From: Octopus sinensis
Taxonomy: Eukaryota
Assembly: GCF_006345805.1 (NCBI RefSeq)
Contig: NC_043016.1
Span: 15,996,001 to 16,060,000 of the forward strand
DNA length: 64,000 bases
Direction of reading: 5' to 3'
Positions 1-64,000 of this stretch are shown here, one piece after another. The stretch's first letter is position 1; each line of letters starts with the position of its first letter. The notes beneath the pieces were generated by a model. The model was not told where the DNA came from. It was given only the letters and a program-made list of their open reading frames with translations, and did not search any database. The position numbers and the translations under genes were made by a program.

Positions 1-136
1 TTTAACTTACCCTGGTCACATAAAAAGGGCCGGATAATAATAATAAGAAGAAGAATAAATTAAACAAATAAAAAGAAAAGGAAAGTTAAAGATAGTGAAA
101 CAATGAAAGATCTTGTATGTTATTATTAGGACTTAC

Positions 137-381
137 CGGAAAGGCCGTGACACAGACGACCGATGTGCTTTGCAATAATGGGTAGTGTGTGGTCCTTTGA
201 ATACAGACATTGTTCATAGAACCTAATAACTAAAGGAATGATTGTGTTTGAACATGTATCGTCATCCAAAAGACTTAAAATATTCACAACGGTTTCAAGA
301 CCCATCATACGGACATAGACTTCTTCATCATTAGTTAACTCAACCAGTTCAGGAAGAATAGCATTCTTTGTTGCTTCAAGA
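137..381 (-). CDS. PPP4R4: PPP4R4 coding exon, 245 nt; gene continues beyond the left edge of the window
   Basis: tttttgcag acceptor, G|gtaagt donor. Reads LEATKNAILPELVELTNDEEVYVRMMGLETVVNILSLLDDDTCSNTIIPLVIRFYEQ...IGRLCHGLS, matching recalled human TELTKSVVLPELIELSRDEGSSVRLAAFETLVNLL...LGKLCHGLY. Phase fits the previous exon (GG|T). Confidence 0.93.
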
Positions 382-789
382 CTGCAAAAAAAAAAGAAAA
401 AGGAAAAATATAAAACCTATTTTGGTAATAATGATGTTGGTGTGTAAGGAAAGGATTTCATTCATTTGCTTCATGTGTTTTTCTAGGCTAGTATGGGTTA
501 GAGGAGTATTATCAAAGCATCGTTTTAAAACTGGATGCCCTGTCTGACACTCACCCTTTCCTGTTTTACAAGTAAGGCAGATTTTATTCCACTTGTGTTC
601 AAAAACACAAAAAAGCCACATGACAAGTTGTGGGCAGGGAACAACATCCCCACCTGGAGCTCATTCAAGAATGAGCCCAATGTAGATATCAAAACACACT
701 GGTAATACTGGGATTTAAGACATCTTTCCTTTTTTTTTTATATTCACAAAATTTTTGAAAAAAAAAGACAAAAATTTCCAGCAACTTAC

Positions 790-897
790 CCCAAACCCCT
801 TGCAACAGGATTGAGTTGCTTACACATACAACCACGGACTTCATAATCAACATCTTGACACAATGACTGGACAATTGGCAATATTTCTTTTTTAATT
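790..897 (-). CDS. PPP4R4: PPP4R4 coding exon, 108 nt
   Basis: tatttcag acceptor, gtaagt donor. IKKEILPIVQSLCQDVDYEVRGCMCKQLNPVARGLG versus recalled human IKREILPLVKSLCQDVEYEVRSCMCRQLENIAQGIG. Confidence 0.95.
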
Positions 898-1430
898 CTG
901 AAATACAGAAGCAAAATATTTCGTTAGTAAGAAAGAAATTATTTAAAAACATTTATAAATGAAGGCTATAGAGATAAAAGTTCACAAAATGGATAAACCT
1001 TTTCATACGGACCCACTTGAGACTGCCTCTGCTTCTATGATACCAATTTCTTTGTTTTAAGCCAGGGGTCTCCTAAGTGGTCAATGGTACTATTCAAGGG
1101 GATTGATAAATGCCTGGAAACTGCACATCTACTTAAATATTATTATTATTATTATTATTTATTTGTTTGTTTATTTTCTTGTACATGCCAGGGGATCAAT
1201 GAGGGGTTGATGGTCTAAAAAGTTTAAAACTGATCTAAAATAAAGGGTTAGGCTCCTTGTACTAACGACAGATCAAACCAAACCATTAATTAAAAACAAG
1301 AACAATAGTGGAAGTCTGATTTAATGAAGATCTGGCTGCCATTTCTAGTATACTGAACGACCATGTTGATTTGTTTTTGACTTTATTACAAGACTCAGCA
1401 TTTTTACATTCCAAAATAGTAAATACTTAC

Positions 1431-1537
1431 ACAAATGGGTCAAACTTAGTGGCTATTTTCCCTAATATTTGACAACACGACAGCCTGGCTTGTACTGACT
1501 GGGATAACTGACCCTTTGCCACAGCAGCTGTTAAGAT
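1431..1537 (-). CDS. PPP4R4: PPP4R4 coding exon, 107 nt
   Basis: ccccttttcag acceptor, gtaagt donor. ILTAAVAKGQLSQSVQARLSCCQILGKIATKFDPF versus recalled human ILNPLVSKAQLSQTVQSRLVSCKILGKLTNKFDAH. Confidence 0.93.
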
Positions 1538-1703
1538 CTGAAAAGGGGGGAAATTAGTATTTATTACAAAGTAAAACATTCATTGCTTTATAAGAAACAT
1601 TAAATGTTAGAAAAATAAACATATTCCTTGTGGGTCTCATTTATTTTCTGTCTTTTAATGATTTGCAACAAAGACATGTACACTCCAACACACACACACA
1701 CAT

Positions 1704-2000
1704 ACCATCATCATCATCATCATCATTTAGCATCTGCCTTCCATGCTGGCATGGGTTGGACAGCTTTACAGGAGCCAGCCAGGTAGAAGACTACACCAGG
1801 CTACTGTGTCTGTTTTGGCAGGGTTTTTATGGCTGGATGCTCTTCCTAACACCAAATGCTTTTTACATGGCAACAGCACAGGTGAGGTCTGTTTTGGCAG
1901 GGTTTTTACAGCTGGATGCCCTTCCAAATGCCAACCACTTCACAGTGTGTTCTGGATGTTTTTTTACGAGTCACCAAGTAACTTGCAAGACAAGGAATTT
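1704..2000 (-). repeat. RTE-tail short repeat with (CAT)n tail; other copies at ~3755-3830, 10170-10320, 16660-16775, 20835-21010, 31590-31755, 33690-33870, 37040-37120
   Basis: Recurrent catcatcat..ttaacgtcc..ttccatgctggcatgggttggac...ctggatgcccttcc motif, identical in kind to the RTE 3' end at 40410. Confidence 0.8.
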
Positions 2001-2202
2001 TGAGAGGGGAGGGGGGAATTGGAGGAGGGAATCAAGTGTCAGATGATAAAAGGTTAGAGTGTGACGGAGACAAACAAGTGTCTTGCTATAGAGGAGGTAC
2101 ATGGTACCTGGCCAGAATGAGAGGAAGGGAGAAGAAAAGAGAGAGAGAGAGCGAGAGAGAACAAGAAAGAGGACTGAAATAGGTATGCTGATATAAAAGA
2201 GA

Positions 2203-2264
<62 letters not shown>

Positions 2265-3183
2265 CACAGAGTAAATACTTCACTCAGGGATGGATTAGTC
2301 ATTAAACAGAATAGCATGTGTTCAGGGTATCAAGGGAAGGAGGGGGGCACCACAGAAATGATAAATGGTTTACAGCACAAAAAGGAAAAACAAAGTCTTT
2401 AAATCTGCTAAAATAAGATTTGAAGTAATTTACATGACTGGAAATATAATTTTGAAGTGTTCATGGTGTCATAGTGAAATTCTGATCAAAGGAAATAGGA
2501 GAAAACTTTTCAAATAAAGTGGAAAAATACAAAAATAAACATTAATTTCCTTTCTTACTGTTAGTTTTGTGTTTTGATTTTGAAAATAAAATTTATTTAA
2601 TGGTTTACTATTGTTTATATTTTGAATTATATATATATGGTAGCACCAAAATCTTCTAAGTGCTTAGGGCCTCTATGGATCTTAATCCAATCTTGACCTC
2701 ACTTTACAAGATCCTGGGTTTATTTTTCAAGCACAAGATCCAAATTTTGTACAAAGTGCCAAAGTTTCTACTACCATAACCAATGCTTGTGGTACTGAGA
2801 AAATTATAGAGAGCAACCAAAAGCTTCCTCTAAGCAAACAACTCTAGACTTGTTTTTAAAAAGAAATCTACAAGTCTGTCTATGAGTGCTTGTGAATAGG
2901 CAAACACATCTAGAAGTCTAGTACGAGTGAAAGTGATTCAGAAAACAATTATAATTTATTTTTATTATAAATGATCTTGACATTTTTTTTTGCTTTACAT
3001 AAAATATTCTTTACATTCTACTGTTGTTTCATTGCCATTTATTTATGAGTATTATGAATTTCATGGGTAAAATATTTTTCTGGGAACTAATATACATGCT
3101 ATAACATTGCTACTATGGGAAATTATTGCTCTGCTTTATGAGCAGTCTCCAGGGACAAATTAACTCGTATATCAAGACATTAC

Positions 3184-3222
<39 letters not shown>

Positions 3223-3454
3223 TGTGTGTGTGTGTGTGTATATGTAGAAAAACACAAACTGGGACAAGAACGTGAAACATTTAGAAGACGATACAAAAAA
3301 CACAGACGGGACATTCGAAGCCTTCAATCTTCAGTCAAGAACCAGATCATCTTCGCAATTTCGGCTGATTAATATATATATATTACAATTAATTTATATC
3401 CATTGAATCTCTCCATTTTTAAACTAATAATATTTAATATTTTATCATATATTC

Positions 3455-3744
3455 ATTGATGTTTTTGAAAACTTTGTGTAGGCTTCTGAGCAGGCATCAC
3501 CAAGCTTTTGGCAAAATTTGATGGAGATTCTCTGCTCAACTTTCTCTGCCATGGTCAATAAAATGATCACACTACACACCTTCCTTCCAAGCACTGCTTA
3601 AACAACAGAAGTGATCTAGAACATTAAAACTTAGTGTGCATGCACAGCAGAGTTCGAGGTCAATCTGTGCCAAGCAGCTTGACTCTCTGTGCTGTGCTTT
3701 GTTACTATGGCAACAATCTGGATACTTATTGATCAGACCATGTA
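3455..3744 (-). mobile_element. Mariner 5' remnant (TIR plus start of transposase)
   Basis: TIR-like tacatggtctgatcaataagtatccag. ATG at 3552 gives MAEKVEQRISIKFCQKLGDACSEAY, typical of a mariner N-terminus. An RTE tail is inserted next to it. Confidence 0.65.
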
Positions 3745-4121
3745 TACGGGTGGTGCAGCACCCCGACTTGTCAGTCTGGTCGAACCATCCAACCCATGCC
3801 AGCATGGATAATGGATGATAGATGATGATAATATATATATATATATATATAGGGAGAGAGAGAGAGGGGAAAGGAACTTGTGTGTCTAAAGAAATGAGTT
3901 TGCAACACAGTTATGAATATTAAAGGATTAACTAAACCTTAAAGGATAAATGTTGAATAAATTGGTGTATGTTTGTTATGTATGGTGTGTGTGTGTGTGT
4001 GGTGTATGTATACACACACACACACACACAATATTATGAATGTTACAGAATCAAGCAGTTGATATTTGCAACTTATATGTATTTAAAGAGAATAATACTT
4101 CATGTTAGATATACATTACTA

Positions 4122-4152
<31 letters not shown>

Positions 4153-4277
4153 CGTTAATTTTCAGGGGAATAGTCAATATTAAAAAACAAGACAAAGCAA
4201 GAAAAATAAAAATGAAGTAAAAGGTTTTGTGTTGGGATGCTTTGGTAATTTTAATTAAAAAAAATTAATATACTTAC

Positions 4278-4350
4278 TTCTTTTGGATAACTGTTTTAGG
4301 TAATAGATCAATAACATCAAGTAAGGTTCCAAGCCATGCACTCGATATGT
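4278..4350 (-). CDS. PPP4R4: PPP4R4 coding exon, 73 nt as given; apparently 1 nt short
   Basis: gttttcaag acceptor, gtaagt donor. (D)ISSAWLGTLLDVIDLLPKTVIQK versus recalled human VSNAWLETLLSVIEVLPKETLRHE. Ends in phase 2, whereas the next exon starts in phase 0. Confidence 0.88.
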
Positions 4351-6268
4351 CTTGAAAACAATAAAAGCATACACATATATGTAGATATAAATATATATAT
4401 ATATATATGGTAATGTAATATAACAATAATAGAATAGAATATATTTTATATAGTGCAAGCTTTATCTGGAATAGGACTTAATACGCTAAGTTGAGAGGAC
4501 ATATTTATCACCCACTTCCTCATATTTCACACACTATCCATCCTGATACACCTAACTTTAACCAAGCCCTGTATGAACACCAGTTCCATCTCTGGTCTTC
4601 ACAGTTGTGAATAGCATTTATTCAAAATAGGCTGTCAACTTTGATAGTGAGAGTGTTGTGTGTGTGTGTGTGTGTGTGTCTGTAATTTCAGAGTCTGAGC
4701 CAATAATAATTCATTTTACAATAAAAATCCGTTCCCACAATCATTATCTTTTCCTATATCCAGTTTTAAAAATTTAAAGGGAATCAATACCATTCAGTTA
4801 TTCAACACCCATTTTAGATTTTTTCATGGTTTGGACAGGGATTAATCTTGAGGCAGAATTTTACAACTGAATGTTCTTTTTATCACTGACCCCAACCTGT
4901 TTTTCAGGTAAAGGATTTTTATACATACCACATGTCACCCACTCATAATGTCACCATGTAATGACTACAACATGGGGTATCAACAGTCTTATTCACATGC
5001 ACATACATGATGGTGCAATATGGTTTCTGTCCACCAGATTCATTCATAAAGCATTGCTCAGCTGAGAGTAAAAGATATTTGCCCAAAGTGCCATTTAGTG
5101 CAACTGAACCTAAATGCATTTGGTTGAGAAGCAAAATTATTAACCACATTGCCACAAATATAACACTGGTTCCTGCTTTTCGGTCTTGCAACATCACATC
5201 TGTGAAATTCCATATTTCTAAGATTTAACCAAACCATTTCAGCTCCAAAATTACAGAGATGAATTGTTAATGTTAATATGATTACAGATGCTTGAATAAT
5301 TAATCTCATTTTTAGAGTCAAAAGATTTTTTCACAATATAATTTACATATATAACATGTTTTCATTTCCGGTTGCCATGAAGTGACTCGTTCTTAGATAT
5401 GTTCATAACATCAGACAAAATTTGAATTGAGAAACTTTATTTGAAAACTAAGAGAAATAATGTTATTATCCACCAAGCTATTTATACATGTGAAGTGTAA
5501 ATGCCTCTGTCCAGAACCTAAGGTTCCATATTCAGATATAGTTAGGTACTGCACACACACGCACGCACACATCTGGAATTGAAATGACTGAGACAAAGGG
5601 AAGATGAACATTTTGAAGCATGATTCATTCCTGGAGAAAACTTGTAGTTTTAGGGCATTTTGTCCAAAGTTATCTTTAGTCTACCTCTACTGCGTACTGT
5701 ACTTTCAGCTCATTTTGTTTTAAGCATACATCGTCTCCTCCCGTTATATGTCCATACATATATGCAGTGACTCTAAAATGGTGTACTATTGTGACCACAC
5801 TAATGCACCACAAACAATACCTAAGTGTAGAGCATGCACAGCTGTCACTTGTGAGCAACTATGAATTAGCAGAAAACACTATACTTTCGCTAGTTGTTTA
5901 TTAGGTGCTGCTAAATGAGAACAAACACAGATGATGCTCATTTGGCCTTCCACCTGATGTGACAACTAAAGGGGACAGGGTAGCTGCAACCCTTATCATA
6001 CTGTACATTCCAGCAGGAGCAATGCAGAATGAAATGTCTTGGTTCAAGGATACAAATCATTTCAGAAAATCTCATCTTGAAGTCCAGGTTATTCATAATT
6101 TTGTTTTACAAGTAGGATTAACAATACAAATTAAGCAAAAGTTTAGAAAATTTCTAAAATCTTAACCTTACGAAGTCTATCAGTAGTATTTACATTTCCA
6201 AGCAAAGAACAATAATAATACTTTGTTTATTTCTACTGTACAATGACGTCAAAAAGATGGAGAACCAC

Positions 6269-6341
6269 AGAGCTTTGGCACAATGGATAATGCATCTGAC
6301 TACAAATCAGAAGAGTCTGGGTTCAACCCCTGGCAAGATCA
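6269..6341 (+). pseudogene. tRNA-Arg(ACG) pseudogene or tRNA-derived repeat; anticodon decayed to ACA
   Basis: 73-nt colinear match to the recalled tRNA-Arg-ACG sequence (TGGCGCAATGGATAACGCGTCTGACTACGGATCAGAAGATTCCAGGTTCGACTCCTGGCAGGATCG), with CG changed to CA/TG. A T7 run at 6347-6353 resembles a Pol III terminator. Confidence 0.8.
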
Positions 6342-6992
6342 AATTCTTTTTTTGTTGTTGTACACCTGAGCGCCGTATATAATAATCTCATTATTATTCT
6401 TTTAATGCCTGCTTTCACAAGACATCTTGTATTCAAAGGTTTTGTATCTCTTGTACTCAACAGACTATAATTCATTCCCATTCTTTAACATTTTTTAATT
6501 TTTATTTTTACAGCTTTGTCTGGGAAGGCATAATTTTTTTCAGGATCTCTGAGGCTGGTGGAAGGAAGGGATTCAGTTATCCCTAAACCAGGAATCTGAA
6601 CAAATGCAGGCTCTCTACATTAACTACTGTATAACATTTCAATTATTACACAAGTTACACACCAAAGAACTTTAATTCAAACAATGTGAATATTCCAATA
6701 TTTATATTGGAAATGGTGTGAAGATATAGGAGAAGCAATGTATCAATGAATTAACCATATTTATTACCCACTGTCCCTGGTTCTCAATGGATGATTGTCC
6801 ATTTAAAAAATTCAAATTAGAACTTTCCATCAATATTTTAAGTAATACCATTTCACTAACCTCTTCTGTTGAAAGACAATGTTTGTTTCAATTAATTTTG
6901 AAAATAAAGAATTTAGTAAAATAACTGTCTTGATTAAGCTGGTGCTTGGAACAAATTAACATAAAATTTTGCTGGATGGTTTTTAGATGACT

Positions 6993-7210
6993 TTAACCCT
7001 TTAGCATTTAAACTGGCCATATCTGATCCAAATATTCTACCTGTTTTATATTTAAACCATCCACATCCAGCCTCTTACACCAACCCTACAATGTCATTTG
7101 AAAAATAAACAGTTACATCTTCAAAATCCAAAAGCTATGAGATAAAGCATGATTAATTCAAAGCAACGTGGATAAACAAGCATTACATTTGAAAGAGTAA
7201 TGTTAAAGGG
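6993..7210 (+). mobile_element. piggyBac-like (TTAA-CCC) MITE; related copies at ~8170-8326 (-), ~11450-11750 (+), ~45270-45410 (-)
   Basis: TTAACCCTTTAGCATTT start and TAATGTTAAAGGG end. Copies share ctggccagatctggcctc...cacc..ccctacaatgtcatt. Confidence 0.6.
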
Positions 7211-9289
7211 AAATTTGTGTTGAACTAAAGAGTGGTCTCAAGTAGGTTGGTATAAAAGGGGTAAGTCATATTTCAAATACTAGTTTAATAATGAAAAATT
7301 TAGTCAATTCATTAAGTTCTTCCAAATAGTGTTGATTACTTTTAAAATAAAATATCAGTAGTGTATTTCAAGAAAAAATATGGCTACAAAAATTAAAAGT
7401 GAAAAGCACCGTTTTGTAAACTGGACATTTATAGAAATTTGGAAATTGATCTGATACAGGAATTCAATTTCTTCCCAGAAGAACATTATAGTATTGGCAA
7501 ATGACCTTCCCAATGTACAACATTATAATATTGTCTTAGATATAATTAGATTCACTGAGAAATTTAATGTTATTTATTTACATAGACTTGGAAACTAATC
7601 ATAGCTACCTAATCTCTTTCCATAAAAGCATTCACAGCTTTACAACAATTGTATTATATATATAATTAGGTATATTGAGAAATCTATATAATAAGATATT
7701 TCTACTGTAGGATCAATGTTTTCCCATCAGTATCTGCCATAAGTGATTACTCTGCATGGTCACAATGCCTGTTAGAAAGACCAGTTGAGTCTCCCTCAAA
7801 TCATGCTCCACCATCTAAAGGATGGAAGGAAATGTACAACAAAGATAATGTAGCCCTGAGACCATTTTACCTTAAGAAAAGATGGGATAGTCATGGCTGG
7901 AACAACTTTGATCATAAGTCTACATAAGGTCTAGCCTTGTGCTACATAAACACATGAAATCTGATAAGTCAATGTGAAGGAGACACCCATAAGTAGTTAT
8001 ATCAGATTCCTGGATATTTTTATGGAGTATCCACACCCAGAGACTCTTCTGAATCACTACAGAAGCGGTTTAACTGTTGCCTTCCTCTAAAGTTTGGCAT
8101 TTTTCTTTCAGGATTAATAAGAACTTATTTAACTCTTTTGGGCTATTCTTTTTGCTTTGAATTAATCCTTGCACCATCTTGTAATTTCAAGATTTCAACG
8201 ATGTGATTGTATATTTTTCGAATGACATTGTAGGGGAGGTGTGGAGGTCAGATCTGGCCAGTTTGGACATAAAACAGGTAGAATATTTGGGTTGGATATG
8301 GCTGGTTTAAATGCTAAAGGGTCAAGGTTAGGTGGACTGAGCCATTTTGGGGTTTAAGAATTCTAGCTTCTGCTGTAAACAATTCCATCTGAGGAACTCA
8401 CATACAGCAAGATGTAGTAGGATTTGATCTGTGATCTCTCAGTGGGAGGTCTGCTATTCTATCCATTACAACATCTTTGGTACCACATATGGCAAGACTT
8501 ATAAGATTGTCAGGAGGTATGTGTAATAATTATAAAAGGACTGCTGTGGACAGGACTTGAACTGTAACCTCTCAGATGTCCACTACTCACAAGGTCATTT
8601 GTGGCCTGATCCCATTCTATGGACTTTCACCATTTCTGTCTGTCAAATATCACTGCCAAGTTTTGGTTGAGCTAAGGCAATGGTAGAAGACAACTGGTAC
8701 AAAGTACCATGTGGTGTAATTGAACCTAGAACCACATAGTTATGAAGCAAACTTCTTCTTCACACAAACATGGCTACCAATGACTACATTTGTTGGATCT
8801 CCATTGCTCTAAAATGCAAAAATATGAAAAATAATGAGGACGACTGAGATGGAATCATCTCACCATAGTTCTTTGCTTCCTCATCTTTCACTGACACCCT
8901 GCCATACACAACTTTACAAATGATGCAAACCAAGTCTTTATCTTATAACATGCCTCTTTGAGGCATGTTTGGATCTTTGGTACTTAGAATCAACTGGAGA
9001 GTTTCTATTAACACTTTTAAAACTTATCTTAAAAACAGCAGGTCTTGGAAAAATTCCAATGTTGGGTAATTACTCATGTCCTAGTAATAGCAATGCAAGA
9101 AGATACAACAGTAAATTTTATGATGCTCCCACTGCCGACAGTGATGATTCCACTGTGGTACCAAGTTACAGAAATGTGGTTTTTGTTTTTTAATTAGTTG
9201 CTTCATTCTTTGGACTGTGGCCATGTGTAATAATTACAAAGGTATGTCTTTATAAAGTGCATAATGAAGGTATTTTTTCTTTAATTTAC

Positions 9290-9437
9290 CTGGATTCTTG
9301 TTATCGATGCTAGTAAGAATGGTTTGTAAAAACGTTTGTGCATAGTTCTGTACTGCAACTTGTTCTTTCTGTAATATTTGGAGAAATGCTGTCGATGCAG
9401 CCCGTTGTATGTCTGCTTGGGCATAGTTCAAAACCTC
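9290..9437 (-). CDS. PPP4R4: PPP4R4 coding exon, 148 nt
   Basis: ttttcttaattag acceptor, G|gtaaat donor. EVLNYAQADIQRAASTAFLQILQKEQVAVQNYAQTFLQTILTSIDNKNP versus recalled human EALHVAGVEMQLTAAMSFLTILQDESVSIHAYTHSFLQVILLHLEHRDT. Confidence 0.92.
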
Positions 9438-12185
9438 CTAATTAAGAAAAAGAAAACCAATTAATTAAAATAAACATACATTGCTTATAAAGCAAAAGTT
9501 GGTGTTGTTTAAATCAAATTATCCAACTTTCAACAAAACTGTAAAACACGTGCATTGAAGCTGATTTATCATCAAGTACAAAGCTTAATTTTGGTACTTT
9601 GATGATTGGCTGAATTTAAAACTAATACAAAATTTTGCTGTTGTAATTAAACAAGAGCAGAACAACATATTTCATCATCATTACTTTCTGACACCAGTAG
9701 TCTTTCTCACTAACCCACTTGACATCCATCTTTCTTTCTTAATACTCTCCTTCTCCACTATCATTTTACATTGATCTCCCTTCTGTCCAAACAAATTATT
9801 TTCCCCTTTCTCTTATCTATCCACTCACCCTTCATGTTCTGCCTCCACTCACCCCTATTCACCAATTCATCGCTAATTTTTTTTTTATTTCTTTCTACCT
9901 CCAATTACTCTCCTTTTTCTTGTCACCTAGTATACTGTACCCCTACTGTACCCCAACGCAGATCTTAGCATTGCAAGCTAACTAGTGCTGGTGAAAAAGA
10001 AAGGAGAAAAAGCAGCACCTAATACACTCTAAAGTGGTTGGTGTTAAGAAAGATGTCCAGCCATAGAAACCATTCCGGAAGAGACAATGGAGAATGATGC
10101 ATTGGACTTATCGAATCCTGTCTAACCATCCATCCCATGCTACCACAGAAGACATCATCATCATCATTTAATATCCCCTTTTTTCCATGTTGGAAAGTTG
10201 AACATGAACTGACAAACCAGGGGGCTGTGCCAAGCTCTAGTGTCTGCTTTGGCAGGGTTTCTACAGCTGGATACCCTTCTCAATGCCAACCAATTCACAG
10301 AATGTACAAAGGGTGCTTTTAACCTGATATGTTAAAAGGTCAGAAAGTACCTACAAAATCAGATTCCTCAATTGAGTGTGGTGTAGTATTATGGGATAAG
10401 AAAGTGTGACAAAGGGGCAGGAAAAGGTGAATGGATGACTTGCCCACCTGGAAAGTGAGAGAGAGACGTGAGGTCAAGTTGCATGGTGAATATGTGAGAG
10501 AGAGAGAGAGAGAGAGAGAGAACAGGATGGAGGGAGAGGAAAAGGTGGGTGAGTGGGTTAGAGTGTGACAGATGATAAGATGTGGGAACTGAAGTGGAAG
10601 CAGTGAATATCAGAGAGGGGAAGTGAAAGAAAGGAGATAGGAACGGGTCAGGGAGGAGTAGGTGACAAGTGTTAGCAGTAGAGAAAAACATGTGTAAAAT
10701 GATGATATTAGGGAGAGAAAGGAAACAGTTGGAGATGTAATATGTTTTTTCTCTTCTTTGCCTCACAACATAATGCCAATGGGTCTTTTGCATTGCACAT
10801 CCTTATGGATGCAGGGACCACAATCCTCCTCAGTTGGTCTACCTTGTTTGGCTAGGCCACTATGTACAGTCTAGATTGCAATTGTTTAAATCAATCCTGG
10901 TACTAAACTGGTGCCTATTGTAACAACTTCAAAAACTTACAGGTAAAGTCAAACCAGTGAAACTTGAACTTACTCAGAAAATGAAAGGCTGAAACTTAAC
11001 ATCAAAAGATATTCTCGTCTGATTCTGCCAATTAATTACCATCTCTTGTAGCCTCTTGGTGATTCTTATTTGAGAAATAGATACGTGAAGTCTCTAACTC
11101 ACTTGACTAAATCTTGGATTTCTAATTTGTTCAATGAAAACAAAAACTCTATACTTGAATATCGACATAGCTCTTGAACTAATCTATCCCCCTCCGTGTA
11201 GTTTTACAATTAGATGAAACAGATGGGTATGTAATTAACAAGCAACACAGCTTTTCGGTCAGTAATTCTGCTGATTATTAATTATCTGGATATTAGATAC
11301 ACACCTGTCAGTTGAAAAAAGAAAACCCCAAAAAACCCTTAATTCTTTAAAAGGAATAGCTGGACTAACAGAGATTACCTATTAAGTTGATTACCAAAAC
11401 TAAATTCAAAATTTGAAAACTAAAATTTTTTTTTTAAAGTCCACCACCTACCTTTAACATTTAAACTGCCAATTTCCAGCCTAAATATTCAACCTGTTTT
11501 AAGTCTAAACTGACCAAATCTGGCCTCACTGGTGCTACTCTACAATCAGCATTTAAATTAGATATTTCTGGCCCAGATATCCGATTAGTTTTATGGTTAA
11601 ACTGGCCAGATCTGGCCTCTTACACTTACTCTACAGTGCCATTCTCAAAATAATGACATCATCAAGATCTCAAAGCTATGAGATTAATTCAAAACAATAT
11701 GAATAAATAAGCATTTTATTTGAACAAGTAATTTAAATGCTACAGTGTTAATGGTCTTCACAAAGATTACAGTAGCAACTGCGAACTTTGCATAGCTTTA
11801 GACTTTGGTAAGGGGAGAAAAAAAAATTCCCATTGGTTACTCATTGGTCACTGCAGGATATGGCAGTATTTGCAAACCAGAAACCTGGTTTTAATTGGAA
11901 TTAACCAAATGAAATCTCTACTTCATGTTTTCTTCTTTATATTGATAGCAATCAGATGAAATCTGACAAATTTGTCTTTGTCTTGAAAACATTAATAAAA
12001 GTATATTTCTTTGTAGAAAGACTAGATTTTATTATGTTACCTAATTGCCTTCTACATTCAGTACTGTCATTTTCCCCCATGCTGTTTCAAACAAGTTTTA
12101 TGAGACACACTAATTTAACAGTAAACGATTTATTGAAATGCTTCACATACACAATTACATAATTTCAGAAAAGTTTTAATCTTAC

Positions 12186-12291
12186 TTGTATTCGAGGCAC
12201 CACTTTTTCTAGACATTCTGTAGAACCAGATTTCAAAAGGTCAGGTAAATTGTTAACTACACTGAGTTGTTGGGATTCATTTCGGGCACAT
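12186..12291 (-). CDS. PPP4R4: PPP4R4 coding exon, 106 nt
   Basis: ttttccag acceptor, gtaaga donor. CARNESQQLSVVNNLPDLLKSGSTECLEKVVPRIQ versus recalled human AGQDVQGTSVIANLPFLMRQNPTETLRRVLPKVR. Phase-0 end fits the next exon. Confidence 0.88.
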
Positions 12292-12424
12292 CTGGAAAAT
12301 AACAGAGATAACAATAAGGATGATATTGTGATGTGTGGTATTTGAGTTGTGGTTTCATCCAATTTTTCCAAGCATGTGATTGGTTGGTTAATCTCAAATG
12401 TCTACGGGATAGTAAATATATATA

Positions 12425-12661
12425 GAGGGTGTTCAAAAAGTCTCTCCGCAGTAAGTGTTTTATTGCAAAATGAATATTTCTAAGATGGTATAAGACTACA
12501 AAAAGAATATATTAGACTTTACCAGACTTTAACAAACTTTATAAGAGGGGTTTAAAGTGTCGTCCTTCATTTTCAATACATAAGTTGACTCTCCTACACA
12601 TGTTTTGAAATACATCTTGGAGAGAAAAAATTCACTGCAGAGAGACTTTTTGAACACCTTA
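12425..12661. mobile_element. Tc1/mariner MITE
   Basis: 26-bp TIRs agggtgttcaaaaagtctctccgcag / ctgcagagagactttttgaacacctt, in TA context. Confidence 0.8.
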
Positions 12662-15600
12662 TATATATACACACACACACACACACAATGGGTTTTTAGC
12701 ATTCATTTTTTGATGCTTGCATGGGTTAGATGGAGTTTATTGAAGCAGATTTTCAAGGACCAGATGCTCCTCCTGTCACCTGTTTCCAAGTAAAGTAATA
12801 TTTTCTCATGACCGATGGAATTTCACAGAACTTTGGAAACAAAGGACACCACTTCCATTACAGTAACAGTCATTTTACAACTATCATGTAATGTGGAAAG
12901 CAAAGAGGCAATAAAACACACACACACACACACCAGCATGCACACACACACACACACAAACAGGCTTCTTTCAGTCCATCTACCAAAACCACTCACAAGG
13001 CTTTGGTCAGCTTGAAACTATAGTAGAAGACACTCACCCAAGGTGCCATACAGTGGGAGTGAACCCAGAACCATGTGGTTGGGAAACAAACTTCATGCCA
13101 CCCAGCCACACCTGCACCTGTATGTATTTGCACTATCTAAACAGTGTTTTGTTTTGTGGGAGATAGGATTTAAAGAAGAATGGTTCACAGTTGGAGTTTC
13201 TTTTTCCTTTACAAATCTAATATTGCTCAAGATTGGATTAATAGTAAAATATAGACAAAATGTGCCCCAGCATGGGCCGCAGTGTAATGACTGAAACAAG
13301 TAAAAGATATACCTCATTCTGTCCTTGAATGATCATACACAAACCAACAGAGATGATAATAAAATCACAAATAGTACTGATTACACGAATACTGACTGTG
13401 GTCATGTCATAGCAATTTCTGTTTTGTTGCTTTGGATGTGCAGTTGCCATATTTAAATCTACAGAATGTCTAAATGAATTTCTGAGCAAGAGAAAGGACT
13501 GAACATGCAAATTTAATTTACCAACTGAACTTCATGCTTTAGTTACTGGTCTACTGTTCCAGCATGGCCTCGATATATTAAAAAAGAAAAGGGGAGATAA
13601 ATGCTCAAATACATTAAAATCACAACACTATTGTCTTTAGATTAAAACTAAGGCATAATTGACAAAATCATGGTTCTAGGTTCAAACTTTGGCCCAGTTC
13701 AGGTGGAGTATCACAAAATGATTGGAGATATCAATATCACATCCAAGATGAGGAAATGTGAGCATTTTAAATGTTTCTTCATGAAATTGACGAGAGAGAG
13801 AAAGTGTGTGTGTGTGCGTGTGCTAGAGTTATATTTCAAACCTGCCAGAGGCTAACTACTGAATATATTTCTGTTTTACAAACAGCTCTGGGATTAGTAG
13901 TACAGTGGTTAGAATGAGAAGAGTTAGGTAGGACATTGACTTCTACAACAGCGAAGTTTGTCTAAGAATTTCTCTAACAGAGAGAGAAAGAGAGAGATGG
14001 TTATATGTTCAGTGGATGTTTGAATGGGTTGGTGGTGTGCAGGTCATCTAACTACAAAGCTCCCATTCCAATATACTTCTGTGAATTAAAAGGAGATTGC
14101 AAACCATGTAAAGATAGCAAGTAATCATTTATACTCCATTATTTTAACACCAGTTTTATCAGATTACATACAGCTTTGCAGCCTGAGATTATCCCTAATC
14201 AAGTAGAAGGTATACAAATCTTTTCTAAATTACCAACAAAGTTCAGAACCAATGCCAATTTTGGTGATGGAAGGACATTGCAGCTAATATTGACAGTTAA
14301 TTTGATGCCAACACCTTGTTGAGCTCAAGTTAACAACATAGATTGACTTCCTGGAAATGGAAGCCAAATCTCCCTCAAATCAAATTCTACTGTTTCAGAA
14401 AAAGACATTTTATAGTCTTAATTTTTTAAAGGTGTCTATGGCACCCGTAGCCTTTGTAAACCTCCAAGACTGGTGAGATTAATGCTGTTAATGTTTCCCT
14501 TGAATCTTTGCAAGAATGACATGAGGTGGGAGGGGAATCCAGAAGAGTGACATTTTGGGGAAGAAGGACTGGATGTAGTGATCAATGTTGGGCTAGAGAG
14601 GCAGCAGACTCAAATGGTAGAAAGCCAGGCAATATTACCATACAGAATTGAATCATTAAATGAACCTCTGTGTGATTATTCCATCTGCAAAAGTAGCAGC
14701 CCCGCCCCTCAGGTAACACCTGTTTTAAAAACAACATATTGCATACTGTGGTCCTTAGATTCCTCTGCACACAGGGAAAAAAATGTGATGGTTATGGCTG
14801 GAATGCTTTTAGTTATAGATTTGCTCAATCAAGGCTTACTTGGGACTGAACAAAATGTTTGGCCAATGAAACAGCTTTTACATGATTAATAAAACTTGCT
14901 AGAAATAGTAGCCGAGTCAATCTTTGATAATTGGTTAATGTAGTCTTATATACACCTAAATGATTTGTTTTTATAAGTCTGGTTATTCAAAGTTGATCTG
15001 GGAATTCATAACCTTACAGTAACAAAGAAAAATAAAAGTGTAATTAAAAAAAAAAAAAGATATCTTAGATTGTAGGTGTGCTTGATCATGACCAATCTGA
15101 AGCTAAAGAACAGCCATGCTCAAAAATATTCCACATTCTCTATTAAAAAAATTCTGCTGGATGTTTCATTTCATCTTTGCAGAAGAAATTTCAAAAAATC
15201 TACCAGTTATATTCTAGGACCAAATCCACTGTTGCTAAATTGTAGAGAATGTCAAGAACTAAAGTAGCTACTTTCATTTAAACAAACTTCTGAAAATTTC
15301 TTTCCGTTATTTTGAAAATTCAAACACTTTTGTTTGAGCAAATCTGCTTTTGAACAAATAAGGTAGTCGAAGGGTTAAGAATTTAATATTTTCTCACTTT
15401 GATGTTTCACATCATTTCTTCATTGCACTTGGCAGTTCCATATCATCTAACTACAGGCATTAAGAAACTGTTAAATCTATGGTGCCACAATGAAAGACAA
15501 AATAACCCCCAAGAATCCCAAAAGTGATCGACAGAATGTTTGACTTTCACTCATTAACATTGCTCAAACATTAATGGAGAATTTTCCAGTTAAAAAAAAA

Positions 15601-16551
15601 AGGGGGAGTGTGGGTGTATAGTCATGTAGGTGATGACGGGAGACTTAAAGAAAGCATAAAAGACTAAATGATACCACAGTGCCATTGAAACGAAATAAAA
15701 GCCGTTCTCAACATTGCAGAACATATTTGTCATAAATTATAGTTTATAGTCACATTTTCAAAAGAAGAAAAAAAGCTAATAAAAAAAAAAAATGGCATTA
15801 GGTGATTAGCATGGGAATATGAAAAAAAACCCCAACAAAAGCAAAAAAAACCAAAACAAACTACAAGGTTGATAAGCTCTTTTATATGTCAACCCCTCAC
15901 TCACTCACCATCAGACTTTGGTTATTTTTCTATTTCTAATACATCAAGCAATTATATCCTTTCAGAGTAGCTGGGATATTGCACTCAATTATCGGCAATT
16001 TGAGATGGGAGTTAAAGGATCTGTTCGTACATAATTAAAATTAACAGTTTAGGGAGACAGGGAAGCAACGTAGAAAACAAGGGCACAAACCAACTCTCTT
16101 ATTTGCTGCCACAAATCAACGTGAGTGAAGGTTATTAACTAAATTCAGTTTTCGAAGAATATATTTATCAGACAACAATAAAAATATTTGGGAAAGATGA
16201 AATTTAAAGGATTAGGGGAAGGGAAAGAAATTCCCTATCGTTCAAATGTTATTAGAAATTCCAATTTAATATTGAAATAAATTGTATGATCAATTCATTT
16301 TAAATATAAGGGATAGATGAGAGTCTGAAGGAAACTGAAAAAAACCCCCAAAAAACAAAAAATGAATAAAAGATTTTCAAATATAAGGTTTAGAGGAGGA
16401 GTTAAACCAAATGATAAAATTTAGGGGGGAAGTTGCAGCCAGGTTTTTTTTTTTTTGACGTAGGAGAGAAATTGAGATACAGCATTGTTTTACATCCTCT
16501 GTAAACTTTTTCCTGAAGAATGATGATCTGAATGTTGGATTTTCCACTCAC

Positions 16552-16587
16552 CGTAGAAAGTTCACTGAATTCTTTTTGTCAATTTTA
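16552..16587 (-). CDS. PPP4R4: Candidate 36-nt phase-2/phase-2 small exon of PPP4R4
   Basis: ttattatttag acceptor and CG|gtgagt donor. Encodes KIDKKNSVNFL(R), loosely like human SDIERAVYLLS. Joins 55479 and 12291 in frame. Confidence 0.45.
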
Positions 16588-17131
16588 CTAAATAATAATA
16601 CTTGTCTAACCAACAGAGACCAACACCAATTGGGAAGTTAACCAAACTATAAGCTGTAGAAACACTGCCAGATCAGACTGGAGCCTGGTGCAGCCTTCTG
16701 GCTTCCCAGATCCCCGGTCGAACCATCCAACCCATGCTAGCATGGAGAACGGACATTAAACGATGATGATGATGATAAGGTTCAGGTAACTAAAAATATG
16801 GTAAGAAATAACAAATCTTTACAAAATAAAATGGTTAGTTTAAATCACAATATTAATTATGGTTTGGTGAAATCAAGGGAATAGTTCTAATGTGAAAGAT
16901 AACTTATATATTATGCTCTATTTAGTTACTTTGGTCTTCTCAGGCTGATGATTAAATCAATCATTCAATATATATATACTATATATATATATATTACTTA
17001 TATATTGATCATTCATTTTTATACTTTTTGAGATCTAGTTATATATTTTATAAAAATATATTCTATTTGTTATTTATGTTTTGGTTTATGTCTATCACTG
17101 AGTTGCATAATAGTGGTTTTATCTCATATAT

Positions 17132-17165
<34 letters not shown>

Positions 17166-17329
17166 ATAATAAATATTAGGGAATATATCCAATTTACAGG
17201 GAAAAAAAATCAGATTTAGGATTAAATCCAATTTTATAGTAAAATATTATAAAATATTATTTGAGACAAAACCACTATTTTGCAAAACAACAAGGAAAGA
17301 CTTAATCAATACATAAAATTTAATAAATA

Positions 17330-19135
17330 GTCAAAAAAAACCGCCACTACAATCGTTTCTTGTCTTGATCGACAATCTTCAGGTGGACTTCCAATCTAAA
17401 AAATCAAAATTTTAAAATATAAAATAATACTTTTAAATAATTAAAGTATAAATGAAAAAATATAAGTATATAATCCATATATAACCTATATATAATCCAT
17501 ATCGAAAATATAGACTAATTACCACGAATTCCCTAAAAAAACCATGATAAAACAAAACTCTTAAAAACATATAACGATAAAATCTCCCTTTGCTAAACTC
17601 TATAACAAACCTATAAAGTAAACCCCCTAACCTAAACATTCACACACAAATACACACACGTAAACCACAGACTCACGACTTATACACATACCTATACTAA
17701 CTTATAAACCTCAATATACACCAAAAACCACTCCCTCCCCACACAGACAAATTAACACATACATCCCAAAACCTAAATAACAAACCCATATACACATTCA
17801 CACACAAAACACACACTCACACGCAAAACACTCACACACAAAAGATACATATACTCCCTCACATATACGCCTATACATACTCACTAAAACTCGACATATA
17901 CAACAATACTTACACACCCACAAAAAACATTATATACATTTATGAGCTTTAACTCACCTTAGCATCTCTAACAAACAACTTGCAGTAACCCAATCCCATT
18001 CTCTATGCCTACCTCACTACTACACTATTCCATTCACATTCCAAGCAACGCTAGTCCACCACCCGGTTATTCACGTGGCAAAACGAACACCACTCAAAAA
18101 TTATGAATGAAACAATGTAAAAAAATAACCAACACCTAAAATAGACAAAATACCACGAATTACCTAAAAAAACCATGATAAACCAAAACTCATAAAAGCA
18201 TATAACGATAAAATCTCCCTTTACTAAACCCTATAACAAACTTATATAGCAATCCCCCTAACCTAAACATTCACACACAAAAAACCCACACGTAAACCAC
18301 AGACCCAGACTTATACACAACCTATACTAACTTATAAACCTCAATATACACCAAAAACCACTCCCTCCCCATACAGACAAATTAACACATACATCCCAAA
18401 TCCTAAATAACAAACCCAAATACACATTCACACACAAACACACACACACGCAAAACACACACACACAACAGATACATATGCTCCCTCACATATACGCATA
18501 TACATACTCACTAAAACTCGATATATACAACAATATTTACACCCACACTCATACAGATAAATAAATTAATTATACAATAAAAACTCACAACCAATCTCAT
18601 ATACATAAACACTCTTATGAAAACAACAATAAATACATCGTAATTAACCAGAATATCAAAATAACATTATGACATAAGGATAAATCAAATACATACTTAC
18701 AATTCAGTTACAAATTATGAAGTGAAATTAGATTCTTAGCCGTTAAAAAACCAAACAAAATTACGTTACCATGGAAATAACTAATGTAAAAAAAGAATAC
18801 GCGCCATAGAAAGTAAACGTCATTCATAGTATGAATGGAGAAATATAATAAATGGAACTAAAAACTATTTCCACGTAGCAAACCAACGCTACTTAAAAAA
18901 AATTTATTATGAATGGATTCTTTAAAAACTATCATGAAAAATCAATTATATACATTTATGAGCTTTAGCTCACCCTAGCAACTCTAACAAACAACTTACA
19001 GTAACCCATACTCAATGCCTACCTCATTACCACCCTAATCCATTCACAATTCCAAGCAACACTAGTCCACCACCCTGTTACAATTCCCAACTCTACCCAT
19101 TCATTCACAATTTCAACGACGTTCCCTTCAACACA
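17330..19135 (+). mobile_element. Penelope-like element relic with internal direct repeats
   Basis: Direct repeats at 17520-17920/18151-18546 and 17929-18064/18945-19075, on a very G-poor plus strand. A degraded GIY-YIG-type C-terminal motif at ~18700-18910 resembles NK.NEL.STC.H.RYL. The hammerhead sits at the left end. Confidence 0.5.
17344..17386 (-). ncRNA. Minimal type I hammerhead ribozyme motif
   Basis: Minus strand reads CCAC-CUGAAGA-UUGUC gaucaa GACAA-GAAAC gauu GUA-GUGG. Both core boxes are present, with a 5-bp stem II, a 4-bp stem I and a GUA triplet. Confidence 0.7.
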
Positions 19136-19407
19136 CACACACACATTCTGAGTTTAAATCCCGCTGAGGTCAACTTTGCCTTTCATCCATTTGGGGTTGA
19201 TAAAATAATAAAGTACGAGTGAAGTACTGGGGGTCAGTGTGATTGACTTGTTCTCTCTCCTCAAAAATGCAAGGCTTGAATCCTACAAGAGACTAGCACC
19301 CTATTCAGAGGAAATGTGATCGGATCAATAATATGTCATAGGAACCAGGTAAGCAATCTTATAAGTTCTAGTTACCAATAAAAAAAAGTATATATATATA
19401 ATGTATC

Positions 19408-20160
19408 ATCATTGTTTAACGTCTACTTTCCACGCTGGCATGGATTGGATGGTTTGACTGAGGTCTGGAAAACCAGTGGCTGCACCAAGCTCCAATCTGA
19501 TCTGGCAAGGTTTCTACAGCTAGATGCCCTTCCTAATGCCAACCACACCGAGAGTGTAGTGGGTGCTTTTTACGTGCCACCGGCATGGGAGCCAGTCAGA
19601 GGGCACTGGCATTGGCTACGTTTGGATGGTGCTTTTTATGTGCCTCTGGCACAGAAGCCAGTCAGGTCGACCTGGCATTGATCACGTTTGGATGATGTCT
19701 TTTACATGCCACCTGCACGGGAGTCAGTCAGGGGGTACTGGCATTTGGATGATGTCTTTTACATGTCACTGGAAGGGGAGCCAGTCAGGGGCACTGCCTA
19801 CGTTTGGATGGTGCTTTTTATGTGCCTCTGGCACAGAAGCCAGTCAGGTAGACCTGGCATTGATCACGTTTGGATTATGTCTTTTACATGCCACCTGCAC
19901 GGGAGTCAGTCAGGGGGTACTGGCATTGACGGCATTTGGGTGATGTCTTTTACATGTCACTGGAAGGGGAGCCAGTCAGGGGGCACTGGCCACTGCTATG
20001 TTTTTGGTTTTACTTGACTCAACAGGTCTTCTCAAGCATATCATATTGCCTGACGCATCAAAGGTACTTTTAAATGGGCTGGACATGCAACACTGGCATC
20101 AGTCATGGCTGCAATCTCACTTTAGTTGCTGGGTCTTCTCAATCACAGCATATCTCCAAA
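19408..20160 (-). mobile_element. RTE 3' UTR fragment with expanded ~60-bp tandem repeats
   Basis: Same terminal motif as 40410-40570, plus seven units containing gccagtcagg...ttttacatg at 19563-19990. Confidence 0.75.
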
Positions 20161-21988
20161 GCTAACCCTAATTTTCACCTTTAAAGGTATTTTAATATGT
20201 TGGCCACTTGGTGAAATTTTTGAAAAAAATTTTATCCTATATTAGAAGCAAATATATATATATATTTCGTTTTTGTATTTGGCTTGCAAGATTCTTTATA
20301 TGAGTTCATGTGTTGAAGCACATTATGTTGTGTCTGGGGCGCAAAAAGAAAATGACTCTCCCCAGATGCAACAGTATATATATATATATATATAGGAAAT
20401 AGTGACACAACAAGGCACCAATATTTGCTGGAAATAACAGTCGATAACTGTATGATGCTATGTAAAGCTTCACTAAATGTATAGAGGCAAAGAAGATGTG
20501 TGCGGATGGTGAGCATAAAAAATTTTGTCTTACTTCTAGGAAGAATGCTAGATAAATGGACACCCTAGAATGGATAACCTAGTACTCGAGTTTCGGACTT
20601 TCCAGAATACGTTATCATAAATCTGGTTAGTTTTCTTCAGCTAGGTTCATTGAAGACAAAATTTAAAATATCCGCTACATAAATGCCAGTATATTTGGCT
20701 GATATGCCTAGCCACAAACAGAACTGAGATCAGTGAAAAAGCTTTATGTAAAAATTATAAATAGTATTGCAATACAATGGTATTATTTTCCAGCTAAAAA
20801 AATCGTAAAGGTAGAATTCTTATATATATATATCATCATCATCATCATCATCATTTAGTGTCCGTTTTCCATGCTAGCATGGGTTGGACGGTTCTACTGG
20901 GGTCTGTGAAGCCAGAAGGCTTCATCAGGCCCAGTCAAATCTGGCAGTGTTTCTACGGCTGGATGCCCTTCCTAACGCCAACCACTCCGTGAGTGTAGTG
21001 GGTGCTTTTTACGTACCTTTTTTAAACCTATCAGTCTCTTTTGCTGAACCACTAAGTTACGGGGATGTAAATACATGAACATAGGTTGTTCAGTGGTGAT
21101 GGGAGGTGGGGTGGCATACACACAGACACATGCGATGGGCTTCTTCCAGTTTCCATCTACCAAATCCACTCACAAGGCTTTGGTTGACCCAAAGTTACAG
21201 TAGAAAACATTTTTCCAAGGTGCCAAGCAGTGGGACTGAACCCAGAACTATGTGGTTTGGAAGCAAGCTGCCTACTAACACACACAAAAATCTCACCAAT
21301 GCAAGGAAACTGAAAAATCATGCCTTTTTGAAACAAATTCCCTTGAGACATTACTTAGCATTTAGTTGATGAATGGGGCCCTATTATAAACCCTGTAATT
21401 AATGATGCTATTGCTTGTTGATTGCAATTACTGAATGTATCCTTTTTGTTTATCTTCATTACAACAGAATGTAATTTGGTAGATAATTAGCTGCTTTATC
21501 ATGCAGGTCATTTTTCTTTCTTTTATTTTTAAGTTTTTAATTTAAATGAGCAAAAGCAGTTTCCACCATTTTAAATTGATACAAAACAAGTATGGAATTG
21601 GAAATAATTAATCATCAATTAAACATTTTGTAAATAGTCCAATAATTGGCTGTGTCGTTAAGAAACTTGCTTTGCAATCATGTGATTTTGGTTTTAGTCC
21701 TACTGTGCTGCACCTTGGGCAGTTGTCTTCTACTCTAGCCCTGGATTGAGCAAAGCCTTGTGGTGGATTTGGTGAATGGAAACTGTGTGGAAGCCCATCA
21801 TATGTGTGTGTGTGTTTTGTGTTTGTACCTTCCTACCACTTGAGAACAGGTTGTTGGTTTGTTTATGTCCCTGTAACTTAGTGGTTTGGCAAATGATAGA
21901 GTAAGTATCAAACCTAGAATAAAAATACTGGGTCTGATATGTTTGACTAAACCCTGGCATGGCTGCAATCCAATGATAAAAGAATAAT

Positions 21989-22184
21989 ATATTAAAACAA
22001 AGTTAAAATCTGGTCATAGAGTGACCAATGGCTTTGTATCCATGAAAGCTACAGCCTTGTGGATAGCCAATCAGACTCTATAGTTGTCAATCAGACACAA
22101 TGGCTGTCCACAAGGCTGTAGCTTTTGTAGATACAAAACCACTGGTCACTCTACGACCAGACTTTAACTTTATGTTTCAATATT
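21989..22184. mobile_element. Hairpin MITE-like element: ~80-bp arms, ~31-nt loop
   Basis: aaagttaaaatctggtcatagagtgacc...gctacagccttgtggatagcca pairs with tggctgtccacaaggctgtagc...ggtcactctacgaccagactttaacttt. Confidence 0.8.
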
Positions 22185-22254
22185 TACTGCTCTATTCTTT
22201 AGAGCGTGCTTCTTATACTGATATATCTTATATTGACAAACAATATATATATAA

Positions 22255-23305
22255 GTAGGGGTTCACCAAGGATCAGTCCTTAGTCCCCTCTTATTCAACA
22301 GAGTCCTCCAGGCAATAACAAAGGAATTCAAGACAGGATGCCTCTGAGAGCTCCTCTATGCTGATGACCTTGCTCTAATAGCCGAGTCACTGCCAGAAGT
22401 ATAGACGAAGTTTAGGGGTGGAAACAAGGTCTAGAATTGAAGGGCCTTAGGGTTAACCTAGCAAAAACCAAAGTCTTAGTAAGTAGAGAGGCTGACAAAT
22501 CATAAAACCCTTCAGGTAGATGGCCCTGCTAAATCTGTAGGAAAGGCATGGGTAGAAACTCCATAACTTGTACCTGGCATAAGCTATGGACACATAAAAG
22601 GTGCAGCAATATCAAAGAAAGGTTAACCAGGAAGATAGCTTTTGTGTGTGGCAGATGCACAGGGGCAATAAACACCGAAAATGTACAGATTCCATCACAT
22701 GCCAAGGGGAAAAACTAGAAGTAGTTAATAGCTTCTGCTAGCTAGGTGACCAAGTCTGTAGTGGAGGTGGTTGCTCTGAGAGTGTAGCGACTAGAGTAAG
22801 AATAGCCTTGGTAAAGTTCAGGGAGTTCCTACCTCTGCTGGCAACTAAGAGCCTCTCACTCATGATGAAAGGTAGACTGTATGATGCATGTGTGCAAACT
22901 GCCATGCTACATGGAAGTGAAACATGGGCCATGAATGCTGAGGACATGTGTAGGCTTGAAAGAAATGAAGTTAGTTTGATCCGCTGGATGTGTAATGTCA
23001 GAGTGCATACATGACAGAGTGTAAGTGCCCTGAGAGAAAAGTTGGACATAACAAGCAGCAGATGTGGTGTGCAAGAGAGGCAACTGTGCTGGTATGGTCA
23101 TGTGTTAGGTGTGGATGAGGAGAGATGTGTGAAGATATGCCGCACCCTAACAGTGGAAGGAACATGTGGAAGAGGTAGACTGAGGAAGATATGAAATGAG
23201 GTGGTGAAGCATGTCCTTCGAACATTGGGCTTCACAAAGGCAATGACAGGAAACCAGGACCTTTGGAGATACACTGTGATTGAGAAGGCCCAGCAACTAA
23301 AGTGA
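22255..23305 (+). mobile_element. RTE-clade LINE, 5'-truncated reverse transcriptase remnant
   Basis: VGVHQGSVLSPLLF ... ELLYADDLALIAE ... MLHGSETWAM ... WYGHV ... GTCGRGR motifs, with stops and frameshifts. Confidence 0.92.
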
Positions 23306-24695
23306 GTGTTTTAAATCTGGGTTTAAGTCACATGTTTTATATATATATATATATATATAATCATACACCTTCTGGAAAGATGAGTGGTTTAAAAAGAAAA
23401 AATATTAGAATGTTGCCTTGGAATATTTGTTTTGGCTCTTTTTGAGTTCAAATCCTGTCAAAGTAAGCTTTGCCTTTCATCCTTTCTGGTTCAATAAAAT
23501 AAAGCACCAGTCTAAGATTGGGATGATGGAATCATTAGAGCAGTGGACAAAATGTTTTGTCCAAAATTGGTTCCAGCTCCTTAAGTTCTGTGTATCTGGG
23601 TAGTTGTGATGGATATGTTTTTAGCTAGATGACAAGATGGTGTCTTATAGTAAAAAGAAAAAAAAAAAGAAAAGTCAACTAAGAAATTAATGGTAAACCA
23701 TGTTTGTATTACCCCAGGTAAATTCCACAATTCATTTTTTTACCAGGGTACTACATGTCTGTTCAGTCTCTCCAGATAAGAACTCTTATGGAAGCAGAGT
23801 TGGCTGCAGTTAGTTTTAAAGTCTGAACACAGTGAACAAATGCTAAGAAGCATTCAATCTGATGCTGCCATGACTGACAACTTATGTCAAGGAAGTCATC
23901 AGCAATCATTTGGTACGAAGGGAGCGTGGTGGATTATTGAGACAAATTCTCTATGGCTAGATGCCCTTCCTGTTGCCAATCTTCATCTGTTTCCAAGCAA
24001 GGAAATATTTCCTTATGGCCAGACATAGTCTTGCAGAAGACTGAAAACAAAGGATACTGTTTGCATGACAATGACACACACTCACAATTATGATATATGA
24101 AAGCTAAGAGACGGTAACACACACACATAGATGCAAAGGGCTTCTTTCAGTTTCCATCTACCAAATCTACTCACTAAACTCTGGTTGGCTTGGGACTACA
24201 GAAGACATTTGCTCAAGATGCTAAGCAGTGAGAACCAGGAACCAAACTTCTTACCACATGCTCAAACCTGCATCTACATGACTTATTTTATCAACCATGG
24301 ATGGATGAAAGATAAAACTTAACGCAGTGGGATTTGAACTCAAAATTCAAGGTGGTTGTAATGAAATAAAGCAAGGCAATGCCTATGGTCTTGTAATTCT
24401 CACAACATTCACCACCTGGTAGGTGTTTAAGGGGGAAAGGCATATTTACAATTCTAAACCTTAAGATGACATGACCTACAGAAACTAAAAAGACAACACA
24501 CACACACACACACACAAGAACAATAAAAATAAAATGGTTAAAGCTAGAGGCATTGATTAGATGTTTCTATTGATCAGATTGGTTATCTCTTTGTTTGGGA
24601 TAGGATAGGCCTGCTTTAAGTAGAATAAGTAAAAGATAACTACTACAATAAAATAACAAAATAAAAATAGTCATCATACATAGTGAAGGTTTGTG

Positions 24696-26589
24696 GGTTA
24701 ATATAGGGCGTAACAAATATCAGAAAATCAAAAAAAAAATGTGTGTAATAGGTGTAAAACAACTTCCTATGAACGAATATGAAAAAAAAAAATTCGCGCA
24801 CGCGAAAGGGGGGTGGGGGAGAGGCCTCAGAAAATTCACATCGGGAAGTTCCGAAAGCGTCTGAAGGGCTGACCCGGGCACCAAAACAAAAAAAAATAGT
24901 GTAATATGTGTAAAACAACTTGCTCTAAACGAATATGAAAAAAAAATGCGCTCTCGAGAAGAGGGGTGGGGGAGAGGCCTCGGAATATTTATATCGGGAA
25001 TTTCCGAAAGCGTCTGAACCGGGCACAAAAACAAAAACAGCGTAATAGGTGTAAAACAACTTGCTCTAAACGACTATCATGAAAAAAATGCGCGCTCGCG
25101 AAAGGGGGGTGGGGGAGAGGCTTCGGAAATTTCACATCTTCAGTCCACGGCCTTTAAACTAAGAAAAAATAGTGTAATTGGTGTAAAACTACTTGTTCTA
25201 AACGAGTATCAAGAACACACATGAATCATAAACTCCGTATTTCGCAAAAAAAAAAATAACAGAAGAAATTCTGGAAAAAGTGAAGAAATGTTGGATCTCC
25301 GCCATGTGAATCAAAATACGTGTCAGAACATCTTGAAATACTACAGAAATTATGTTACGAAAATGATAATGTATACATACCTCTTTGAGTGGTCCATCGA
25401 TAATGATGATAAAGAAATGAGTTGGATTTGAACTCAGAATATTGACTAACACAACTACATACTACAAGACTCAAAATATTCAGCCAAGTCACCACCCTTT
25501 AACTAGCAATAATAATAACATCAATAACATAACAGCCAAAAGATTTATTTGTTCTGAAAATAACAATCATAGTAAATAAATATGTTCTTTAATATTCACA
25601 TTCATGTGCACAGTTAAACACACTTACATACAAACAGTCACGCATGCATAATACAGAACGGAACACATAAATGAAGGATGCATTACTTAGTATATATTAC
25701 ATCTAGAGAATTTTGATTAATAAGTCAAATATGCAAATTATAAAGATAATTAATTGCTTTACTAAACAGTGTTGTAAAGGTGAAAGAATAAATTTGGGAA
25801 AAAAATACACGCCAAAACTAATTAATAAGGATAATTAGGGAAGGATTGACACAAAATAATAATTTTTTCTGTCTCTTTTTTTCTGATAAATGCATCTTAA
25901 TAAGTGAGAAGAATTGCATATATCTGAACTATTTCAAAGAAAAGCATAAATTTAATGTTTAAAATAGCTTTACCAAGGAATGAGATCCAACATTTCTTCA
26001 CTTTTTCCAGAATTTCTTCTCTTTATTTATTTTTTTTTGCGAAATACGGAGTTTATGATTCATGTGTGAGTGTGTGTTCTTGATACTCGTTTAGAACAAG
26101 TAGTTTTACACCAATTACACTATTTTTTCTTAGTTTAAAGGCCGTGGACTGAAGATGTGAAATTTCCGAAGCCTCTCCCCCACCCCCCTTTCGCGAGCGC
26201 GCATTTTTTTCATGATAGTCGTTTAGAGCAAGTTGTTTTACACCTATTACGCTGTTTTTGTTTTTGTGCCCGTTCAGACGCTTTCGGAAATTCCCGATAT
26301 AAATATTCCGAGGCCTCTCCCCCACCCCTCTTTCTCGAGAGCGCATTTTTCATATTCGTTTAGAGCAAGTTGTTTTACACATATTACACTATTTTTTTTT
26401 TGTTTTGGTGCCCGGGTCAGCCCCTCAGACGCTTTCGGAACTTCCGATGTGAATTTTCCGAGGCCTCTCCCCCACCCCCCTTTCGCGTGCGCGAATTTTT
26501 TTTTCATATTCGTTCATAGGAAGTTGTTTTACACCTATTACACACATTTTTTTTTGATTTTCTGATATTTGTTACGCCCTATATTAACC
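24696..26589. mobile_element. Foldback-like element with ~600-bp inverted arms built from tandem ~130-150 bp subrepeats
   Basis: 24696-25299 is the reverse complement of 25982-26589 (ggttaatatagggcgtaacaaat ... atttgttacgccctatattaacc). The spacer is non-coding. Confidence 0.85.
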
Positions 26590-26605
26590 GTTTCGTGTGT
26601 GTGAG

Positions 26606-26665
<60 letters not shown>

Positions 26666-26952
26666 AACTGGACACTGGAGTTATCTATTTCCAAGTATTC
26701 GGCACTTGATCAGTTTTTGTCCCAGATGTATTTCCTACTTGAATTAGGCTGGAGTAGGTGGCTATCTTAACACCACCATCACCATTAATACCTACTACTA
26801 CTACTACTATTACTGTTGCTGCTGGTGTGGTTATGGAGTTTGTGTGGTATACAACATTTCAGTGGTGGAATGGTGGGTGAACTCAGTAGCACAGAACAGA
26901 AAATAACACAACTGTAAATAACAAAATCTATAGGAGGAACAGCAGCAGCAGC

Positions 26953-26991
<39 letters not shown>

Positions 26992-28655
26992 CACAAATAA
27001 TAATGATAATATTTAGCTGGATGTATGAATACTTAGTTTCCTGAATCAGCCAGAGAAGCTACATAAAAGGAGTGCCCTAATTGAAGCAGTGTCATGTAAA
27101 ACATGATTACTCCACTGAACACAGACACAAAACCAACTTCTTTTCTATAGTTGTTCCTTCTATTTGAGCAGCAAATTAAGGTTGGGTTTAATAAAAAGAT
27201 AACAACAACAGCAACAATAATTCTGACAATAATAATAATAATAATGATAATACAAAAGATGATTGGTTACAAGAGGTTGTGTGATAGCAGTTGCATTTGA
27301 TTACAGAAAATGCCAAGCTGAGATCCATAATGAAACGAACAAATTTTGCCAAAATTCTTTTGAGGATCTTCATTTTAGGTGGTAAGCGTAGTAATGATAG
27401 TGGAAAAGGGGGGTGGGGTGGGTGGGTGAAAGGCACCAACAACATTTACATCCTGGCAATTGTACAATCAGTTTTCATATGGTGAAACTTTCCCAAAGTA
27501 AGCAGTAATTACAAATCTCATAGTCCTAATTCACAGTGGGAGTAACAAAAATATTCTCGGCATTGATCGCAGTTTTGTCAGAAATCAATAAAATTTCTTC
27601 AGAAACCAAGAATAGATTCAAGAATTTCTTCCATTTTTGTTTATTGTGTTATTATTATTATTATTATTATTATTTGTTGAAAATATGAAAAACACGAAAC
27701 ATGATCTTATAACCGAAGAAGATTAATGGGATGCAGTGACATTCATGTGTTCCTGTATCATGTTTTCTGAGATTAGCACCAGATCCATATAAATCTATTG
27801 ATGACATCATAGCTGACTGAATGGGTACCAGGACACTACCGGAACAATGAGGGAACCTCCATATGGCTCACGACCAGCTAGAAACAGCAGCTAAATCTCT
27901 CTTTCACATCACTCTGAACATAAAAAAGAAAAAAGATACATTGGTTGTTGTAATCCGAGACACTCTAAAAAAGACAGAATGATTGAAGACGGAATACGTT
28001 TGATCAAAATTCTATCAGATCATTGGTCACCTGGCTGTGTGACTATGTAATTTAACATTTGATCCTACATGGCAGCAGAGGTCTTCTGGCAGTCTCAGGT
28101 TAACCAAAATATTGTCAATAGAATTTGGTAGACAGGTGACAGGTGCTAATTCACTACCCAGTTTAACAACACAATCTGATTATTGGAAGCCTTTAGTTGA
28201 GCAAGTATTTGGACTATGTCTTTGGTTTGGGAATAAGTTTTTTCCTTTTCTCCTGTAAATTCTTGGAGGCTCCACTAAAGGACCATGAATGCCATCACTT
28301 ATCCTCTAAGTCATAAAAAAAAAAATCCTAGTGAGATAAACAGCAGCACCAGGACTGGTAGGATTTGAACTCAAAATATAGAGAGAGATGAGAGTAAACA
28401 TTTGACGGCTCAACCATTTGTGTCCCTCAATTATCTTAACAAGTGTCACATCATCACCCTCCTCCTTACGACTGCATTCCATGTCAGCATGAGTTAGATG
28501 GATCATTGCTCTCTCTTATACAAGGTGTAAGGGGGAACATATCTCATTCTTTTTAGTCTTTTTTTTTTTCAGTTAAATGATCTTTCTGATGCCAACCACT
28601 CTACTAAGTTTACTTGGCCCACAGGAGATATAATTACATTTTGCACAAGTCTAAA

Positions 28656-29301
28656 GAATGATAATGACCTGGCAGTACTTGAGGAAGGCTTTTCTAGTTA
28701 GAGATGAACTGCACAAGTATGGAAGTAGCTGCAGGTGAACCTGTTTGAGATGTATACAGAACAATAAACCCATCCTATATACATCTGTTCAGTGTATAAG
28801 TCCCCATCAATCCTACATTTAAGAGTTGACATGCATATTTGATCATGGCATCAGTGCTAGAGAGAGGGAGGGAGGGAGAGAGAGAGAGCGAGGGGGAGTG
28901 AATAGTAGGAGATGGATAAGGAATGTTGATACTGAATTGCCAATAGAGAATATACAACCTCTACTGTTATAGTAAATAGTTTGATAATAACAAACCCTAT
29001 ACTATACAGTACAGGTTGTATATTCACAGTAGAAACCAGGCAGAGTGAGGACAAGTCACCTTCCTTTGTCAAAAGCAGGTTAATACTATATTTGGTTGAT
29101 AGACAGATCTGTCTGACACACACAACTGTCCAATGCAAACCCACAAACGGACAATGGTTGGACACTGAACAGATGTATATAGGATGGGTTTATTGTTCTG
29201 TATACATCTTAAACAGGTTCACCTGCAGCTACTTCCATACTTGTGGAGTTCATTTCTAACTAGAAAAGCCTTCTTGAAGTACTGCCAGGTCATTATCATT
29301 C
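28656..29301. repeat. 140-bp near-perfect inverted repeat with a ~366-nt spacer
   Basis: 28656-28795 versus the reverse complement of 29162-29301, about 5 mismatches by eye. Confidence 0.9.
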
Positions 29302-29437
29302 ATATCACTCATTAACCCACTATTACAAAGCATTCAAGTACTTTACCAGCAGGACAATAATCAAAATATCAAAATCCCAGTCTCTGAGCTGTAGAAGGAT
29401 GAACTGGGATGAACAGCGACACCCTTCTTCATTGTTA

Positions 29438-30225
29438 TACAAGGTGTCACAAAAAATCACTGATGGGTTTCAATTTTTAATAATTTCCTAAACTTTACTA
29501 ATAAATGGATAAAATTTTGAAACCATATAAAGGACATAATGGAAATTAATATGCACAAATCAAATTTTGCAACACCACTACATCACATACACACATGTGC
29601 TCTTTCCAAAACTTGCACCATAACACCCTCAAGAGTTTCAGACCCCACTTCTCTGATTTCTCTATTGATATTCTCCTTCAGTTGCACCAGGGTCTCTGGT
29701 TTCTTGACGTAAACCCTCTCTTTAAGGAATCCATGATTGAGACCTCTTTTATGCCCAGCCATACAAAGTAGACCTCACACATGGTTCCAGCAAGATGGGG
29801 TAACTGCTCTCATACCGAAAGAGAAACAATGCAGTTGCTAGGGAAGTGCTCTAGAGAGAGAGAATAATCTCCTGCTATGGCAATGTCAACTGGCCTGAAA
29901 GAGAGGGTCTATGTCAACAGACCTGAAAGAGAGGGTTTACGTCAAGAAACCTGAAAGACAGGGTTTACGTCAAGAAACTAGAGACCCTGGTGCAACTGAA
30001 GGAGAAATCAGAGAAGTGGAGTCTGAAACTCTTGAGGGTGTTATGGTGCAAGGTTTGGAAAGAGCGCATGTGTGTATGTGATGTAGTGGTGTTGCAAAAT
30101 TTGATTTGTGCATATTAATTTCCATTATGTTCTTGATATTGTATCAAAATTTCATGCATTTATTTGTAAAGTTAAGGAAGTTATTGAAAATTGAAACCCA
30201 TCAGTGACTTTTGGGAAACGATATA
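29438..30225 (+). mobile_element. Non-autonomous Tc1/mariner derivative with ~290-bp inverted arms and a transposase remnant
   Basis: TA-flanked CAAGGTGTC terminus. Internal WFQQDG.TAHT.RETMQLL...IIS.YGNVNWP and LKERVYVKKP.TLVQLKE motifs. The left arm is an inverted copy of the right end. Confidence 0.8.
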
Positions 30226-33200
30226 GAAGACAAGGAACGTGTGCTGGTGTGATGGCTTCAGAATATACCTGTGCATCATCAATGGCAGTATGCTAAGATT
30301 CCACGGAGGAGATGTTAACAACAGATGGATTTTCTGACTGACAAAACTTGTTTCTACAAGATATGAAAGAGCTTGTACTCTGACCTGATCAATGCTTCCT
30401 GTCACAAAGCATGATGGACAGGGGAAACAAATGAAGTGAGGAAGGAACGAACCACATGTTTGCCCAACCTTTCAAGAACAACCTCCTTTGATTTAATTTC
30501 TGAGCAAGAATGGTTACCCTGCTCAAAATCTCTTTCCAGTTTTTCTCCACCAGGAGGCAAGTACCTTAAATGGGCCTTCTGTTCTTCAAATGCTGGGCTG
30601 CAAGTTCACCAGCTTATTCTGAGATTACAGCTCAATCAAAGAGACAAGCTTCAATAATCCCTGCTAGCATGCATGATGGTGTTGGTGTTATGGGAACAAG
30701 TTTAGGGCGGGTTCAGACATATGCTAGCATTAACAATACATCCCTCAACTTTTGTGTCAAAAAAATGGCCAATGAACAATCTTGTAGCTTACAAATCAAC
30801 TGTGATTCCTCTTTGAATCAGATGTTTACCAGCTCTTCTACTTTACCAAAGGTAATGTAACTTATCTAAAGTGTCACTTGGATGAGACCCTCCCACATTT
30901 GTTGGTGACAGCCACCATTTGTTCCTACTTAACTTGCTTAATCCATTTAACGATGATGATGATAATTAGGAGAGAGAAATGAAATGCTTTAATAGTCAAG
31001 CTTTTCACAGAAAGTAAAAATAACTTCTGTGATTGGTAGTACAATGCAGTAGGAAATCGTCAGGTTAGCTGTGATCAAAGGCATTTCAGTAGTGATCACT
31101 GTTTTATTATCACATGTAAGGTACATCTAGGACTACATTATTCAATGTGACTTTCCCTTTTTAAGATAACAGGGTGAGATTATTGGGAGTTTTGACTGCC
31201 ATTTCTAGCAGGTTAAACAACCACATAAATTCATAGAAATTAACTATGATGCACAAAAGCTAATTGCTATGTGGCATTTAATTGAAGATTAAGCATTATT
31301 AACCACAAAGTCAGCCTCAGCCTCGACTCAAAGATACCAATACAAATAGAAATAATACTGATTTTAATCATTGATGGAAGGACACAAATTATAGGAGAGG
31401 AGGAGATTGACACAATGATATTACTGGTTTTGGTTTTACTGACTGTGAAAAGATGAATGGCAAAAGTGATGTCAAAATTTCAACTAGGAACCAGGAGGGA
31501 CAATTCTAAATGCTACAAACTTATTCGCTCCCATACACTTAATGTCTGAAATTAATTTACTGAATATATGTCATGTCAGTGGCACGTAAAAGCACCCATT
31601 ACACTCTTGCAGTGGTTGGTGTGAGGAAGGGCATCTAGCCGTAGAAACCATGCCAAATCAGACTGGAACTTGGTATAGCTCTTTGGTTCATCAGCTCCAG
31701 TCAAACCATCCAACCCATGCCAGCATAGAGAGTGGACATTAACTGATGATGATTCCTACAAGTTATTGTGGTTGCTTTATGGATATAGATCAAGTGAACT
31801 GAACTCAATGCACAAGTATTTATTACTTTAATCAGTCCTGGAAATAATGTCAAACTAGAGCAATATTTAAACACAATACTGTTAAACAACCAAACTAGGG
31901 TGAGCGGCTACCGTGTCTGACACACAAACACCAAGTCATCTAACAGACACAAGGTCTCAGATTCTGGAGGAAAGGAACGGTTGATTTCATACCACAAGAC
32001 GTCCAATCTAAGTTCTTGAAGTTGATTTCATCAACCTCAGTACTCCATTTCATTGATCCCCAGAAGGAAATGAGATGAAAAGTTGACCTTGGAAGGACTT
32101 GAACACAGAATGTAAAGTACTGTAACTAAACATTCAGATTTTGTTCACTGCTCTAATGATTGTACAAGGCTAGACATTTTAATGTTAGGATAGAGTTATA
32201 TTAGCCTGAGGATTTAACTGGTAATTTCATAGAGCATGAAAAGATGGAAGGTACAACTGATCTCAACAGGATTTGAACTGAAAGTCTAAAGAGGCTACAG
32301 ACTTATAGAGAAATAGTAGAGTCCATTCAAAATCAACGTCAGTGCAATATCCAGTAGCATAGCCTGGTTCTAAAGTTGGGGGGAGTGAGCACTTAGAACA
32401 AAACAAAAGGCAACGTGACACATACCACACAATTTTTAACTCATTTCTCTTGTATTACATGAAATATTTCATTAGTAATAATAAACATAAATTCATTAAT
32501 TTTATGTTTCACTAACAATGTCATTATGGATTAAACTTACAACTACTGATATGTGATGTGAAAATAATGAAATTCAATGGATTGTCCAGTGTTGAGAGGT
32601 TATGACATCAAGGTTTGTTTTGGTTCTTCAGATGTCAGTGCCCATCAACACATTGCAGGAGATGGAGCTGACAGTTCAGAAGTTGGTCAAATAAAGTAAC
32701 GACTCCATAAAGTTCTTCCAAGGTCATGCAATTAGCGAAAAAAAGAGATTCAACTTTTATTGCACAATTGAACTAAAGAGTTAAAAAGCAAAAACTGTTG
32801 AAAAGGCACCAATTTTGAAAAAATGTGATCAGGTGGGGAATGGTCAGTCCCCTTGCTCCCCCTACACCACTGACAATATCCTGGTGGGATTCGAGCTGAG
32901 AACATAAAGGAATATGACTAAACATGGCATTACCATTTCTGCAATTTACTGTCTTCTACAACAATAACAACAGCAACACTGCCACCATCTATAAAGGACA
33001 AGCCTGAAGCATTCTCATGGAATCTTGACTGTCTGGGATTAACAGCTCAACTCAATATAAAAGATCTTTCAAAAGACACAGAATTCGAGTTGTTTACACA
33101 TAAACCATGGCCCTTACAACCTAGAGCCAATGTTAGAGCTGTATTAAGCGAGATTTCATTTCATAAGGGACAATACGGCCATGCCTCCACACAGCCCCCA

Positions 33201-36200
33201 GCCTGCATCTGATGCCAAGATCCACACTTTGATTGGGAGCTTTCTACATTTGACTATAAAAGGGATCAAACATTTTGAAGCTGAAGACTTTCAACATTTG
33301 GGATGTTTTAACACAGAAAGCATTCTATATAACACTTCAATATATCCACCACCTGACACCCAGGTAACAATAATGATTTGCATTCAACTGAAAAGTCATA
33401 AAAAGAGCATCTACATTTTTGATCAATTTGCTAGAAATAGCAGCTAAATCTCCTTTAAATTACACTTTTTCCTATCTTTGCATTTATTAGACAATAGCGC
33501 AAGGTTGTCCTTTTTAGGCTTTTTGTTTTCCGCCTGACTGGCACCAGTGTTGGTGGCATGTAATAAGCACCATTCAAGCATGGGTCAAGCTAGTGCCGCA
33601 TGACTGGCTGCCTGTGCCGGTGGCATGTAAAAAGTACCACATGAATGTAGTCAATACCAGTGCCCCTGACTGGCTCCTAAGGCAGTGGCTTGTAAAAAGC
33701 ACCCCCTACACTCTCGGAATGGTTGGTGTTAGGAAGGGCATCCAGCTGTAGAAACCTTGCCAAATCAGATTGGAGCCTGGTGCAGCCTCTTGGCTTGCCA
33801 ATCCCCAGTCAAACTGTCCAACCCATACCAGCATGGAAAAACGGACGTTAACGATGATGATGATGATGACTGATACAACCAAGACATTGCTCCAGTCAGG
33901 GTATCATTTCATCTGGAAGTGGAAGCTTCTTACCCTCAACCGGATCCCACTGCAGTAAAATTTCAATTCAGAATGAAAAGAACTGCAATGGATACTGTAA
34001 GACACCGTCTGACAATATAACAACTTAGTTAATCCACTGAGCTGGATCAATACTTTATTGAGCCAGAAAAGATGAAAAGCTGAGTTGACTCAGTAGCATT
34101 TGAACTCAAGACTATAAACAACCAGAACAAATGCCACAAAACACAAACAATTTGTCATCTTTTTTTTTTTAAATAACACCTACCATTATAAGGGGGGTGG
34201 AGGTGCTGCATAACATAGTCCTATGTATCATGTCTTAAAAAAAGATGGGATGGCCACATGTGGAATATCTTTGATCACTGGATCAGGACTGACCTGGGGG
34301 CTAATCAACAGTGACTATAATCACTAGTACTAACAACTATACTATACATTAGATAATGTACTCCTAGGTACACTATATTTGAAGAATACAAGATGGGATG
34401 GTCACAGCTGGAATGTCAATGATTAAGATTTGCTTGATCAGGACTGACCTGGGACTAAACAACAATAGTAGCAATAGCCACTAGCATTAACTAGTACAAA
34501 CTACTATACATTTGATAATGTAGTCCTAGATACACTTCGTCTGAGTAAAAGACAGAATGGTTACAGCCGGATTAGCACTGATCTGCAGCTCAACAACAAC
34601 AACAGCAACTAACGGTAACTTATTACTAAGCATTAGTGTAGTTCTACATACATTACACACACACAATAAAATATAAATGGTCAGCTGAATTAGAGAGGGA
34701 GAGTAAACAGTAAGAAAAAACATTAGATTTACATCCAACTGACCACCACCATTAACAGGGACAAAACCTGGATTTAAAACACTGGATGATGATGATGATG
34801 ATGATGAAATCTGCTAATTCAAACATTCTCTTGAACTGCTCCTTACTTGTGCTCCCTGGTAAACAATCTAGGATGTCCTTACTAAAACTGTCAGTCTTCA
34901 GAACGAGCAGTTTAGGTGGGGTTTTTTTTCTCCATGTCTTTCATGTTAAGGAGGCAGCAATATATAAATAAAAAAAATGATAATAATAATAGACTGCAGA
35001 GGAAGCATGGAGACAATCTTCCATTCAGTTATTACACACCTTCCTTTGATGTTTTAAACATCTACAAGGGTTGTGAATATGCATGGCTTAGTTTACTCCC
35101 TGGGAACAATTTACAGTTTGTATCATGGGTGGGGAACAGATGACATTAGAAACAGAAAAACACACACATACACACATGGAGGACTAAAGATAAATACTCA
35201 TATACACACTGGAATAAACAAACACACACACACACATTATCAGAAAGAGATATAAGCAGGTATGCATTAATATAAAGACAGGTACATACATGCACGCACT
35301 GGTATAAAGAGATGATGTACATGCACACTAGCTTAAAGGGGCATTTGGTTGCTATTTCTCTCAGGTCAATCAACTATGGAGTGTTTGGTTTTGTCTTTGA
35401 CAATGTGACTCATTCTTCTGACTTAATCTCTAAGGAAGGTGTTCTAGAGAGGAATGTGTACAGTTAAAGAATCAACAACCAATAAAGTTGAAGAACTTCC
35501 AATCAAAATTCTTCATCAAAATATTTCTGACTTGAATTATCAATTGGAAGGTTATAATCCAAATCCAAGAAAAATCTAACTCAAAAGAAATGGTCACTCA
35601 AATCTAAATAAATTCTATGCTTACAATAAGAGCCAAACAATGAGGCTTGTACTAATTAAAATATCGTTAAATTGCTAAGTGGTTAACTGGTTAATCCTAT
35701 ATTATAGTTTAATAAATCGGAATTAACACACAGGTTTGTGGAACACAATTGAGACTAACAAAATTATTATTAAATGATTTAAGCAACATTATTATTGCTG
35801 AAGAAAAATATTAACTAAAGCTTAGGATTAAAAACTTATAAAAAAAAACCATTTCTATTCTGAAAGAAATTCTATACTTTTCTATCATTTTGTATTCAGT
35901 AACAAGTTTTGGTGCCAAAAAACAATATGATAATGCTTATCTCAAGGAATGCTGTATAGCAAGGGGTGGAGGAGCCATTCCACTGCCAGGGGGAATAGCA
36001 AGTGCCATAAGAACTTGTGAGGTCTTATCTGTTTTTGAGGAAAACAATGAATCTTTAATTTTGTTAATAGGTAAGCATCTTATATTAAACTCCTGTTCTG
36101 GTCTTAAAGGATTAACCATTTTGCTTTTTTTCTTCTTTTATATTTATTTTAGAGACTATGTCAGCATGCCAATTTAAAAATATATTTAGGTTAAATTTTA

Positions 36201-36724
36201 CCCTTGGGCAAAAGATACTCCACCCTTGCTACACAGCATCAACATTATTCCACCCCTGAAGTACAGCAACAACAAGGCCCTACTTCTGCAATACAGCTCC
36301 AATCATTTTTGTTTCTTTTTAAAGTCACCATTTTCTCTTTAGTGAAATATCAGAACACAATTAGCCAAGCACGTTACTTGCAGATATATTCTCATACTTT
36401 TCCAGATGCCATAAAAGAATTATTGGTAGAGCGATTCTTAATTTTGTAGAGCTTGTGGAATGCCCTCCATCATTAAAAACATAAATCTGTTTGACTCATG
36501 GAACACTGCTGTGTTTTTCATAAGTTAGCCTAGTTAAGGATTATATTTTTAAGGCTTAATTACAAGAAGGGGTCTGTGATGGTTACAGGTCATCACAGAC
36601 TGAGACCCGTATGATTAAAATGATTGTTGTTCAGCCTGAATATGAATAAGTTGACATTTGCAGGTAAGACACGAATGGAGTGAGAGGTGGGGGGGTTTAC
36701 AAAGGATTTAAGTTCAAGAAAGGC

Positions 36725-36890
36725 ACAGATGTGGCTGTGTGATTAAGAAGTTTGCTTGCCAACCAAATGGTTCTGGGTTCAGTCCCACTGCATGGCACCT
36801 TGGGCAAGTGTCTTCTACTATAGCCCCATGCTGATCAAAGCCTTGTGAGTGGATTTGGTACATGGAAACTGAATGAAGCCTATCACATAT
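36725..36890 (+). mobile_element. SINE family (aagaagtttgctt...ggttcagtcccactg...accttgggcaagtgtcttctactatagcc); other copies at ~21640-21970, 51430-51620 (+) and 8640-8770, 12940-13110, 21130-21270, 24125-24270, 39000-39125, 42400-42540 (-)
   Basis: Many recurrent copies with a tRNA-like head and a CORE-like ttgggcaag segment. Confidence 0.75.
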
Positions 36891-37392
36891 ATAACAATAA
36901 TAACAAAACAAAAGGATGTGCACATGGAACGTATTAATTTGACACTCAGTGAAAAGAGAGGGTTTTTGACACTTTGAGCATAGCTCTTTGTCAGAAAAGT
37001 CCAGAAAAGGAAATTGTATGTGCGTGTGTGTGTGTGTAATCTGGGCAGCCCTTCAGCTCCTGTCAAACTGCCCAACCCATGCCAGCATGGAACAGATGTT
37101 AAATGTTGTTGATGATGATGTGTGTGTGTGTGTCTTCTTGTCCTTGACATTGAGTGTTGACGGTAGTAGAATGAGTGTCACTGAAACAAATAGTGTCATT
37201 CATTTACAGTACACTATGAGAACACATTGGATGATGGAAACGTGAGGGTTGCCGACGAAGAGCATCTGGCTGGAGAAAATCATCCTCAATCAATTTCATT
37301 CATGCAAATATGGAAAACTGGGTATTAAAATGATGATGATGATAAGAAGGAGTGAGAGATGAGACAACAGAGGCTGTTGTAGTTGTGGTGAG

Positions 37393-37757
37393 GGAGGCGC
37401 AATGGCCCAGTGGTTAGGGCAGTGGACTCGCGGTCATAGGATCGCGGTTTCGATTCCTAGACCGGGCGTTGTGAGTGTTTATAGAGCGAAAACACCTAAA
37501 GCTCCACGAGGCTCTGGCAGGGATGGTGGTGATCCCTGCTGTACTCTTTCACCACAACTTCCTGTTTCTGTTGTACCTGTATTTCAAAGGGCTGGCCTTG
37601 TCACTCTCTGTGTCACGCTGAATATCCCCGAGAACTACGTTAAGGGTACACGTGTCTGTGGAGTGCTCAGCCACTTACACGTTAATTTCACGAGCAGGCT
37701 GTTCCGTTGATTCGGAACAACCGGAACCCTCATCGTCGTAACCGACGGAGTGCTTCC
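37393..37757 (+). mobile_element. Full-length, young tRNA-derived SINE
   Basis: A box TGGCCCAGTGG and B box GGTTTCGATTCC. CpGs are retained although the surrounding region is CpG-depleted. Confidence 0.8.
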
Positions 37758-37843
37758 ATCATGTAGTTGTGGTATAATAGAGTAGAGTAAGGAGAGGAGC
37801 ACATTTGTGGAGCAGAATATGTTGATGAAGGAGTAGTCACCAA

Positions 37844-38055
37844 GGTAGCAAAGTTGGCAGAAACGATAGCATGCCGGGCGAAATGCTTAGTGGTATTTCG
37901 TCTGTCTTTACATTCTGAGTTCAAATTCTGTCAAGGTTGACTTTGTCTTTCATCTTTTCAGGGTCAATAAATTAAGTACCAGTTGAATACTGGGGTTGAT
38001 CTAATTGACTGGCCTCCCTCCCCCAAAATTTCGGGCCTTGTACCTAGAGTAGAAA
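37844..38055 (+). mobile_element. SINE family (ttctgagttcaaat...gactttg.ctttcatc); other copies at ~19145-19290, 23450-23560, 43780-43895, 50735-50930 (+) and 32040-32150, 51230-51330, 62380-62480, 62745-62965 (-)
   Basis: Recurrent gagttcaaattcc B-box-like motif followed by a conserved core and a tactgggg...attgac segment. Confidence 0.75.
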
Positions 38056-38104
38056 AAAAAAAATGAGTAGTCACCAATTAGGAGGGCAGAGACTTCCTCT
38101 AAAT

Positions 38105-38362
38105 CAGTGGCTTTCTACTGGGGTCCCTGACTTCTGGGGATCCATGCAAACAAAATAATAAAATGGGCCCCACAGTAGTATATTAAGGGTCCATAAAAAA
38201 ATTTTTGCTTTAGTTGTAGCTATTCTAAAAAACAGTTAAATACCTTTCTCTAATGTTTTACATAGTCCAACCTACACAAGTGAATGTGTGAAAAAATAAA
38301 ATAAGAATTTTGAAAGAAGTAATCAAAGAGGTCCATAGATAAAAGATGGTTCAGAACCACTA
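38105..38362. mobile_element. hAT-type MITE
   Basis: CAGTGG...ACCACTA termini flanked by a near-perfect 8-bp direct repeat (ctctaaat / ttctaaat). Confidence 0.65.
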
Positions 38363-40409
38363 TTCTAAATAGTTAGGGTATAAATAATCAGAGTGAGGAG
38401 ACAGCGCAACTACAGACCAGGTTGGTGAGAGAGAGAGAGAGAGAGAGAGTCTTGGTCAAGATCAAGATCTATGTACAATAAGTGGTATTGCAGTTTTAGA
38501 CATGTGGGTAGGATTCCTTTGTGGACCTTAAAATTAAAAAATAATAGGTCAAAAGTAATTTTTTAAAAATTCTGAACAGGAAAGTTAGTCTTTGTGATGC
38601 AGTTTTGGTTATCTGAGAGTAAAATCACTACAGGAGATCACTTTGAGGGTAATGGTTGTGTGTATACACAAAAATGAGAATATGGTTTCAGTAATATGAA
38701 CCAAATGACTGTGTTTGGCATATATTGCCATTGAAGGATATTACAGGTATGGTATTGGCAGGATGTTTCAGACATGATGTTGCTGTAGGAGATTCTAGCA
38801 TTTATCTGCTTATTCTTTTGTTTCAGTCATTGAACTACGACTATGCTGGAGCACCATCAATTAAACAGATCCCAGAACTTATTCTTAAAACAGCTACTTT
38901 TTTTTTGTTGATGTATTTTTACCAATCCCCTATTTTATGAAGATGTAAACAAACCAACACCCGTTGCCAAGCAGTAAAACAAATACAGACTCACAAAAGA
39001 GTTTCCAAACAATTTCCCACAAGGCATTAGTCAAACCAAGACTATAGTAGAAGACCCTTGTCCTAGGTGTCACATAGTAGGACTGACCTTGAAATCATGT
39101 GGTCCCAAAGTGAACTTCTCAACAACACACTGATGGAGACCTGAGGTTTTTAGTTGTGTGTAGTCTAAAAGTAGAGAGGATGATACAGGAGACTATTTCA
39201 GTGACATGTGCTGTCAATATGTCTGTTCTATTGAGAGGCACTGAAACATTATGTTCCCATTGGAGGATGTTTTTACTCAGTACAATTGTGTGAAATGGTT
39301 GATGTCAGGAAGGGCATCCAGCTGTAAAAGCCACGCCATAAATGGAATGTATGAATGAGTGTATTTCATCTAAGGGTGAGTAACTCCAACTAAAATTTAA
39401 TTCATACCTTCGTTAATTCATCCACTCCATTCCAATAGATGTAAAATAACGATCAGGATATTTAATAAATTCCCTGTCCATCAAATATGGTAAGTACAGA
39501 AGACCAACAACTGTTGTAGGATGACCGAGTCCATTTTTAACTAATTCCATTTTGGCTACCAAAAAAATACAGAAATATACTGGACAGTGGAGAAAGTGTA
39601 CATGTCCAGGCTGACACTCTAGTTGCGTTTAGCTTAGCAGTCAGCCCTAATCAAGAAGAGTTTTGATCACAGTCACTCCACCTGTGAACACCACATCTAT
39701 CCCTACATTATTCAATGAGTTTTGGTATTTTAAAATGTCGATATGAAATTCAAAAGATATTTGTCCACTATGTCTTGTAGATCATGAGACCACGTAGAGG
39801 TTTCCTTAATGGTCCATAAAATTGTTATGAATTAAAAATAAACTAAAGAAATCAAGGAAATATCATCATCATCGTTAACATCAGATAGGGAGAATTATGA
39901 AATTAATTAAAAAAAAAAAAACAGTATGTTATGGGTGGAGACAAGGTGGATAATTCTAATAGTTTCTGATTATATATATGATGGCTGTCCACTCATGACC
40001 AAGGAAGACCATCACTGATCATGAGGTTATTGCATCAGCAGTTGGCTTCTCCTGAGTTCACATTTGCAGCTCCAATGCTCACCTTGGAGCCCTTCCACTT
40101 GACCAGGTATTGGATAGTTGCCTTGCTGCTGACTGCACAACTTTCACCTAGAGACATGCTTTAACAAAAGCTAAGGGATGCTTCACTCACAGTGGTCTTC
40201 CAGCACTGAAGACCGCCATCTGGACTTTGAGACCTGTGCATATATATATTCTCACTGTTTATTTCCTTTTTGTTGAAGAGCTTAGGCTCGAAACAAAAGA
40301 CTTTCTCACCTTCCTGAGCTTTAAACTAATACATCTGTTTGTTGTTTATACACCTGTCTTCGTTTTTTGTTTTTCTGTAAATTCCAATTATATATATATA
40401 TATATATAT

Positions 40410-41407
40410 CATCTTCATTGTTTAATGTCTCCTTTCCATGCTGGCATGGGTTGGACAGTTTGACTAAAGACTGGTGAGCCAGAGGCTGCACAGGCTCAAA
40501 ATGATCTGGCAAAGTTTCTACAGCTGGATGCCCTTCCTAACGTCAACCACTCCCAGAGTGTAGTGGGTGCTTTTTAAGTGCCACCGGCAACGACCACGCT
40601 CGAATGTTGTTTTCTGCGTGCCACCAGCATATGAGCCAATCCGTGGCCCTGGCAATAATCATGCTTGGATGTGCTTTTAACATTCCACTGGCATGAGTGC
40701 TAATCAGGCGGTACTGTCATCAGACGTGCCAGCAATTTTGGTTTGTTTATACTTGCCTTAATAGGTCTTCGCAAGCAAAGTTCATTGTCCAATGAATGAA
40801 GGATACACATAAGTGACCCAGTTACACACTACATTCGAATGTGCTTTTAACGTTCCACTGGCACTGGTGCCAATCAAGCAGTACTGTCATCGGTCGCATC
40901 AGCAATTTTGATTTTGATTTCACTTGCCTCAACAGGTCTTCACAAGTAAGGTTTATTGTCCAATGTATGAGGGGTATTCATAAATGAGCTAGTTACACCC
41001 ACTGGCATAGGTCATGGGCTATGGTCTCACTTGGCTTGTCGGGTTTTCTCAAGCACAGCATATCTTCAAAGATCCCGGTCACTAGTCATTGCCTCGGTAA
41101 GGCCCAATGTTTGAAGGTCGTGCTTCACCACCTCATCCTAGGTTTTCCTGGGTCTACCTCTTCTACAAGTTCCCTCAACTGCTAGGGTGTGACACTTTTT
41201 CACACAACTGTCCTCATTCATTCGCAACACATGGCCATACCAGCACAGTTGTCTCTCTTGCACACCACATCTGATGCTTCTTTGGTCCAACTTTTCTCTC
41301 AGGGCGCTTACACTTTGTTGTGTATGCACACTGACATTAAACATCCAGCGGAGCATACTGGCTTCATTCCTTGCAAGCTTACACATATCCTTAGCAGTCA
41401 TGGCCCA
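40410..41407 (-). mobile_element. RTE LINE 3' fragment (RT C-terminus plus 3' UTR and ATG-repeat tail)
   Basis: ORF 41138-41401: ARNEASMLRWMFNV...WYGHVLRMNEDSCVKK...GRPRKT, same family as 22255-23305. The 3' end reads ...ccaacccatgccagcatggaaagg...atga. Confidence 0.88.
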
Positions 41408-41689
41408 TGTTTCACTGCCATGCTACCTTATATATATATATGTATATATATACACACCTACACATACATACACATATCACATCACAACACACTACCCACA
41501 CATACATATACACACACGTCCAGACCACCAGCCCCCTTTCACACGCACGCACATACTCTCTCATACACACACGCACCTTTGTGTTGGGGGCACCTTCGTA
41601 TTGGAAGTCACTTGACCTTGTTATCTCCCCTACTGTCCCTCTCGCGTCTGACCATTGTCTGAAGTCAGGATGCCATGATAGATCGTTAA

Positions 41690-41850
41690 CTACTACACGC
41701 ATTTTTTTCTGTGTATCTTTCTGTTGAAGAGCGTAGGCTCGAAACATGAAAGACATTTTCTATTCCTGAGCGCTATACTAATACATTTGTTTGTTTGTAC
41801 TCCACCTGCCTTCGTCTTTTGCTTATTTTCATAAACCTTCCCTTTATATA
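41690..41850 (+). repeat. Penelope-associated short repeat with hammerhead-like motif; divergent copy at 40240-40390
   Basis: tctttctgttgaagagcgtaggctcgaaacatgaaaga...cctgagc...actaatacat..gtttgtt...cacctg.cttcgt is shared by both copies. Confidence 0.55.
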
Positions 41851-42640
41851 ATTCAAATGTGAATGAGAAGCAACTCAAGGGATATAAACAACAGTGAACA
41901 CACAACCACAAGGTATGTCTTTTTGTCAGTTAGTGTGCAGGCTGTGATTTTAGATGTAAGAGAATTATTTTCATCAAGTTGCCTGATGTTAAAACACCTG
42001 GAAGTCATAGACAAATGAGACAACTCACACCAAGTCCCAGTACAGGAGTAAGAGACATTAGTGTTTTGTCATCTTTGTCTAACACCAAACAAATTCATGA
42101 GAATACATTCTCTTCTGCCCACAATCACAGCCTGACCACAAACTGACAAAACACATGCCTTGTGCACGTGCGTTCGATATTGTATTCTTTTATTCTTTTA
42201 CTCATTTGACTGTGGTCATACTTGAGCAGCGCCTTTAGTTGAACAAATCAACCCCCAGGACTTTTTTCTTTGTAAACCTAGCACTTATCCAATCAGTCTC
42301 TTTTGCTGAACTGTTAAGTTACGGGGATGTAAACACACCAACATCTGTATAAAGTGATGGTAGCAGGACAAACACAAACAAACACACACACACATATATA
42401 TATATATATGTACCAAATCCACTCACAAAGTTTTGGTTGGCTTGAGGTTATAGTAGAAGACACTTGCCCAAGGTTCCACACAATGGGACTGAACCTGGAA
42501 CCATGTGGTTTGGAAGCAAGCTTCTTACCATACAGCTAGCCAGGAGCTGCACAAGGTTCTATTGTCTGTTTTGGCATGGTATCTTCAGTTGGATACCCTT
42601 CTTATTGCCAACCACCAAGTAATTATTATATATGCGTGCG

Positions 42641-42677
<37 letters not shown>

Positions 42678-44775
42678 ACAGGAGAGCTGAAATAATAATT
42701 AAAATTTTTTTTTCAAAACTGTCAGTCATCTCGCCTTGAGGGTAAATTATTTTATACGTTTTTTTGTTCTTCAAAACATTGTACAGGAGGAAAGAAAGAA
42801 AAGAAAAGTAGAGAGACAGATGATTGATAAGAGAAAATGGCAAGGAAACAGTTTCACTGAGAACAGTATTAATATTTAACACATATAGGTGCCTGCTTAG
42901 ACAAATGTTGTGTAAAGTTCCTGCTTTTAGGAAATGCAGTTGGGTGGAGGGTGGCGTTAGGTAGACATTCCTTCAAAAGGAACAAATGAAAACAGTTTCT
43001 ATAGAATTATTGGGTTATTAGTGTAAGTTGCAATACTGAGGGGGTCGGTGTAGATATGTGTGTATATATATATATATACACACACAAACTAATATCTACT
43101 AGAAATATGAACATATTGGAATTAAAGTTCCAAAATTTTTGCTGTGGAAGTGTGCAGAAATTTTCTTGAAGAAATTCTGTCTTTCTTTGCAAAGTATCCA
43201 TGCAAGTAAGTAATCATAAAAAAAATCTTCTTGAAAACCTTGTATGTGCACATGTTCACACACAAACAAGCATACAGTTTAAACAGAAAGATCAAGGATT
43301 GGAATACACCCTGAACCCTTTAGTATATCAATCAACCAATATATTCTCAAGTCCACCATTTCGTCAATTGCAGCAGCTCCAAGCTTCACCACTAATTCAG
43401 TTCTCAACTAAATTGCCAACTGTTAACAGTCTTAAAGAGGAAACCTCCTCGGCTACACTTTGGCGTAAATCGTTTGAGATTTGGTTCAGTGGAAAAAAGT
43501 TGCATCAAAATATCTGCGACCTCAAGGGGGGGGGGGGCAGTAAGGCAAGTATTCATCTCCAATTAACATAAACTTTTTAATTTTAAAATAAAAGTATACT
43601 TTTCTTTGGCTTAAAAGATAGAAAAATGCATGAGGACTTCAGAATCACTCGTCGCATTGAACAAAAATTAGTAGAAAAAATGTTATGGGGTAAAATGCGA
43701 CGAGATTTTATGTCAGGAAGTAATGCTTAAGCAATAAGAATAAAGAATATATTGCTAAAATGAATGTTTATATTCTTAGGCAGTGAGCTGGCAGAAACAT
43801 TAGCATGGCAGGCAAAATGCTTAGTGGTATTTCGCCTGTGTTTACATTTTGAGTTCAAATTCCTCCAAGGTTGACTTTGCCTTTCATCCATTTCAGATCT
43901 ATCCAATTTGACGTACAGATTATTTGGTTAATTTTTTTTAACTAAACACTTTGTAACTTCCGATACTGGTAGAATATGTCTCATACAACAGGGATCACTC
44001 TCAATGTTTTTGACAAAATTTTGTATTTTAGAAGTTATTTCGTCACAAGTTACACAGAATGACAATGAACTGATGATGCGTGTTTGATGAGTGCCAATAC
44101 ACGAAACTCTCAGTTTTTGACCTACTCTCCAACTTCTGCCGATTATATATATATACATATTATACTTATATGTGTAAAAAAAAATTCTCATCACGCAATC
44201 AAACCATGAAAGAGCCTCTACCTGGTCGCTCGTCACGCTAAAAATAGCAGCCAATGTATACCCTTACCTAAATCACACGTCTATTGTATGTAATGTCCTA
44301 CATTATCCCCAAAAAGACGGTTTGCTGAAAGCTGGAATGTCATTGATGATAGGGTTGCTGTATCAGGGTTGATTTGAGGCTAAATAACAACAACATTATG
44401 GTAAATTACTATATTAACACCTGCACAATTTTCACTAAGCAAAAAAGAAGGATTTTTTGCATGGAATCAAGTACCCTGACCTCCTAATATGCTGCAAATC
44501 CCTAATTTTGCTTCAGAAAAATTGGGGGTGGGACGAGAGAGAATCCCCCCCCCCGCCAACCCCGGAATCATTGGAAATTTTTTTTCGTTGAATGAATTCC
44601 TGTGATCTCCTAATATGCTACAAAACCCTTTGTGGATGGGTAATATCAAATAATTCAATCACAACATATATTTAAATTAAACATGGAAAAAATTGAAATA
44701 TTATCTTTCAATATTTTATATAGTAAAGTCTTAAATTATTAATTGACACATTAATTATCTTATAACAGCAATGCC

Positions 44776-45245
44776 TGGAAAAATGCAAGCATAGAAAGTA
44801 ATATTCTTAAGATTATAAACCTGGAAAAGTACAGGACAAGTTAATACACCTTTAAAAGTTGAGGACAAACTATTACTTCAAGTAAAGAGTAAGAAACTTT
44901 TAATTAAAATATTGCAGCTAAAATTAAAATTTGACTATTAAAAATTATTTTTTTGAAGTTTACAAATAACACTATACTTAAGTAGAATTTGGCTAATTTA
45001 CTACCTTAAATACAGAAAAAAGTGATTAATTAGACAAACTTACAAATTAGCTGAACAGTTTTGTACAATAAATTTAAAAGATGAGAACTGTAAAGAGTGG
45101 TAAATTAGAAGAACTGGCATTCTTTGCTGCAATATTTTAAGTAAAAAGTTTCTTATTCTTTACTTTACAAGAAGTAGTAGTTTGTCTTGTACTTTCCCAG
45201 GTTTATAATCTTAAGAATATGACTTTTCATGCTCGCATTTTCCCA
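44776..45245. repeat. AT-rich inverted repeat with ~120-140 bp arms, MITE-like
   Basis: 44776-44918 versus the reverse complement of 45126-45245; shared core atattcttaagattataaacctgg. The left arm carries a ~25-nt insertion. Confidence 0.8.
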
Positions 45246-46315
45246 TGGAATAGATATTTCTCTCATCACTTTGAGACTTCAATGGTGTGATTACATATTT
45301 TTAGAGTGACATTATAGGAAAGGTGTGAGAGGCAAGATGTGGCTGGTTGGAATGCAAAACAGAATATTTGGGCTGGAAAGGACAGGTTTAAACGTTAAAA
45401 GGTTCAATACTTTACACTCTATAAATCTGAAATCCGTAGGTGATCGTTCAACATGTTAGTAATACATACATATACCCAGACCCATATTCCCCATGGGAGG
45501 GAGTAGCCACGAGATAAGACACTCACCAGGCATTCCATTCATTTCCCAGCTCAAAGAGGCGAGCCCAGTCCCATGCTTGGGTCAAGGCATAGAACACAAC
45601 CCTCAGCAGGGCCTGACAGCATATGCAGGTTTACCTCCCCCGCATCATGCTAGTAATAATAACCACATCTCCCTCAAATCACATGTCTTCAATAAGAAAG
45701 AGTCTTGTAGTCCTGAAACCAATAAATATCCGTTAGGTTTTCCGATTAACAAATTTTCACTCATCTTGTTTCCAATAACTTCTAATTGAAATTTGGGTTT
45801 ATTGGGGGTAGAGTTGATTATATTGAACCCTGTGCTTGACAAAATGAAATTTAGAGTTTGTCTATTTTACCATGGCACTGGAGAAGTCCAAAATCATCTT
45901 TAGTTGATTAAATATGTCTATATAGATAATTGGAAAAAAAAAAATCGACAGTGACTAAGAGTTAAATCACTAGCAGGTTATTAAACACATCATTACATTA
46001 TTATGCATCACAATTACATAATTATACATTTAATGATGATTATCTAAATGAAACAATTGTTGAACACAAAGTACGAATGATATGTGAAATTTATGCTTTT
46101 CTGCAATTATTCTTAATTAAATATGGCTATCAATTGTCACCCTTACCCATAAGAGAAAAATACCCCTAAAAGGTTGAACGATCATAGTTAGAATGACTAG
46201 TGGTGTATTGATCCACCTGTTGGAGACTGACCTGTAGCTAAGCTGTTATACTATACACAACATACATTGCCGTCAACGACATCGCATACTACAATCATAC
46301 AACAACACACACAGA

Positions 46316-46351
<36 letters not shown>

Positions 46352-49300
46352 GTAAATGAAGTTACCTCTAAGTCGACCAGCTAAAAATAGCAGCCAAATT
46401 TCCCTTAAATCACAAGCTACCCCCTTAGAAAAGGACACATTAAAAATGATGCAGTCCTAGGTTCTCTGTACATAGGAAAAGATGGGATGGTCACGGCTGG
46501 AATACATTTGCTCATAAGTTTGGGCTGACAAGGGCTAAACAATAACAACAAATAAAAAACACAATATCCTTATAATTCGTTTCGTCTCCATCACAAAGTG
46601 TTTTATAACAATATTGCTGTGCGCGCGCGCTACATTACCGAAATAAATTGCCCTATTTAAATGATATCCTATTCTACGAATAATTTCCCAAATGAATATG
46701 TGACTATAACTGTATATTCTTAAATTCACAGGGTCACACACACATACACACAATTATATGCCATGTATACGATAGAAACTACGAACGATGTAAAACGGTT
46801 ATTGTTATCAAAAGCAGCGGGTCCTAAACTTTACTTAAAATGTTGCCCACCGGTTCTTGATATTGAAACACTTCCATGCCACCCACCCACTCAGTATTCA
46901 GCGGCTTCCATTATAATATAATTTTCTTTCTTGGGTTCCTCAATTTTTGAGAGCTTCGTATAGGACCCTCGTGTCATCGGCATCGTCTTGGGCATTTAAA
47001 ACTTGTTAGAGATCAATGTCTAAACACAACTGACTACTTCCAAAAGTAAGAGGAATCAAACCCAGTACTCTACTGGTACTTTATTGATCCAGAATATACA
47101 AAAAAAAAAAAAAAAAGAAAAAAGACAAAGCTGACTTCAGCGAGGTTTGAAATCGAACAGAAAACCGAAAACACAGCAAGACTTTCGCCCCACCCACTCT
47201 GACCGAACGACTTTTGCCAACACAACGAATATCTTCACATAACGCACAAAAATGCTTAAATGTATGTCTACAGGTGAATGCGTATATGCATATAAATACA
47301 TGGTGTTCCTATAGAATAGAGTCTGAAATTATCTAGTGCGCCAAAAACCGCAATTTATCCGGATGTGTGTGTGTTGTAAGATATTACCAAATAAAAAAAA
47401 AAAAGTTGGGGGGTGGTGGTGCTTTTTGCTCCTTCCTTCCTGTAATTTTTCGGTTTTGAGTTGTTTCGAATCTTCTTTACAGATTTCGGTTTAAAAAAAA
47501 ATTACGCAATTTTATTCAGAGTATAATCTCAGATTAAAAAAGAAAATCCCCCAAAACAAAGTTTAAAAAATACTGAAATAGGGGAAGCACCCCGCCCCCT
47601 TTTTCAGAATTTACAGAAAATTTAAGGCCTTAAACTGCGAATTATTTAAAATTTTCTAAAGGAATTCTTTCTGTTTTTTTTATTAAAAATAAGTTGTTTT
47701 TTTCTTTATTAGTCAAACCTAAAATAAGTGTTGCCAAAAGCAGCATTAAAAGTTACGAACTAAAGTTTAACAAGATTTTGATAATTATTGTTATTTTTCA
47801 TGGAGATCATAGAGATTAAAAGATTATAACTAGGACGAAGCAGATTATGGACAACAATCATTAAAAAGAAATTGTCAATTTAATTAAGAAAAGGAAAAAA
47901 AAAAAGGTAGCCTTATTTCTTCGATGTAAAATACTTTTTAGCTCCTCACAGATACGTAAGGTGCTAAAAGCAAAATCATCCTAATTTATTTCCTCTCTCT
48001 TCAAAGTCTCTTTTCCACTCATACAAAGTACATAAAACACTATTTTATCACTGATAAACAATGAGATAAATATGAAAGTGCAGATCTAGAAATTACTGTG
48101 TGGTTCATTTGACAATTCTAAAGGTTTTGTAGCAACGAACGATAAGGAGAAAGTGTCGCTTAGTAGAGATATATCTTGTAAACAATATATCACTTCGTTC
48201 ATTTGTTGTTGTTGCTAATATCCTGAAGAGATAGATAGATAGATAGAGAGAGAGAGAGGGGGAGGGGGGTTCAGAGCAACATTCGTTTAATAAATTCGCA
48301 ACGATCTCAAATAAAGAAATTAATTTATTCGAGTCGAAGTTACACCAACCTCCAGGAAGAAACTCAAAGCAGCTTAACAAGAACAAGGAAAATGCAAGAA
48401 AACCTGGAAGATCTCGCAGCACATGTCAACAATTGTTTAGGGGTTGAACCAGTGGTTTAGTTGTTGTTTAAACCCGAGTCAACTTCGATCCAGCAGAATC
48501 TGTGATCAGAGGCATTCCAGTAATGTCTATCAGTTTTTATCAGCTATATTGTATAACTAAAGACTGCATTATTTAACAATTATAGCATGGAAGACATTAA
48601 CCATTCAAAACCCCCCAAAATCTGTTAAACTCATTGTTGCACCACTTGCGACCTGGTCACTAATACGGGACCACTGCATTTCATTATCTGACATTTCCAT
48701 CTATTTTGAGTATCAATAGTGTGCGATTTAAGAATGTTTAGCTACTATTTCTTGAAGTTTGAGACCATCAAATGCTCCTTCATTGGCCGCGGCTGGGCAA
48801 AGTAGTTGGTGTTTTATTCCGACAGGTAGGTGTATAGAGGAAACAGAAGCAAAGTATCAAACAAAGAATTTCCTTCAGGAACTGCTTAGACTTAACCTGT
48901 GCTTGAAAGGTCGGGCGGATGTGACGAATACTCACGTCGCTTCTGTGATATCGTTTTAGTTGCTTGGCAACCTTAAAGGGCTTCCCAAGCCATCCGTCGG
49001 TGTTGAGGAACGACCAGGTCATCTCTAGTCTTTTTCTCCTACCTAACCATTTCACGATATTGTTTGTACGTATTTACTTAAGAGTTACTTGAGTCCATCG
49101 AGGGCGGTGAGGAACTTCACCACTGCTCATCACTTTAACCCAGAGTTTCTCAAAGTAAGACTTGGGTTACTTCAGAATGAGTACAAGTAACAAGTTAATA
49201 AAGGTGTTGAAATAATGCGTTTTAAAACTAAAATCTCTCTCTATAACACATACACACACATTTATGTATGTGTGTGTTGTATGTATGTGTATATAATGTA

Positions 49301-49502
49301 GTCGTGTGGTTATGGCTGGTCAGAAAGTAACCATTGGTTCCACGTCTATTATTGTTCATAGGCGACTCACTGGACCTGCTGGCCTGAGGCACACAATCCA
49401 TGGTAACTTTCTGACCGGCCATGACAAATCGACTGCATAAAATATTATTGTTCAAAATAATTTTTAGTGTGCTTTTTTTGCAGATTTGACCGAATATATA
49501 TA

Positions 49503-49556
<54 letters not shown>

Positions 49557-49646
49557 ATATATATATGGGTTCGAGTGTCCTGTCGTGTTTATTGTGTCGT
49601 CTTTAGAGTTATACGTTCTTGTCCATGTTGTATTTTTCTACATACC

Positions 49647-49687
<41 letters not shown>

Positions 49688-52600
49688 TATATATTATATT
49701 CGGGATTATTGTTGACAACCTGGCTAATCAAGATCCATTTGTAGAGAGGTTATATGTCCCCGGCCAACGAGGTTGACGAGTCACCTGTGCTACTAATAAG
49801 AGCATTATAGGTGTGAAACCAACGGTCACTTCCTGACTAGCCATAACAACAATCTAATTATACACAGACACACAAACTTGGTCAGTTCACGGCGAGGGGA
49901 CACTTATTTTAAGCCACAGTGGGGCACGAGACAAAAAGATAGATGAAAAAAAAAAACCCGTTGAGAGACTTTAACCTATCTGCTTTAACTTATGCATAGA
50001 CCGAGGAAGGCGACTGTTTAAAAACCATCTCAGTTTTTTTTTCTCTCCCCTGATGATGTTGATTAACAGTTACAAAGTGTGGGTGATGGGTGTGACAAAG
50101 ATAATGAGGTTGATACAGCTGATGGCTGTGATGATGGGTGTGGTAGAAGTGAAGGTGGAAATGGGGGAGACCGACTGAATCTTGTCGAACCCACGCCAGA
50201 AAAACAAACAAAAAAGCATCACGAAAATAACGATGATGATGATGATGACTAGCAACACTCCTATCGCTGTACCAAACCTCTATCAATACCTCGCTCTTTG
50301 TATTTAAAAAGACGGCGAAATAGGTTAAGAAACACGATTATCAGAAGGACAACGATCACCAGCCAACGCATAATTACATTCGATAGAAGAAGGTTGTGTG
50401 TAACAGGTCAGCTCAGTCTGCTGAACTGGAAGTACTACAAAACTTTATTTCTCAGAAATTTCAAAACAAAAGATAGCGAATAATTTCCATAAATTCGGTG
50501 AAACTACGAGAGTTGTCTGCATCAAGGGGAGATGATGGCGAATTTAAAGAAATTTGAATACAACGCGAGGGAGAGGGAAAATATCTTCCTTAGAGAGGAA
50601 CGGTCAATCATATCAACTTTTTCGAAGTCACTATTCACTACGTTTCTCGTATAAGTAATATACTATACGAAGAAGTTTTGAATAATACTTCAGTTTTATG
50701 TAGAATTGTTATTATTACTTATAACTCGATATAAGGCGGTGAGCGGGCAGAATTGTTAATGTGCCGGACGAAATGTACGACAGCATTTCGTCTGGCTTCA
50801 AAATCTGTCGAAGTCGATTTCATCCTTTCCAGATCAGCAAAACAGGTATCAGTTGTACACTGGGGATCGATGTTATCGACTAGTTCCCTCCACACAAATT
50901 GTGCCCAAAGTGACAGAAAGGATTTACAAATACCATTAAAAAATCGTTTGGTCAGAAGAGAAGGTAGGGCTCATGATCCTTCAGTTTCCCACCAAACCTC
51001 TAGGTTGGAGGGAGGAAGTAATGTTGAAACTGGTAACTTGAATGCTTGCAAAAGATTGGATGCTACTAATGGTACTGAAGGCATCGAATGATGGTCCGTT
51101 GAGTACCATTACCGTGTGACGGGTCTCGACTCTACTACCCAAGCAGGCCATGGTGGGAATTAAACTCAGAACTCAACGAATAGGAACAAATTTGAATACA
51201 GTGGGAGGGAGAGACGAGAGTATTCGATCCGACGGTTTTAGCCCCGTTGATCCAACACCTTGAATCGAAACTTTATTTTAATCGACCCCGAAAGTGTGAA
51301 AGGCAAAGGTGACCTCGCTGAGATTTGAACTCTGTTCGACGTTCAAACATCAGCCAATTCGCAGCTGTTGAGTTTACAGATGCTAAATGTTATGGGACAA
51401 TCCTCGAATCCGAAGGAAGGACGTTGACGCCAAGCTGTATATGTGATTAAGAAGCTTACTTGGCAGTTATGTGGTTTTGAGTTCAGTTCCACTTGTCTTC
51501 CACTATAGCCTCTGGCCGACCGATATTTTGAGTGGATTTTGTATGTGGAAACTGTGTGAAAGCCCGTCGTAGTGTCCCCTTTGACAACGGGTGTTGGTTT
51601 GTTTACGTCCTTGTAATTTGGCTGTTCGTATTTTAAAATCTGGTGGTAAGTACTGGGTTCAACTTGATTGGAGAGAACGAGTCACATTGATGAGTGCATT
51701 ATAAGCATGGGCGGATGATAAATAAATGTGTTCGATTAAACCCTTCAAGGCTACTACCGTAGCTGGGGTGGGGCGGTAGGGGCGATACTTTTAAAGGGGT
51801 TGCACTTTTCATCCTACTGTAGGCAATGTGTTTTTTGTGGGGTCCGAGGGCGGCACACACTAACTACGCTGGTTGCGCGCTGGTTGTCTCGCCATTGGCG
51901 ATTGACTTCAATGTCACCGGCCACATGCCTGCCATCCGGTCACCCAACAATTACCTCATTTCCACCGAAAATTATTTAAAAGCATTCCCAAAACCTGAAG
52001 CTATTTCTAAAAGCAGTCAATTTTATACAAAAAAAAAAAAAAAAACGAAATTGAAAGAGACAATCTTCAGAAGTTATATTTATTAGTGTTGTCAGGTGTG
52101 ACCAAGAGCCAAAGGATTAATGATTCCCGCCTCCAAACCCGTCTGTAGTGACCGAAAGAGGATGTATGTAGAAAAAAAACAAAAAAACTAAAAGGAGTGA
52201 CCAAGGTATTTCCATTCTTTAAACGAAATCATCTTCGAGAACCAGAGTCATATACGCGGTACACGATCTGCTAAGAATAGCAACCAAATCTCCTGCAAAA
52301 CCACACTTGATGATTTTATTTTAAAAAAATGTAGTCCTAGGATAGACCTAGAATCACTAAAATGATGGAATAGCCATAGTTGTAACACTTTTGATCAATG
52401 TTGATCTCGGACTGAGCAACAACTCGAGAAGAGTTCAAAGAAGGTGAAACGGCACCGTGAAGAGGGTAACAGTTGGAAACTTCATAAAGGTTGGGTAAAC
52501 TGGATAGGAGGGGATGAAGGACGGACATAGTTTGGCTGGAGTAAAACTGTGTCCTTCCCATAAATGACTGAACCATTTTTGTTTCCGACTGTCTCCTATG

Positions 52601-55478
52601 TGCTTGTGTTTACACGTGCGCCACAGAATATAGCGAAAAAACACCAAATATAAAGATTACATGACTCACAATACGGATGCGATTTTGTCATAGTCTATTT
52701 TTATGTTGGCCTGTCAATTTGTATTGTCTGTCTAATTAGTGGCACTGCTACGTGGCCCTCGTTAGTAAATAAAGGGGAAATCCTCGTTATCCTAATTACT
52801 GCACATTAAAATAATAAAAACGACTGCTGTAGAATATTCAAATCTAGAGCTAAAAGAACTAACAAACCAATCCCTCATACCATTATTGTAAGAAACAATA
52901 GAAAGTGTAATGTTATGAAGAACGAATTCCATGATGAAACACATATTTAGTAACACTTGGAGTATTTTGAATATGGAATAATAATGATTAGAAGAGGAGC
53001 CAGGCAAACAGTGTTTTTGTTTCATACTGTTATATATATATTGTGTATGGGTCACTTAATCTTTTAGATACAGTAAACTATGGACTGTTTAGAAACAAAA
53101 ACTATAAACTGAGAAGGGGAGGAACGAGGTTTTCAAAGTTGCATGAATAACGAGAGAGAGAGGGAGAGAGAGAGAGATATGCAAGGGGAAGACAGAGGAG
53201 AGAAAGAAGAGAGAAGCAGGGAGGAGAGAGAGGAGGAAAATATGAGGAGTGGCGGTGGTCGCGATGATGCTTCACTTCTATTTTGGGTTTATGGTAAAAA
53301 TCAAAAGAATTTAGTAGAATTTTAATTTCATGAAATTGAATGGGGAAGGGAAAATACATATTTAGCAGTAACTAAAGTAATTAGATAGACAGATAGCTAA
53401 AAGACATAGAAGAACCCCGAACCGCACACACACACACAAATGCAAAAAAAACTGACTATGTAAGCAATATTTCTTTTTATTTATTTCATGTGGTTAGAAG
53501 AAGTTTTTTTTTCCTGCTGATCTTGTTTATATCGCAGTCAACGTAAATGCTTTTTGGTTTGGTGTGTGAAGGAGAGAAGGGAAGAAGTACTTAATTCTTT
53601 CGAGATCTTGACAAATATATCCGGTATCAGCAAAAAGCTAGCAACAATCTCTCAGTAAGCATGCATGTGTATATGTATGAGTGTGTGCATGCATACACAT
53701 ACATACATGCACGCATACACATATTTATATATATACATATATATACACATATACACACATTTACATTGTAATGTACTAACTACACCATACTCTTAAGAAG
53801 TGATAATGGCAAGATGTTAATAATAATTTTCCTTGACTGTACTAGAACTGCTTTGTAAGGAGGAGTGCAGGTACCCGACAACCTGGTGAGATGAAAATGA
53901 GAATAAAAAAAATAGCACACGGCAGGTTTTGAACTTAGAAAGTAGATAACAAAGACGAATCTACAATTCCTGCTGACAAAAATAATAACGATTTGTTACT
54001 TTATTTTTTTTTTGCTACAAGAACAACAGAAATATAATACATTAAGATACATTTAACTTCAAAAAGAAATCAAAGAACAGTAAGTTGACATTAGAAACAT
54101 CAGAATACCTTAACTTGCATTCTACATTCCAGAGATGAAACTTCAACAGGAATGACAGTCATTTATCCCTCCCACCCCGTTACAAAGTACCTGTCATGTA
54201 TCGGGGTCCTTCAATATAGGGTGGATCAACTACAATTATCTTTCTTGTAATAAATCATTGTCATTTTCACTTTACTATGAGAGAACACAAAAAAGTGTTC
54301 TCTAATGAAATTCAAACCACAGATTTAGCTAACAGAAAAGTGGTTAACAGAATAACTAATGATGGTGTATAAACTTTTTTTTATACATCTTAAAGGGTAA
54401 GTGTGATTTAAATGGCTAAAAGGAGACTAGGAGGAGTAAACAACACGCGCAAAAATGCCCTCACAAAAGTTACAAAATTTGGAGAGAAGCAAAGAGGATG
54501 TAGCGTCGTTGATGCCTATGGATGAATAACATGTTAAATAAAAAGGCATGATAGTATAAACAAAAGGCGCCTGTTGCCTTTATCGCCCTCACAGTTTCAT
54601 TTCAAGAATTTCTAATTCCGCTTCCTCACTTTCACTAAAACCAAAACCAAAACAAAACCCCCCAAAACAAAAAGTTGTCTAAACTATGGCGTGAGGAATA
54701 TAAGGTACGATGTAACCTTTTACACCTCACAAACCATTAATAATAGTTCCTGCATGAGTGATTAGTATCATATTAAGAATATTCATCGTAAAGTACTGGA
54801 CATGGTAGAGTGAAGGCATTTGTCAGAAAAACTCATCTCTCAACACATACATATGGGTATGTGTATACATACACACGTGTGCATCCATCCATATATATAT
54901 ATATATAGTGTAAAGAAAGAAATGTGCCTATGTGTGTGTGTGTGTGTCGCCAGATGAGGGAGTTCACGTCAATCTTGGAGAAAGAGAAGTGAAAAAAAAA
55001 AAACTTTGCGAAATATCTGTCAGATGGAAGTAGGATGGAGAGACAAGGAACAAGTGACCGGCAAAGATGGAAGGAACTCACTGTCCGATATTCCCGAGGA
55101 TATTCTAAACCACACACACGTGTGTGTGTGTGTGATTTAAAATAAACAGAGAAATTACTAAAAAGTTAGCAAATGGAAAGTTTTAAAGTGTGTGTATGTG
55201 TCTGTATTATATATATGTTATAATTTCTAAATCTCTCACTCACTCACACACCCACAAACATGCATATATAAATACATATATTTACATATGTATATGCGTA
55301 TTTAAGAGTATTTATACAATTATGTATATAATCAAACATACCAAGCAACAAAAAGAAAATAATAATCATGCAATGAAAACAGTGAAGAGCTTTGTACATT
55401 GATTTAGACAAGAATTTAAAAAAACCCAGTTTTTATAATGAATAATTTAAGAAATAAGTTTGCTTAATGTTTACTTAC

Positions 55479-55681
55479 TCCAAAGCATCCAAGTCAGACT
55501 CGGTAAGAGCAGCGGAACCGTTTATATCAGCATCATTATAAAGAGTAGAAAAGTTGGCAATTGTTGTGCTGGACGTGACAGGTAGATTGGGGTTTGCCGG
55601 TTCCAAGAGTAAAGGGTCATTTAGGAACTGTTCTAAATTAGTAGAACTGCTGGGATACACGTCTTCTTCGAACTTGTCCAT
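55479..55681 (-). CDS. PPP4R4: Probable first coding exon of PPP4R4 (divergent acidic/Ser-Thr-Pro N-terminus)
   Basis: ATG with an in-frame upstream stop, 67 protein-like codons (MDKFEEDVYP...LTESDLDAL) and a strong GA|gtaagt donor. Its phase 2 fits the downstream exons, and it lies in the CpG-retaining region. No clear homology, so the linkage is inferred. Confidence 0.6.
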
Positions 55682-57599
55682 CTCAAGAAAAAACCCATTA
55701 AAGTATCAGAGAATTAACCTTTTACTACAAATGGTTAATGAAAATAGAAAGAGAGAGAGGCGAGTGGGAAAGGATGAAGTGTGAGAAATGGTAGAGCGAT
55801 GCAGGAACCATGAAAGCGGGACTTGAAATATTAAAGAGAAAAGAAGAAATGGCTTTTTATAAATAACTTTTGACAATAAATGTGTGTGTGTGTGGAAATG
55901 TGGACACCAGTTGATAATAATAAGACTCCGGTGAAATAGGTGTCGGCAACGGCGGTTTGTTACCAATAAAGTGACATCGGGGGAAGTCGACGATGAGAAG
56001 AATGTAAAAAGTTGTGTGACTTTGGGGAAGAAATTTGCGGGAGACGAACGTCAGAATTGTTATTGTGATACTGTAGAGTTGGCAGCACCCAAGCCCTACT
56101 TTCGTACGAAAACAGAGAAAGAGAGAGAGTTGCACTTTACGCGATTCGCTTCCTACACACACACACACACACACACACACGAGCGCATTTTTATTTAATT
56201 TACGTTTTGGTCACTAATAAAAAAAATAGAAAAAAAAAGTGTACGCGCGCGCTCGCACACATTTATAGATATTCTGCGCCAAGGTTTTCGTTACCTTGTT
56301 TCTTTCTCTCCTTTCACCATTAGAACACACTTTTTTTTAAACATTCACATCAGCAATAATAAATAGGCATCAGTTATGCACACACACACTAATAAACGTA
56401 TCTTTAGGCAGATATACGAAAAATACAAACAAATGTAAGCACGCCAATGAGAGGATTTCTATAGGGTCACTGGATCTGCTAGAAACAACAGCTAAATTTC
56501 TCAACTCAGATCAGGGAAACGACCTCAAACAAAACAAAGACGCATTGCACAATATACTCCCGGATATATAAAAGGGGATAGTCGTATTTTTAAAATTTTA
56601 TTTTATCTAGTTTCAGCTCACGAGCTGTGGCCATGCTGGGGCACCGCCATTAAGTATCTGGAGTTTTTTTTTTGATAATAAGTTTATCTTAATTGGAACT
56701 CATCTAGAGTGAAATACAAACTCAAATATTTATATACATTTGTGTATACATGTGCGCACAAATATATGCATGTGTATGATATATATGTTGGTACATATAA
56801 GATGAAGCGATGCATCTAGAGCAGCAGTACTCGCCCCTTTCTTGCTTGTAGCTCACTGCCATTGGGTGCCCCATGTGGCGAACCGAGAAGCAGCCTGATG
56901 CGAAAATCCTCTCAGCAAAAGACACAAACTCTTCAGAGGCATCCCGCAGCCGTTAATGGCAGATCGATGCCTTGCGACTCCGGATTAACTTGCTAGGTAT
57001 CTCGGAACAGACATACGGTGGCACAATGTGCAGGACTACCCTGGTGGATATGCCCTGGCATTGCCTTGTAGCTGAGTCCAGGAAGACCAAGACTAGAGGA
57101 TTATACTGTGATAGGAGAAAAAAAGCAATGATGGTCTTTCGGCGGTGTCTAACAGCCTGGATTTATTGGCAGCCTCTTGTGGCCGAGAGGAGGTGCCAAT
57201 CATTTTCCATTTACCTAGACTCTGGGTCTATATATTTCAAGGTAAACATAGTGATATTAGGAATTCTGCAACATGAATTCTGGATCGCTAAAAAGCCTGG
57301 CAGCGTAAAAACGTTTGGTAACAAGAGCAGTTCTGAGTATACGTAAGCTTCTAACCAGAACTCTACACGTAAGGTGTACAGTGTAATAGCCATTAGTAGC
57401 TTATCCACGGATCTCTTAGAGAACCCTGTCTATAAATGTCTATGCTTAGCCCATTTGAGAAAGGGCCTAGAAAACGCGCTAAATATTGTTCGCTGGCATT
57501 TCTTCCGAGAGGAATCTGAAACTGCACGGACAGACCACATGATAGTTGAAAAACGACCAAACAAAACTTTCTTGTTCGTTATCCACCTACTCTCGTAAC

Positions 57600-58000
57600 C
57601 AGTAAGCTGAGACAATGTAGTGAGATCAGGGTAATTGGGAGAAAGGTTCTCTCAATGAAGTTAGTGGTGGTTAGACTTTATTCTGGAGGGGTTAATCCAA
57701 AGGTGGACATCACCAACATGGCATTGGCTTTGCTGTGAGAAATACTCTGTTGTCTAAACTGATAGCGACACCACTTGGCATTTATCATGTGGCTAAATAT
57801 CATGTGTCTATCATCTAAAAATCAAAACAACTCAGGATTCAACAGCGCAGAATTTTAATAACTTATAGCTCGGAATCGACTCAAGCCAAGAGTGGAATTT
57901 GCTAGACGGAAATCTGTTGGAAGGAATATTCTTAATCTCAGAATCCATTAGAAAGTTATGAGAACATCACCACCACCTGGGCTCCCAAATGTCTCCAAGT
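57600..58000 (+). mobile_element. RTE-type AP endonuclease remnant
   Basis: EGSLNEVSGG*TLFWRG*SKGGHHQHGIGFAVRNTLLSKL..TPLGI resembles the RTE/BovB motif EGSL.E..GYTFFW.G....R.HGVGFAI. The GC-richer 56800-57600 stretch may be its 5' part. Confidence 0.7.
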
Positions 58001-60672
58001 GGAGTCTATTCTGATGATAGTGTTCAACTCTCCGGAGGGACGGCAATCTTGGAGATTCTGAAAACAGTCACGGGTCACTGCCAAAGTCGTAAATAAAATA
58101 AACAGAATATTCAAGTCGAGATTGTTTTTTTTTTTCTCGTTAGAGCAACAGTAACTAGAGATAAGTATTGATCGACTAACCCACGAACATGTGTAGATTT
58201 ATGTGTTTAAGTGTGTATGTGTAGGTATGAGTGTAGAGGTGAATGTGTAGGATGTGTGTGGGAGCGTATGCACTAACATAGCTAGAGTGTGTGCCGTCCA
58301 GGGCGGGCCTTCCGTCCGCCGCTCCCGGACCCCACAGAAAACACATTGTCTACAGCGGACCCAAAAGTGCAGCTCGGAGCACTTTTGTGCGTGCGTGCGC
58401 GCACCAATATTTAACCACAACCGAATGTTTAAACGCGCTGTCCTAAGTTCTATCCCACTGCTTGGCAACGTGGACAAGTTGTCTTTTACAATTCTTTGGA
58501 TACTTGTGTAGAAGCGTACCGGATGGAAGTACCCATAATTCTAGAACCTAGCCTTGCCATTCGTTGTTACCTTGATTAAGATGGAATTTAAATATTCTTA
58601 ACGTCTGTCAAATACTCACTGTACCTGTAATTCTAGGATTTAGCTTTATCAGGCCGAAACATCCCAAGTATTATATAAGAGATTAAAGGATATAAATATG
58701 TGCAATATTAATCCATTTTCACTGTAATTCAATTCGAAAAATCGATATTTCTGCAGATCGAACACTGACTTACTCTTCGTCGACAGCGACGCGAGCGATC
58801 CAGCACGCGCCTATGCGCATGTATGTGTGTGTGTGTGTGTGTGTGTGTGCGTATGTGTGAGTGTGTGTGTCTGAACGTGTGCATGTGTGTGTGTAAGATT
58901 TCAGACTAACATGCTAACCAGCCAGCCAGTCGGCCGGCCAACCAGCCAGCTTGTTCTTATCTCATTTCCTACGTCTCATCAGATATCGGTTGCTTTCTTA
59001 CAGTTCTCCAGAGAACAGCTGCTTCGGGATCATTGATTCGCTCATCTGCACTCGGTAACCCCCCATCCCCATCAATTCCACCCATTTTTGCTGCCACTTG
59101 TTCACTTTATTTCCCAACCACCAACACCACCACACACACACACGCATATCTCCCATGTTACGGAAGCGTTGCGCTTTTGGTAATCTTGCCCTTTCGACTG
59201 TAATTTTCCCCTCTTATTTGCCTTCGCGTACACCCGCATTCATACACGCACGCACACACCACACAACATATACACATTTATCTCACCCGCGTTACAGAAT
59301 TATGTTCTTGAAAAATCTTCCTCTGACGTGAAGCTCGCTAAGACGAAATCTAATCATCGACCTCCAAGTTATAAAAGAAATCAATGTGAGAATGTATTTC
59401 GCGTTACGGAGCTTCTTATTTAAAAAAATAAATAAACGCTTCTGTAACGTTGGGCGCGCGTGTGCGAAATATGTCTCAAAATATGGCAACATCCAGAGAT
59501 TTGTGGTTTATTGTCCTGTCTGTCTCCATTTAAATTGTCGCACCAAATCGACTACCCCAGCATACAAGTATTACTCAGAAATATACCTGACTCAATCCTT
59601 ATTTCGGAGTGTGTATCATTAAATTTTAAAACAAATTAACACCTATATTGTTATGATTCTGCAAAAGAACGCAATTGTTATGAAGAAAAATTTTAATTGA
59701 TGAATTCTTCAACGACTTATACATGTAACTTAAGGAACACAGAAAGTAGCGGAATATCATTCACCATCGGTCCTTCTTTACCATTTGTCCATTATTTCGC
59801 TATCTACCTAATTCATTATATCATTTTACATGTAAAATGTAATGTTGAGAGGGATGGTATTCTTTCGATTTATGATCACAAAAAGGGGAAATACCCGAAT
59901 GACGTGTCGAATAGCCCACCTCTTCGGCTTTTAATTTTTCTACAAAATTTCTTCGGATTCCTAGCCTTTTCAACCCCAGCGACAATTTTTTCTTTGCATG
60001 GGGATCCTCCCCCACTACACGAATACGCATCGACTTAAGAATATAAGGTAAAAGGATGAGTGATTCAACGATACAAAAAAAAAACAAGAAATAATTCATA
60101 ATTTCAATCTTTTAAGGCCAATAGTTTGACGATAATTTTCCGTTTCCAGTGTGCTTAATATTTTATAGTGAATTTACCATCGTTAGTGGGTGCGCCATGT
60201 ACCCTTCTCAGTCTGAATATAGGCCAGAGAAACCATCCCGTTTCACCAGACTATAGACGTACTCAAAAATAATGCTACTGTTGCTTTAACTCAGGTCAAT
60301 ACCCTTCTGGCATTGTTAGAGTTATGACCAAAGACGTACCATCCGTGACAATACAGTTCTTTTTGTGGTACTTCACATTTTTCACTGCGGTAGGGGAGTG
60401 ATCTGAAAGTTGGATATTATTTGTAGCAGGTCCAGTGACGACTACGTAAGAGGTCTCTTCATCGCCTTCGATTATCGTTTAGTCCCAGTTCGGCCCTGAA
60501 TGAAGAAGTGATCAAAATCCATCTAATCATGGCTTTGTGTGTGTGTGTGTGTGTGTGCGCGAAGTGAGGTGAGTGAGGTTTTTTTGTACGGCAGAAATGG
60601 CGTTTGTATATATATAAGGTGTGCATGATACGAGTGTGTGATGTATATGAGGTATATGTGAATGTGTGAAAC

Positions 60673-60833
60673 GTGGATAAGTGGTTAGAGTATTCGACTC
60701 AAGATCATAAGGTCGTCGGTTCGATACCTCGCGGCGCATTGTGCCCTTCAACAAGACACTTTATTTCACGTTGCTCCAGTCCGCTCTGCTGGCAAAACTG
60801 AGTTGTACCTGTATTTGAAAAGCCCAGCCTTGT

Positions 60834-60864
<31 letters not shown>

Positions 60865-61010
60865 TGACGTGCTGAATCTCCTTGAGAACAACGTTACGGG
60901 TGCACGTGTTTGTGGAGTGCTCCAAACACTTGCACGTTAATTTCACGAAAAGGATGTTCCGTTGATCGGATCAATTGGAACACTCAACGTCGTAACCGAT
61001 GGAGTGCCAG
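60673..61010 (+). mobile_element. tRNA-derived SINE sharing its 3' half with 37393-37757
   Basis: A box gtggataagtgg, B box ggttcgatacc. Shared tail tgtacctgtattt...ccttgtcac...gctgaat...cacgttaatttcacga...gttccgttgat...cgtcgtaaccga.ggagtgc. Confidence 0.75.
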
Positions 61011-61129
61011 TTGTGAGATGTCAGATGTCGGGTGTTATGTATCTGTGTGGATGTGTGTAGTGTGAAGAGTGTGAAGTGTGTGTGTGTGTGTGTGTAAAGT
61101 GTCAGCTATGTAAATGCTTGTGTATATAT

Positions 61130-61520
61130 ATATTAGCGAGGAGGGAAGCTAAAAGAAAAAAAAGCGAAAGAGATTGTGCGAGAAACTGCACCAGAGAGAG
61201 AAGCAATAAAGATAATGTGAGAAATATGGGGAGAAAGTGAGAATAATAATGAGAGAGAGAGGATTGAAAGAAAGTGAGAAGTGTGAGAAACAAAGGGAAA
61301 AGTGAGTGATAATGAAAGAGACAGAACAAAGAGAGAGTGAAAGAAAGGGAATAAAGATAATGTGAGAAATATGGGGAGAAAGTGAGACTGATAATGAAAG
61401 AGACAGAGCAATGCGAGAGAGAAAGAGAGAGAGAGAGAGAGAGGGAGGGAGGGAGAGAACGAGTGAAGCTAGAATTATGGTGAGAAAATCATTGCCAAAG
61501 AGAAAGGAAGAGAAGAAGAG
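61130..61520 (+). repeat. Purine-rich low-complexity tract with a duplicated ~45-bp unit
   Basis: aataaagataatgtgagaaatatggggagaaagtgaga occurs at ~61205 and ~61350, among (GA)n runs. Confidence 0.7.
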
Positions 61521-64000
61521 AGTGTGAGAACGACATGTCACGTGATTAAAGGACAACGAAGCAGACGACATGAAACATCAAATGAGACAAGAAAGGGATT
61601 AATACAATTGTTATTGTCTGTCTGTCATGTTTCCTTTTCTGCAATGTCATATTTGTATTGTCAATCTGATGTACCAAAACTTAAATATACACAGAAAATA
61701 TGAAAGAGAGAAGAGATGTTTGCCTGCGGTTGACAGGACACGCAGTGACCCTCATAAATCGAGTGTGACAGAGGAGAGGTCGGATAGAAGAAGCCTCTGT
61801 GGTGTCTAGAAATAGCAATCAATTTCCCTGAAGTCACTTTATTCAATGTCTCTAAATGAGTGGGGGATACCTAATAGACTGGGATATGTTTCTAAATAAA
61901 TAAAATGTTGAGAAGGATTAAAAAAAAACAACAACTCTAATGTAATATTTGGCGAAGAATAATGCTTTATTTTATTGCGGCAATAAAAAAAAAAAGAAGC
62001 TCGATGAAAAATGTGAAAACAGAAAGAGAAGAGTCAATATCTATGATTCCCATGAATAAGCGATATAAAATGAAACGTATGCGACTGGGAATAGAAACCG
62101 ACTGATTCCCCACTGCTCTGTAGAAACTTGTTAGGTCCTTGTTTCTTGTATTTTAATACAGTAAAGTAAGGAAGGGTAGCGGTCACGGCTACTTATTTTT
62201 TCAGGACTTCCGAGACTGATGGGGAGGAAGGGAGAAAGTTACCCTCTAACCAGAGGAGACCTGGCCCATTTGCAACAGAGAATGCCTCTTACTCCTCTCC
62301 GAAAGGACCACGAGGTTGTGTCAGATTGGATGACGGTCAAAGTCTTCCACTTGGGAATTCAAACGCAAAGAACCAAAACAAATACACTACCATTCCATCG
62401 TCCAGGATCGATACTTTATTTTATCGACACTCAAAACAGGTGAAAGGCAAAATTGTCTTGGTGCCATTTGAACTCAGTGTGTAGAGAATTGGAACAAAAG
62501 CCGAATACTGCTTTCTCTGGTACACAACTTCACGCGTGTATGGGGCAGTGTAACGTAGTGTCGATTAAATACGATCCCAGCACATGACTGGTACTTATGT
62601 CATCAACAACGCGAAAAAAGGTTTAAAGTAAATTCGACGCCAACAGGATTTTAACCAAGAACGTAGAAGAGTAATTCTTAAAACTGTCAAGCAATCTATT
62701 CAGTACTATCGTCATGGCTAGTATTTCCCCTTTAAATATATTTTTTAAAAATTTCAAATTTTGGCACAAGGCCAACAGTTTAAGAGGGAGGAGCTTAATC
62801 GATTACATTAATACCAGTACTTGACTGGTACTTAATTTTATCGACCCGAGAAAGATGAAAGACAAAGTTAACCTCAGCGGGGATTTGAACTCGGAGTACA
62901 ATAAGTCAGAAGAGATGACGCTGAACATATTGTCCAACACTCTGATCCTGTCAACTCGCTGCCTAATTAAACGAAGTTTTAATTACTTTTAAATAAGCAC
63001 AAGACCAAATATGGAAGGAGTGAAGTATTTAGATTTACTGTCACCCGCCCTTCCTCTAGTATAATGGATGGAAAGTTATGTCGCCTTCAACAGAATCTTA
63101 GATACGATGATTGTAGAGAACCCAAACCGATTTCCAGTGTATTAAATGTGATAGCATTCCTAAGTAAATAAATAAAGATCAAATTTGAAATAAAGTTTGT
63201 ATTTTGTAGGAATCTGAAGAATCTAATGTTTTCAGAACTGGTCCCAACTTCTGTTTTTCCTCTTTCAGACATGATCAGTCTTTCCCAAAATAATGTCACA
63301 TTCCTCTCTTCCCGTCACATACAAACTTATACAAATATATCCATGAAATTAGCTGAATAATTTTAGCCGATGCTGATTTCATGGAGTCCTTTTATTTTTC
63401 TCTTTTAAATAAATAAAAGATCACCTTAATAAGGTAAAGAGCGTCGTTGTTGACACCAAACTACAACCCTCATACAAACATTCCACCACCATCACTACTA
63501 CTACTACAACAACAACAACAACAACAACTACTACTACTACTTTCTTTGGTGCGAACTCTACGAAGCAAAAGGTAAAGATTCTTCTCAACCAAAATACTCG
63601 AAACAGTTGCAATAAATGAATGTGTGTATAAGTTGACTTGGAGGTGTTTAAAAGAAACGTTAACCGCAATCTTACGGCCGGCCCTCGGACGGTTTGTGAT
63701 GACTATAGACACAAAAGGATTCGATGAGAGGACATAAAAGGGTTCTTTGAGAGGGGATTCCAGCAAGTAGTAAAATCGTACAGGGAGTCGGAAATATTCT
63801 AGGATCCGTTTGGCTGCCAAGATTTTAAAAAAAGCTTATTGAAAATTTTAAAACTGAGTACATTAATGTAGTTTTTCCAAACTAAATTGCTGGAGATATT
63901 TCACTTTTTCCAGAAATTAAAAAAAAAAGTTATAGAGGTTTAAAGTTTGATCCTTTTCACCCAGTCAAGAAAAAGGATCTGAAAGCTGTCATTTTGTGCG

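What the first reader, a model, noticed from the sequence alone, without database searches (positions are those of the whole stretch)
17344..17386. Apparently intact minimal hammerhead ribozyme, sense to the PPP4R4 pre-mRNA
Seen on the minus strand: stem I CCAC/GUGG, core CUGAAGA, stem II UUGUC/GACAA with a 6-nt loop, GAAAC, a near-palindromic stem III (ACGAUUGU, one change from ACGAUCGU) and a GUA cleavage triplet, predicting a cut between 17348 and 17347. Known: Penelope-like elements carry minimal hammerheads with short palindromic stem III that are thought to cleave as dimers. Inference: this copy is transcribed within PPP4R4 intron 1, ~760 nt upstream of the candidate 36-nt exon, so cleavage could affect splicing. 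Caveat: the base pair closing stem II is U-A rather than the usual G-C.
Basis: partly seen in the sequence, partly recalled or inferred. Interest (0 to 1): 0.75.

Follow-up and report, generated by a model that had tools for sequence, protein, structure and literature searches.

The report
Orphan hammerhead-like motif in an intron
A 43-base stretch in the 5' part of a PPP4R4-like gene of a mollusc-like animal really does spell out a minimal hammerhead ribozyme, but it is a lone, weak, atypical copy with no relatives in reach, so it is probably an inert retroelement relic or a chance look-alike, not a working switch for the gene.

Summary
On the minus strand, 17386..17344 reads CCAC|CUGAAGA|UUGUC-GAUCAA-GACAA|GAA|AC-GAUU-GU|A^GUGG. 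All hammerhead core bases are present, with helices of 4, 5 and 2 bp. The predicted cut lies between 17348 and 17347. It is the only descriptor hit in the window. PPP4R4-like exons lie downstream on the same strand, so it is sense to the gene.

Chance expectation depends on how many features are counted. It is about 0.006-0.01 per 64-kb window for a relaxed descriptor. It falls to about 1.5e-5 (0.6 per 2.5-Gb genome) if a 5-bp helix II and a self-complementary helix III are required.

Evidence against a working ribozyme:
- No Rfam hammerhead model matches, even at E<=10 on 59 nt.
- The helix II closing pair is U-A, not the conserved G10.1-C11.1.
- No loop-loop contacts are recognisable.
- The fold is no more stable than shuffles, and its predicted share in native context is about 1e-5.
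- Helix III needs a dimer, and no second copy exists in the window.
- I found no Penelope-like element (PLE) ORF, no paralogue, and no counterpart in two other PPP4R4 loci.

Verdict: either a solitary, near-inert retroelement-type minimal hammerhead (about 0.5) or a chance match (about 0.4). A splicing role is unsupported (about 0.06). Interest is low.

The parts
17344..17386 (-). Hammerhead-consensus motif, type I topology (open helix I). The 43 nt read CCACCUGAAGAUUGUCGAUCAAGACAAGAAACGAUUGUAGUGG.
   Evidence: Sequence. It is the only descriptor hit in the window.
17376..17382 (-). Core box C3 U4 G5 A6 A7 G8 A9 (CUGAAGA).
17360..17375 (-). Helix II, 5 bp (UUGUC/GACAA), with the 6-nt loop GAUCAA. 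The closing pair is U10.1-A11.1 instead of G-C.
   Evidence: The hallmark comparison is with PMC4209133.
17357..17359 (-). Core G12 A13 A14.
17349..17356 (-). Helix III, ACGAUUGU: 2 bp (A15.1-U16.1, C15.2-G16.2) capped by GAUU. The 8-mer is self-complementary if two G-U pairs are allowed.
   Evidence: Cofolding of two copies gives the double-hammerhead form at -21.4 kcal/mol, against 2 x -6.5 for the monomers.
17347..17348 (-). Predicted scissile bond, 3' of A17 (17348) and 5' of G1.1 (17347).
   Evidence: Follows from the hammerhead numbering applied to the sequence. Cleavage was not tested.
16552..16587 (-). Candidate 36-nt micro-exon (..tag|TAAAATTGACAAAAAGAATTCAGTGAACTTTCTACG|gtgagt). It joins in frame to the exon at 12290.
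   Evidence: Similarity to the homologues' '..AVYLLSSGQ..' segment is weak, so the exon is plausible but unproven.
12186..12290 (-). First clearly recognisable PPP4R4-like coding exon (CARNESQQLSVVNNLPDLLKSGSTECLEKVVPRIQ). Further exons follow at 9437-9288, 4348-4277, 1540-1439, 896-789 and 377-135.
   Evidence: tblastn. Database hits named PPP4R4.
17507..19080 (-). Two-copy tandem repeat directly upstream of the motif in the gene's sense. 17507-17921 matches 18138-18548 at 92%, and 17922-18069 matches 18937-19080 at 86%. It holds no hammerhead copy, and the homology stops at about 17507.
17126..17176 (.). (TA)n microsatellite about 170 nt downstream of the motif in the gene's sense.

Best explanation
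The motif is most likely a solitary copy of the retroelement-borne minimal type-I hammerhead class: short helix I, and a 2-bp palindromic helix III that only becomes stable when two copies pair. This is the kind carried by Penelope-like elements (PLEs) and related repeats in invertebrates. It sits in sense orientation in the 5' region of a PPP4R4-like gene.

In this setting it is expected to be inert or nearly so. As a monomer, helix III is too weak. No second copy in the window can form the double hammerhead. The U10.1-A11.1 pair removes the guanine that normally helps hold the catalytic metal ion. The U-rich flanks outcompete the ribozyme fold. It is therefore expected to pass through the pre-mRNA as ordinary intron sequence.

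Shown: the sequence architecture, the strand, the lack of partner and paralogue in the window, and the fold energetics. Inferred: the retroelement origin and the lack of activity.
For: - The full core and three helices are present, and this is the only hit in the window.
- With a 5-bp helix II and a self-complementary helix III, the architecture is expected by chance only about 1.5e-5 times per window, or 0.6 times per 2.5-Gb genome.
- A 4-bp helix I and a palindromic helix III are hallmarks of PLE minimal hammerheads. Most such motifs occur as single scattered copies, and single motifs show no cleavage in vitro (PMC4209133).
- A 2-bp helix III capped by a tetraloop is called typical of invertebrate type-I hammerheads in PMC7229834.
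- Two copies cofold into the double hammerhead at -21.4 kcal/mol, against -13.0 for two monomers.
- Cephalopod genomes carry hammerheads (235 Rfam Hammerhead_1 hits in the giant squid) and Penelope elements (PMC6962438).
- The motif is a 36-40% GC island in 6-26% GC DNA, next to a tandem repeat and a (TA)n tract. PLEs show an insertion bias for microsatellites (PMC8557442).
- Inertness: the predicted share of the three-helix fold in 83-343 nt of native context is 5e-6 to 5e-5, and the z-scores are -0.7 and +0.27.
Against: - No Rfam hammerhead family matches, even at E<=10 on 5 kb, 131 nt or 59 nt.
- U10.1-A11.1 replaces the 'highly conserved' G10.1-C11.1. Reaching U-A from G-C needs two transversions, so neutral decay of an otherwise intact copy is an unlikely route.
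- There is no bulged base between positions 9 and 10.1, and helix II has 5 bp, not 6-8 (PMC4209133).
- No paralogue of the motif or its flanks exists anywhere in the 64 kb.
- I found no PLE ORF. There is no ORF >=70 aa between 14889 and 19412, no Pfam hit among the ten largest of the 24 ORFs of >=100 aa, and the only RT fragment, at about 22.3 kb on the other strand, looks LINE-like from its motifs as I recall them.
- Scans of viral and metagenome contigs for core plus helix II returned only chance hits.
- The number of real hammerheads in this genome is unknown. The odds against chance rest on my own estimates.
Confidence: 0.5

Rival explanations
1. The motif is a chance match. AT-rich intron DNA happens to satisfy the short hammerhead consensus. 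There is no ribozyme ancestry and no function.
For: - The relaxed descriptor is expected 0.006-0.01 times per window, which is about 240-350 times per 2.5-Gb genome.
- Past searches with relaxed minimal motifs gave mostly false positives (PMC6155905).
- A U-A closing pair is what random AT-rich sequence would give. In the simulation, none of 9 chance hits had G-C at that position.
- The fold is no more stable than shuffles.
- There is no Rfam hit, no paralogue, no partner and no transposable-element context.
Against: Taken together, the intact core, 4-bp helix I, 5-bp helix II and fully self-complementary 8-nt helix III are expected only about 1.5e-5 times per window, or about 0.6 times per genome. 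The palindromic helix III is a hallmark described before this finding, not a feature picked afterwards.
Confidence: 0.38
2. The motif is a working intronic ribozyme. It would cleave the PPP4R4 pre-mRNA about 760 nt upstream of a micro-exon, co-transcriptionally, and so influence splicing or transcript fate, like the conserved intronic hammerheads of amniotes.
For: - The motif is in sense orientation to the gene.
- The core is intact.
- A plausible micro-exon with canonical splice signals lies 757 nt downstream.
- Intronic type-I hammerheads are known in RECK, CTCL and DTNB (PMC6155905).
Against: - The known intronic hammerheads are canonical, with loop-loop contacts, and have their own Rfam families (HH9, HH10). 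This motif matches none of them.
- Helix III has only 2 bp and there is no dimer partner in 64 kb.
- G10.1 is absent.
- The predicted share of the active fold in context is about 1e-5.
- There is no hammerhead descriptor hit in the PPP4R4 loci of two other lophotrochozoans, including about 7 kb upstream of the orthologous exon in L005.
- The upstream exon was not found, so transcription through the site is not shown.
Confidence: 0.06
3. The motif is part of an intronic C/D-box snoRNA. The CUGAAGA box resembles a C box.
For: There is a weak Rfam snoR21 match over 17308-17389 on the minus strand: 21.4 bits, E = 0.57 in a 131-nt search.
Against: The score is far below the gathering score of 45. 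The match disappears in the 59-nt search. There is no CUGA D box in the next 80 nt. CUGAAGA departs from the RUGAUGA consensus at two positions.
Confidence: 0.01

Closest known systems
Minimal hammerheads of Penelope-like elements (Cervera & de la Pena 2014, PMC4209133)
   Same: Type I topology, short helix I (4 bp), very short palindromic helix III that predicts action as a dimer, no loop-loop contacts, and occurrence as a single scattered motif.
   Different: The closing pair is U10.1-A11.1 instead of the conserved G-C. There is no bulged base between 9 and 10.1. Helix II has 5 bp, not 6-8. No pseudo-LTR, RT or GIY-YIG ORF was found nearby, and no family of copies could be shown.
Canonical metazoan type-I hammerheads in retrozymes and satellite repeats (Rfam RF00163; newt satellite 2, Schistosoma Sm-alpha, mussel and coral retrozymes; PMC7229834)
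   Same: Type I topology, and a helix III of 2 bp capped by a tetraloop, as in invertebrate motifs.
   Different: It does not lie in a 170-400-bp tandem repeat with one ribozyme per unit. Helix I has 4 bp, not 6, and has no loop 1. There is no conserved loop 1-loop 2 interaction. It gives no match to the Rfam model.
Conserved intronic hammerheads of amniotes (HH9 and HH10; the RECK, CTCL and DTNB introns)
   Same: Sense orientation, apparently inside an intron of a protein-coding gene.
   Different: The amniote motifs are canonical, active as monomers and conserved across classes. This one is minimal and atypical, and was not found in the two other PPP4R4 loci examined.

Membership tests
Hammerhead ribozyme (general consensus) | Conserved core: C3 U4 G5 A6 N7 G8 A9, G12 A13 A14, the A15.1-U16.1 pair, and H17 (not G) before the cut | tested here: met
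   CUGAAGA, GAA, the A15.1-U16.1 pair and A17 are all present.
Hammerhead ribozyme (general consensus) | Three helices radiating from the core | tested here: met
   Helices I, II and III have 4, 5 and 2 bp. The full three-helix fold evaluates to -5.4 kcal/mol, against an MFE of -6.5.
Hammerhead ribozyme (general consensus) | G10.1-C11.1 pair closing helix II. From established knowledge, not re-read here, the N7 of G10.1 helps form the A9/G10.1 metal site. | tested here: not met
   The pair is U10.1-A11.1. PMC4209133 lists G10.1-C11.1 as highly conserved.
Hammerhead ribozyme (general consensus) | Score at or above the gathering threshold of an Rfam hammerhead model (types I, II, III, HH9, HH10) | tested here: not met
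   No hammerhead family is listed even at E<=10 on 5 kb, 131 nt or 59 nt, nor in the gathering scan of the window.
Hammerhead ribozyme (general consensus) | Covariation in helices I and II across homologues | not testable with these tools
   No homologue was found in the window, in viral or metagenome contigs, or in loci L004 and L005.
Hammerhead ribozyme (general consensus) | Site-specific self-cleavage | not testable with these tools
   This needs in vitro transcription or mapping of RNA ends.
Penelope-like-element minimal hammerhead | Lies in a pseudo-LTR flanking an RT plus GIY-YIG ORF, or in a recognisable truncated PLE | tested here: not met
   There is no ORF >=70 aa between 14889 and 19412. 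The ten largest of the 24 ORFs of >=100 aa give no Pfam hit. A motif grep finds no GIY-YIG and only one RT box, at about 22.3 kb on the other strand, which looks LINE-like from its motifs as I recall them. A short truncated 3' fragment cannot be excluded.
Penelope-like-element minimal hammerhead | [quoted passage not shown] | tested here: met
   CCAC/GUGG gives 4 bp, and the next bases do not pair.
Penelope-like-element minimal hammerhead | Long helix II (6-8 bp) with an unpaired base between positions 9 and 10.1 | tested here: not met
   Helix II has 5 bp and no bulge. The descriptor that allows a bulge gave no better solution.
Penelope-like-element minimal hammerhead | Palindromic positions 15.2-16.2 and loop 3 | tested here: met
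   ACGAUUGU is self-complementary with two G-U pairs. The double-hammerhead cofold is -21.4 kcal/mol.
Penelope-like-element minimal hammerhead | Member of a multi-copy consensus family in the same genome, and/or a second copy within about 50 kb | tested here: not met
   There is no second motif in the window, which extends 17 kb on one side and 46 kb on the other. The genome-wide part of this feature cannot be tested here.
Metazoan retrozyme / hammerhead satellite | Tandem repeats of about 170-400 bp, each carrying a type-I hammerhead with loop 1-loop 2 contacts | tested here: not met
   The neighbouring tandem repeat (units of about 560-940 bp, 17507-19080) carries no hammerhead, and its homology stops 120 nt before the motif.
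Conserved intronic hammerheads (HH9/HH10 type) | Sense orientation within an intron of a host gene | tested here: inconclusive
   The strand matches the PPP4R4-like exons, and a plausible spliced micro-exon lies downstream. No upstream exon was found, so intron status is inferred.
Conserved intronic hammerheads (HH9/HH10 type) | Conservation of the motif in the orthologous intron of other species | tested here: inconclusive
   There is no descriptor hit in L004 (Bulinus truncatus) or L005 (ENA assembly), including about 7 kb upstream of the orthologous exon in L005. These species are distant (56-86% protein identity in the matched exons). Congeners could not be fetched.
C/D-box snoRNA | C box RUGAUGA and D box CUGA brought together by a terminal stem | tested here: not met
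   The snoR21 match scores 21.4 bits against a gathering score of 45. There is no D box downstream.

The most novel reading that the evidence does not exclude
The motif would be a domesticated intronic hammerhead in a mollusc gene that works with a non-canonical U10.1-A11.1 pair. It would work either as a slow monomer aided by host factors or through pairing of two nascent transcripts. By cutting the pre-mRNA upstream of a 36-nt micro-exon it would tune micro-exon inclusion or premature termination of PPP4R4.
Probability: 0.04. Interest if true: 0.6.

Novelty: new member of a known kind. Interest (0 to 1): 0.2.

Why it matters
If it is real and active, it would extend gene-embedded hammerheads from amniotes to lophotrochozoans. 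It would also show that a hammerhead lacking G10.1 can work in vivo, which bears on the debated role of the A9/G10.1 metal site. As things stand, it mainly illustrates how a short consensus can look 'intact' while lacking the peripheral features that make natural hammerheads active. It matters little for understanding the gene.

Tried and rejected
- Rfam at three scales (5 kb, 131 nt, 59 nt), plus the gathering scan of the whole window, gave no hammerhead family.
- The weak snoR21, mir-315 and Hairpin-meta1 matches were rejected as far below threshold.
- I searched the window for a second hammerhead with very relaxed rules: bulge allowed, helix III >=1 bp, helix I >=3 bp, and the U3-A8 core variant. 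The only extra hit is a poor look-alike at 30184 (+).
- Self-BLAST of the motif and flanks against the window found nothing. The repeat homology stops at 17507, and the other repeat unit has no counterpart.
- Exact-pattern scans for core plus helix II in viral and metagenome contigs returned a coding sequence and an unrelated site. These are two distinct sites, one of which (a 60,058-nt contig) turned up in both collections. About 3 chance hits were expected by my rough estimate.
- A look-up of the 68-aa ORF next to the motif, meant to fetch other assemblies of the same locus, found nothing on record.
- The species' own PPP4R4 protein is not in the protein collection; the best hit has 64% identity. 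Orthologous introns of close relatives could therefore not be fetched.
- I looked for upstream PPP4R4 exons by tblastn and by motif search and found none. The weak hit at 44129-43967 is probably chance.
- Supplementary alignments of published PLE hammerheads, wanted for building a covariance model, are not held.
- A full six-frame Pfam scan of the flanks was not run. I relied on ORF lists and motif greps.

Full report
**Observation.** On the minus strand, window 17386..17344 reads CCAC CUGAAGA UUGUC GAUCAA GACAA GAA ACGAUUGU A GUGG. In standard hammerhead numbering this gives:
- helix I, CCAC/GUGG (4 bp)
- core C3-A9, CUGAAGA
- helix II, UUGUC/GACAA (5 bp), with a 6-nt loop
- G12 A13 A14
- helix III, A15.1-U16.1 and C15.2-G16.2, capped by GAUU
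- A17, so the cut is predicted between 17348 and 17347

A descriptor I wrote for type-I hammerheads finds this site and nothing else on either strand of the 64 kb. A much looser version allows a bulge after A9, a helix III of 1 bp or more, a helix I of 3 bp or more, and the U3-A8 core variant. It adds only a poor look-alike at 30184 (+).

**Is it more than chance?** The relaxed descriptor gave the following rates per window:
- 0.01 hits in 300 dinucleotide-preserving shuffles
- 0.009 in 64 Mb of order-2 Markov sequence
- 0.006 by an analytic estimate from base composition

That amounts to about 240-350 chance sites in a 2.5-Gb genome. Requiring helix II >=5 bp lowers the rate to 0.001-0.002 per window. 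Requiring a fully self-complementary short helix III as well lowers it to about 1.5e-5 per window, or about 0.6 per genome. So the bare consensus is not rare genome-wide, but the full architecture seen here is. The palindromic helix III counts as evidence because it was described as a hallmark of animal hammerheads before this finding (PMC4209133).

**Gene context.**
- tblastn with a human PPP4R4 sequence recalled from memory, used only as a probe, found collinear minus-strand exons at 12287-12186, 9437-9288, 4348-4277, 1540-1439, 896-789 and 377-135.
- A database search with the joined exon translations returned proteins that their sources name PPP4R4. The best were gastropod proteins at 62-64% identity, so the source is a lophotrochozoan, probably a mollusc.
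- The abundant SINE-like repeat reminds me of cephalopod genomes. That is memory only and was not tested.
- The motif is therefore sense to the gene.
It joins in frame to the exon starting at 12290. Its similarity to the '..AVYLLSSGQ..' segment of homologues is weak, so it is plausible but unproven.
- I found no exon further upstream in the window. 'Intron 1', and even transcription across the motif, remain inferences.

**Surroundings.**
- The motif is a 36-40% GC island in DNA of 6-26% GC.
- Directly upstream, in the gene's sense, lies a two-copy tandem repeat. 17507-17921 matches 18138-18548 at 92%, and 17922-18069 matches 18937-19080 at 86%.
- The repeat homology stops at about 17507, and the other unit holds nothing like the motif.
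- About 170 nt downstream is a (TA)n tract.
- Neither the motif nor its flanks recur anywhere in the window.
- There is no ORF >=70 aa between 14889 and 19412.
- The ten largest of the window's 24 ORFs of >=100 aa have no Pfam hits.
- The only reverse-transcriptase box lies at about 22.3 kb on the other strand. Its motifs look LINE-like as I recall them.
- So nothing ties the motif to a Penelope-like element (PLE) here. A heavily 5'-truncated fragment cannot be excluded.

**Tests of ribozyme quality.**
- No Rfam hammerhead model (types I, II and III, HH9, HH10) matches at E<=10, whether 5 kb, 131 nt or 59 nt are given. The same Rfam family finds 235 sites in the giant squid genome (PMC6962438).
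- The 43-mer's MFE is -6.5 kcal/mol with z = -0.7 against shuffles. The exact three-helix fold evaluates to -5.4 kcal/mol.
- With 20-150 nt of native flank on each side, the hammerhead fold is 6-7 kcal/mol above the MFE. Its predicted share is 5e-6 to 5e-5, and the context z-score is +0.27.
- Two copies cofold into the classical double hammerhead with an 8-bp helix III, at -21.4 kcal/mol against -13.0 for two monomers. There is no second copy in the window.
- Helix II closes with U-A, not the G10.1-C11.1 that PMC4209133 found 'highly conserved' even though its descriptor did not require it. From established knowledge, G10.1 N7 is a ligand of the A9/G10.1 metal site, so U at this position should lower activity.
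- The bulged base before helix II and the 6-8-bp helix II typical of PLE hammerheads are absent.
- No loop 1-loop 2 contact can be drawn.
- In vitro, single PLE minimal hammerheads showed no cleavage, and dimers showed only weak cleavage (PMC4209133).

**Search for relatives.**
- Exact-pattern scans for core plus helix II in viral and metagenome contigs gave a protein-coding site and an unrelated site, which is about the number expected by chance.
- The ORF next to the motif is not on record.
- The species' PPP4R4 protein is not in the protein collection, so close relatives' introns could not be fetched.
- Two more distant PPP4R4 loci were fetched: L004 (Bulinus truncatus) and L005 (an ENA assembly with a compact gene). 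Neither shows a hammerhead-descriptor hit. In L005 this includes about 7 kb upstream of the exon orthologous to 12290-12186.
- This argues weakly against a deeply conserved intronic ribozyme.

**Weighing.** Two readings remain close.
- For a retroelement-type origin: the full architecture is very unlikely by chance, and it matches two published hallmarks (short helix I, palindromic helix III). Such motifs are numerous and mostly solitary in invertebrate genomes.
- For chance: the closing pair is U-A, which random AT-rich DNA would give and which needs two transversions from G-C. The stems are weak, Rfam is silent, and there is no family or transposable-element context.
- My rough odds depend on the unknown number of true hammerheads in this genome. 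Hundreds to thousands would favour the relic; tens would favour chance.

I put about 0.5 on a solitary retroelement-type minimal hammerhead and about 0.38 on a chance look-alike. I put about 0.06 on an active intronic ribozyme that affects PPP4R4 processing, and about 0.01 on a snoRNA-like reading. The remainder is unassigned. Under both leading readings the motif is expected to be inert in this pre-mRNA.

**Comparison and novelty.** It works, if at all, like the dimer-dependent minimal type-I hammerheads of PLEs and amphibian satellites. Membership of that family is not established: two defining features were tested and not met, and the family-level features could not be tested. At best it is a new, atypical member of a known kind. 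Interest is low unless the genome-wide and cleavage tests listed under next steps come out positive.

Noticed in passing
window 6270-6341 (+): A tRNA-like gene sits inside a PPP4R4 intron, on the strand opposite to the gene. Rfam scores it as tRNA at 36.5 bits. ARAGORN calls it tRNA-Cys with the unusual anticodon ACA. It may be a tRNA pseudogene or a SINE head.
   Followed up: partly
window 24732-25221 and 26068-26559: A perfect 202-nt inverted repeat (25020-25221 against 26071-26272, 100% complementary, 849 nt apart). Its arms are built from 132-156-nt tandem units. It looks like a young foldback-type element or an assembly artefact.
   Followed up: no
window 1702-1977, 10242-10289, 16652-16776, 19391-19585, 20830-21024, 31588-31759, 33663-33869, 40397-40589: A SINE-like repeat family has at least nine copies in both orientations (core ..GGCAGGGTTTCTACAGCTGGATGCCCTTCCTAACGCCAACCAC..). 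One copy lies between the hammerhead-like motif and the candidate micro-exon.
   Followed up: partly
window ~22280-23011 (+) and 41026-41422 (-): There are fragments of a non-LTR (LINE-type) retrotransposon: an RT box ..ELLYADDLALIAES.. (Pfam RVT_1, E = 5e-4) and a C-terminal ORF piece ..HGSETWAM... A second copy, 82% similar and inverted, lies 18 kb away. From its motifs as I recall them it does not look Penelope-like.
   Followed up: partly
window 17507-19080: A two-copy tandem repeat, G/T-rich on the gene's sense strand, has units of about 560-940 bp and a 388-nt insertion or deletion between the copies. It has no coding potential, and its nature is unknown.
   Followed up: partly
window 19562-19990 (+): A tandem array with 66- and 182-nt spacing sits inside or next to a SINE copy. 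It gives long spurious ORFs (..GSQSGGTG.. repeats).
   Followed up: no
window 44129-43967 (-): Two collinear weak tblastn hits match the PPP4R4 segment that the 12290 exon encodes (E = 0.17 at window level, with a frame shift between them). They are probably chance, or possibly a decayed duplicate exon.
   Followed up: partly
window 30184 (+): A U3-A8 variant hammerhead look-alike (TTGAAAA ... GAAA) has a 3-bp helix I and a 1-bp helix III. It passes only the loosest descriptor and is probably chance.
   Followed up: no
L005 2700-3300 (+): In the ENA PPP4R4 locus, the region upstream of the gene holds a roughly 160-nt tandem repeat that reads as a repeated peptide (..LGVSGL*LQFE..SSIEEVPYCF..).
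   Followed up: no
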